A DNA stretch of 64,000 bases from Amphiscolops sp. MND2022. Lineage: Eukaryota. Of the stretch, positions 1 through 64,000 are shown in pieces. The notes under the pieces are model-generated. The model was not told where the DNA came from. It saw only the letters and a list, made by a program, of their open reading frames with translations, and ran no database searches. The stretch lies in contig OZ076411.1 in assembly GCA_964187785.1 (NCBI GenBank), forward strand, positions 15,376,001-15,440,000. The letters run 5' to 3'. The translations under genes were made by a program, and so were the position numbers. Each line of letters begins with the position of its first letter. Position 1 is the first letter of the stretch.

Positions 1-284
1 TGAAAGCTTGAGCATGCTTCATTCAATAATTAGCTTAACAGGGAGCTTGTAATAACAACAGGATATTATTGGGGTTTGTTGCACAAGGACTTGTTGTGGA
101 AGGGTATGAGGTTGCTTTTTTCTATTGGTCAAGGACTTCTGAGAAAACGATTTCGCCGAAAACTGAATTTTGGAAAAGTAAAACCATTTTTGTGCAAAAA
201 AAAACATTTTTCTCAGTTTTGAAGACATATTCACTTTTTCTAATGCTTGTGCCATTCAAATCAATCAAAGTACCTATTAAGTGG

Positions 285-451
285 CCAAAAAACCTTTGCT
301 AGAGAATATGGGCTACTGGCGAAAGGAAAAAAAAATTAAAAAGGTAGGCTGCTTTGAAGTACCACTGGCAGTGGTACTTTAAAGCAGCCCACCTTTTTTA
401 ATTTTTTTTCCTTTCGCCAGTAGCCCATATTCTCTAGCACAGGTTTTTTGG
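285..451. repeat. 167-bp near-perfect palindrome (foldback/MITE-like)
   Basis: Arms 285-367 and 369-451 are reverse complements around a single central G (gtaccactg-g-cagtggtac). There are about 3 mismatches plus homopolymer length differences. Confidence 0.9.
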
Positions 452-671
452 GTGCCCAGTGGGTCAATTCTCTAGCCCAGTGGGTCAATTATGGTTAGGG
501 GTGATATTTTTCCCAAATACATTTTCCGAATTTCATAATTTTTCTTGTTTTTGCTCACGTCTGTTGAATAATTTTGTAGTTCCTATGAGTTAATTCGTCA
601 ATTCAATTTTTTGACCGTGCATTCAATTTCAGATTTGCATGTACTTATATGTTGTAATGGTATAATTGCAG

Positions 672-2761
672 AAGCGTCTTGCTCAAGCGTTGCTGCATCA
701 GACGGGATCTTCATCGAGGAAGAGGACATAATCCTCGATGCCAATCACAATGCACCTGCGCTGGAGAGCAGTGGCAGTCTTCCCACTGTGGCTGCTTCTC
801 CCGTCTCTTTCAGAGAAGACATAGCTTGTCAGACAACTGAGCCCCTTCCTCCACATCTCATCTCGGATGGCAAATTGCTCAATGGGTACTACCCCAAGTT
901 CTCTCCCATCCACGCAGACTTCCTCAAAGCTAAATCCTTGGAAGCGTTTCTGCAGGAAAACAACATTCCGCTTTCCGATGGTAAGTTTATGTCGTACACT
1001 TACATTCAAATCATAGGAAATGTTGAGACAAGGAGATGAGTTCATCTTCAACTGTTATATGTCAATTCTACTGAGTTGATTTCTGCGTCGTCGAAATCTG
1101 AATGAAGTGAACTCATCAGAACATCAATTGTATGACTCAGCCTTCCTCCCTCCGGGGTGTTTGACCGCCCCTCCAGACTGGCTTTGTCAAAACAGCCACT
1201 TGGTCGCTTCGCTCCTGGATGTAGGGCTCTATTTGTACAATGGAATTCTAAAAGAATGTAACTTAGTTGCGTAAAATGTCACTTTTCGTTGTCTTGATTG
1301 GAAATTGTGCGAAAACAAACTCATTTGGAATTTTATTTGAAATTTCTACGAGCAGTAGAAAGTGGCAGTACCCAAAGTGGCACCCTTTGGAAGCACCCGA
1401 GATTGCCATCTAGTTAGGTAGGAAGGTGTAGGGAAATTCTGTAGACCTTTCTCTGTGAGGTCTGGAAAAAAGTCACTAAGAGTCGGGCATTTTTTGTTTC
1501 ACAAAATGCGCCGACTAAACACCTTGAGGAAAACTAAAGAGATTTTTCGGTGTGCGGTTTTGTTTCGAAAATAATCCTAGAAAGACCGAGAAAACTTTAA
1601 ATATTTGATTTTTGGCTGTTATCGAGGCCACGTAAACCGATGAGATTTGAAAATTAAAGCCTGATCTCTTAATGAGATTTGAGAATCACTAACTTCACGC
1701 TGCTTAGTCGCATTCTTTTAGAACACCACTGAATGTGAACGGAGTCAATAACAATAGAATAATTTAGATTTTAACGAAGCAGAATTTGGCGTAGGTTTTG
1801 ACCTGACGCCTCCTTTACTTCTATCACCAGATATTGTTTTAAAAAATTATTTACTCGAGTATCATCAGAATTTAGTTACTCCTAACTTTCTGTTTCATAA
1901 ATGGCAGCGTCGAGATTCTCAGTTTGAACTTCAGCCTGAGAGAAAAAGAGCAGACTTTTACATTGACTTATTTTTTTCTTCAGCTCGCTCTGAAGCGTCC
2001 ACTTTCATAACTTCCATGTTCATAGGTTCTCGACGCTCACTGGTTGGACCATTCGGCCCAGTGATTAGCGTGCGTGTCTGTCGAGTAAGAGTTCGTGGGT
2101 TCGAATCCTGAACTGGTCAATTTTTTTCACGCTCGCAAAACTATATGAGATCACAGGGTCACCCCTTTGCGGATTTTTCGGCATTGTGCTACTCTTTTTC
2201 TTCAAAGAGTTAATCTTTCGGTGTTTTCCTGTTTTCACTCGAAAGACAAAGGGTCTCCCTTTGAATTTTTCGGTAGCAACCGTTTTTGAGATTTGTTTTT
2301 CTACAGTTTGAATTTTGAAATATTTTCAGTTGGAAAATAAATTTTCTCAAGGCTGCCTCATTCCGGTGTTTTTGGCACTCTCAATAACTGTCCTCGAGCA
2401 TGCTTGAAAACTTTATTAATTTTCATCCCATATTGGTTTGCCAACTTGGGCCATTAACGGCTTGTTCATCTTTATTTCGGTCTTTGTTTATTCCGCTGTT
2501 TCAAAGGTGCCTTGCTTGCGATCGCTGAATCGGCTACTAGCATCACGGCGTCGAAGAGTTCTGCGCTAGAAATTATTCGGGAAGAGTCTGACCGCAGTGG
2601 CCAGAATGCAAGCAAAGGCGATGAAAAATCAGGTGCTTCAAAGGATGACAACAAGAAAGGGTCCGAGTCAGACGAAAAGTTTCATCACATCGACAGCGAA
2701 GACGATGAAGATGACGCAAAGACACTCAACAGTAATCTGACCATGTCCCAAGAATCAATAG
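672..2761 (+). CDS. Internal exons of an unidentified multi-exon gene (acidic/Ser-rich product)
   Basis: Exon 672-980 (ttgcag acceptor, gtaagt donor at 981, phase 1) splices in frame to exon 2507-2761 (tcaaag acceptor, gtaact donor), giving ...IPLSD-GALLAIAESATS... A possible terminal exon starts at 3463. No family recognised. Confidence 0.55.
2047..2119 (+). pseudogene. Degenerate tRNA-like sequence (tRNA pseudogene or SINE head; GTC in anticodon position)
   Basis: GACCATT...ACTGGTC acceptor stem with 1 mismatch, A-box-like ggcccagtgattagc, B-box GGTTCGAATCC and a downstream T-run. Anticodon and T stems pair poorly. Confidence 0.55.
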
Positions 2762-4821
2762 GTAACTATTTGTTGTAACTATTCACTAGTGGGCCTAGTA
2801 AGTTCAGAAGTCACTTTTTCGGGAAACTGGAAAAGCGTTGATGTTCGATGAGACTTTAGTAGATAGGAAAATTAGCAAGTCAATTGAAATCGGATGGGCG
2901 TTTCAATATGGCACAGCTGATGTTGTCGGAATGCTTCTGTAGATCAATCGCTTTATTAAATGAGCTATAATTAATTTCAAATGCGGCGAGATTTCTCAGA
3001 AACTATCAAATATCTGCTGTTATTATGTTGGAGATTAATAAGACCTTACAATATCATATCTCAATAAGAACGTCAAGATGTTAAATCGTTTCAGTATTTC
3101 TGAAAAAATGATAAGAAAAACCGAATAAAACCCATCATGAATCGCTATGTTTTGTTTCAGAAACGGCTTTTTACTCTCTTAGTCACGCGAGTTCTTACCA
3201 GACGTCTCTGGACTACCTCTCTTCCGAGTGGAACATCTCAGACGCGCTCCGCAAACAGATCTTCATTGCTGAAATTTGATAGAATTACTGGAATGGTTCT
3301 ACCTACTCTTTATACTTCAGTAAACTTGATATGAATGTAAAATTATAGTGTAATATATTGAAACTATTTGTTTTTGTTATCTTTCGAAGTGAGGAGAGTG
3401 GAAAGCAATACTGGGCGCTCATCTATTTTATAACCAGTTCTTGTTTTCTTTGTCCTGCAAAGATCCATCCGTTCTTAGTAGAGAAAATGAACGCAAGAAT
3501 TTCGAAAAAGCTAGTGTCTGCTTTTAATGTTTCCGCGCGAGCCGCGCTCTTTTTCCACACTTCTATCGTCCCGTTTCGCCGTTAATTCTGACAGCAGTGA
3601 TGCATTTGATTAGGTAAATTGAGCGGAGCCTATTGAAAACTGAATTTTTGGAGGCTTGTTCATTTTCCTTGGCAAAAAGCGTGACAGCATTTTTAGTCGG
3701 TGCTTTCTGGTACTAACGAGCAGACTATAGTTGACTATATTCTAGAAACGTACCCAAATTGCCAGACGGAGAATACTTTTTGCGATATTTTTTTTCGGAT
3801 GTATTTCTGCGTAAGCCGGGATTTTATTAACCCGGAATGGAGGTGGAAATTTCTGGATGCATCCAAAAATCTGGTGTTTAAACTTTAAACCGCAATATCT
3901 CCAAAACTATTAGAGTCCGACAAACGATTTATACAGCGTTCGAAAGAGGAGCATCAGGGCTTTCAAATCAATTTTTAAACTGCTGGGCTGGGCTGGGCTT
4001 CGCCGCACTGGCTCCGGACTTTGCGCCAAAACTTTGCACGCGTGGTGTCTCTGGCTGCAGTTCAGCTTGTTTCAAAACATGCTAGGGCCCCTTTGACCTA
4101 ATCTTGTCCCCAGTAGTATAAAGTGGCCAAATACGAAAACAGGAAAATCGGAAATTTTGCCCTATTTTTTCTTTGATTTTTTTGGTCCCGTTTTTCTGAT
4201 TTTGGAGACATCAAGTCAACAATCCGTGAAAATGCGTTCAATTCTATGTTATTTTGTCTGAAAGTCATATTCAAGAGTTTTCTTTACCATACGGTGGGCT
4301 GGTGCCTTTAGAAGTTAGCAGATCTTAAGTGGTTCAAATACGTACCGCGATGATAAATAGGGTTAAAATACCGAGAGCCAGTTTTTTTTTCAAATTTTTC
4401 AGTCTGTATTGAAATTCGAGATTTCTGCAAAGATTGTAGTCCAAGATATTGATACTTTCTGTCGCATTTGAAAATACGCAAAAGTTGAAATTATTCTGAA
4501 AAATCTGTTTGAAATTGGAAAATTTACTTTGGGAAATTTTCGTAGATTGGTTTCATCCTGAAACCTATGTTGCGTTGATGGCTGATTTTCAAATTTTCTT
4601 CTGTTACAAGAACTTCACTAAGCCTCCAAGGTAGATATTTGTCGTAAAAGTGCTGACGTTCTTGGTACTTTGGCTCAATTAGCTAGTTGCACTGTGTGCC
4701 ATGCATCATGTCTCTGGTTCGAATTCTGCCTTGGATCTGAAACTTTTCTATATCTAATTAGGGCTGCATGTTTTAAAACGCGCTTTTTAAACATCCGTAG
4801 CAATAACACTTTCATTGGTTC

Positions 4822-5135
4822 CAGAGTTATGACACCGCGAATTAGCGACCGCGCAAGAATTTTTCATTAGCGGCTCAAATTAGCGGAAACTAATATATTG
4901 TTCAAAATCAAAACTTAGAGTATACACGGGGTTTCAAAAGAAGTTCGAAAATTCCAAATCTTACCTTTGTAAAACCCACACCGTATGAAAAATTCCAGTC
5001 CTTTTTGCAAAAACTAAATTAAGTTGTCATTTAATTTCAAAACATTTAATAGTTTGAAGAAAAACGTTTCAGCGAAATGGCGATTTAAAATTAGCGGTTT
5101 AGGGATTATCGAAAAAAATAGCGGTCAAAACCCTG
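4822..5135. mobile_element. hAT-type MITE
   Basis: Imperfect TIRs CAGAGTTATGACACCGC / GCGGTCAAAACCCTG; 8-bp TSD attggttc / gttggttc (1 mismatch). The interior is homologous to 9972-10250. Confidence 0.7.
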
Positions 5136-8100
5136 GTTGGTTCCGAGCCCAGCATCCATGGAACAATAGTTTCAGCACAATTGGAATGACCCACACGTTG
5201 TTGTGAAATAGACTTTCTCTCGTTGAAGTGCAAAGATTGAGCTTTTTGGCAACGAAGGTTGAATTTTTTGCCGAAAATTTTTCCTAACTAAAATTGTAGA
5301 AAGTGTTTTTTATTTACAAAACATTTAAAACGTCCTTTGTTGTACAAAACGCTTTTTGCAACTGTCTTCAAGTGGAATTGCCAACCGGAATAACTTAAAT
5401 TAATTAGGATGTAACCTATTCGATACGAGCAGTTTTCTGTACAATTTTACCAGAATAGAATGAAAGAAATAGTCTTCCTCGATTTTCTAATATTTTGTGC
5501 ACTTTGTGTAATATTTTTCCTTGTTATTTTTGGTGTAGGTTTACTTTTTTCCGGAAAAATTGCGATTTTCCAAAATGGTCCGCTTTGCGTACCTTAGGAA
5601 TTTACAACCAAATGGTAGCGCTGAGATCCCATTGTTTCACTACATGATTGCCTTCGCGATTAGTGAGAAATGTTTTGAGTTTTGGAGAAAATGAAGAACT
5701 AACTCACTTCGAGTTTTGAACAGTGCGCCAATTTTGGCCATTATTGGCTTGTCTGAATTTTGTCTTCCATTCCTTTTTTTCTCACAGATTGGCTCTTTTG
5801 TGTATACTTTAATATCTGTGGATAGTTTGTTTTCTTTTGAAGAAATTGAGATACATTCGAAAAAGTATTTGGCGGTTTTCTCACCCCAAAGTTTAAATTT
5901 TCCTATTTTACATCCAAATGATCCACCATAGAATTTAACAGCGAAAAGTGAAGCCAAATGAAGGCCCCAAAAATGCCAAAAATGTTCCAACTTTTAAACA
6001 ATTTTCGTGGTTATGAACATCGACAAAAGTCGAAAGTCAAAGTTGGCTACCTTTGCTACTCTCCGGAGTTTTTCCACAGGGGCCTAAGATGAATTTAAAA
6101 CTTTCAATTATTTTAAATTTCTGTACAGGGGTTCTTTGTTGTCTTGTTTTTGTATTGTTTGTTCAATTTATATACAAGACGCCCGCTGAGCAGTGAGATA
6201 TTTTCCGCCTCGAACTGTTCTGAAACTACATAAATTTGAGACTCAAGAATAGCCAATGCTCTGTAAAAATGCTGAGAAGTTCGAAAAAAGAAAGTTTTGA
6301 TTCATCTTTGCCCATTTTTAAAGGAAACTCCTATTTTATTACTTCTGCGATAGCTGGCCAGTTTTCGTGTCGTCGGCACTATGCAACTTACCGAGTAAAA
6401 GAAATTTTTCATTTTTTTCGGAAACAATTTTCGAAAAACATTTTTTGCAGTTTTTAGTTTTTGAGGTTTTCTGTAAAGGAAATAAGTTTCCCGAGTTTTG
6501 AGGGTGACCTCTTTGTTACTTTTGATCATGTGTGATGAGATTTCTTATTGATTGTGGAAAATGACTCATTTCAGTTCTTTTCGGCTCTGTGCGTCTTTCC
6601 GAAATTTTCAATTGGTCGAAGGGTACCTCCTTGATTTCATAGCTGATTTCAGCATGAGAAAGGTAGTTTGTGAGCTGAAACTTGTTTCGCCATCAAAGGT
6701 CTTTACCGAAAAAAAATCAAAAAAATGGCTTTTTGAGATTCCTGTTGAGGAAAGAATGGTCCCCGAGTCTCAGGCGTATTCCTTGGGGCAATTTTTGGCA
6801 ATGGGTGAAAGCTTGAAACTAGGTCATTTGCAAGTTTAGGAAACTTGAGCGGTCCCAGTTTGTTGTAATATTGCGCATAGTTCCACCAGAAGTGTCAAAC
6901 ATTGGAAATATTTTCGAAAACTGTGGGATCAAATTGAGGACCTTTTCTTACATGAATCTACACATGTCTCTTCACAAAAATAAGTCTAGAGGACACCGAT
7001 TTTAGTTGTTATTGAATGCTTAGACCATTCTAACCCACTCTACTAGCTCGAAACATTTTCCTTTGGAAGGTGTACTCGGTATCTAGTGATACTGCTTGGG
7101 GCTTATTGAATGTTTGACAAATAAGGTTGAAATTTACGTTTTCAACTAAAGTTTATGTTGTGCGAATAAACTTAACTGATATCTTTTCGAAACACTACCC
7201 GAAGCTACACGTTTCAACCTTGAGCCTAGGGGTTTTCTGATTGAAGTAAATTTTCGGAAAGTGTCCAAAAGTGCGACTATATTGTCGGAAGTTAAGGAAA
7301 ATCAGAATTTTTGACACCTTTATTGTAAACTCGACAAACTTGTGCCTACTTTTTTCCCAACTTGCGTTTTGAATGACCTATTGTTTCAACGCTCGGGTCA
7401 ATGGAAGCTCTCTATACTACGAGCAGTTTTGTGGTTTGAACAAAAATTAAGAATAATTTGGCAAAAAACGTGCCTTTTTCAGTGGATTTTGGGTGCTCTG
7501 AGGCCAATTCCAACAAAAAATTGCAATGATATTTTTCAAATTGCCTACTGGATACCAAGAGTAGTCCTTGTTGAGCCTTTAAAACTTTTTATGCAAGGTA
7601 GTTGCTCAAAAATTGTACAATAAACTGCCCAAAAATTTTCAAAACTTGAAAATTCTCAATTTTTGCAGTTTTTGGGTCATTCTGAAGAAACTCTGCCATA
7701 AAATATGTAAATTTTTCTTTTTAAAACGTGCTCTGTATCTAGTTGTATCATCTGGAGCTCTTTGAATCTTTTATCTTACCAAAATGTTCCAATCTCAAAT
7801 TAAAATTAACTGAAAATGCCAGTAATCGACAAAAATTTTGACATTTTCAACTTTTTGCGGTCACTTTTGATCCTTTTTTCAACCGAAGCCTGCAAATATT
7901 TCTTTAAAAGCCGACAGAAGTATGAGTTCAATCTTTGTTGAACGTTTACCATCATTCTGATTCCAAAACGATTCACAAAGTAGGCATAGGTTGTATAAAA
8001 ACGAAGATGTTGAATTTTTTTGAACTATTTGGAGTCATTCTGAAGTGTTTTTGAAGCAAAACGCTGAAACGTTCGCTTCAAAAAATGTAATGCATAGCTC

Positions 8101-8299
8101 GTTCTTTCGTTGTTGGTTGTGTTGGAACCTTTGACGAAAAATCTTGGAAATTCAACAAATTGCATCAAAAACGACAAAAACTTCGAATTTTTCGTCAATT
8201 TCAGGATCAATTTGAAGCCTTTCTTTTAGAAATTGAACTTATCCCTTGACGAAAGCTCACAAAAACAACAGTTTCTCCATAGTGTAGGGGTTTTTTCCA

Positions 8300-9480
8300 T
8301 TCTAGTCTACGAAGTCTATCGATAGTTTGACAAAAATTGAACAAAAATGGTGAAAAAAGGAACTTTTGTCTTTTCGATGTCAATTCCAGACAACTTTTAT
8401 TTACAAAACTGCATTTATCTCTCCACTAAACATACTGGATATCCAATTCACTCCTTGTGGACTTCATCTTATATTCCAATTTCCGGAGTCTGTCGAAAAT
8501 TCGGAAAAACTGCATAAAATCTTTGAAAATTGAAACTTTTTGGGTTTTTTTGTCAATTTCATTGTCAAATTTAGACTCTTTTCAATTGAAAAACTATTGT
8601 CTCACCTTTCAAGACTGCTGGACAACGAGTTGCTACCTTGGTGAACGTTTTCAACTTTTCAATTCTCGATGTTTGTCACAATTGTGACAGAAATTGCATA
8701 AAAATTTTAAAAATTGGAAACCTTTAAGTATTTTTGTCATTTTTGTTGCTAATTAGAGATATTTTTCAATTAGAAAACTGCAATAAACTCTTCAAAAAGG
8801 CCTACGCCTACTGTACTAAAAGTCTTTCCTTGCGGACGTTTCTCAACATTCCAATCCACGAAGTTGGTCAAAAATTTGACAAAAATTGTATAAAAGCTGT
8901 GAAAATCGAAAAATTTTGTTTGTCATTTTCTCGGTGTCAATTTGAGACTTTTTTCATTTCATAAACAGCAGTTATCTTTCCGGAAAAGCCTAATGGACAA
9001 CCAATTTGTGCCATGTTGTGCGTTTTGAACATTCTAATCCACGAACTCTGTCGAAAATTTGACAAAAATGGCATTAAAATTTTGAAAAATGTAAAATTTT
9101 TGGTTTTTTGTACCTTTCGGTGACAATTTTAGATATTTTTCATTTAGAAAACAGCCTTTATCTCTTCACAGAACTTTACTGGACAATGAATGTGTGCCAT
9201 TTTGAGCGTTTTCAACATTTTAATCCACGAAGTCTATCAATATTTTCGACAAAAATTGCATAAAAACGTAAAAATCGTAAAATTTTTGGTGTTTTTTTTC
9301 ATTTTTGGTGTCTATTCGAGATCTTTTTCATTTGGAAAACAGCAATTATCTCTCTATAGTAGACTACTGGACAACGATTTCGTGCCTTGTTGAACGTTTT
9401 CGAAATTCTAATTCACGATATCTATTAAAAAATTGCATTGAAACGTAGAAAAATTGGAAATTTTTGCAAATTTTCTCATT
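8300..9480. repeat. Degenerate tandem array, ~185-190 bp period, ~7 copies
   Basis: The motif aatccacgaagtctatcgaaaatttgacaaaaattgcataaaa recurs near 8305, 8475, 8665, 8850, 9035, 9225 and 9410. Confidence 0.7.
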
Positions 9481-9743
9481 TTTGGGTCATTCTGGGGTCC
9501 TTGGGGTCAACTAAAAAAGTCCAGAATTCTCCACAAATACATATCCTACCAAGCTAATTTTATGTGAGTTGAATTCTATGGGTAACACCCATAAAGTTAA
9601 ATTTAGTTTCGGTGAAATTAATTCTTGGCAAATTTTGTAAAAAAAACAGTTTGATTTAAATGTTTTCCTTTCCCATATGAAATATGGGCGGAAAATAATA
9701 AATGAAAGTCTCTTTTCAATGGGGTGTTTTTCAGGATATAGTG

Positions 9744-10745
9744 ATGAGGGGCAAACTGGTAGCAGTGATTGGTGACGAGAACACGTGCACTGGCTTCTTG
9801 CTAGCCGGAGTGGGTGAGACCAGAGCAGCCAAGAGCAACTTCTTCGTCGTCGACCAAGAGACACCCAAAAGTGCCATCGAGGATTGCTTCGTCAAGTTCA
9901 TGGAAGATGAAAATGTAGCCGTCATCGTTATCAACCAAGTTGGTTTCGTTGCTTCAACATTCTCTCTGAACCAGAGTTTCGACACCGCTAATTAGCGAAA
10001 TAGCGACTGCGCGGGAATTATTTTAGCGATTTCAGCGATTCAAATTAGCGGCAAATGATGAAATCTCCAAAATCAAAATTTGCTCAGGATTTGCACGGTG
10101 TTTCATCACAATGAATTTCGAAAATTTCAACTCAATCCTTGTAAAACCCACATAATATGAAAAATTCCGTTCTTTTTTGCAAAAACTAAATTTAGTCATT
10201 GTTCAATTTTAAAATATAATTCAAGTCAAACATCCAATAATTCGAAGGGCGTGTCATAAGGCGACGTCGAAAGATTCAATTGAATGCACCGCAGATTTTA
10301 GAAACTCCAATTGAATTTTTTTAAATAGGGAGTCTTGTTTGTTGAGATTGTTTAAAAAATGTTTTGAATAGTGGACTTGAATCTACTAGCTGACTATGTG
10401 GAGCAAAAGTTCAATATTGACGTATAATAAACCGGCTGTTGTTTTGAAGAAACGAACCATAAAATTTTGTCAAATGGTAAATTGTGCAAAGCATGGAAAA
10501 GGATCTGCCCATTGAAATTGAAACTGCTGTTCAGTCTCTGAGAAAGCTATGCCAGTCATTATTTGTCAGGAATTCATACTGTTTTTCAGAACGTAGCTGA
10601 CGAGATCCGTCACTTGCTGGACGCCAATGACAGACAAACTCCGGCTGTGGTTGAAATTCCGTCCAAAGACAAGCCGTATGACCCTACCAACGATAGTATT
10701 CTACAGAGGGCACAAAAAATGTTCTCAGCCGACGAGCTACGATAG
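9744..10745 (+). CDS. ATP6V1F: V-type proton ATPase subunit F
   Basis: Exons 9744-9938 and 10590-10745 (GT-AG, phase 0), 116 aa. Motifs MRGKLVAVIGDENTCTGFLLAGVG and VEIPSKDKPYDPTNDSILQRA match the family. Confidence 0.97.
9972..10250. mobile_element. Second, more decayed copy of the hAT-type MITE, in the ATP6V1F intron
   Basis: Starts cagagtttcgacaccgc and shares tgtaaaacccaca..atgaaaaattcc..tttttgcaaaaactaaatt with 4822-5135. The right end is approximate. Confidence 0.6.
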
Positions 10746-13700
10746 TGGAATGGACAAAGTGCCACGCTTTTGGGTCGCTTGGCAATATTAATTTATGCAG
10801 TTGCTACAATTAAAGTATAACCAGTTTCACAGCAGTTTATTCCATGGATCATATTTTCTGTATATTTTAGATGATTTATAAAGTGATGAAATAGATTAAA
10901 TATATCAACGCAATTATTTTCTCCCGAGAAGACCAACGAACTTGAACATTGTTCGTTCGAGGCGGGTGTCGTGAGTAAGTTACAGATTGAAGTGGATATG
11001 AAAATTTCTATCCGGTCGGGCCAACAGGACCGGAAATTATCTTCAACTCTAAGCAATGAAAGACTTCAGTATAGGCAATGTGTATGTCAAGAAGTGAAGT
11101 GAATTGCCAGAGTTTTGCTATCACTAAAATAGTTTTTCTGCAAACTTTCCATTTTATCGATTTTCAATGGGCATTTTTGGGAACCAATTAAATCAAGCAG
11201 AACCACAGTACATGTCGAACTCTACCATTTAAACCATGCTCCCATAAACGTTTGAAAAAAAGTCGACAGTTTCAGCGTGAATCACAAACACTTCGTTCGT
11301 TTTTGTATCTTCATGAATTGAACCCAAGACACTGCGATTGAACCTCCGCAAAATTGAAAAGGCTTCTGATTGGTTCGACTTCTCATTCGGCTTCTCATTC
11401 GACTGTGGGAACCAGGTAGAAAAACAATCAGTTACGGATTGTGACTAAAGCTTTTTGTTTTCTGCGATGTGACTGGTTTAAATTTGAAAATCCGTAAGAA
11501 GCTTTCAAAGAAGCATTGTTTCACTGGTGAAAATGCAAAAGGCTGAAGTTAAATTTAGGTGGCATTTTACCGAAATTCATGTTTCTTGAGCATGCGATTT
11601 TCATTCTGCATGCTGAATGTAACGTTGAAAAAAAGGTAATATGGATTGACTTTCGACATTTCAGGGTGTCTATTTCGGTAAATTGTCTCCACAATGGATG
11701 AAAATGCTATTACGTTTCATTATCTAGGTTGTAGGTAAGTCAAAAATGCTAATAAGCTGTTTTAAAAGTTTCCCAAATTTGATGTTGTCCAAACAGTAGT
11801 TGGTTTGTAACTGCTGCCCTGAAACACTTTCTGACGTATCAATTTCAAGTTCCGCTCAAATGTAACCAAACTTCTCATGTCACCGCCGTGTTACGATCTT
11901 ACTGTTTGTACATGAAGTCATTTCAAATGTAGTAGTCCACATTGGTCTCATTTCACCAACTGAATCTAACTTAGATGAATTACGTGAATATCTATCTATA
12001 CGTGAAGCGTTGTAAAATCGAAACACATTTAGTTTTATTGATTCTCCCTCAACTCGTGTTTTTTTCTTCACATTTTTCTCTTTGCACCTAGTCTGACTAT
12101 CCCAGGAGCAAAGGGGACTTTTTCATTGGGATAAAGCATCACGTGTTCAGTAAGTAATCGTTCGTTGAGGGCCTCGTCTGCATTCAAATCAGAAAAATCG
12201 AAAAGTCGTTACGCTAACCTGTGTTTTCCAAATTGAAGATTTTAGTCCAAGATTTGGATACTTTCAATCCAAAATTACAAAACAACATGTCAAAATGATG
12301 ACTGAACTTAATGCAATTTTTGCAGTTGCAGAAAAATACTATGATACCAAAATGATACTCGAGACACTCGATTTGGCTAACGAAATATATCAAAGCGCAA
12401 TGTCTTTTGATGTATTCTTTTTTACAAAAAAATCACGTGCAAAAGTCAGTCAAATTTTGATCAGCATTACAACGGTATTTTTTGTTTCGAAATAGAATCA
12501 AAATCCAAAAAATATACATCTCAAAACAGTTCTGTCGAAACAATATTTTTACGGAGTAAAAATTGAGTAGTGCGCATTTTGTGATCATTTTGTGGTGTAA
12601 ATTTTAAGGAGGGCGTTTCCAGTAGAAGTTAAAATCAAAAGTTAGACATCTGAATCAAACGTACAAAGTTTGTTTGGCAGTTTTTGTTACGAACAGCGGT
12701 TTTTGAGATATTGCTTGATAAATTTTATTGCCCGTTTAGAGCTCAAAAAGACCAGTCATATATATCAAAAACCCAAACTTGTGGAATATTTTCTGAAAAG
12801 TACCATAATGCCAAAAAACCCAACTATGGACTCGTCGACTGATGTAAACAAAGAAATTATAGCACAGCGCGGAAATAGTACATCTGCTTACCAGAGCCCG
12901 TCACCTTAATTCACGGAGTACATCGTACTTCGAATACAGGCCGCGGCTTGTGAGTTTTTTCCGTAGTGATTTTGCAGCCTATAGTCGAAGAAATACGGTA
13001 AGCTATGGCTTTTAGGATAAAATTTCAGCCTTACTGCGGCCTCTAATTGTGGGCGGCCTATATTCGGGGGCGACTTCTATTCGACGAAATACGGTAAGTT
13101 GAAAATAACGTATTCAAAGTCAAAAGTTAAATCTGAATCAAAGGTACAAAGTTTACGCAGGCATTTTTTGTTTTCGAGATACTGCATGATAAATTTCGAA
13201 AATTGCAAGAAGTCAAAAATAAGCTAGGTGTTATAACTTTTATTTGTTCGAATAAAAAATTACCTCTGTATTTCGGATGGCGTTTCTCATGGGATTTTTG
13301 CGTCAATTGAATGTGCAAAAATTTACTGTGATGTGAAATTTTTCATCAAGTGTCTTAAGTTTTTTTTAGTACCCAAAATTATGAATGTGCCCCGAAGGAG
13401 CCAATTTTACTCAGCGCTTTTTTTGTAAGAAAACTTGCTCAACTCTTTTGAAACGTGCTCAAAAAGGGCAAGTTTTTTCTGTGACAATTTCCACTCTGAA
13501 TGGTCCACTTTTTACAATGTAGCAGAACATCCAAAGAGTACTTGGCAAAAAGTATCCAATGCAAAACGGTCGTCTCTTTGAATTTTCCACATTTAACATG
13601 ATCTAGGAAACTACAAGAGTTCCAACGGCTTTCAATGGTTCTTTGTTTTGTTTTCGAGTTCGGAAACGTCCTTTAAGGCTCTATGCTTTTGATCTTTTAC

Positions 13701-14117
13701 AGATCTGAGATTTTTCAGAATTTTCATCAAGATATACTGCTAGCATATTTGAAAAACTTTGCGTAGACTTGGGACGTTCCTGATTTGTTATTTTCTGCCC
13801 ACCAATAATGGGGGAGGAAAATCATAATCTGTGTTACGTTTTTTTCCAAATTTCGCCAAATCTCCACGATCTCCATCCACTTCACTTAGTTACTTGACTA
13901 TTTTAGTTACTTGACTATTTTACTTGTAATTATATTTCTAGTATTTTCTATATTACTAGTAACTATAATAGTGAAGAAACTAAAATAGCTATTGCTCAGT
14001 TGGGGAAGGCGGAAAATATCCCGGTGCTTAGCGGGCGTCTTGTTCATAATAACTTCCGTCGAGCAATCGATCAGAGGCTGATTTTGAATCTTCGGGTGGC
14101 CCCTTTTCAGGGCTGAC

Positions 14118-17080
14118 ATGGCAGCCAGTGGCGAAGACATACCTGCGGATGAGAGGCTACGAGAAATGGTTGCCGAGTCTCTGAAACGGACAGCAGTGAA
14201 CAGTGGAGATGACGATATAGTGAACATTCTGGACTGCAAAGATATAGCAGTCTCGAAAGTGCATTTAGATGGTCTGAAGAGAACTAACCGTAGACACTTT
14301 AATGGGCGATCCATATTTAAACCCGTTCTGGCTGCAAACACCGTAGAAAATCTCATTGACGAGAGTCTCATGTTGCGCAATAAATTAGCCTCTATCGGAG
14401 TGTTCAAAGATGTCCAAATCACAATTGATGCTAGTAATGAGTAAGTTGACAAAATGTTGTCATGGGTTGTTTTTTAGTCGGCGCTTTATGAAATAAAACG
14501 CGATTATCACAGTAATTTTTCGTCGTTTTTTAAAAAATTCTTTTCAATTCGCTCGAAGTGACCATTTCATGGCGAATGCCCACATCCGAAATTCTACAAA
14601 TTGATCGGAAGGGTCTACCCATTCATATTTTCTCATACTTTTTCGGATTGAAAAGGAATTTGAGTGTTATTTTCGGAACTGTGCTACTTTTTTCGAAAAA
14701 AAATCAATTTCCCAAAATGGCCCCTCTTGGATTTATGATAGTTTAAAGAAAAATAGTTTTTAGGCACTTTGTGTTTTTAAGAATATTTTTAGAAAGGATC
14801 TTTTGATTTTTTCGGCCCTGTGCAACTTTTTGGGGAACGTTTCTTTTTCACAAAAGGTTCTCGCTTTGGTTCTTTGATGTTTCTAGTGATACAACAGGAA
14901 ACAAAGCTTTTGTTTTGTATTTCTGGCGAGGAAATAAGCCTCTTTATGCCCTAAGGAGTCCCTCGTTTGTTTTTTCGGCACTGAGATTGAGAATTTTTCA
15001 AAAAAGATATCTTGAGGGGGGCGCCGACAAGATCGTGATTTTTTTCAAGTTTCCTGTATCTGACTTTTTTAAAAACAAAATGAAGCTAGTTTCATGAATT
15101 GATCCTGAATTTACAAAGCTGAAACGTGAGTTGATCGTGTCTATTATTCATTCCAGGTAGCTTTCTTGTTTCAGGCAGCCGTTACTACCGAAAATGAAAT
15201 GTGTAGATCTAATATTTGACTGCAAGGAGTTCAGACTTCTCCGAGGCAACGTCAACTTCCAAGCTGGCTCCAATGAACTGACTGGTCAAACTGGGATCAA
15301 GCTATCCAACGTATTCGGTCGTGGAGAGGCTGTAACATGTGGTTATTCTCGCAGCACATCCAAGTCTGGATCTTATTCTCTGGACTTGACCAAGCTAGTT
15401 GGTAAGTGTTGTTAGACTGTAATTATTACGGAGTGCGTCTAACAAGCAGACCAGTCAAATAGCATAAAAGTATTATTCGTGCTAATGAGCAGACTCGATT
15501 AATTTGATTGGTCAAAATCGTGTTCACAGAGAATTAAAGTACATGTATGCGGCTGACATTAAGATCACGGACAATGTATTAATTCACTGGTCTGCTTATT
15601 GGTTGGTCTTCTTATTGGTTGGTCTGCTTGTTAGACTAGCTCCAATTATTACATTATTATTTCTGCGATATACTTCGTCTACGCTTAGTAGTTATATGTA
15701 CTTTAGTCCGAGAATTAAAGGCCGTGTAAACTGGTATAGTGACTAATTGTGCGCTATATAAATGATTAAGATATGCTTCTATTTTTGAACATAGAAGCCT
15801 AAAAGTAGAAATAATACTGTGCCTAGCAGTGGCCTATTTTTCTAAGCACACACTTTGGAAATAAGTCTTTTTGTGAGAACTTATTGGGCAAAGAACAGTG
15901 TTTCACAATTCATAAATTATTTGATTGATGATTCAAATGCTTTCAGTTTCGAACCTTTCCATACAAAATCATTCGGAGAATTTGATTCTCTAGCAACTGA
16001 GTTTCTTGTACAAAATGTAAAATGCTCTCTACTGGGGTATCTTTATCCCATTATTGTGAGAGTTAATTGGAATTGGTTGAACAATAAGCTCGAGTTCGCA
16101 TTAAATTCCGAAAAAAGTCTGGTTTCGTTGCCATCCCGAAACCTTGATTACACAGGACACTGACAGATCAAATATTGCAATCTGCATTTGTTTAAGGCCA
16201 TGACTTCAACACTGTGTTCAAGTTATCTGGAATCAGATCCACGGAATCCAATCACATCAGCCAGTACGATCTACGAAACACTGGCTTCATGGTAGAACTG
16301 GCGCGTCCGCTTGGCCAGTGGATGCATTCATTGCGCTACTCTGGAATGTGGCGAAACTTCCACTGCCCTAGCTGGGAGGCTCCTTTCGACATAAGACTCC
16401 TGAATTCCGGTCATTCTGTCTTTTCATCACTTGCTCACTCAGTAAAATACGCAACCCCTGGGTCCCTGGGAACCTACTTGCAACCCGGGCTCAAGTTCGA
16501 GAATAAATTAGAATTAGCTGGAAATTTCCTGAAAGGCGACCATAATTTTATCAAACAGGAAGCGAACCTGAAGAAAGTCATGAGACTTGCGGATTCAGTG
16601 AGGCTCTCATGTTCCTTGAATTTTGGTCATATTGTGCCCTTAGATGAAAACAAACCCCCTTCCGTTGTTGACCGATTCTTTGTCGGTGGACCAGCAAGTG
16701 TCAGAGGATTCAAAATCGGAGGCCTCGGACCCAGTCAGAATAATTGCTCCTTCGGAGGTAGCACCTATTGGACCTCGGGGTTATCTCTATATACTAAACT
16801 GCCTTATACGAAGCGATACGGACGAGGAAGCTTCGTTGACCAATTTTGGCTGCACGCATTCTTGAATGCGGGAAATTTGATGGATAACATTGACATAACT
16901 GGTGCTTACTTGCTGCCCAAACTGGGCGAAAACTTCAGATACTCCTATGGAGCTGGAATCCATTGGAGATTCTTGAACGTGGCTTGCATTGAATTCAATT
17001 ATTGTGTTCCTAAATCTACCCATAGTTCAGATCGCTTAGCACCAGGCTTCCAGTTTGGTGTTTCAATTGAAGTTTTATGA
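14118..17080 (+). CDS. SAMM50: Sorting and assembly machinery component 50 (Omp85-family mitochondrial beta-barrel)
   Basis: Exons 14118-14440, 15175-15401 and 16197-17080 join in frame (477 aa). N-terminal POTRA-like region, DRFFVGGPASVRGF motif, C-terminal IEFNYCVP...FQFGVSIEVL. Confidence 0.95.
15430..15643. mobile_element. Mutator-like MITE in SAMM50 intron 2
   Basis: 17-bp perfect inverted repeat gtctaacaagcagacca (15437-15453 / 15620-15636) with ggag/ctcc ends; exact 9-bp TSD aattattac at 15421-15429 and 15644-15652. Confidence 0.75.
15680..15790. repeat. ~110-bp dispersed repeat shared with the CMC1 intron (19869-19980)
   Basis: ctacgcttagtagttatatgta...gtgtaaactggta...aattgtgcgctat...gatatgcttctatt occurs in both introns. 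Confidence 0.8.
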
Positions 17081-17739
17081 ATATAAAGATTTTCTTCAAA
17101 TTTCCTAGTAGATTTAAAAGACATCGAAAAGGCCCATTGCATCTTGTATCCAAATTGTAATCCTTGTTGGTTATTCCGGGATTTAATTAGAAAACTTCGC
17201 TGAAGTTTTTGCGCTTCTGGCAATCTGAGCTTCCAAATGACCAAAATCGGGTTGCAAAGAAAAACTGGCACGGCATATTCAACACCCGCTCAAGGCTCAA
17301 AACTACAAAGAGGCAATGTATTTTTGTATTAGGTAGAAAAAACACTAACGAAATCCGTAGAAATGTTCGAACATTTAGTTTCAAAGATTCCTTCATTTTG
17401 AAACTAAGCATGTTTCAAGAATTCAAAAGTTTGAAATTTTGGCCTATTCAGGAACCGTACGTTGTAAACATTGGGCTAGCTCGCCATTTATTGAATTTTT
17501 AGAGTAGAGTTTTCTGTATAAGTTTTTGTCATTTTAAGTGGATTGGGAAGAAGCTGATGAAAACTTCTGTAATTGTCGGCCCTATAGGGGTGACTAGAAA
17601 ATAATTTTTATTCAAGGACTCAAGTCTTTATAAATACCGCAACTGATAAAATGTGTTTTCGTTTTTTAGATTCACGATGACTTGACTGGTATTCAAAAAA
17701 AGTTGAGAAAAAAAAATACGTTTGGACAACGCTTCAAGA

Positions 17740-18516
17740 ATGGCTTCCAAAACGACCCTCAATCTTTCTTTCGCTTCGTTGACAAAAAGTTTCACTCGCA
17801 ACGTCAAACCTTCTCGGATAGAAATCCGGGCCCGAGAAATTAAGAACCCTGACCATTTGGGTCAAAGATTAACATTTCCACCGTTTTTTGGAGCTGGTGA
17901 ACCAAAATTGACGGACGTCGAAAAGATTCGAGCTATTCGGTCACCAAAAATGCCATCTTTTCCTGAACGTAACCGCGTCTTGATTGAAGAACTTCAGAAG
18001 TTTGTAAAGGTCCAGCGGCTCAGTCCTGCTCGTTTTGCTAGTCACAATTTCGCCGGATGTGAAGAAGTTCTTGAAGATATGAAAACTTATCATGGAATCA
18101 ATACTCAGTCATTGTCGAATCAGGAAGTTTTGGAGAATGTAGAAAAAGATATACACAATCCTCAGCGCTTTTTCGCAATCATTTCCTTTGGTGGTCCCTA
18201 CAAGCAATTCAAAGTGACTACAGATGACATTTTTGTACACCAAGGAGAGATGGAAGCTGAATGTGGAGACCAGATTGTTCTAGAGAAAGTTCTTCTAGCC
18301 GGAGGACGAAATTTCACTCTAGTTGGGATGCCGCTGCTGAAAAGAGGGTTGGTCACAGTGAATGCAACTGTTATTGAAAAAACATTGTCACACATGGAGT
18401 TCTGGCATTGGAGGCACGATAAAAAAGCACCCATGAAACCCTACAGATTCCCTACTAGATTTCCCTACCATGTAATCAGAGTGAACTCAATTGAAATTGA
18501 CAGCAGCCTTTTATGA
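17740..18516 (+). CDS. MRPL21: Mitochondrial ribosomal protein bL21m
   Basis: Single-exon ORF of 258 aa. QFKVTTDDIF, GDQIVLEKVLLAGGRNFTLVGMPLL, VNATVIEKT and VIRVNSIEI match the family; basic N-terminus resembles a targeting peptide. Confidence 0.93.
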   Translation: MASKTTLNLSFASLTKSFTRNVKPSRIEIRAREIKNPDHLGQRLTFPPFFGAGEPKLTDVEKIRAIRSPKMPSFPERNRVLIEELQKFVKVQRLSPARFASHNFAGCEEVLEDMKTYHGINTQSLSNQEVLENVEKDIHNPQRFFAIISFGGPYKQFKVTTDDIFVHQGEMEAECGDQIVLEKVLLAGGRNFTLVGMPLLKRGLVTVNATVIEKTLSHMEFWHWRHDKKAPMKPYRFPTRFPYHVIRVNSIEIDSSLL

Positions 18517-18825
18517 GAGAAAATACATTTTTCGAAGTCAATTTTGTTTATAGATAGGGTCTCACGTTGAGCTTTAATAGGCTATCCTAGAGCTTTTTTG
18601 GATAAATCTTTGGAGTACTGAGTTCCAAATTTGAAAAGGAATCCCGAAATGTAACTGACTTTTCAGTAACTATGGCAGTTATCTGAATTATTGTTCTTAT
18701 TTTCAGTTTTGCCTGACGTATGGTAATTTTTCACGAAACAGAAGTCTGGGGTTTTTGCTTTTATTACATTATCACGATTCCACGCAGTTAATTGGATGGA
18801 TCATGAGAATCATGTTTTCAGATTA

Positions 18826-20656
18826 ATGAGTGACAAAGAAGACAAATCGGGAGGAAGCAATGTGGACGATAATCTGCCCTTTTTCCGCAGATTCATGAAA
18901 AAGTATGTGCTTCCTGAACGCAAACTGTTCATTGGGTCAGCAAATGCGGATGGTGATGAATTAAGGCAAGTAAGTCAATCAATTTCTCAAAGAATTTATT
19001 TCACTCTGAGTTTCACTGACATATTGATGACATTAATATTCATTGATTTTAACCTAAGTTTCGCGATTTTCGTATTTTCCTTCGACGACTGATCATTGGT
19101 AGAAATCAATAGTACTGAATTCATAGTGTGAATTTTGTAAGCGTTGCTTGAGTTTAAAAAAATTGAAACTGGTAAAAATTTAAGCCGCTTTAAAAAGCAG
19201 AATTTGGACTTTTCAGTTTTATCAGATTTGCTTTATCTTTAATTTTTTTCCAAATATCCACAAAAATTCGTCTAATGTCCATATTTTTCGCACAGCAGAT
19301 GCTTTCGATGGTAATAATATTTGAACGATTGTTTTTGTTATGTTCAGATAGAAAAGGATCTGCAGATTTTAAAGAAAGCGCGGATGCGTGCCCATTATGT
19401 GTGCGCCCCGGATATCATTGCCTTTGACGAATGCAACGTCAGGGATGGTTCTTTCGTGGGTCTGTACAGCTGTAGGAGAGCCATGAAACAGATGAATCAA
19501 TGCCTCATCGACGTTGCTGCAAACCCACAGGTGTTGTGTATTTCATTCTTAATCACTGCCTTTTTTCTATTTGGTTATCAGAAACGTAATATTTCTGCGA
19601 TAGCAGGAATATTATTGAAATCTGAATTATTGAACTTTTTTCAGTTCAATTTTTGTCGTGCTTACGAGTGTCTACTGGAAAATTCAGATATTTTGTTCGG
19701 CAGTGAGTGGTAAGCGTGAGAATTAAATTTCGTTTCTCGTGCGATGGAACGAGCGAGTGGTAATTATTATGCATTCGTACGCTGAGTTATTGAGATGAAG
19801 CGAACGAGTGTTAATTATTCGTTCGCCGAGAGCTTCGCCTGCATTCAAATGCGAATGCGAAACTTTGTCTACGCTTAGTAGTTATATGTAATTTAGTTCG
19901 AGAAGAATTAAAGGCGGTGTAAACTGGTAGTGATTAATTGTGCGCTATTTAAATGAATGAGATATGCTTCTATTATTGAAGAAATGAAACTCTGCCCCAC
20001 AGGGGCCTATTTCAATTAGTTTATTTTGACGAGAATTCGGATCAAAAACTTGATTGTCTTAAAAAAACTAATTATTCGACAACGTTTTTTCTGCTTTTTC
20101 TTCCAAAACTACGATTCAATTCCTTTGGCAAGTAATTGCCCGTAAAATATCCTTCGTTAGTATGCAAAAGCATGTTTTCTCTGTTTTTGAAAACGCTTTT
20201 TCAATAAAAAATGAAATCGGACTTCAATTATCGAATCTGAGAAATTTATTCTAGTTTTCAATGGCATCTTTAAGATATCGCGAAAAGTACAACAAGCTTA
20301 TCCAGACGTACAATCAATTTTGAGATTGAGATAGTATACTGATTGAGATACTAGAACGATGTTATATATAGCTGTTGTTTTGGGTCTTCCTTGTTTTTTG
20401 ATAGCATAGAATGAAATCCTGTGATGTCTGTTTACAGGTAATCGATGACTGCAAAAAAGAATATCTAGAAGAGCGGAACTACTATCGACTCCATGGAAAA
20501 CCTTTGAAGGAGGGCAATAGAGAATCACGCCAGGTCAAATTTTGGATCGACCTGGGCAAAAGCCATTATCAGGAAGCCAAAGCAGAGTGCGAACAAACCG
20601 GAGAGAAATTTGATTGGATGAAATTGTGCCGTGAAAACAAATTTTTACCCAAATAG
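18826..20656 (+). CDS. CMC1: COX assembly mitochondrial protein 1 homolog (twin CX9C)
   Basis: Exons 18826-18969, 19348-19530 and 20438-20656 (all phase 0; 181 aa). Two CX9C motifs, C-APDIIAFDE-C and C-RRAMKQMNQ-C; ELRQIEKD and DCKKEYLEERNYYRLHGKP resemble CMC1. Confidence 0.88.
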
Positions 20657-21677
20657 CTTTTATAATTTGTTGAAATTTTATTTTTGCCCTACTTCATATT
20701 TTTCTGGTCAAATATACAACATATACTTCGATATATTTTGCATCTGATTTTGATTAAGCGGTAAAATTTTGATTAAGCGGTGTGACGGAAAAAGCGTGAA
20801 CTATTTCCATTTACTCTTTACAAGACAAGGCGCCCACTGAGGGCCAACTTTTTCCGCCTTGAATTATTTTAGCGACAACATATTTTCAGAACTCGAGCGT
20901 ACCCTGTTTTTAGGACTTTTTAGTCAAAAACTTCGGATTCCTTACGAAAAATGCTAATTGTTTGGTTGCTGTAGATATTCATACTCAAAATAATTTCAAA
21001 ATTGTGCAAAAAAGTGCATAAACAGTCAAAAACTGAAAAATGAATATTTTGGCATTTTGAAGCACTTTCGATTTTAGTTACTTTTTCAAAAGAGTTCGAA
21101 TATCCCGATTAATTACATATGCTACTAACTATTTTTTTCGTTGTTAAATTCTCTGGAAGTACCTCTATTTTCCGGGTTGATTTTTTCTTTTTCCCATATG
21201 GATTATGGACAGAAAATGGTAAATCACCCCTGTTTCACCCGAGTTAACATGAAATGAAATGCTTGTGCGACGCTGCTTCAATACTGTAATACTGTTGATA
21301 TCCATTTTTCACTCGTTTTTTGCAATATTTCCCGTGTCGGTCTCTAGTTTTTACCCTTTGAGGGTTTTTTTGTTGCCTCTGGGTTCCTTGCTTGAAATGC
21401 ATTCCTTGCAAAGATCTTACAAGGATTACATTTTCTTGTAAGGTTCCTGCAAGGAATACGCCCACTTGCAAGATCTTTGGAAGAATTTATTAAATGCAAG
21501 GATCTTGTTAGATTCTAGCAAGGATCGCACTGTTTCTCAACCAGGGTTAGCACGTGGCTGATGCTTTTGTGGAAACTGTTTCCGACATGGCTTCAATTTT
21601 GACATCATTTGATTCAATTCAATCTAAATAATTCTAATCAGAAATTGCATTACAGTCAACGTTTCAGAAAATTCGAA

Positions 21678-22496
21678 ATGTCAATTTGCGATAGCCTCTC
21701 AATCGAGCAAGCAATTTCTCACGTTCGAAGAATTGCGCAACATTGTGTTGATGACGCGAATCAGTTGGTAGATTTACATTTAGAGGGCGAACGATTGGGA
21801 GTTCCTATTCACCAGCCCACGGTGAAAAAACAGTTTGCAGAACTGAATGACATTCTGAAAAGGCTGAAAGCCCAAGATCACCGGATATCTTACATGCTTT
21901 CGGAGATACCTAACGAAGAGCTGGCATTGCGCAATGTACAATCCGAGATTTCATCACCCGATGAGCTACCAGCCCTCTTCAGATTGGAAACGAAACTAGA
22001 GTCAAAGTTTGAAGCAATGAAAAAGAAGAAAACTAAGCAACGAACGTCATCTATGAATACAGATTACCTCAAAAGTGCCACTGATGCTGTTGATGCGGCG
22101 TGGAACAAGTTGAAAAGAACCGCCAATGATTTGGAAATTGTGGGCAACGAAGATGAGTTCTGTGATCAATCTATAATCTGTCCTTTCACCGGCAAAATGT
22201 TCGTTAACCCAGTTATGAATCAGCTATGTCGACACACTTACGAAAAAGACGCAGTTGAGCAGCTATTGACCACAGCTGATAGACCACTCATGTGTCCGTA
22301 CAATTGTCGTAGTAAGCGGCCCATCCTTTTGGAACATCTGCTAGAGAATAAAAAGATGAAGAGGTTTTTGAGACGGCAAAATAGCGATTTTGATGACGAA
22401 GAAGAAAATGAGGAAGACGAAACGGAAACTCAATATAACAGAGAAACTGGTGACGAGGAGAGCTCTCAGTCTGAAAACTTATCGGCAACTGAATAA
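21678..22496 (+). CDS. NSMCE2: E3 SUMO ligase NSE2/MMS21 (SMC5/6 complex)
   Basis: Single-exon ORF of 272 aa: helical N-terminus, SP-RING CPFTGKMFVNPVMNQLCRHTYEKDAV...CPYNC, acidic tail. Confidence 0.88.
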   Translation: MSICDSLSIEQAISHVRRIAQHCVDDANQLVDLHLEGERLGVPIHQPTVKKQFAELNDILKRLKAQDHRISYMLSEIPNEELALRNVQSEISSPDELPALFRLETKLESKFEAMKKKKTKQRTSSMNTDYLKSATDAVDAAWNKLKRTANDLEIVGNEDEFCDQSIICPFTGKMFVNPVMNQLCRHTYEKDAVEQLLTTADRPLMCPYNCRSKRPILLEHLLENKKMKRFLRRQNSDFDDEEENEEDETETQYNRETGDEESSQSENLSATE

Positions 22497-23975
22497 AATT
22501 AGAACATTCATTGTTGTCATGGGTGTACCGAAATAAAGCAAACAACCGACCGGGTTTGGAATTCATATTACATGATTAGTTGATTTAGTTCCTGACCAGA
22601 TACAGAAAATATTCAGGAAACTGTTTCAAGTTTGCTTCCAGTAGATGACAATTTTTTCCACTGTTCACAATGTCAACTTAGTGTATATACAAGATTTTCA
22701 ATTTTCCCGAATTTGATTTTCTCGAGAAAGTTTTCACAAAAAATATTGCGGTACAATTTGAAGCGACCCGGGTTGACCTGATATGTAGTTGATACAATGC
22801 TTCCTCACATGGGGTCGAGCTCCCATAAAAATATTATTGTGACTAACGCTCTAACGAACCTTGTTTGAGTAATACAGTGCTGGTAATACTAAAATAACAC
22901 GTGCTAAAATAAACAGAAAATGGAACTAACGTTGTGTGTGGGAAGAGAAGTGGGGATAAAAATAATGGCGGCGGCCGTGAAGAATAATAATAATGGCAAA
23001 GTACTACGGGCCGCGGAAATTTGAAATTTAAGTGAAGCCGCTATTGGTTGCATGCAGAACATGCCAGGCACTCCTGCAGAACTGCTCGACTGTTTTTATA
23101 CTGCCTGCTCAGGCTGGCGATTCATTCTTCCCTCCGAACGGCAGAGCTCAACTTAACACCTCTCTTCCTTTCCTTCCCTTCCTCGTCTCTCCCCTTATTT
23201 TTAATATCCCTCTTCTCTCGCTTTACTCTTATTTCTACTTTTCTCTTATTTCTCTTCGTCTTCACTTTTATTTCTTCTAGACTTGGAGAAGTCTATCTCC
23301 TTTCCCCTTCTCCCTCCTTGGCTCTTATCTTAGCCAAATTTCTCTTGTCCCCGTTTATTTGCTCTGCTAAGTTACATTTCCTTCAAAGGAATTTTCTAAC
23401 TTTGAAAATTTGTTTCAACTTGATCTGGTCCCCCGTTTCGTGAATTGGAAAAAACGTATTTTTCTCGGTAGAGACTTTTAGTTTTCCCCTTTCTAAATAA
23501 AGTTCTATCTGAGAATATTTTCCGCCAATTTCACCCTGCTATTGTTCAAATTGTAACTTAGAGTAGTTTCTTCGGTCTTAGAAAGAAATAACAGGTTGAT
23601 GTTACATTTTATCGTTGTTTACTAAATCAAAAGTCTAAAAGCTTTTTAGATCTAACTGAAAGTGACCTTGAAACTGAATTTTGCTGTTTGATATTTTCCT
23701 GCTTATAAACTCCTTGTCGGTGAAAACAAAATTTCCATGTCAGTGAAAAAGATTCCCGTTCAAAATTGAAATTCTCATGATCTTTTTTCAATGCTAATTT
23801 TACTTTTGAAATTCATACTAAATGGCAACAGAGAGAATTATTTGGTAACAGAGTGAATTATTATTTCTTTTTGACCGTGTTTGTGCAATCCCGGAAAGGC
23901 CTTACAAAAAGGCAACGGACACCGAAGCATGTAAAAATTGAAAAAAATTTCCCGGTGGCGATAGGCGAGGAACGC

Positions 23976-24643
23976 CTACTCAACCACCAAGAGATCGCCA
24001 CTCTCCGCGAGAAGGCGGAGTTGCTCCCGCCTAGTTTCAGGAGTCCAACTGTCATACAGGCGCTCCCATTGCCCACGCTGAAACATAGTCATCCTTGACA
24101 AACCACTGATGTAGGCATGGAGCCGGAATAAATACATCTCTGCAGCCTAAGGCAACAGTACCTCTTCATACTAGGGCCTATGTCCTCAGTCAAAAAGGCA
24201 TCTAAGGGCATCAAGACTGGAGCAGGTGGTGCTGTAATGACCCACGCCTTCAAGAAGTCCAAATCGTGCCGACTAGATGTTTCGATACGTCTCCTCCATT
24301 TCTTCAGGCGGACGCTGGGAGAGCGACTGCACGCTCCCCTTTACGGAGGAGTCAGCAGAAGACACGGCTCTCTCTTGAATATTGGCCGTTCAAGCGTGCC
24401 GGCCAATATTCAAGTCCGCCGTTCAAGCGCAACTGCACCAACTGGCCTCGAGGTGTCAGGCCTGCTGAGACCGGCCACTGGCTCTAGTTCCCGGAACTCT
24501 TCTGCTAGGTCTTCCCCACCAAAAGGTAAATACTCCGATCCCGAGGAAGAAGATTCCTCGTAATAGTCATCACTGTCCGAAACCGTGATGGCGACTCCCT
24601 CCTCCCTTTCACCCTCCAAAATCACCTCCAAAAAGAACCGCAT
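23976..24643 (-). pseudogene. Antisense accessory ORF of element A (disrupted)
   Basis: Translates MRFFLEVILEGEREEGVAI...; RHDLDFLKAWV...; YEEVLLP*AAEMYLFRLHAYISGLSRMTMFQRGQWERLYDSWTPETRREQLRLLAESGDLLVVE*. It is collinear with 60019-60711. Confidence 0.85.
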
Positions 24644-24673
24644 TTGAAGTCGAGGACAATCTTCAGACCATTA

Positions 24674-24912
24674 ATGATCGAACCTAACTCCGCCTATCAG
24701 CTGATACTGGACTCATATAGTCTGGAGAATACCCTGTTCCCCCGCAAAATGCAGGGTAAGCAGCGGACTCAAACTACATGAAGAAACAGTACAAGCTACA
24801 AGGAATAGAATTAAAGCACACAAGTCCCAACCCAAAACTTGACAAGCACACGCGGAGCATTTGGCCCATCGAACCCAAGCTAGAAGCCAAAGACAGTGGT
24901 TTATCTATCTAA
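24674..24912 (+). pseudogene. Small sense accessory ORF of element A (frameshifted)
   Basis: MIEPNSAYQL...YMKKQY...TSPNPKLDKHTRSIWPIEPKLE...SI* is collinear with 60793-61030. Confidence 0.6.
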
Positions 24913-25199
24913 AATATTTATCCTCTTTCATTTAGTATTTCTAACGTGAATAAGTTTTACACTTAAGCATTTTGCATGCTTTTTACGCAACCGCTCGGGC
25001 CGCTCCAATGTAGTTAAACCTCAAAAGCTACTAATCGCGAGTGCAGACTGAAAATTTTCGGTCGGTTAAGAATTTTTTTTAAAATTTCCTTCCAGTTACT
25101 TGTAGGATTAGATTTCACTTCATCTAAGCTTTTAATCTCAACTCTTAGCCCAGACGAGGAAACTCATTGCATATGATGTTTGATAGCTTTTTGTTCAGC

Positions 25200-26630
25200 A
25201 GCTCTAGTTGCATAAATACGTATAGAGTCAAGAGGGCTGTCATCAAGAGAGCTAAAATTACAATTGTTTTTGAAAAGTTCCAAAATACTGTCCATTTGCT
25301 CATTTGTCAACTCCGGAGAAGACAACATTACCAAAAAATTGCCGACCTATCAAATCTTCCATTCGCACAGAGTTTTTGAGGGCAAACTTTCGGACACTTG
25401 TGAGCATTATGGGCCATGTCCAAATTGTTTAAGATTTGTCCAAACAAACTGTTTAAGAACTAACTGTGTATCTTTTCCTGAATGTAAGTAAAACGTTTCA
25501 TGCTCAACACTCTCTGTAGAAACTTTATCAAAAACCCTATTTTCCGACAAGAAAAAGTATTCAAACCAGCAAAGGAAGCAATAAGCTTGAGCATTTTGTA
25601 AGAAGCTGTCGAATAGTTTTCTCTGAAGGGTTTCATAGATCTTGTATTCAAGACAGCTGGAGCAAAACGATCAGCAAATGGACTGAAAATCCTACCTGCG
25701 GTATGCTCTGGTAAATGTTTATATTGCTTATTGATTTTAACACTGTGATCCCTACAAGTTAACAAAAATACTCCGCTATCGTTCACTAATAAAGATGGGT
25801 GTTTAGATGGAGACTGAACATCGTTGGGAAAGAGTGCATCGTGCTGTGTAAAAATTCGTTCCGCTGGGAATTGAATTGATTTAAAGACGGGAAAATCTTT
25901 CCAAGGCAATGAACAAAGTCGATGGTCTTGTACTCGTCAATAAAATCTTCGCATCCTACAGGACATTTTATGCACGGGAAATATTCTCGGTCGACGTTTT
26001 CTATCATATCTTTAAGCTTCCATGTTATTTTGAACTGATTGAAGGACTCGATCCGCTTAGACATATCAAAAAATACAGGCTTCGTAACTAAGTCGATGTT
26101 TTTAAATGTTTCCACATTGCACGCTGTTCTATTGAGCCAACTAATCTTCATTTCAACAGGCAAAAATTTCCAAAAAGTTGTCGTTTGATCTTTCAGCAGT
26201 TGCCAGAATACAGATGGCCAAGCAAATTTGAAGTAACGAGTGTGTTTGAATTGTGGCGACAGTGGATTTAAATAGTCGTTACAGATATGACAGTGTAACC
26301 CGATCAGAATTTAAAGAGGGAGTAAAATGACGTCGCATGAGGGTATTCGATTGAATAGTTGTAAAATGTAAGGGATAAAACAAAGTGCTAGTTCGAAAAC
26401 AACAGGAACACGTTTCATCTTCTGGGCAAAGGTCTTTCATAGTTAATTCATTTTCCGGGGTAGATGGTAAAACAGAAACTTTGAATATATCGCCATTAAA
26501 TTGTTCAGTCTCATCGCAACTGGAACGTCTGTTACCTTTTGTGATACTTCCGCATATCGTACAATTGTTCAACATTCTTCGTTTGAGAGGCATTAATGAC
26601 TTCAAAGAGTGCGTTTGGTTTGAATACCAG
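25200..26630 (-). pseudogene. Decayed Cys-rich ORF, probably transposon-derived; family not identified
   Basis: ORFs 26279-26605, 25786-26163 and 25460-25909 read as one protein broken by stops and frameshifts (CTICG, CSCC, PCIKCPVGC, LTCRDH). Its upstream part is repeated in each tandem unit. Confidence 0.5.
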
Positions 26631-27118
26631 TATCAAAGCAACCCGGAACGACAAGTCGATAATGTTTATGTTGAAACCCAAAATGATGCATTACTCATAT
26701 TCAATTCGACAAAGACGCAGAATACCGTTTTGAACTCAAAAAATCGCTAACGTCGCATTGAATGACACTATAGTTTACAATTAGAAACAATATTGAGGAA
26801 TTAAAATTGTATTGAAAACAGAAAATAGTGAAGAAGAAGCAATATTACAACAAAGCTAACAGACAAATTTTCGACAAAATAAAGAGAACAATCACGTTTT
26901 GAATTGAATTCATACTTTGAGCTTTGTAGACAACTCCAAACTCGCCTCTATACAAATTCGCCCCGACCTTTTCATAATATATAAGGTCTAAAAAATGAAA
27001 AGCTTTTAACCTAGAAGACTGGACGGGCAAGGGCGACTTGCTGAGGCATGATTAGCCCGTACAACACGTATCCTGTTGCTGTCACCATCAAAAAGAACAT
27101 AGAAAAGATCTCGTTGTA

Positions 27119-28547
27119 GACCCAAACAACTGCGACCTCCATCTGGACCGCTGATATGGATCTCGCCTATCATGCTTACCAACTTCCACCTTTATTACCT
27201 CAAAGAATACGTACGAATGACTGACCCTAATGGAGCCCGTGTCTTGAGCTTACTGGACGAAACAAAAATCACTAAAGAGGTTGCGCTTGAGATTGTGAAA
27301 ATAATTTCTGAACACTGTCATTTCCTTACGAGCTGGAATCAAATTCCTCGTGATTCAGCTACTCTGCGAGTAGTTCCAACTAAACAAGCTGAACGTAAAT
27401 TAATAAAAGAACATATTGCTTCAATTGAGAGATCTGGTATTCCGAACGTTACCCTCAAAAGTTGCGACGAGATTTCTAGAAGAGGTCAAAACGTTTGGAC
27501 CAAAATTACCGATGCATTGATAACGACTTATTTGAATAGACAATGTTTGGAACCAGAATCTTTATTTCTTTACGAGGGCGCACCGATGCGACTAACACGA
27601 AATGATACCAGATTGAATTTGTGTCAGGGACAACTTTGTGTAATTCAAAAACTTCCAGAGCTCAACGATTTGCATGTTTGCTTGCTTGTAGCCCCACCAT
27701 GTGTCAGAGACTTGCCTCCTGTAGGAGTTGGGGGAACTAGAGATTTCCTTTCGCATGGTTGGCGTTCTCTAAAAGTTAAAAAAGTAGACGGTATGCCACA
27801 CAAGTATAAAGATAATTTTAGTGTGAGACGCATTCATTTTCCTCTGAAGCCGTTTGAAGCTTCAACTATACACAAGTGTATAGGAGATGATGTGCCGTTA
27901 CTTGCCACACAAATAACAACTACTGACCCAAACGAAAAAAAAAGATGTTTAAACTTTGGGAACGTAATCAATTGCTTGTTCTGTTGAGTCGAGTACAGAA
28001 GCTGGAACATTTAACTTTCGTCGGAAACAAAGCTCTCACATTGAAGAAAATTGAAAATATATGCTACACTGTAAACCAATGGGATTTTTTCATTGACTCA
28101 TTTGTTGAACAACTTGGAAAGGCTAATGAAAGTAACAATGTTTTGTCAATTCCGCAGTCTGAACATGTCTTCCCAATTTCACGCCAGTACATAGCGGACG
28201 ACAATTGCAGCGCAGTCTACGCATGCCTCTCTCTCAGGGATGGTTCAATAGAGATTGACTGTTGTACCAACGTGAAGCTGGTTTTACAGCAAATGAATAG
28301 TTTCGCCAGCAACTTACATGCAACAATCATGGCGAGAAACCCATGTGCGTTGCTATGTGCTGCATTCTTCCCCTCAGCCGATGGCATAGATGCGTCACTT
28401 TTGGAACTCCAGTCACAGTGGTTGAGAGTGGCAAAAGAAAATCAAGTATTGAGTCCACGTTTCCTGTGCCAAAAGTTTCAAAATGAAGCAAGCATCAATA
28501 CACACTTCTATGATTCAGTTCATTTTGTTTCATTTATTGAAACATGA
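27119..28547 (+). pseudogene. PIF1-family helicase, C-terminal half (Helitron-like relic), copy 1
   Basis: Motif III remnant DPKQLRPP (frameshifted), LKEYVRMTD, YEGAPMRLTRN..LNLCQG, RRIHFPLKPFEASTIHKCIG and VLLSRVQKL. Walker A/B are absent (5' truncated). Confidence 0.82.
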
Positions 28548-30926
28548 AGAGCTCGTTACGTTCTTGTTTAGCAGTGATTTCATTACTCATTCCAGCAATA
28601 GTTTCAATGTACGTTTTATCGCCAGTTATTATTCTCCGCATTCCTTAACAGTTACACTGTAATTTTCAACAGTTGTGAATTTTGAGCCAAGAATGCCGAC
28701 AGATATTCGTGCACTCATTGCTGCTCGACGCGAGGTTAAATGTGCTAATCTCTGAAGAAGGGTGATTATCACTGGACATTGCCAAATACAGAGCACTCCT
28801 ATCTGGACTGGTTTGAGTGTATAGTAGTGTTGACGTTAATGTAGGATGGTTATTTCCCGTTTCAGGATCGGAAACGACATTCGGAACGTTGTCGTTGTGT
28901 TTTCCGAATGATGTGGAAATTAGTGGAAATGTTTCTCATTTCGATTGCGCAATTGACTTCTTTGGTACAGTGTTTTGTAATTATCCATGTGAGATTCTAG
29001 CTATTCTAGTAACATTTAACCGGCAGGGGATCGCCCACAACACTTACAGTCCAGTAACCTACGTAGACTTCTACAACGAAACAGAAGAATATTTTCCCCA
29101 GATTTCACTCAGCGGTAATCTTAAATTCTAACTTAGAATATTTTCACAGATTTCACTCATCGGTTATCTGAAGTTTTAACTTAGAATGTTTTCTTTCAGA
29201 GCTACCTAGAATTTACGAGGTTGACGTTACACGGATTCCCCCTAACTAATAAAATGATTTTGTCTTATAAATTTGTTCACCCAAAAGTCTTGATGCTATT
29301 CACTTTAAAATTGAAGAGACACGAAAAACCAATGCCTCCGTTTAAAATAGTACGGAATTGTAAACTGTATTTTGATAAATCTCCTGAACTGAAAAGAAAG
29401 TGCGTTTATTCCATTGACGCTAAATTTCCCTAATATACTGCACTAAATTTAAATAAGTAAAGTTTTATTACTTCGATGAAAATGAATAAATCTTTTGCTC
29501 TGAGGCGACTGACGAATGTAAAAGTGAAATAAATACTGCTATGCCTATAAAATTTTGCTCTGTATTTCTGTCTTGTCGCTTATTGTAATTCAACATATTT
29601 TTTCCCATACTTCTCTCCTTTTCAGATAGTTCTTTTACATACACTGCCTTGCACTCACTCACGCAACTTCCTTTGTCCGCACGTACACGCAAGGCACTTT
29701 TCAGGATAACACCGAGTAAGCTATTGAGACTTTCTTACTCATACCTAATCAATAAGGGAACGGTCAATAGTAGTATTTTGCAAAATGCCACAGAAGACGA
29801 ACTGACTATTACTGATAACAAGTGAGCAGTCCCTTGAAATGAGAAAACAGGAAAGAGTAAATAGCAAAATTTATCCATGCGTGCGACAAATTGGTGCGAC
29901 CAGTGAGGCATCTTTCTCTCTTTTAGTAGAGAAGTAATTGAGCTATCTGTTAGAATCCTTACTCTCAGAGGTTAGGGTTAACAACCTATTTCTCTTGATC
30001 TTATTTCTGATTTTCTTTTTTCTCCTACTGCCCCAATATGTGGCTTCTTTGGTCTATATAAATCATAGAACTGCTAGTAAATACTCCAATAGAATCTCTC
30101 CAGCTTAACAGCTTTTGGAAGAGACTGTGCACTACGCAACTTAGTTCTCTCAATCCCCAAAACGGTTAGAGCTGATTTACTTTTACGGAAATGCTAGACT
30201 ACATTCGGTCCTAAACGAGAATGAAACTGCTTTCTAACACGGAATTTAAACTTACAGTTGCGAAAATTCGCTCAAATCCAGACGGACACTTAGAAAAAGC
30301 CCGCCTAGGTCTCCTCGGAAGCTGATTGAAGGCCGTGAGCCCAGTGGGTGTCCTTGAACCTGTGTAGCATTCCAAGGTGGAAACCTAGAATTCCAAGAAT
30401 TCTAGTGATAGTACCCTAGTGTTTGCATGATAGTGATCTTGGCCCCGCGCTACTTGATCCTGAGGACGAGAGTGACTCCCTCTGTTTGTTTGTTGTATTA
30501 CTTTTACAAAACCCATTGAAAGGCTAGACTAGCGAATTGAAGACCTTTTGGACCGACTGTACTCTCCATATTTTTTCTTTGGGTTAATTCGGAGGATTGG
30601 TATTACCCGAACTGCCCTTTCTGTTAATCATTTAAATTTAGCGGGATTTGTAAGTATCCCCTATTTTTTGGGATTGAAGTATTAAACCCGGAGGACTAAC
30701 GTCTCCTAAGCTGAGAGGTGGGATCTTCAAAAATTTTTTTGCATACTACTGAGTATATGCAAAATCAGACCTGCCTAATTCTTATCATCTTTAGAACTCT
30801 TGCAAGAGCGTCTTCTACATTAATCCTTTGTGGTTATTCACAGAGACCGGGAGTATCCTATCTAATAAAATCTTTAATTTATTATTCGTTGCTACAATTT
30901 TTTTCTAATAATTTCAACAGCTCACA

Positions 30927-32384
30927 ATGGCTGGCAAAATTACTTGGCTTATCCAGACCTCGGCAGAGACCAATTCACAGGAACAGACCCAGATCAAGAT
31001 CCTGAACAATTTATACAGCTAATTGAAAAGAAGTCCCGATTTTCCCATGGCGATACCCCAGCGAACGGAGCAGCACTTGACGACTACAACTTCAAAAGAA
31101 AATCCTACTTCACTACACTACTAAGAGGACCCGCAGCGGAGTGGTTCGAGACCAGCATCACAGACGCTAACACTTGGGCAGAAATCAGAGAAAGGTTCAT
31201 CACACGTTTCGCAGATGGCAGAAACAAATTGAGGCACAGAATGGAAGCAGAACATGTCACCAGACGAGATGGAGAAGAGATCAAGAATTTCCTACACAGA
31301 ATCAAAATTGTTGTGGGGAAAGGCTGGCCAGATGATCTTGCTGGCGTTGCACCAAACGACAGAAATGCAGAAAGAGTAGCGCAAGACAGACAAAGAAGAC
31401 AAAGGTGCATCGACTACTCTGTGAGAGGCCTAAGACCTCCAAAGCTGAGAGAAAAGGCACACGAATATCTAATGGACCACCCGAATGCAACCTGGGAGCT
31501 ATTCTCACAAGCAGTAATAAACATAGACCTTTCCTACAATGTAACTACCGCCCTAACTGGCGGAGAATCACACGCAAACCCACTCATACAAGAAATGCGA
31601 GACGACCTAAAGGGAATTAAACTACAAATCAAAGAACAGATGAATAACACGATCAACGCAGTAGAGAAAACAGTAGACCCTAATGCCACAGGACGAAGAA
31701 TGGCCACACGATTCTGCGGGTACTGCCGAACAAATGGGCACACATCTATCTGGTGCAGAAAGAAGATGAGAGACGAAGAAGTCAAGAAGGTTCAAAACGA
31801 AACTAACACAGAGAGAAAAATAACGTTCACCAGCGATTACAACAAAAGAACAGGACCTGGACATGGCTCAAGATTTCAGCCAAGATTACCCGATTCAGAG
31901 ATCTGAAAACATATGGCTGTGGCACACCAACTGGCGCTCGCAGGAGCTTTGCAAGCAACCCCCACTTGGGACCGATTTGATAAAACACAGAACAGAAACT
32001 TTAACTCTGAACGCAGAACTATGAATACGAGGTTTGACTCTTAATAACTCCAGATTTTCACAAGAGGGGAGAAGACTTTTTTCCTAAAACCCTAACAATT
32101 CTAGGAGTATCTCTCCAGGACCACAGAGAGCAAGGTCTCCATTTGCCCCCAATAGAGGCCAGTCTAGTTCGTTCAACCGCAACATACAACCCCTTCCACC
32201 AAGGAACAACTCAGTTTTTCAGAGACAACAACAAAACAGAAACGAAAGACCCAGCACCCCTACTCAGTCTTACGAGCAAAGATTTCCAAAGACTAAGGAA
32301 ATGGGAAGATCCAACACAGTACAATTCTTAGAAACTGACTACTCGGTGAACTCGGTAGCCGACTTTCGTCCTTTAAACTACTAA
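30927..32384 (+). pseudogene. Gypsy gag, copy 1 (frameshifts and premature stop)
   Basis: Capsid-like helical region with a CX2CX4HX4C knuckle (CGYCRTNGHTSIWC); premature TGA at 31904. Confidence 0.9.
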
Positions 32385-33068
32385 GGTCTCCGAAAAATAA
32401 AAATACCAGCAGTGCCCCGCTAAAATTTAGTCTTAATCTTTTTTATTTTGCTGCCGGAGACTCACAAAAAGATAGTGGCTTGGAAATGGAATTTCTACTT
32501 GACACTGGGGCAACATCTTCAATCATCAACTATAGAACTTTTAGAGAACTTTTCCAATTCCAACAAGACCTCAAACTCAGCAGGAGCAACAACACAACAC
32601 GGAACTACTATGGTCAAATCATCCCTATGATGGGATACATTTCACTACGACTCTACTATGATTCCGACGGCCAACATAACTTCCCTCTGACAGTCTGGAT
32701 CACAGAGATGAAGACACAGAACCTTCTTGGAATGAACTTCTGCCAAGAGCAGATCAACAAAATACATTTCGACCTCCCCGGCATAGAGCTCAAGAGACCT
32801 CTAAATACCTTCTGCTATGGTAGCCTTCAATTAAACAAAGTATACCCCTATGTTTCGCAAATATTAACAGTCAAAATCCCTCACTCCATGTACATTGAAC
32901 TGAAAACAACAAGATGCTACAAATTTGCCTCCGAAAACGCGAATTCCTTTTCTCCCGGATCTACATTCCTTCCAAACAGAAAGGCAGTTTCTACAAGACC
33001 CAACTTCATAAATGTCCTCTGTACACAGTTCGAGAAGACTTTGCCAATTGTCAAGGAAAACAACAAGG
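32372..33068 (+). pseudogene. Gypsy pol fragment (aspartic protease), truncated at the unit junction, copy 1
   Basis: FLLDTGATSSII and LLGMNF motifs; begins at the TTTAAAC slip site. Confidence 0.9.
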
Positions 33069-34345
33069 CAAAAATTTCCAAAAAGTTGTCGTTTGATCTT
33101 CCAGCAGTTGCCAGAATACAGATGGCCAAGCAAATTTGAAGTAACGAGTGTGTTTGAATTGTGGCGACAGTGGATTTAAATAGTCGTTACAGATATGACA
33201 GTGTAACCCGATCAGAATTTAAAGAGGGAGTAAAATGACGTCACATGAGGGTATTCGATTGAATAGTTGTAAAATGTAAGGGATAAAACAGAGTGCTAGT
33301 TCGAAAACAACAGGAACACGTTTCATCTTCTGGGCAAAGGTCTTTCATAGTTAATTCATTTTCCGGGGTAGATGGTAAAACAGAAATTTTGAATATATCG
33401 CCATTAAATTGTTCAGTCTCATCGCAACGGGAACGTCTGTTACCTTTTGTGATACTTCCGCATATCGTACAATTGTTCAACATTCTTCGTTTGAGAGGCA
33501 TTATTGACTTCAAAGAGTGCCTTTGGTTTGAATACCAGTATCAAAGCAACCCGGAACGACAAGTCGATAATGTTTATGTTGAAACCCAAAATGATGCATT
33601 ACTCATATTCAATTCGACAAAAGACGCAGATTACCGTTTTGAACTCAAAAAATCGCTAACGTCGCATTGAATGACACTATAGTTTACAATTAGAAACAAT
33701 ATTGAGGAATTAAAATTGTATTGAAAACATAAAATAGTGAAGAAGAAGCAATATTACAACAAAGCTAACAGACAAATTTTCGACAAAATAAAGAGAACAA
33801 TCACGTTTTGAATTGAATTCATACTTTGAGCTTTGTAGACAACTCCAAACTCGCCTCTATACAAATTCGCCCCGACCTTTTCATAATATATAAGGTTTAA
33901 AAAATGAAAAGCTTTTAACCTAGAAGACTGGACGGGCAAGGGCGACTTGCAGAGGCATGATTAGCCCGTACAACACGTATCCTGTTGCTGTCACCATCAA
34001 AAAGAACATAGAAAAGATCTCGTTGAGGAATTAAAATTGTATTGAAAACATAAAATAGTGAAGAAGCAATATTACAACAAAGCTAACAGACAAATTTTCG
34101 ACAAAATAAAGAGAACAATCACGTTTTGAATTGAATTCATACTTTGAGCTTTGTAGACAACTCCAAACTCGCCTCTATACAAATTCGCCCCGACCTTTTC
34201 ATAATATATAAGGTCTAAAAAATGAAAAGCTTTTAACCTAGAAGACTGGACGGGCAAGGGCGACTTGCAGAGGCATGATTAGCCCGTACAACACGTATCC
34301 TGTTGCTGTCACCATCAAAAAGAACATAGAAAAGATCTCGTTGTA

Positions 34346-35773
34346 GACCCAAACAACTGCGACCTCCATCTGGACCGCTGATATGGATCTCGCCTATCAT
34401 GCTTACCAACTTCCACCTTTATTACCTCAAAGAATACGTACGAATGACTGACCCTAATGGAGCCCGTGTCTTGAGCTTACTGGACGAAACAAAAATCACT
34501 AAAGAGGTTGCGCTTGAGATTGTGAAAATAATTTCTGAACACTGTCATTTCCTTACGAGCTGGAATCAAATTCCTCGTGATTCAGCTACTCTGCGAGTAG
34601 TTCCAACTAAACAAGCTGAACGTAAATTAATAAAAGAACATATTGCTTCAATTGAGAGATCTGGTATTCCGAACGTTACCCTCAAAAGTTGCGACGAGAT
34701 TTCTAGAAGAGGTCAAAACGTTTGGACCAAAATTACCGATGCATTGATAACGACTTATTTGAATAGACAATGTTTGGAACCAGAATCTTTATTTCTTTAC
34801 GAGGGCGCACCGATGCGACTAACACGAAATGATACCAGATTGAATTTGTGTCAGGGACAACTTTGTGTAATTCAAAAACTTCCAGAGCTCAACGATTTGC
34901 ATGTTTGCTTGCTTGTAGCCCCACCATGTGTCAGAGACTTGCCTCCTGTAGGAGTTGGGGGAACTAGAGATTTCCTTTCGCATGGTTGGCGTTCTCTAAA
35001 AGTTAAAAAAGTAGACGGTATGCCACACAAGTATAAAGATAATTTTAGTGTGAGACGCATTCATTTTCCTCTGAAGCCGTTTGAAGCTTCAACTATACAC
35101 AAGTGTATAGGAGATGATGTGCCGTTACTTGCCACACAAATAACAACTACTGACCCAAACGAAAAAAAAGATGTTTAAACTTTGGGAACGTAATCAATTG
35201 CTTGTTCTGTTGAGTCGAGTACAGAAGCTGGAACATTTAACTTTCGTCGGAAACAAAGCTCTCACATTGAAGACAATTGAAAATATATGCTACACTGTAA
35301 ACCAATGGGATTTTTTCATTGACTCATTTGTTGAACAACTTGGAAAGGCTAATGAAAGTAACAATGTTTTGTCAATTCCGCAGTCTGAACATGTCTTCCC
35401 AATTTCACGCCAGTACATAGCGGACGACAATTGCAGCGCAGTCTACGCATGCCTCTCTCTCAGGGATGGTTCAATAGAGATTGACTGTTGTACCAACGTG
35501 AAGCTGGTTTTACAGCAAATGAATAGTTTCGCCAGCAACTTACATGCAACAATCATGGCGAGAAACCCATGTGCGTTGCTATGTGCTGCATTCTTCCCCT
35601 CAGCCGATGGCATAGATGCGTCACTTTTGGAACTCCAGTCACAGTGGTTGAGAGTGGCAAAAGAAAATCAAGTATTGAGTCCACGTTTCCTGTGCCAAAA
35701 GTTTCAAAATGAAGCAAGCATCAATACACACTTCTATGATTCAGTTCATTTTGTTTCATTTATTGAAACATGA
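34346..35773 (+). pseudogene. PIF1-family helicase relic, copy 2
   Basis: Same motifs as copy 1. Confidence 0.82.
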
Positions 35774-38152
35774 AGAGCTCGTTACGTTCTTGTTTAGCAG
35801 TGATTTCATTACTCATTCCAGCAATAGTTTCAATGTACGTTTTATCGCCAGTTATTATTCTCCGCATTCCTTAACAGTTACACTGTAATTTTCAACAGTT
35901 GTGAATTTTGAGCCAAGAATGCCGACAGATATTCGTGCACTCATTGCTGCTCGACGCGAGGTTAAATGTGCTAATCTCTGAAGAAGGGTGATTATCACTG
36001 GACATTGCCAAATACAGAGCACTCCTATCTGGACTGGTTTGAGTGTATAGTAGTGTTGACGTTAATGTAGGATGGTTATTTCCCGTTTCAGGATCGGAAA
36101 CGACATTCGGAACGTTGTCGTTGTGTTTTCCGAATGATGTGGAAATTAGTGGAAATGTTTCTCATTTCGATTGCGCAATTGACTTCTTTGGTACAGTGTT
36201 TTGTAATTATCCATGTGAGATTCTAGCTATTCTAGTAACATTTAACCGGCAGGGGATCGCCCACAACACTTACAGTCCAGTAACCTACGTAGACTTCTAC
36301 AACGAAACAGAAGAATATTTTCCCCAGATTTCACTCAGCGGTAATCTTAAATTCTAACTTAGAATATTTTCACAGATTTCACTCATCGGTTATCTGAAGT
36401 TTTAACTTAGAATGTTTTCTTTCAGAGCTACCTAGAATTTACGAGGTTGACGTTACACGGATTCCCCCTAACTAATAAAATGATTTTGTCTTATAAATTT
36501 GTTCACCCAAAAGTCTTGATGCTATTCACTTTAAAATTGAAGAGACACGAAAAACCAATGCCTCCGTTTAAAATAGTACGGAATTGTAAACTGTATTTTG
36601 ATAAATCTCCTGAACTGAAAAGAAAGTGCGTTTATTCCATTGACGCTAAATTTCCCTAATATACTGCACTAAATTTAAATAAGTAAAGTTTTATTACTTC
36701 GATGAAAATGAATAAATCTTTTGCTCTGAGGCGACTGACGAATGTAAAAGTGAAATAAATACTGCTATGCCTATAAAATTTTGCTCTGTATTTCTGTCTT
36801 GTCGCTTATTGTAATTCAACATATTTTTTCCCATACTTCTCTCTTTTTCAGATAGTTCTTTTACATACACTGCCTTGCACTCACTCACGCAACTTCCTTT
36901 GTCCGCACGTACACGCAAGGCACTTTTCAGGATAACACCGAGTAAGCTATTGAGACTTTCTTACTCATACCTAATCAATAAGGGAACGGTCAATAGTAGT
37001 ATTTTGCAAAATGCCACAGAAGACGAACTGACTATTACTGATAACAAGTGAGCAGTCCCTTGAAATGAGAAAACAGGAAAGAGTAAATAGCAAAATTTAT
37101 CCATGCGTGCGACAAATTGGTGCGACCAGTGAGGCATCTTTCTCTCTTTTAGTAGAGAAGTAATTGAGCTATCTGTTAGAATCCTTACTCTCAGAGGTTA
37201 GGGTTAACAACCTATTTCTCTTGATCTTATTTCTGATTTTCTTTTTTCTCCTACTGCCCCAATATGTGGCTTCTTTGGTCTATATAAATCATAGAACTGC
37301 TAGTAAATACTCCAATAGAATCTCTCCAGCTTAACAGCTTTTGGAAGAGACTGTGCACTACGCAACTTAGTTCTCTCAATCCCCAAAACGGTTAGAGCTG
37401 ATTTACTTTTACGGAAATGCTAGACTACATTCGGTCCTAAACGAGAATGAAACTGCTTTCTAACACGGAATTTAAACTTACAGTTGCGAAAATTCGCTCA
37501 AATCCAGACGGACACTTAGAAAAAGCCCGCCTAGGTCTCCTCGGAAGCTGATTGAAGGCCGTGAGCCCAGTGGGTGTCCTTGAACCTGTGTAGCATTCCA
37601 AGGTGGAAACCTAGAATTCCAAGAATTCTAGTGATAGTACCCTAGTGTTTGCATGATAGTGATCTTGGCCCCGCGCTACTTGATCCTGAGGACGAGAGTG
37701 ACTCCCTCTGTTTGTTTGTTGTATTACTTTTACAAAACCCATTGAAAGGCTAGACTAGCGAATTGAAGACCTTTTGGACCGACTGTACTCTCCATATTTT
37801 TTCTTTGGGTTAATTCGGAGGATTGGTATTACCCGAACTGCCCTTTCTGTTAATCATTTAAATTTAGCGGGATTTGTAAGTATCCCCTATTTTTTGGGAT
37901 TGAAGTATTAAACCCGGAGGACTAACGTCTCCTAAGCTGAGAGGTGGGATCTTCAAAAATTTTTTTGCATACTACTGAGTATATGCAAAATCAGACCTGC
38001 CTAATTCTTATCATCTTTAGAACTCTTGCAAGAGCGTCTTCTACATTAATCCTTTGTGGTTATTCACAGAGACCGGGAGTATCCTATCTAATAAAATCTT
38101 TAATTTATTATTCGTTGCTACAATTTTTTTCTAATAATTTCAACAGCTCACA

Positions 38153-40294
38153 ATGGCTGGCAAAATTACTTGGCTTATCCAGACCTCGGCAGAGACCAAT
38201 TCACAGGAACAGACCCAGATCAAGATCCTGAACAATTTATACAGCTAATTGAAAAGAAGTCCCGATTTTCCCATGGCGATACCCCAGCGAACGGAGCAGC
38301 ACTTGACGACTACAACTTCAAAAGAAAATCCTACTTCACTACACTACTAAGAGGACCCGCAGCGGAGTGGTTCGAGACCAGCATCACAGACGCTAACACT
38401 TGGGCAGAAATCAGAGAAAGGTTCATCACACGTTTCGCAGATGGCAGAAACAAATTGAGGCACAGAATGGAAGCAGAACATGTCACCAGACGAGATGGAG
38501 AAGAGATCAAGAATTTCCTACACAGAATCAAAATTGTTGTGGGGAAAGGCTGGCCAGATGATCTTGCTGGCGTTGCACCAAACGACAGAAATGCAGAAAG
38601 AGCAGCGCAAGACAGACAAAGAAGACAAAGGTGCATCGACTACTCTGTGAGAGGCCTAAGACCTCCAAAGCTGAGAGAAAAGGCACACGAATATCTAATG
38701 GACCACCCGAATGCAACCTGGGAGCTATTCTCACAAGCAGTAATAAACATAGACCTTTCCTACAATGTAACTACCGCCCTAACTGGCGGAGAATCACACG
38801 CAAACCCACTCATACAAGAAATGCGAGACGACCTAAAGGGAATTAAACTACAAATCAAAGAACAGATGAATAACACGATCAACGCAGTAGAGAAAACAGT
38901 AGACCCTAATGCCACAGGACGAAGAATGGCCACACGATTCTGCGGGTACTGCCGAACAAATGGGCACACATCTATCTGGTGCAGAAAGAAGATGAGAGAC
39001 GAAGAAGTCAAGAAGGTTCAAAACGAAACTAACACAGAGAGAAAAATAACGTTCACCAGCGATTACAACAAAAGAACAGGACCTGGACATGGCTCAAGAT
39101 TTCAGCCAAGATTACCCGATTCAGAGATCTGAAAACATATGGCTGTGGCACACCAACTGGCGCTCGCAGGAGCTTTGCAAGCAACCCCCACTTGGGACCG
39201 ATTTGATAAAACACAGAACAGAAACTTTAACTCTGAACGCAGAACTATGAATACGAGGTTTGACTCTTAATAACTCCAGATTTTCACAAGAGGGGAGAAG
39301 ACTTTTTTCCTAAAACCCTAACAATTCTAGGAGTATCTCTCCAGGACCACAGAGAGCAAGGTCTCCATTTGCCCCCAATAGAGGCCAGTCTAGTTCGTTC
39401 AACCGCAACATACAACCCCTTCCACCAAGGAACAACTCAGTTTTTCAGAGACAACAACAAAACAGAAACGAAAGACCCAGCACCCCTACTCAGTCTTACG
39501 AGCAAAGATTTCCAAAGACTAAGGAAATGGGAAGATCCAACACAGTACAATTCTTAGAAACTGACTACTCGGTGAACTCGGTAGCCGACTTTCGTCCTTT
39601 AAACTACTAAGGTCTCCGAAAAATAAAAATACCAGCAGTGCCCCGCTAAAATTTAGTCTTAATCTTTTTTATTTTGCTGCCGGAGACTCACAAAAAGATA
39701 GTGGCTTGGAAATGGAATTTCTACTTGACACTGGGGCAACATCTTCAATCATCAACTATAGAACTTTTAGAGAACTTTTCCAATTCCAACAAGACCTCAA
39801 ACTCAGCAGGAGCAACAACACAACACGGAACTACTATGGTCAAATCATCCCTATGATGGGATACATTTCACTACGACTCTACTATGATTCCGACGGCCAA
39901 CATAACTTCCCTCTGACAGTCTGGATCACAGAGATGAAGACACAGAACCTTCTTGGAATGAACTTCTGCCAAGAGCAGATCAACAAAATACATTTCGACC
40001 TCCCCGGCATAGAGCTCAAGAGACCTCTAAATACCTTCTGCTATGGTAGCCTTCAATTAAACAAAGTATACCCCTATGTTTCGCAAATATTAACAGTCAA
40101 AATCCCTCACTCCATGTACATTGAACTGAAAACAACAAGATGCTACAAATTTGCCTCCGAAAACGCGAATTCCTTTTCTCCCGGATCTACATTCCTTCCA
40201 AACAGAAAGGCAGTTTCTACAAGACCCAACTTCATAAATGTCCTCTGTACACAGTTCGAGAAGACTTTGCCAATTGTCAAGGAAAACAACAAGG
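38153..40294 (+). pseudogene. Gypsy gag plus protease fragment, copy 2
   Basis: As copy 1; slip site at 39598-39604. Confidence 0.9.
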
Positions 40295-41571
40295 CAAAAA
40301 TTTCCAAAAAGTTGTCGTTTGATCTTCCAGCAGTTGCCAGAATACAGATGGCCAAGCAAATTTGAAGTAACGAGTGTGTTTGAATTGTGGCGACAGTGGA
40401 TTTAAATAGTCGTTACAGATATGACAGTGTAACCCGATCAGAATTTAAAGAGGGAGTAAAATGACGTCACATGAGGGTATTCGATTGAATAGTTGTAAAA
40501 TGTAAGGGATAAAACAGAGTGCTAGTTCGAAAACAACAGGAACACGTTTCATCTTCTGGGCAAAGGTCTTTCATAGTTAATTCATTTTCCGGGGTAGATG
40601 GTAAAACAGAAATTTTGAATATATCGCCATTAAATTGTTCAGTCTCATCGCAACGGGAACGTCTGTTACCTTTTGTGATACTTCCGCATATCGTACAATT
40701 GTTCAACATTCTTCGTTTGAGAGGCATTATTGACTTCAAAGAGTGCCTTTGGTTTGAATACCAGTATCAAAGCAACCCGGAACGACAAGTCGATAATGTT
40801 TATGTTGAAACCCAAAATGATGCATTACTCATATTCAATTCGACAAAAGACGCAGATTACCGTTTTGAACTCAAAAAATCGCTAACGTCGCATTGAATGA
40901 CACTATAGTTTACAATTAGAAACAATATTGAGGAATTAAAATTGTATTGAAAACATAAAATAGTGAAGAAGAAGCAATATTACAACAAAGCTAACAGACA
41001 AATTTTCGACAAAATAAAGAGAACAATCACGTTTTGAATTGAATTCATACTTTGAGCTTTGTAGACAACTCCAAACTCGCCTCTATACAAATTCGCCCCG
41101 ACCTTTTCATAATATATAAGGTTTAAAAAATGAAAAGCTTTTAACCTAGAAGACTGGACGGGCAAGGGCGACTTGCAGAGGCATGATTAGCCCGTACAAC
41201 ACGTATCCTGTTGCTGTCACCATCAAAAAGAACATAGAAAAGATCTCGTTGAGGAATTAAAATTGTATTGAAAACATAAAATAGTGAAGAAGCAATATTA
41301 CAACAAAGCTAACAGACAAATTTTCGACAAAATAAAGAGAACAATCACGTTTTGAATTGAATTCATACTTTGAGCTTTGTAGACAACTCCAAACTCGCCT
41401 CTATACAAATTCGCCCCGACCTTTTCATAATATATAAGGTCTAAAAAATGAAAAGCTTTTAACCTAGAAGACTGGACGGGCAAGGGCGACTTGCAGAGGC
41501 ATGATTAGCCCGTACAACACGTATCCTGTTGCTGTCACCATCAAAAAGAACATAGAAAAGATCTCGTTGTA

Positions 41572-42998
41572 GACCCAAACAACTGCGACCTCCATCTGGA
41601 CCGCTGATATGGATCTCGCCTATCATGCTTACCAACTTCCACCTTTATTACCTCAAAGAATACGTACGAATGACTGACCCTAATGGAGCCCGTGTCTTGA
41701 GCTTACTGGACGAAACAAAAATCACTAAAGAGGTTGCGCTTGAGATTGTGAAAATAATTTCTGAACACTGTCATTTCCTTACGAGCTGGAATCAAATTCC
41801 TCGTGATTCAGCTACTCTGCGAGTAGTTCCAACTAAACAAGCTGAACGTAAATTAATAAAAGAACATATTGCTTCAATTGAGAGATCTGGTATTCCGAAC
41901 GTTACCCTCAAAAGTTGCGACGAGATTTCTAGAAGAGGTCAAAACGTTTGGACCAAAATTACCGATGCATTGATAACGACTTATTTGAATAGACAATGTT
42001 TGGAACCAGAATCTTTATTTCTTTACGAGGGCGCACCGATGCGACTAACACGAAATGATACCAGATTGAATTTGTGTCAGGGACAACTTTGTGTAATTCA
42101 AAAACTTCCAGAGCTCAACGATTTGCATGTTTGCTTGCTTGTAGCCCCACCATGTGTCAGAGACTTGCCTCCTGTAGGAGTTGGGGGAACTAGAGATTTC
42201 CTTTCGCATGGTTGGCGTTCTCTAAAAGTTAAAAAAGTAGACGGTATGCCACACAAGTATAAAGATAATTTTAGTGTGAGACGCATTCATTTTCCTCTGA
42301 AGCCGTTTGAAGCTTCAACTATACACAAGTGTATAGGAGATGATGTGCCGTTACTTGCCACACAAATAACAACTACTGACCCAAACGAAAAAAAAGATGT
42401 TTAAACTTTGGGAACGTAATCAATTGCTTGTTCTGTTGAGTCGAGTACAGAAGCTGGAACATTTAACTTTCGTCGGAAACAAAGCTCTCACATTGAAGAC
42501 AATTGAAAATATATGCTACACTGTAAACCAATGGGATTTTTTCATTGACTCATTTGTTGAACAACTTGGAAAGGCTAATGAAAGTAACAATGTTTTGTCA
42601 ATTCCGCAGTCTGAACATGTCTTCCCAATTTCACGCCAGTACATAGCGGACGACAATGCAGCGCAGTCTACGCATGCCTCTCTCTCAGGGATGGTTCAAT
42701 AGAGATTGACTGTTGTACCAACGTGAAGCTGGTTTTACAGCAAATGAATAGTTTCGCCAGCAACTTACATGCAACAATCATGGCGAGAAAACCATGTGCG
42801 TTGCTATGTGCTGCATTCTTCCCCTCAGCCGATGGCATAGATGCGTCACTTTCGGAACTCCAGTCACAGTGGTTGAGAGTGGCAAAAGAAAATCAAGTAT
42901 TGAGTCCACGTTTCCTGTGCCAAAAGTTTCAAAATGAAGCAAGCATCAATACACACTTCTATGATTCAGTTCATTTTGTTTCATTTATTGAAACATGA
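41572..42998 (+). pseudogene. PIF1-family helicase relic, copy 3
   Basis: Same motifs, with an additional frameshift near 42657. Confidence 0.82.
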
Positions 42999-43533
42999 AG
43001 AGCTCGTTACGTTCTTGTTTAGCAGTGATTTCATTACTCATTCCAGCAATAGTTTCAATGTACGTTTTATCGCCAGTTATTATTCTCCGCATTCCTTAAC
43101 AGTTACACTGTAATTTTCAACAGTTGTGAATTTTGAGCCAAGAATGCCGACAGATATTCGTGCACTCATTGCTGCTCGACGCGAGATTAAATGTGCTAAT
43201 CTCTGAAGAAGGGTGATTATCACTGGACATTGCCAAATACAGAGCACTCCTATCTGGACTGGTTTGAGTGTATAGTAGTGTTGACGTTAATGTAGGATGG
43301 TTATTTCCCGTTTCAGGATCGGAAACATTCGGAACGTTGTCGTTGTGTTTTCCGAATGATGTGGAAATTAGTGGAAATGTTTCTCATTTCGATTGCGCAA
43401 TTGACTTCTTTGGTACAGTGTTTTGTAATTATCCATGTGAGATTCTAGCTATTCTAGTAACATTTAACCGGCAGGGGATCGCCCACAACACTTACAGTCC
43501 AGTAACCTACGTAGACTTCTACAACGAAACAGA

Positions 43534-43930
43534 AGAATATTTTCCCCAGATTTCACTCAGCGGTAATCTTAAATTCTAACTTAGAATATTTTCGCAGATT
43601 TCACTCATCGGTTATCTCGAATTCTAACTTTGAATAATTTTCCGCACATTTCACTCGGCGGTTATCTTAAATTCTAACTTAGAATATTTTCCGCAGATTT
43701 CACTCAGCGGTAATCTTGAATTCTAACTTAGAATAATTTTCCGCAGATTTCACTCAGCGGTTATCTTAAATTCTACCTTAGATTATTTTCCGCAGATTTC
43801 ACTCAGCGGTAATCTTGAATTCTAACTTAGAATAATTTTCCGCAGTTTTCACTCATCGGTTATCTTAAATTCTAACTTAGAATATTTTCACAGATTTCAC
43901 TCATCGGTTATCTGAAGTTTTAACTTAGAA
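43534..43930. repeat. 49-50 bp tandem array, 8 copies
   Basis: Unit aaattctaacttagaatattttccgcagatttcactcagcggtaatctt. Confidence 0.95.
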
Positions 43931-45679
43931 TGTTTTCTTTCAGAGCTACCTAGAATTTACGAGGTTGACGTTACACGGATTCCCCCTAACTAATAAAATG
44001 ATTTTGTCTTATAAATTTGTTCACCCAAAAGTCTTGATGCTATTCACTTTAAAATTGAAGAGACACGAAAAACCAATGCCTCCGTTTAAAATAGTACGGA
44101 ATTGTAAACTGTATTTTGATAAATCTCCTGAACTGAAAAGAAAGTGCGTTTATTCCATTGACGCTAAATTTCCCTAATATACTGCACTAAATTTAAATAA
44201 GTAAAGTTTTATTACTTCGATGAAAATGAATAAATCTTTTGCTCTGAGGCGACTAGGCGACTGACGAATGTAAAAGTGAAATAAATACTGCTATGCCTAT
44301 AAAATTTTGCTCTGTATTTCTGTCTTGTCGCTTATTGTAATTCAACATATTTTTTCCCATACTTCTCTCCTTTTCAGATAGTTCTTTTACATACACTGCC
44401 TTGCACTCACTCACGCAACTTCCTTTGTCCGCACGTACACGCAAGGCACTTTTCAGGATAACACCGAGTAAGCTATTGAGACTTTCTTACTCATACCTAA
44501 TCAATAAGGGAACGGTCAATAGTAGTATTTTGCAAAATGCCACAGAAGACGAACTGACTATTACTGATAACAAGTGAGCAGTCCCTTGAAATGAGAAAAC
44601 AGGAAAGAGTAAATAGCAAAATTTATCCATGCGTGCGACAAATTGGTGCGACCAGTGAGGCATCTTTCTCTCTTTTAGTAGAGAAGTAATTGAGCTATCT
44701 GTTAGAATCCTTACTCTCAGAAGTTAGGGTTAACAACCTATTTCTCTTGATCTTACTTCTGATTTTCTTTTTTCTCCTACTGCCCCAATATGTGGCTTCT
44801 TTGGTCTATATAAATCATAGAACTGCTAGTAAATACTCCAATAGAATCTCTCCAGCTTAACAGCTTTTGGAAGAGACTGTGCACTACGCAACTTAGTTCT
44901 CTCAATCCCCAAAACGGTTAGAGCTGATTTACTTTTACGGAAATGCTAGACTACATTCGGTCCTAAACGAGAATGAAACTGCTTTCTAACACGGAATTTA
45001 AACTTACAGTTGCGAAAATTCGCTCAAATCCAGACGGACACTTAGAAAAAGCCCGCCTAGGTCTCCTCGGAAGCTGATTGAAGGCCGTGAGCCCAGTGGG
45101 TGTCCTTGAACCTGTGTAGCATTCCAAGGTGGAAACCTAGAATTCCAAGAATTCTAGTGATAGTACCCTAGTGTTTGCATGATAGTGATCTTGGCCCCGC
45201 GCTACTTGATCCTGAGGACGAGAGTGACTCCCTCTGTTTGTTTGTTGTATTACTTTTACAAAACCCATTGAAAGGCTAGACTAGCGAATTGAAGACCTTT
45301 TGGACCGACTGTACTCTCCATATTTTTTCTTTGGGTTAATTCGGAGGATTGGTATTACCCGAACTGCCCTTTCTGTTAATCATTTAAATTTAGCGGGATT
45401 TGTAAGTATCCCCTATTTTTTGGGATTGAAGTATTAAACCCGGAGGACTAACGTCTCCTAAGCTGAGACGTGGGATCTTCAAAAATTTTTTTGCATACTA
45501 CTGAGTCTATGCAAAATCAGACCTGCCTAATTCTTATCATCTTTAGAACTCTTGCAAGAGCGTCTTCTACATTAATCCTTTGTGGTTATTCACAGAGACC
45601 TGGAGTATCCTATCTAATAGAAACTTTAATTTTATTATTCGTTGCTACAATTTTTTTCTAATAATTTCAACAGCTCACA

Positions 45680-47820
45680 ATGGCTGGCAAAATTACTTGG
45701 CTTATCCAGACCTCGGCAGAGACCAATTCACAGGAACAGACCCAGATCAAGATCCTGAACAATTTATACAGCTAATTGAAAAGAAGTCCCGATTTTCCCA
45801 TGGCGATACCCCAGCGAACGGAGCAGCACTTGACGACTACAACTTCGAAAGAAAATCCTACTTCACTACACTACTAAGAGGACCCGCAGCGGAGTGGTTC
45901 GAGACCAGCATCACAGACGCTAACACTTGGGCAGAAATCAGAGAAAGGTTCATCACACGTTTCGCAGATGGCAGAAACAAATTGAGGCACAGAATGGAAG
46001 CAGAACACGCCACCAGACGAGATGGAGAAGAGATCAAGAATTTCCTACACAGAATCAAAATTGTTGTGGGGAAAGGCTGGCCAGATGATCTTGCTGGCGT
46101 TGCACCAAACGACAGAAATGCAGAAAGAGCAGCGCAAGACAGACAAAGAAGACAAAGGTGCATCGACTACTCTGTGAGAGGCCTAAGACCTCCAAAGCTG
46201 AGAGAAAAGGCACACGAATATCTAATGGACCACCCGAATGCAACCTGGGAGCTATTCTCACAAGCAGTAATAAACATAGACCTTTCCTACAATGTAACTA
46301 CCGCCCTAACTGGCGGAGAATCACACGCAGACCCACTCATACAAGAAATGCGAGACGACCTAAAGGGAATTAAACTACAAATCAAAGAACAGATGAATAA
46401 CACGATCAACGCAGTAGAGAAAACAGTAGACCCTAATGCCACAGGACGAAGAATGGCCACACGATTCTGCGGGTACTGCCGAACAAATGGGCACACACCT
46501 ATCTGGTGCAGAAAGAAGATGAGAGACGAAGAAGTCAAGAAGGTTCAAAACGAAACTAACACAGAGAGAAAAATAACGTTCACCAGCGATTACAACAAAA
46601 GAACAGGACCTGGACATGGCTCAAGATTTCAGCCAAGATTACCCGATTCAGAGATCCGAAAACATATGGCTGTGGCACACCAACTGGCGCTCGCAGGAGC
46701 TTTGCAAGCAACCCCCACTTGGGACCGATTTGATAAAACACAGAACAGAAACTTTAACTCTGAACGCAGAACTATGAATACGAGGTTTGACTCTAATAAC
46801 TCCAGATTTTCACAAGAGGGGAGAAGACTTTTTTCCTAAAACCCTAACAATTCTAGGAGTATCTCTCCAGGACCACAGAGAGCAAGGTCTTCATTTGCCC
46901 CCAATAGAGGCCAGTCTAGTTCGTTCAACCGCAACATACAACCCCTTCCACCAAGAAACAACTCAGTTTTTCAGAGACAACAACAAAACAGAAACGAAAG
47001 ACCCAGCACCCCTACTCAGTCTTACGAGCAAAGATTTCCAAAGACTAAGGACATGGGAAGATCCAACACAGTACAATTCTTAGAAACTGACTACTCGGTG
47101 AACTCGGTAGCCGACTTTCGTCCTTTAAACTACTAAGGTCTCCGAAAAATAAAAATACCAGCAGTGCCCCGCTAAAATTTAGTCTTAATCTTTATTATTT
47201 TGCTGCCGGAGACTCACAAAAAGATAGTGGCTTGGAAATGGAATTTCTACTTGACACTGGGGCAACATCTTCAATCATCAACTATAGAACTTTTAGAGAA
47301 CTTTTCCAATTCCAACAAGACCTCGAACTCAGCAGGAGCAACAACACAACACGGAACTACTATGGTCAAATCATCCCTATGATGGGATACATTTCACTAC
47401 GACTCTACTATGATTCCGACGGCCAACATAACTTCCCTCTTACAGTCTGGATCACAGAGATGAAGACACAGAACCTTCTTGGAATGAACTTCTGCCAAGA
47501 GCAGATCAACAAAATACATTTCGACCTCCCCGGCATAGAGCTCAAGAGACCTCTAAATACCTTCTGCTATGGTAGCCTTCAATTAAACAAAGTATACCCC
47601 TATGTTTTGCAAATATTAACAGTCAAAATCCCTCACTCCATGTACATTGCACTGAAAACAACAAGATGCTACAAATTTGCCTCCGAAAACGCGAATTCCT
47701 TCCCTCCCGGATCTACATTCCTTCCAAACAGAAAGGCAGTTTCTACAAGACCCAACTTCATAAATGTCCTCTGTACACAGTTCGAGAAGACTTTGCCAAT
47801 TGTCATGGAAAACAACAAGG
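45680..47820 (+). pseudogene. Gypsy gag plus protease fragment, copy 3 (least decayed gag)
   Basis: CGA instead of the TGA of copies 1 and 2; open to 46839; knuckle CGYCRTNGHTPIWC; slip site at 47124-47130. Confidence 0.9.
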
Positions 47821-48899
47821 CAAAAATTTCCAAAAAGCTGTCGTTTGATCTTCCAGCAGTTGCCAGAATACAGATGGCCAAGCAAATTTGAAGTAACGAG
47901 TGTGTTTGAATTGTGGCGACAGTGGATTTAAATAGTCGTTACAGATATGACAGTGTAACCCGATCAGAATTTAAAGAGGGAGTAAAATGACGTCGCATGA
48001 GGGTATTCGATTGAATAGTTGTAAAATGTAAGGGATAAAACAAAGTGCTAGTTCGAAAACAACAGGAACACGTTTCATCTTCTGGGCAAAGGTCTTTCAT
48101 AGTTAATTCATTTTCCGGGGTAGATGGTAAAACAGAAATTTTGAATATATCGCCATTAAATTGTTCAGTCTCATCGCAACGGGAACGTCTGTTACCTTTT
48201 GTGATACTTCCGCATATCGTACAATTGTTCAACATTCTTCGTTTGAGAGGCATTATTGACTTCAAAGAGTGCGTTTGGTTTGAATACCAGTATCAAAGCA
48301 ACCCGGAACGACAAGTCGATAATGTTTATGTTGAAACCCAAAATGATGCATTACTCATATTCAATTCGACAAAAGACGCAGATTACCGTTTTGAACTCAA
48401 AAAATCGCTAACGTCGCATTGAATGACACTATAGTTTACAATTAGAAACAATATTGAGGAATTAAAATTGTATTGAAAACATAAAATAGTGAAGAAGAAG
48501 CAATATTACAACAAAGCTAACAGACAAATTTTCGACAAAATAAAGAGAACAATCACGTTTTGAATTGAATTCATACTTTGAGCTTTGTAGACAACTCCAA
48601 ACTCGCCTCTATACAAATTCGCCCCGACCTTTTCATAATATATAAGGTCTAAAAAATGAAAAGCTTTTAACCTAGAAGACTGGACGGGCAAGGGCGACTT
48701 GCAGAGGCATGATTAGCCCGTACAACACGTATCCTGTTGCTGTCACCATCAAAAAGAACATAGAAAAGATCTCGTTGAGGAATTAAAATTGTATTGAAAA
48801 CATAAAATAGTGAAGAAGAAGCAATATTACAACAAAGCTAACAGACAAATTTTCGACAAAATAAAGAGAACAATCACGTTTTGAATTGAATTCATACTT
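47821..48899 (+). repeat. Partial tandem unit 4
   Basis: Matches the unit start through part of the second internal duplicate and diverges at 48900. Confidence 0.92.
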
Positions 48900-49142
48900 A
48901 TTGAATTAAGTTTGAATTTAAAACCAAGCCAAGTAATAAGCAAGCAAGGTTACAACAAAGGTAACAGTCAATATTTAGCCAACATAGGATAGAGGATAAA
49001 CTCCCTGTTTCAAAGATATCTTGCTGTGGAAAACCAAGAACATTGAGAGTTAAAACAGAAATTGTTGCATGATGTAAGCTCAAAATGAAAAATAATAATT
49101 ATTAGGAATACTGATAAGGAAAACTAAAACTAACATATTATC

Positions 49143-49400
49143 TTGCTGCTGATTATTCAGCTTTGCCTTCCCTTCCGCCTCGAGGTGAACCTTATCCCGA
49201 CCGAGGACCGACTTGTTACTCAGGAAGCAGGAGACTCCTATATACTTGTAGCCAAATCGACTATCAAGGGCCAGCAAAGAATTTATTTCTCGAATTTGAT
49301 CACAAGTGCCATCATGCCGTGGTGGCACGCCGATAACAACTATACGGCCGGTTGCGTTAGCCATGAGAAAGTTTGCCAAATCAAGTAGCAGACGGTACGC
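49143..49400 (-). pseudogene. SGNH/GDSL esterase-like fragment (as in ORF1 of some LINEs)
   Basis: RIVVIGVPPRHD...IREINSLL...VLGRDKVHL..EGKAKL, with an intact DxxH motif. Confidence 0.7.
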
Positions 49401-49548
49401 CTGGAAACAAATCGTATGATTTTTCAAAAATATTCAATGTATAAATTTCTAGACAGAAAGGTGTCAGAGAAATATTAAGATCAATATGAGGGAAAAAGAA
49501 AATTTACTCACCCGAAACGGCGAACAGTTTGGTCTGATGTCGCGCTAT

Positions 49549-50210
49549 GACTATCGCTCTAACAAATGGTCGAACAGTGCTTTCTTTTATTTAAATAACA
49601 CGTGCTGAAAGAAACAGGAAATGGAACTAACGTTGTGCGTAAGTAGAGGGAGTGGAGGTAATAATAATAAAAATGGCGGCGGCCATAAAGCGGAGACCGC
49701 GAAAAGGAAGGAATAATAATGGAGTACTGCGGGAAAGGAATTGCACAAGTGGAAATTTCTATTACTTACCGCGCAGATTTGAAAAAGAAGCACAGCCACT
49801 TTTGATTGCAAGCAAAACATGCCGGCAAGCAGAAGTGCTCGATTTGACTTTATACCGCGCGCACATGCTGGAGCTTCATCCCGCCGAACGACTGAGCTCA
49901 ACTTAAGCAGAACCTTCTTCCCTCTTCCTCTCTCTCTTCCTCCAATTCTCTTATTCCTATTCCCCCTCTTCTCTCCCTCGACTCTTATTTCCCCCCTTTT
50001 CTCTTTGGCTTATCTTCCCCTTATTTCGTTGCAATTTATCTTAGACTTAAAAAGTCGATCTTCCTATTTCCCCTCTTCTTTCTTTGATTATTATCTTATA
50101 AAATTTTCCTTCCTTCTCAATCCACTTCCCCTTTCTCTCAAGCTCAACTTGTATTAGGGAAATTTCTTCAATCCTACTTTGTCGCCGGTTTCGTGATATT
50201 TTTCTCAGTG
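49549..50210 (+). promoter_or_regulatory. Putative 5' LTR / promoter region
   Basis: Conserved with 22841-23460; YY1-like AAAATGGCGG at 49670-49679; AATAAA at ~49665. TG...CA ends and a PBS were not identified. Confidence 0.45.
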
Positions 50211-50244
50211 GAGATTTTTCATTCTCCCTTTTTCTTTTCTACAT

Positions 50245-50802
50245 TAAATTCTAACTTAGAATATTTTCCGCAGATTTCACTCAGCGGTAATCTTAAATTC
50301 TAACTTAGAATATTTTCCGCAGATTTCACTCAGCGGTAATCTTAAATTCTAACTTAGAATATTTTCCGCAGATTTCACTCAGCCGTTATCTTAAGTTCTA
50401 ACTCAGAATATTTTCCCCAGATTTCACTCAGCGGTTATCTAAAATTCTAACTTAGAATATTTCCCGCAGATTTCACTCAGCGGTTATCTTGAATTCTAAC
50501 TTTTAATAATTTTCCTCAGATTTCACTCGGCGGTTATCTTAAATTCTAACTTAGAATATTTTCCGCAGATATCACTCAGCGGTAATCTTGAATTCTAACG
50601 TAGAATAATTTTCCGCAGATTTCACTCAGCCGTTATCTTAAATTCTACCTTAGAATATTTTCCGCAGATTTCACTCAGCGTTAATATTGAATTCTAACTT
50701 AGAATAATTTTCCGCAGTTTTCACTCATCGGTTATCTTATATTCTAACTTAGAATATTTTCGCAGATTTCACTCATCGGTTATCTGAAGTTTTAACTTAG
50801 AA
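50245..50802. repeat. 49-50 bp tandem array in the element leader, 11 copies
   Basis: Counted directly; each copy carries the inverted repeat TTCTAA-C-TTAGAA. Confidence 0.95.
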
Positions 50803-52481
50803 TGTTTTCTTTCAGAGCTACCTAGAATTTACGAGGTTGACGTTACACGGATTCCCCCTAACTAATAAAATGATTTTGTCTTATAAATTTGTTCACCCAA
50901 AAGTCTTGATGCTATTCACTTTAAAATTGAAGAGACACGAAAAACCAATGCCTCCGTTTAAAATAGTACGGAATTGTAAACTGTATTTTGATAAATCTCC
51001 TGAACTGAAAAGAAAGTGCGTTTATTCCATTGACGCTAAATTTCCCTAATATACTGCACTAAATTTAAATAAGTAAAGTTTTAATACTTCGATGAAAATG
51101 AATAAATCTTTTGCTCTGAGGCGACTGACGAATGTAAAAGTGAAATAAATACTGCTATGCCTATAAAATTTTGCTCTGTATTTCTGTCTTGTCGCTTATT
51201 GTAATTCAACATATTTTTTCCCATACTTCTCTCCTTTTCAGATAGTTCTTTTACATACACTGCCTTGCACTCACTCACGCAACTTCCTTTGTCCGCACGT
51301 ACACGCAAGGCACTTCTTTTCAGGATAACACCGAGTAAGCTATTGAGACTTTCTTACTCATACCTAATCAATAAGGGAACGGTCAATAGTAGTATTTTGC
51401 AAAATGCCACAGAAGACGAACTGACTATTACTGATAACAAGTGAGCAGTCCCTTGAAATGAGAAAACAGGAAAGAGTAAATAGCAAAATTTATCCATGCG
51501 TGCGACAAATTGGTGCGACCAGTGAGGCATCTTTCTCTCTTTTAGTAGAGAAGTAATTGAGCTATCTGTTAGAATCCTTACTCTCAGAAGTTAGGGTTAA
51601 AAACCTATTTCTCTTGATCTTACTTCTGATTTTCTTTTTTCTCCTACTGCCCCAATATGTGGCTTCTTTGGTCTATATAAATCATAGAACTGCTAGTAAA
51701 TACTCCAATAGAATCTCTCCAGCTTAACAGCTTTTGGAAGAGACTGTGCACTACGCAACTTAGTCCTCTCAATCCCCAAAACGGTTAGAGCTGATTTACT
51801 TTTACGGAAATGCTAGACTACATTCGGTCCTAAACGAGAATGAAACTGCTTTCTAACACGGAATTTAAACTTACAGTTGCGAAAATTCGCTCAAATCCAG
51901 ACGGACACTAAGAAAAAGCCCGCCTAGGTCTCCTCGGAAGCTGATTGAAGGCCGTGAGCCCAGTGGGTGTCCTTGAACCTGTGTAGCATTCCAAGGTGGA
52001 AACCTAGAATTCTAAGAATTCTGGTGATAGTACACTAGTGTTTGCATGCTAGTGATCTTGGCCCCGCGCTACTTGATCCTGAGGACGAGAGTGACTCCCT
52101 CTGTTTGTTTGTTGTATTACTTTTACAAAACCCATTGAAAGGCTAGACTAGCGAATTGAAGACCTTTTGGACCGACTGTACTCTCCATATTTTTTTCTTT
52201 GGGTTAATTCGGAGGATTGGTATACCCCGAACTGCCCTTTCTGTTAATCATTTAAATTTAGCGGGATTTGTAAGTATCCCCTATTTTTTGGGATTGAAGT
52301 ATTAAACCCGGAGGACTAACGTCTCCTAAGCTGAGAGGTGGGATCTTCAAAATTTTTTTTGCATACTACTGAGTATATGCAAAATCAGACCTGCCTAATT
52401 CTTATCTTTAGAACTCTTGCAAGAGCGTCTTCTACCTTAATCCTTTGTGGTTATTCACAGAGACCTGGAGTATCCTACCTA

Positions 52482-53273
52482 CTCACTCATACAAGAAATG
52501 CGAGACGACCTAAAGGGAATTAAACTACAAATCAAAGAACAGATGAATAACACGATCAACGCAGTAGAGAAAACAGTAGACCCTAATGCCACAGGACGAA
52601 GAATGGCCACACGATTCTGCGGGTACTGCCGAACATATGGGCACACACCTAACTGGTGCAGAAAGAAGATGAGAGACGAAGAAGTCAAGAAGGTTCAAAA
52701 CGAAACTAACACAGAGAGAAAAATCGTTCACCAGCGATTACAACAAAAGAACAGGACCTGGACATGGCTCGAAATTTCAGCCAAGATTACCCGATTCAGA
52801 GATCCGAAAACATATGGCTGTGGCACACCAACTGGCGCTCGCAGGAGCTTTGCAAGCAACCCCCACTTGGAACCGATTTGATAGAACACAGAACAGAAAC
52901 TTTAACTCTGAACGCAGAACTATGAATACGAGGTTTGACTCCAGATTTTCACAAGAGGGGGGAAGACTTTTTTCCTAAAACCCTAACAATTCTAGGAGTA
53001 TCTCTCCAAGACCACAGAGAGCAAGGTCTCCATTTGCCCCCAATAGAGGCAAGTCTAGTTCGTTCAACCGCAACATACAACCTCTTCCACCAAGGAACAA
53101 CTCAGTTTTTCAGAGACAACAACAAAACAAACGAAAGACCCAGCACCCCTACTCAGTCTTACGAGCAAAGATTTCCAAAGACTAAGGACATGGGAAGATC
53201 CAACACAGTACAATTCTTAGAAACTGACTACTCGGTGAACTCGGTAGCCGACTTTCGTCCTTTAAACTACTAA
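52482..53273 (+). pseudogene. gag remnant of element B (N-terminal ~700 bp deleted)
   Basis: tatcctacc joins directly to actcactcatacaagaaatg; knuckle CGYCRTYGHTPNWC; ends RPLNY*. Confidence 0.88.
53261..53267 (+). promoter_or_regulatory. -1 programmed ribosomal frameshift slippery site T TTA AAC
   Basis: In gag phase two codons before the gag stop. The -1 frame is open for 36 codons into LEMEFLLDTG. The same geometry occurs at 32372, 39598 and 47124. Confidence 0.85.
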
Positions 53274-54073
53274 GGTCTCCGAAAAATAAAAATACCAGCA
53301 GTGCCCCGCTAAAATTTAGTCTCAATCTTCATTATTTTGCTGCCGGAGACTCACAAAAAGATAGTGGCTTGGAAATGGAATTTCTACTTGACACTGGGGC
53401 AACATCTTCAATCATCAACTATAGAACTTTTAGAGAACTTTTCCAATTCCAACAAGACCTCGAACTCAGCAGGAGCAACAACACAACACGGAACTACTAT
53501 GGTCAAATCATCCCTATGATGGGATACATTTCACTACGACTCTACTATGATTCCGACGGCCAACATAACTTCCCTCTGACAGTCTGGATCACAGAGATGA
53601 AGACACAGAACCTTCTTGGAATGAACTTCTGCCAAGAGCAGATCAACAAAATACATTTCGACCTCCCCGGCATAGAGCTCAAGAGACCTCTAAATACCTT
53701 CTGCTATGGTAGCCTTCAATTAAACAAAGTATACCCCTATGTTTTGCAAATATTAACAGTCAAAATCCCTCACTCCATGTACATTGCACTGAAAACAAGA
53801 AGATGCTACAAATTTGCCTCCGAAAACGCGAATTCTTTCCCTCCCGGATCTACATTCCTTCCAAACAGAAAGGCAGTTTCTACAAGACCCAACTTCATAA
53901 ATGTCCTCTGTACACAGTTCGAGAAGACTTTGCCAATTGTCATGGAAAACAACAAGAACCATACAATCACACTAGTAAAAGGAACAATTGGATACTCCAT
54001 GTTAGACATCATTGACAAAGAAATCCCAAAGTATCAGATTAGGAATCCTACCGAACTCGCTTACACCATTTGA
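53261..54073 (+). pseudogene. pol: aspartic protease plus downstream beta-rich region
   Basis: LLDTGA catalytic motif; ORF track 53369-54073. Confidence 0.92.
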
Positions 54074-54133
54074 AGCGAAAATGAAGAATACAATGATTGC
54101 TTCTTAGTACACTCCACTATCCCTTCACAAGAT

Positions 54134-54579
54134 ATGAACGATTGCATCAGAATAGAGGAAAGAAATTCTACAACAATACTCAGCAGACCAGACTCTATCA
54201 TCATCTTTGTCCCGGCTGATCTCAAGCCAGCCAAAGGCTTCTCTAAAGAAATTTTAACGAACATACCTTCATTAAAGACTCTTGCGCAAAACAGAAACCA
54301 CAAAAAGGCGATACTATACCCTACTGGGATATGACTCTAAAGCGATTTATATACGTCCTAATCACTAAAGCTAAATCGAAAGACAAAGTTGACCCACAAA
54401 TCTTAGTCCAATCGCTGGAGGCACTAAAAGCACGCGCCAAAATGAGTAGTATCAAGACTGTTTCTATGTCACGAGAAGCCTCGGAACTAGAAGCTTCCAA
54501 TGGCAAGATGTTACACAAATTATTCAAGACGTTTTTGCCTCAGAAATACAACTCCGAATTTATAAAAGAAACGAACTAG
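54134..54579 (+). pseudogene. pol: TARG1/OARD1 (Poa1p)-like macrodomain
   Basis: SIIIFVPADLKPAKGFSKEI, then a frameshift near 54305, then GDTIPYWDMTLKRFIYVLITK...LVQSLEALK...VSMSR. This parallels OARD1 SLAHCISEDCRMGAGIA / RYIYYLITK / LQKSLEAMK / LSMPR. Confidence 0.75.
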
Positions 54580-54889
54580 ATGTTTATGCCATGACTACCA
54601 GAGGAGACCCCGAATCTTCATTAGAAGCGAAATACAACAATTCTCAGAAGAATTTCACTTGAAGCACAGAGAACTGGAAACTGACTCTACTAAAGACGCA
54701 AAGTCCTGTCAACCACCTTGTGACGAACAATTCAAGATATTTATGCCCAAGGAAGACAACGAATCAGAAAGAGACTGATTGAATACTATCTTCAATACCA
54801 GAACAAAGAAGCAGTTCAATACATCACAGAATTCGACTTTCGCTACTCGGACCTAACAGACGAAGAACTTGTTCTTCTAATAGGCCTAC

Positions 54890-55849
54890 TAATGGATGCT
54901 AGAGATGTATACTCACAACACAAGTTCGACGTTGGGAAAACTAGACAGAAATTCAACATTAAACTGGCACACGAAGCAATTCTGAAGAGACAGAGACCTA
55001 GCAAAGTACCACTGCAGTTACGGGAGAAGTTAGAAAAGCTACTAACACAACTCAAAGAGGCTGACATCATAAGAGATGGGCGATGACGACGAAATGGGAT
55101 CCTTATTCGTGAACCCCATCATCCTACAACCAAAACATGACTACGTCAAGCTGATAATAGACGCAAGATACCTGAATTCAGTGACGGATCTAACAAACTA
55201 CCCCTGGCCCTTGGAACCGATACAAACCATAATGACTCTCATCAATGGAAAAATCTCAGTAAGTGATCTCTCTTGCGCTTTTCACCAAGTCCCACTAGAC
55301 GAGCCCACACAGAAACTCACTAGCTTCATAATTGGCGACAAACAATACACATTCACCAGAGGATTCTACGGACTTAAAGGATTACACAGCTTCTTCAGCC
55401 GTATGATGACAATTCATTTCGAACCCCTCATCAAGAAGAAACAAGCAATTACCTACATAGACGACACGTTAATGGAGGCCAAAAACAAACAAGAAATGTT
55501 CACAGTGATCCAAGAATACCATGACCTACTACGGAAAGCAGGACTCAAGGCAGCGCATGACAAAACACTATTCTTCTTGAGAAAAGTTATGTTCCTGGGA
55601 CATGAGATTGCAGCAGAAGGAATACAACCCGTAGCTAAACGAGTCAGGAATCTTCACAATCTCAAATCGCCAAAAACGAGAACTGAGGTAAAAAGCTTCC
55701 TAGGGGCTCTGGGATTTTATAGCTGTCACATCAAGAATCTGCATGTCGATAGCAGACCATTCTACGAGCAGACCCAGAAAGTTACAAACTTTTGTTGGAA
55801 ACAAGAACATGAAGACCTCTTCCAAGAAATAAACTTGAGAATAAGCTAA
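54890..55849 (+). pseudogene. pol: reverse transcriptase
   Basis: LIIDARYLN, SDLSCAFHQ, YTFTRGFYGL, YIDD, FLGH; frameshift near 55080. Confidence 0.95.
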
Positions 55850-56255
55850 GACACAGTCCTTGCCGTACCCTCAACAAAGTACCCCTTTCACATACACGTG
55901 GACTCATCTAACGTAGGAACCGGATGTATCCTAATACAAAAATTCCCCGAAGGAAAACGGATTATTTTCTTCAATTCGCGAGTTTTTGCAAAAGAAGAAC
56001 AAAAGATGTCCACTCTACATAGAGAACTATGTGGCATAGTCTCAGCTCTTCAAACGTATGAGCACTAAATCATCGGATCGCTTTTCCCTATTTACGTATA
56101 CTGTGACCATAAACCCGTTCTATATCTCTGGGGACGAAAGGGACAAGTTTCCCCACGCTTCTTTAGGTACAAAGTGATCATTTCCAAGTTCCCCAATCTA
56201 AAGATAAAATGGACGCCGGGAAGCAACTTAGCCTTCCTTGATATACTCAGCCGAA
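55850..56255 (+). pseudogene. pol: RNase H
   Basis: HVDSSNVGTG, HRELCGIV, YCDHKP and LDILSR; in-frame stop near 56066. Confidence 0.92.
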
Positions 56256-57099
56256 ATGTCTCAATCGAAGAACACAAGAAACATCAACTTAGCCACAAAA
56301 TCTTACCCAACGACATACACTTCTTCGATGAGCATGGGACTCAAGTTCACTACAAAATCAAACACGAGGAAAACGATGAGACATCAAAGAATGACTTCTA
56401 CCCTATATTGTACGAGAAGGGGGAAGAACGGAAAATCCTTCACCTACAAATTGACGGTAATAATTTCACAGTCAACAATATCTGCGAGGAACCTAACCTG
56501 CCGAAGATAGAATCGGCACAAAGTTGTTTTGACGCCGGAAAAGAAATTGGTAAATACGAAGAGCTACGAATCAGATTGGGCACGCGAGAAAGTACTTCCG
56601 ATATATCACAAAATACTTACAGCTCTGTCAACAGCGACGCAGACGATGAAGCTCCCACAAATGATGAACTTCAAGAAGTGAACGAAACAAATTACGAGGT
56701 GAATCCGAGTTCCCCGGCACTCAAACAATGTATCTCCGAAAACGATAAGGCAACAGGAAATCACGAGCTCCCTAAAACCACAATGAGAAAACAAAAAACA
56801 TCAGCACGAGAACTCATAGGCCAACTTGATAAGATATCCAAAGAAGCAGAGCTAAATGTCACCACAATTTTACAAGAACAAATTAACGACCCAGTCCTTA
56901 GAGTTGTTCGACAATGGATAAAGACAGGAAACAAGCCTACGCCAAAGTCACCAGAGTTACAACACTCGAAAGGCCTCATGCGCTACTTTCAGGAGTTCGA
57001 CAGACTAACCATAGAAGAACAAGGAAACCTCCTCTGTTACAACGAGCCAACTGACGACCCGGCAGACGTAAATCTGAGAATCTGCCTACCTCTCTATTT

Positions 57100-58660
57100 C
57101 TAGCTTGCTTCTGCATGGGACATTACAATGACTTGGGCGGCCACATGGGAGCTGAGAAAACCTACCTAAATGCTAGAAGATTTTACTACTGACCCGGAAT
57201 GCACGACTGGATCTGTGCCCTCACACAAGATTGTGTTAGCTGCCAATCTAACAAATCCAAACAACGAAGAAATAACTAAGTCCCACTGGAAGACTGTGAA
57301 ACTGAGACCCAAGTATTCAGAACGGTTTATATCGATCACAAGGGACCGTTCAACCCTCTCAGTCGTGGAAATTCACATTGCCTCCTCATCATTGACGCCT
57401 TCTCACGCTACTTGATGGCATACCCGGTTAGAGACACAGGAGCACAATCAACAATCAACGCAATGGAAAAATGGATTATGCACTATGGGATACGGCAATC
57501 TATCATACATGATAGAGGAACAGCCTTTGTAAACACTGAATTCGTTAATTGGACGAAAGAGTTTGGCATTACTCTTCGACCAAGAACTGCACACTCACCC
57601 TGGACAAATGGCAAAGTCGAAACCCAAAATCACATTGCAAGATACTGGAGAAACTTCTTAAGCGAATCAGGAAACAACTGGGCCCAACTAGCTGCTAAAA
57701 TTGCATTTGCCCTCAACACAAGCGTCAACTACACAACAGGAAAGACCCCCTACGAAATATTGTTCTGCAACAAACCACAAATACCAATGAGTCCTAAGCT
57801 AGGACTCTATAGGAATAAAAACAAAAACTGCAGATCACAATTCTGTAACGGATTACCTCCCCATCGATATAGCGAAAACCAAGTCAAAAACAGACTACTA
57901 AATGGACTATTAAGACCACAACTATCACAAAGCTTGCTGGACCGAGAAACCGCCTTCAAAAAGATCTACTCATCCACATACGAAGAGTGCAGAAAACAAA
58001 CAGCTCGATCACACGCCTACAGAAACAGATTTAAACTCGGAAACCACCTCAACATAGGACAAAAGGTTCTGCTAGAAAACCATCGAAAAGACCTGTCCAA
58101 AAGCCAAAAACTTCAACAACTGCGATTGGGACCCTTTACGGTTACCAAGAGAATTACAAATACAGCCTACCAAATAACAGAAGATCAAAATCCCGAGAAT
58201 CTCCAAACTGTGCATAGGACTCATCTTATAGAATACTTTCCTAAAGAGGAAACACTCCCCCCTCTTATCGAAGAATACACAACTCCCCACCGTGGAGACA
58301 CGAATTTTTATAGCAGTTTTGTCAAGGGAAGAATTGAAAAGCTTAATGTTTCAGAACCACAAACGCTCAGGGATCTCTGCGTATTGCCAATTCGGAACCA
58401 ACGCGATCAAATACTTGCCGACAAAATAACGCAAACCCCCAGAGCACAGATTCTGATATCATCTCTCCAGAAAATCAGTTGTTGACAACCCCAAAGACTC
58501 CCGATCAGCCTTCGACCTCACATCCTCGAGACACCGCAACCCCTATCCTGACGTTGACAGAACGTCAACCGACTCCAGCACCCCCAACTAACACCCCAGC
58601 ATCTTCATCCAAATCACCAACTCTCTTGCAAGAGTCCAGAAGAGCTCTTGTCCGCCACAC
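57100..58660 (+). pseudogene. pol: integrase (HHCC zinc finger, DDE core, C-terminal extension)
   Basis: HYNDLGGH...CVSC; IDHKGP, IHDRGT and NGKVE; several frameshifts. Confidence 0.93.
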
Positions 58661-59372
58661 ACCGCCTTCAAAAAAATTTACTCATCCACATACGAAGAGT
58701 GCAGAAAACAAACAGCTCGATCACACGCCTACAGAAACAGATTTAAACTCGGAAACCACCTCAACATAGGACAAAAGGTTCTGCTAGAAAACCATCGAAA
58801 AGACCTGTCCAAAAGCCAAAAACTTCAACAACTGCGATTGGGACCCTTTACGGTTACCAAGAGAATTACAAATACAACCTACCAAATAACAGAAGATCAA
58901 AATCCCGAGAATCTGCGAACTGTGCATAGGAATCATCTTATAGAATACTTTCCTAAAGAGGAAACACTACCCCCTCTTATCGAAGAATACACAACTCCCC
59001 ACAGTGGAGACACGAATTTTTATAGCAGTTTTGTCAAGGGAAGAATTGAAAAGCTTAATGTTTCAGAACCACAAACGCTCGGGGATCTCTGCATATTGCC
59101 AATTCGGAACCAACGCGATCAAATACTTGCCGGCAAAATAACGCAAACCCCCCAGAGCACAGATTCTAATATCATCTCTCCAGAAAATCAGTTGTTGACA
59201 ACCCCAAAGACTCCCGATCAGCCTTCGACCTCACATCCTCGAGACACCGCAACCCCTATCATGACGTTGACACAACGTCAACCGACTCCAGCACCCCCAA
59301 CTAACACCCCAGCATCTTCATCCAAATCACCAACTCCCTTGCAAGAGTCAAGAAGAGCTGTTGCCCGCCACA
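57949..59372 (+). repeat. 712-bp tandem duplication of the integrase 3' region
   Basis: 57949-58660 is repeated at 58661-59372 with a few substitutions. Confidence 0.93.
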
Positions 59373-60018
59373 TAGAAAGAAATCCGCGCTATCAACGCGG
59401 ACAGCCCAATCAACCAGCACAACAATCCATACTTCGCCAAAAGGACTCGAATTGGTTACAAAGAATATTCTTATCATGCCATGCCATAAAGTCTATCTAA
59501 ATTTGCCTTGGCAAGTTCCGCGTGAACTTCAGTCCTTAGGCATTTTTCAAGTAACATTTACAAAAGTCTACTGGACCTACATAAACAAGATAGTTAGAAT
59601 TTGCTTCTACTCCGAAGACCCAGACCCTAGCCATCATAAACAACCTACGCCCCGCAAATCAAACCTACCTATGTGCCCGGAATCCAAGACCTTATCTATA
59701 TCAACACCTAGCATACTACGCAGTCACACACCACGACCCTATCGTAGAAGAACTCCTATCCTACATGCCTACCCTAATACCTGACCTACAACCTTCCCCG
59801 CCTAATACTAAAAAGGACCTATTCTGCTGCTCTACTATCTCCTCACCAAGCTCCAGCCGGCGAATTTAACCTATTAGAAAAGTATAACCAATATAGTTAT
59901 TTGCTTATATTTATCGATATTCTTTGTGCAATCCCGAAAACAGCATTACTCAAAAGGCCACAGAGACAAGAAGCGTATAAAATTGGCAGTATTGGAGGTG
60001 GAGTAGCCCAAAACGGGC

Positions 60019-60553
60019 CTACTCCACGACGAGAAACCCGCCGCTCTCCGCTAACATACGGAGCTGCTCTCGACGGGCTTCGGGGGTCCAATAACGATAG
60101 AGCCGCTCCCACTGCAATCTTTGAAACATCGTCAGCCTGGACCACCCGCTGATGTAGGCGGACAGCCTAAAGAGGTGTTCCTCCGCTGACGAAGACAAAA
60201 GCACTTCCTCCCATTGATGCCCTATCTCCACATCCAGGAAATCTGCAAAATGAAGTAGCACTGGCGCATGAGGCACCACGAAACCTTTAGTGCCGTGCAA
60301 TACTCGGGTACTCATGACCCACGCCTCAAGTATTTCCAAATCGTTCCGGTTGTATATACCCCGAAACGATTCTAACAATGGCGACCCCTCGCTATCTGAG
60401 GAAGGTGCGGGAGACACCGTCCGCCTTTCAGGCAAAACTACCCCGACCGGCAATGAAGTATCCGGCCTACTGGGTCCCGCAACCGGCTCCCGCTCCTGGC
60501 TCGGTTCATGAAATTCTTCCACCAGACCCTCTCCTCCTGAATGCAAGTACTCA

Positions 60554-60594
<41 letters not shown>

Positions 60595-60711
60595 AGACTC
60601 TTCATAAAAGTCGTCGCCTTCAGAAATTGCAATGGCGACCCCCTCTTCTATTTGGCCCTCCAAAAGGACTTCTTCCAGGACGACTTCCCGTTCTTCTTGT
60701 TCTCGGCTCAT
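60019..60711 (-). CDS. Intact antisense accessory ORF, 230 aa (acidic/Ser-rich N-terminus, helical C-terminal domain)
   Basis: ATG start and open frame. Protein-level conservation with element A shows mainly synonymous changes and the same terminal LVVE*. Confidence 0.82.
60554..60592. repeat. (GAC)13 microsatellite encoding poly-Ser in the antisense ORF
   Basis: Counted directly; not expanded in element A. Confidence 0.95.
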
Positions 60712-60792
60712 CTTTTGATCCTCCTACAAGAAAACTAGATTAGACGCAATATAAATGACTTCTCACGGCCGAGGACAATCCTCAGACCTATC

Positions 60793-61030
60793 ATGTTACA
60801 ACCTAATACTTCTTATCAGCTGACCCTGACCCCACCTAGCCCGCAGAAACCCCTATCTCCCCCGCATGATGCAGAGAAAACAGGCTACATGACGAATCAG
60901 TATCAGCAGCTAAGAATCGAATATACGCCTACCAGTCCCTACCCAAAGTCTGACAAGCACACGCGGAGCATTTAGCCCATCAAACCCCAGGCTAGAACCA
61001 GTAGACATAGTGCAGTATATCTCTATCTAA
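60793..61030 (+). pseudogene. Small sense accessory ORF (~78 aa; premature TAG and frameshift)
   Basis: MLQPNTSYQL...YMTNQY...TSPYPKSDKHTRSI*PI; the TAG is TGG in element A. Confidence 0.6.
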
Positions 61031-61247
61031 ATCTGTTTATCCTATTTAATGTAACCTAACTAAATTAATACATTTAAGATTTCGTTTTTCTTACTCTCTA
61101 CTCTCTCCGCCTGGGCCGCTCCAAGGTAATTAAACCTCAAAAGCTACCCATTGGGAGTGCAAAGTCAAAAAAATTTCGATTCCCAAAAGCAATGAAATAA
61201 CTGATGATTCCATTCTCAGTTTTGCTATGATATATGAATGCCAGTGA

Positions 61248-62150
61248 TTGACTCCACACCACCCACAGATGATCATAATCTTCAAAATCGACGACCGTCT
61301 TTCACAAATCACAGATATCCAGAAGGAACCCTCAACGCGGAACATCATCATTCAAGCCTACGCACTTGTAGAAGAAAGTGAAACCTACACGTGCGTGCCG
61401 GAATCTCCCATCTACCCGTTACTGGAGAGCTTGCTATATAATAACACACCTACAGAAGTCTTCACAAAAGCCAAGTCAGTCATTTAATGTCCTCTCCCGC
61501 AGTTGCCGTCTTCCGCGGAAATAAGTACCACTTCCACACACTTTTTCAACCTCCTGTTCCTTGGACCCCATACAACTCAAGGGTCAATACGAAATACAGT
61601 CAATCTTCTACGAGATCACTACCTCTGCGATTCAAGTTCGCATACTCACACCAGAAGACAAAGAAGCTCTAGTCCTGTTCCCAATTCACTTCGGGTCCAA
61701 GGAATACGCCTACTTATTCCTTTCGTTCAGGCAATACATACTCCAACACCCGGCCGTCCTCAAAGACAAGGCTTTCGACGACTTGGTTTATTTTATGGAC
61801 ATCACTCTCACCTCCAACCCCTTCGAAGAAGTTCGAATCAAATACCTTCACAGGCTGGTCGAAACTTACGATGTTTAAAATTCAACTAAAGTTTCTCTGG
61901 CGACACCCGGAAACTAACACTCTTCTTGAAATCCTTTCCATTGCCTGGAGAGACCGCTCCTTCTAAACAAATAGAAATCCATAGCCTGCGACCTCACCAG
62001 CCTGGACATTGGCTTGTCCCAATCGATCTTGAGTCACAAGAAGCTGCAGATCTAGCACACGCATTGAAAGAGTATCGCCAAATTGCATACCTCGATCACA
62101 TCCACCCTCTCACACTCTTCCTTGTCAGCAAACTCTTTTTGGACACGTGA
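61248..62150 (+). pseudogene. Further sense accessory ORF(s) between integrase and env
   Basis: Abutting ORFs 61248-61487, 61561-61878 and 61926-62150 have globular-protein composition. No family recognised. Confidence 0.5.
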
Positions 62151-62258
62151 AGACGAAACAAGCCCTCTCCCAGCCTCCAATCAGTCCGCAACAACTACGA
62201 CTAAACCTCTAAACCTTCAAAAATTGGTTGAAGTTAGTCTCTCTCACATCTCTATTCA

Positions 62259-62694
62259 GGCACTTTTTAACAGTAGTGAGGTTACTACTATAAAATTTTT
62301 ATCTCCGCTTAGTGTTGTGCCAGCTAAGCTGCCGGTTTGATGTTATGGCTTGCCTTTTCTACGGCCTTACCACGGATCCTCAGCTCTACTCAAACAATAC
62401 GAAACTACAAAACCTATACCATTCTTAGGCACGTTTTAACAGTAGTGAGGTTACTATAAAATTTTAACCTCCGCCTAGTGCAGTGCCCACTAAGCTGCCG
62501 GTTTGATATTACGGCTTGCCTTTTTACGGCCTTACAACGGATCCTCGAATATAGAACATAAAGGAAATAAAATAACTAAAATATTTTTCGGCACGTTTCA
62601 ACAGTAGTGAGGTTACTACTATAAAATTTTAACCTCCGCTTAGTGCAGTGCCCACTAAGCTGCCGGTTTGATATTACGGCTTGCCTTTTTACGG
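62259..62694 (+). repeat. Three ~105-123 bp direct repeats separated by 46- and 43-bp non-repeated spacers
   Basis: Copies 62259-62381, 62428-62546 and 62590-62694, each with several internal stems. Confidence 0.9.
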
Positions 62695-62699
62695 TCTCT

Positions 62700-64000
62700 A
62701 CTAAACACACACTCGTTTCAATGCAATGTGGCACCAGAAAACTTAGAAGTCGTGCGAGCGTAACTTTATACACTAAACACTTTCGCCGCACTATAAACGC
62801 CACTATGTGCTGTGTGAAACACCAGAGTGAAGAATGGCATTGTGGTCATCACGATCATTCCAGTATGTCAATCCTACACAACGGAATCACTAGCGATCTC
62901 TCCCTGTCACCCGATGGTTCTCCCCTGCCCTCTGGAACAACTTGGCTGCGAAACAACGTCATTGGACCCGTACGCCTATACATGGGCAGAGCCAGATAAC
63001 TGCGTGCTCGCAGTACACAGGAAAGAAATAGTGAATATGATCAAACACGGCTCTAACTACTATATAGTTAGCGGCAACGACTCCACTACAAAGTTCCTTT
63101 TCGAAATATACAAAAGGCCACAGAAATACTGCAACAAACCCGATGATGTATACCCTACCAATTACGAATCCCTCTACGTTTCGGTCCAATTTGGTGGTTT
63201 CGACATGACATCTGGTAGACGATTAGGCATATCCATGGGAGAAACCTCCAAACTTCAAAATTACTCACCTGACGATGGTTCTGGTAATGGCCGACTCCAC
63301 CTCTTCAGAGGACCTAGCGACTCCAACCCTAATACACCACATTATCTCAACATGGATTACGAGCTCCACCGAGGAACAAAGTTAGATTATCTCTTCTTTG
63401 AGAGCACCCGCTTACTCGAAGCTTCAGAAATCCAGCTACTGAAAGCTCAATGTGAACAAGAACGAACACAAATCCTCACTATCTTGATGTTATCCATGGA
63501 AAACCCACGACTCACCGGATACCTGCTCACGGGAAATCGCTCAATGTTCCTGAATACAGATGGTAGCCTAGCATGGCTCTACCACTGCCCGGAATCCCAC
63601 TCACCTCTTCACACGATGAACCAATCCTACGACCGCATACCCATCTTCTACAAAGTGGTTGCCTTCGTGGACCACATCACCCGACAGACTTATCCTAATG
63701 CGAACGTGCAAAATTGCAGCGATCGCATTAAGAACCTCTTCCAACTGGACATGGAAGACTAAGACTCCTGGTTTACCCCTACTCCTTCACCCGAACATCG
63801 CGACCGACCTGCTATCTTCGGACCGAAGGACATCCAACCAATGATCACCAGATCCTTTCCTGGATCACAAGACGCAGGAATGTACACGCCGAAACAACTC
63901 TCGGAATTTTGGGATAACATCCTCATCAGCGCAGCTTCAAGAAATGCCCTCCAGAAATTTTCACGAGAGCTCATCATACCTTCGATGGTCCATAGCGGAC
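62700..64000 (+). pseudogene. env: Cys-rich class III (herpes gB / chuvirus G-like) fusion glycoprotein, truncated by the window end
   Basis: QCNVAPENLEV..VTLYTKHFRRTINATMC..WHCG; CEQERTQILTILMLSMENPRLTGYLLTG; LYHCP..YDRIPI; GMYTPKQL. Frameshifts and an in-frame TAA at 63760. Confidence 0.7.

Follow-up and report, generated by a model that had tools for sequence, protein, structure and literature searches.

Human TARG1 (OARD1, C6orf130; PDB 4J5Q, 4J5R and 4J5S) is a stand-alone macrodomain protein of the ALC1-like class, with a minimal macro fold. Its catalytic pair consists of Lys84 and Asp125, as described in part of PMC8120803; the corresponding passage of PMC7050489 prints the second residue of the pair as 'Glu125', where the PDB chain has Asp. 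The substrates given in that passage of PMC7050489 are MARylated proteins and ADP-ribose at nucleic-acid termini. Within this class, DarG has just the lysine of this pair, and SCO6735 has no member of it; the two are hydrolases all the same, according to sections of PMC7050489 and PMC8120803. The laboratory mutant TARG1-G123E, described in part of PMC5928194, has lost ADP-ribose binding and catalysis, is inactive on automodified ARTD10 and is not stabilised by ADP-ribose; it is more stable than the wild type, and its RNA binding lies in the wild-type range. The same sections report that Glu at the Gly43 position likewise kills binding, and the authors place the RNA binding of TARG1 on basic surface patches.

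Macrodomains are also found inside the polyproteins of RNA viruses, such as alphavirus nsP3 and coronavirus Mac1. An anti-PARP role is established for these alphavirus and coronavirus macrodomains, not for those of retroelements, and Poa1p-like macrodomains are annotated in databases for the Pol proteins of other animal Gypsy elements. Many viral genomes contain TARG1-like genes, few of which have the full set of catalytic residues (part of PMC4245714), and macro domain proteins are encoded now and then by epsilon-like endogenous retroviruses of ray-finned fish (a section of the review PMC4977317, citing Basta et al. 2009). Those fish elements, compared here via that section of the review, share with the locus described below the acquisition of a macrodomain by an LTR retroelement; they are Retroviridae with additional ORFs, whereas here the domain lies in frame between the protease and the reverse transcriptase (RT) of a Ty3/Gypsy-type Pol. 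Looking up terms in PMC6338049, PMC13524379 and PMC8672886 gave no relevant mention of macrodomains in the portions covered, and the portion of bioRxiv 2021.11.30.470311 covered deals with Chromo/PHD fusions. In our literature searches (the best 20-30 of 68-1,620 records in the broad ones, with few subscription papers), we found neither a macrodomain between the protease and RT of a Gypsy element nor a natural lineage of the G123E type. The presence of a macrodomain in a retroelement has precedents in itself; what these searches did not return is the position within a Gypsy Pol and the altered lineage.

The locus belongs to a stretch of 64,000 nucleotides from Amphiscolops sp. MND2022, which was analysed as a whole and is called here the window. 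A Ty3/Gypsy-type gag-pol runs in it from about 52.4 kb to 59.5 kb, in the order gag, protease, RT, RNase H and integrase, with the following features:

52441 to 53273, plus strand: gag remnant, from self-alignment; about 713 bp of the 5' part of gag are missing relative to the upstream copies.
53366 to 53635, plus strand: aspartic protease with LLDTGA (Pfam PF13975, gag-asp_proteas, E=5.7e-6; PF13650, E=9.3e-5).
53690 to 54133, plus strand: conserved segment of about 145 residues between protease and macrodomain, recognised from relatives, with an in-frame stop at 54071-54073.
54134 to about 54575, plus strand: the whole macrodomain, between the protease and RT of the decayed Pol.
54134 to 54277, plus strand: N-terminal piece of the macrodomain, with the first strand and helix (25.0 bits against the profile of relatives; 88% identity over P0002 1-255).
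54268 to 54492, plus strand: middle piece of the macrodomain, in a second frame (TARG1 in the PDB at E=0.024; 64.8 bits; 83-88% identity to P0001/P0002).
54495 to 54575, plus strand: C-terminal helix and strand of the macrodomain, FQWQDV...LRIYKRN (54495-54572), in a third frame (30.5 bits; 89-91% identity to P0001/P0002).
54576 to 55849, plus strand: linker and RT with YIDD, broken over several frames (Pfam RVT_1, E=2.1e-15; tblastn with P0002).
55850 to 56200, plus strand: RNase H, interrupted by a stop (Pfam RT_RNaseH_2, E=1.2e-16).
57110 to 59500, plus strand: integrase, core and SH3-like C-terminus (Pfam rve, 1.9e-12; SH3_Tf2-1; Integrase_p58_C).

The first-pass annotation had set the macrodomain between protease and RT, and the Pfam matches to gag-asp_proteas upstream and RVT_1 downstream bear this out. 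It had also allowed for a single frameshift and taken the domain to 54579, and on both points it needs correction: alignment to open relatives shows that the frame shifts twice within the domain, around 54270-54280 and around 54493, so that the domain is spread over three frames; the last helix and strand were missed, and the tail of the ORF, up to 54579, is not in the frame of the domain. The rest of the element is also decayed, with tblastn of P0002 giving nine aligned pieces (some overlapping) and seven stop symbols, and with the 3' part of the integrase duplicated (57949-58659 and 58661-59372, 97% identical by self-BLAST). The window copy of the macrodomain is a dead pseudogene. No pair of terminal repeats (LTRs) was found in 49000-64000, and the element may extend past the window on its 3' side. 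The segment of about 145 residues preceding the macrodomain is 53-64% identical to that of motif-intact relatives and 92% identical between P0001 and P0002; it has no Pfam, Atlas or PDB match, and AF2 models it at a pLDDT of 41. The idea of a dUTPase-like remnant for this segment found no support, there being no dUTPase among the PDB matches of a profile spanning it.

Several further observations concern the surroundings of the element. Upstream of it, tandem segmental repeats of about 7.2-7.5 kb with 99% identity occupy 26154-48899, being either a recent duplication or an assembly artefact. Each of them carries a gag-protease copy (30878-33067, about 38100-40293 and about 45400-47819), and a gag copy at 30878-31906 matches Retrotrans_gag in Pfam at 1.5e-5. 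These copies break off at an identical base ahead of the macrodomain, where unrelated sequence takes over; since all three upstream gag-protease copies stop before it, the window holds one macrodomain copy. A segment of 2.2 kb at 22840-25054 is 65-74% identical to 49548-50366, 5' of gag, and then to 59923-61170, 3' of the integrase. It is a relative of the element that underwent an internal deletion, or else a repeat of greater age that is interrupted by the element. Two tandem arrays were seen, one upstream of gag (50189-50809, 12 copies of a unit of about 49 bp) and one upstream of an envelope-like ORF (62258-62697, 3 copies of a unit of about 165 bp). The envelope-like piece itself (62818-63762, plus strand) matches Pfam Monjiviricetes_fusion at E=3.6e-6, just under the cut-off, and may be the env of the macrodomain element family or that of a neighbouring copy. 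Between integrase and this piece lie ORFs at 60019-60723 (minus strand), 61488-61889 (plus) and 61525-61878 (plus), which have no credible Pfam or NCBIfam match and are possible accessory genes; the one on the minus strand is acidic and contains a run of serines. At 25460-28547, both strands carry broken ORFs that resemble remnants of another mobile element, one of them with a weak Poxvirus 2L_N match (E=0.013); judged by eye, 27103-27987 may be helicase-like. Compact host genes occupy 14088-22496, among them a SAM50/Omp85-like one (16196-17080, E=4.5e-34), a mitochondrial L21-like one (17707-18516) and one with an Nse2-type zinc finger (21603-22496). A near-perfect palindrome of 167 bp, 93% self-complementary, lies at 285-451.

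The TARG1/OARD1-like macrodomain in this Pol is real. As a control for chance, all 1601 stop-to-stop pieces of at least 25 aa in the six frames of the window were scored with a profile built from 120 natural relatives. The three macrodomain pieces ranked first to third (64.8, 30.5 and 25.0 bits); no other piece exceeded 6.8 bits, and when each macrodomain piece was shuffled 1000 times, the highest scores were 8.8, 7.9 and 5.0 bits. The middle frame-piece alone matches only TARG1 chains in the PDB (five of five matches), weakly, at E=0.024. Pfam Macro (PF01661) returns no match for the three window pieces, for whole P0001-P0003 or for the domain of P0001 alone, and NCBIfam nothing for the middle piece or for P0005. 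The Pfam matches of the window pieces to KH_GLD-3_4th (0.002) and Phage_GPD (0.018) are below cut-off, unrelated and taken as chance.

With the middle piece as query, three long relatives were found among 95 candidates: P0001, an open Pol of 1388 aa from a cluster of 108 member sequences; P0002, an open Pol of 1750 aa (36 member sequences); and the shorter P0003. The window pieces are 83-91% identical to P0001 and P0002, piece by piece. In the unbroken P0001, residues 255-405 align with TARG1 along a stretch of about 118 residues (E=2e-11); as a query against proteins of 763-2429 aa, this region returned only P0001 and P0002.

The fold was modelled with AF2 on the domain of P0001, which is 85-89% identical to the window pieces, from an alignment of 56 rows dominated by motif-intact sisters, and the model reached a pLDDT of 89.8. 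In Foldseek, TARG1 entries take ranks 1-8 (E 3e-11, TM 0.81-0.85), followed by DarG, and in VIA, TARG1 comes first with a Z of 21.2, an rmsd of 1.7 Å and 140 aligned residues at 24% identity, ahead of DarG (18.0), Poa1p (16.0), ALC1 (13.6) and the alphavirus macrodomains (about 13). With both lists led by macrodomains, the domain of P0001 is a member of the macrodomain fold and of the TARG1-like class. The label 'Poa1p-like' in the first-pass annotation holds as far as the class goes, but 'TARG1-like' is more exact, since TARG1 comes first by sequence and by structure (VIA Z). As for the claim of a captured TARG1-like macrodomain in Pol, sequence, profile and fold all speak for it, and the absence of any profile or structure match, which that annotation had named as decisive against it, is not what was found: the family profile matches TARG1 at E=5e-30, and the P0001 model superposes on it with a Z of 21.

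It could be argued that the likeness to TARG1 is a product of chance, or that the ASELE loop of the window is nothing but the decay of a dead copy; the silence of Pfam Macro on the window pieces and P0001-P0003 and the weak PDB match of the window piece (E=0.024) would fit this. This explanation is refuted by the E-values of P0001 (2e-11) and of the family profile (5e-30), by the Z of 21, by the control for chance described above, and by the occurrence of ASELE in P0001-P0004, which include open Pols of 1388 and 1750 aa.

Beyond these close relatives, a search of 50%-identity representatives gave 16 matches, including element fragments with an intact GCGLD loop. A profile built from 11 representatives, mostly motif-intact, retrieved 204 longer proteins, all from ENA, in clusters of up to 854 member sequences, and the best 120 of the 204 were scored, with TARG1 numbering of the sites read from alignments to TARG1. 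Among these 120, many of them decayed copies, the residues kept are His32 in 114, Cys33 in 118, Ser35 in 115, Asp37 in 118, Gly43 in 108, Lys84 in 113, Gly121 in 113, Gly123 in 112 and Asp125 in 112. Asp37, Gly43, Lys84, Gly121, Gly123 and Asp125 are all kept in 85 of the 120, which does not give the frequency of intact versus altered elements, because the query was mostly motif-intact and 84 matches lie outside the 120. A protease motif upstream is present in 47 of the 120, YIDD downstream in 26, and both in 6; the full-length P0028 reads protease, unassigned segment, Macro, RT, RNase H and integrase. Pfam Macro scores above its cut-off in four of the eight sisters scanned (P0080, P0084, P0089 and P0129); its E-value is 1.2e-4 in P0080, and P0023 has a match at 2e-4. 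As a lead only, the ESM Atlas has Macro clusters at 0.91-0.92 for part of a protein. Two further proteins deserve mention: P0017 has 340 aa and two tandem TARG1-like domains, with Asn at the Asp125 position in the first, and the divergent P0019, 28% identical to P0001, reads QCVPAN and SRSAKSPD (the latter may be off-frame) and is possibly another altered lineage.

Compared with human TARG1, these sisters keep Lys84, as the window's lineage does, and also HCIS.D, GCGLD and Asp125; they read MSKGFA where human TARG1 reads MGAGIA, even when intact. Unlike the stand-alone human protein, the domain is here embedded in a retrotransposon Pol. DarG, yeast Poa1p and the TARG1-like proteins of phages belong to the same class, the NCBIfam DarG model giving matches of 2e-7 and 5e-11 in intact sisters, which fall well short of its cut-off, and 13 phage records matching P0015 at 29-39%; however, they are more distant than TARG1, and the window element has no DarT or toxin context. 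Invertebrate RNA-virus TARG1-like domains also match the P0001 model, such as Kadipiro virus VP8 (30% identity, E 1e-10), while the alphavirus and coronavirus macrodomains are more distant, with a Z of about 13. As to the donor of the capture, intact sisters are 29-39% identical to phage proteins in local alignments and 22-31% identical to P0017, values that do not discriminate.

According to the explanation that we propose, a TARG1-type macrodomain of the ALC1 class would have been captured into Pol, between protease and RT, by the ancestor of the family. In the motif-intact sisters, the domain would be produced as part of Pol and packaged with it; the protease would then release it, or it would stay attached to RT as an N-terminal extension. 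Its Lys84/Asp125 pair may remove ADP-ribose from the proteins of the element, or from genomic RNA or cDNA at their phosphorylated termini, and by doing so counter the marks set by host PARPs. The substrate range of TARG1 makes erasure plausible on Pol products and on genomic RNA or cDNA ends. MARylation has been linked to retrotransposon silencing in the case of SIRT6/KAP1 and L1 (part of PMC4695847); no such link for LTR elements was found in the literature searches. The first-pass suggestion of an eraser shielding the element is in keeping with these motif-intact subfamilies, but probably does not extend to the lineage of the window, which carries Glu at the Gly123-equivalent.

In this lineage both pocket loops are changed with respect to human TARG1. 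By motif alignment, the window reads IIFVPAD at 54200-54220, where TARG1 has AHCISED, followed by KPAKGFS as loop 1 at 54224-54244, with the Gly43-equivalent kept. LITK at 54358-54369 aligns with the LITK of TARG1, the Lys84-equivalent being encoded at 54367-54369, and SMSREASELE, in the place of the diphosphate loop at 54463-54492, aligns with SMPRIGCGLD, so that the window copy has Glu at the Gly123-equivalent (54484-54486) and at the Asp125-equivalent (54490-54492). The retained lysine, the replacement of GCGLD by ASELE and the Glu at the position of Asp125 had all been read correctly from the window alone. The loop is ASELE in P0001, P0002, P0003 and P0004, the first two being open Pols, and P0001-P0003 share LREASELE together with IFVPAD/E; P0005 has LKNGQDLE and IFVPAD. 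ASELE is therefore an inherited subfamily trait and not decay, because it is common to P0001-P0003 and a related loop is present in the distant P0005.

Across the lineage, His32, Cys33 and Ser35 have become Ile, Phe and Pro, so that only Asp37 is kept of His32-Cys33-x-Ser35-x-Asp37, and the further changes are Pro118 to Leu/Ser, Gly121 to Ala, Gly123 to Glu and Asp125 to Glu. P0005 has Gly at Gly121, Asp at Gly123, Glu at Asp125 and Glu at the Gly43 position. Asp125 is thus absent, with Glu in its place in the window, P0001-P0003 and P0005, a conservative change; the catalytic Lys84 is kept in all of these, and Asp37 and Gly43 also in P0001/P0002. The retention of Lys84 by itself does not show activity, and we do not file this lineage among active TARG1 hydrolases because Asp125, the Gly121/Gly123 loop and the His32-Cys33-x-Ser35-x-Asp37 strand are all altered in it. 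The laboratory mutant G123E has Glu at the aligned position; here the change arose in nature, became fixed in one subfamily and stands beside many others, and its effect in this setting is a predicted one.

The ADP-ribose pocket would be closed in the window's lineage chiefly by the Glu at the Gly123 position, joined by the changes of His32/Cys33/Ser35 to Ile/Phe/Pro, of Pro118 to Leu/Ser, of Gly121 to Ala and of Asp125 to Glu, and the domain would no longer act as an eraser or a reader. A different view is that it still does, through a remodelled pocket with a shifted substrate (DNA- or RNA-linked, in the manner of DarG), perhaps within a conflict with the host. This would agree with the retention of the Lys84, Asp37 and Gly43 equivalents and of an acidic residue at 125, with the new residues being common to the distant P0005, and with the fact that ALC1-class hydrolases work without the full dyad. 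We hold it to be rather unlikely, given that Glu, or Asp in P0005, occupies Gly123, where a single change kills binding in TARG1, that both pocket loops changed together, and that P0005 also has Glu at the Gly43 position. The repurposed inactive fold, offered as the second option by the first-pass annotation, is for the window's lineage the better supported one.

The altered state is old and derived. It is old because P0005, 47% identical to P0001 and sharing its IFVPAD, has 22 of its changes: of the 94 columns that reach 80% conservation among the intact members, P0001 has a different residue at 55, and at 22 of these P0005 has the same new residue. It is derived because the motif-intact state is the one that matches TARG1 and P0017. 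In the macrodomain tree, P0005 groups with P0001-P0003 apart from all the intact members, with a bootstrap of 100 on the dividing branch (the trees being unrooted, of 27 chosen proteins out of 139, family members only, with P0005 and P0015 left out of the flank tree). Between P0001 and P0002, identity is 90% in the macrodomain, 92% in the protease and 77% in the linker after RNase H. Between P0001 and the intact P0028, the macrodomain is 36% identical versus 62-64% in the flanking segments, the values for the two intact clades P0028 and P0120 being 47% versus 51-56%.

These figures suggest, by sequence comparison, a faster change of the domain on the altered lineage. Relative-rate tests with domain 2 of P0017 as outgroup gave 31 versus 9 (p=0.0007) and 30 versus 9 (p=0.001), with p of 0.0002-0.009 over five comparisons. 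With domain 1 as outgroup, the results were not significant (p of 0.18-0.86), as in 21 versus 13 (p=0.23), 19 versus 12 (p=0.28) and 16 versus 14 (p=0.86). When P0120 was used as the third taxon, the excess in the macrodomain was weak (p=0.03 and 0.31) and that in RT similar (p=0.01 and 0.35). On the stem of the altered lineage, the ratio of macrodomain to flank is about 4 in the trees, and one intact clade, whose stem is short, has a value of about 4 as well. Acceleration is no more than suggested, because one outgroup is non-significant and the branch-length ratio is not unique to this stem. As far as the sequences tell, the pattern is that of an old pocket lost and a new state then retained.

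What the domain may have been retained for can be viewed in two ways. After the loss of activity, it may be a passenger without a ligand of its own, conserved only for folding, spacing or cleavage sites in Pol. Core residues can indeed be held by folding constraint alone, the pI is unremarkable, and the 90% identity between the closely related P0001 and P0002 is a short-range measure. However, a useless insert of 146 residues could be deleted, yet P0001 and P0002 have all 146 aa of it, just as the intact members do, and some of the 22 derived residues that P0001 and P0005 have in common, at 47% identity, occupy surface loops, for which reasons we regard a mere passenger as improbable, if worth keeping in mind. 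In the alternative that we prefer, the altered domain would persist next to RT as a basic module that still folds but has no enzymatic role; its most likely task would be to bind RNA or cDNA, irrespective of sequence, by patches on its surface, in the way that TARG1-G123E still binds RNA. The pI is 8.7-9.2 in the altered lineage versus 7.9-9.1 in intact members, and since charge does not single out the altered lineage, nucleic-acid binding is proposed by analogy only. On balance, we are modestly inclined to the view that an ancestral Pol-borne eraser turned, in the lineage of the window, into a pocket-dead, fold-conserved, non-enzymatic module, most likely nucleic-acid-binding. The wider statement, namely that this Gypsy family would erase host ADP-ribose marks and that one old sub-lineage would have made the enzyme the nucleic-acid-binding module of its RT by a G123E-type change, is offered as a tentative possibility.

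Captures of this kind may be under-counted, because the domain does not reach the Pfam threshold in the altered lineage or in several of the sisters. Viruses and their hosts are known to contend over ADP-ribosylation, and an apparently intact TARG1-type domain in Pol gives a direct handle on whether this modification restrains LTR retrotransposons; if the explanation proposed here is true, it would point to PARPs restricting such retrotransposons in a host of invertebrate type. The lineage of the window, which fixed the change that in TARG1 abolishes ADP-ribose binding, would then represent a natural experiment separating an ADP-ribose function of the domain from an RNA-binding or structural one.
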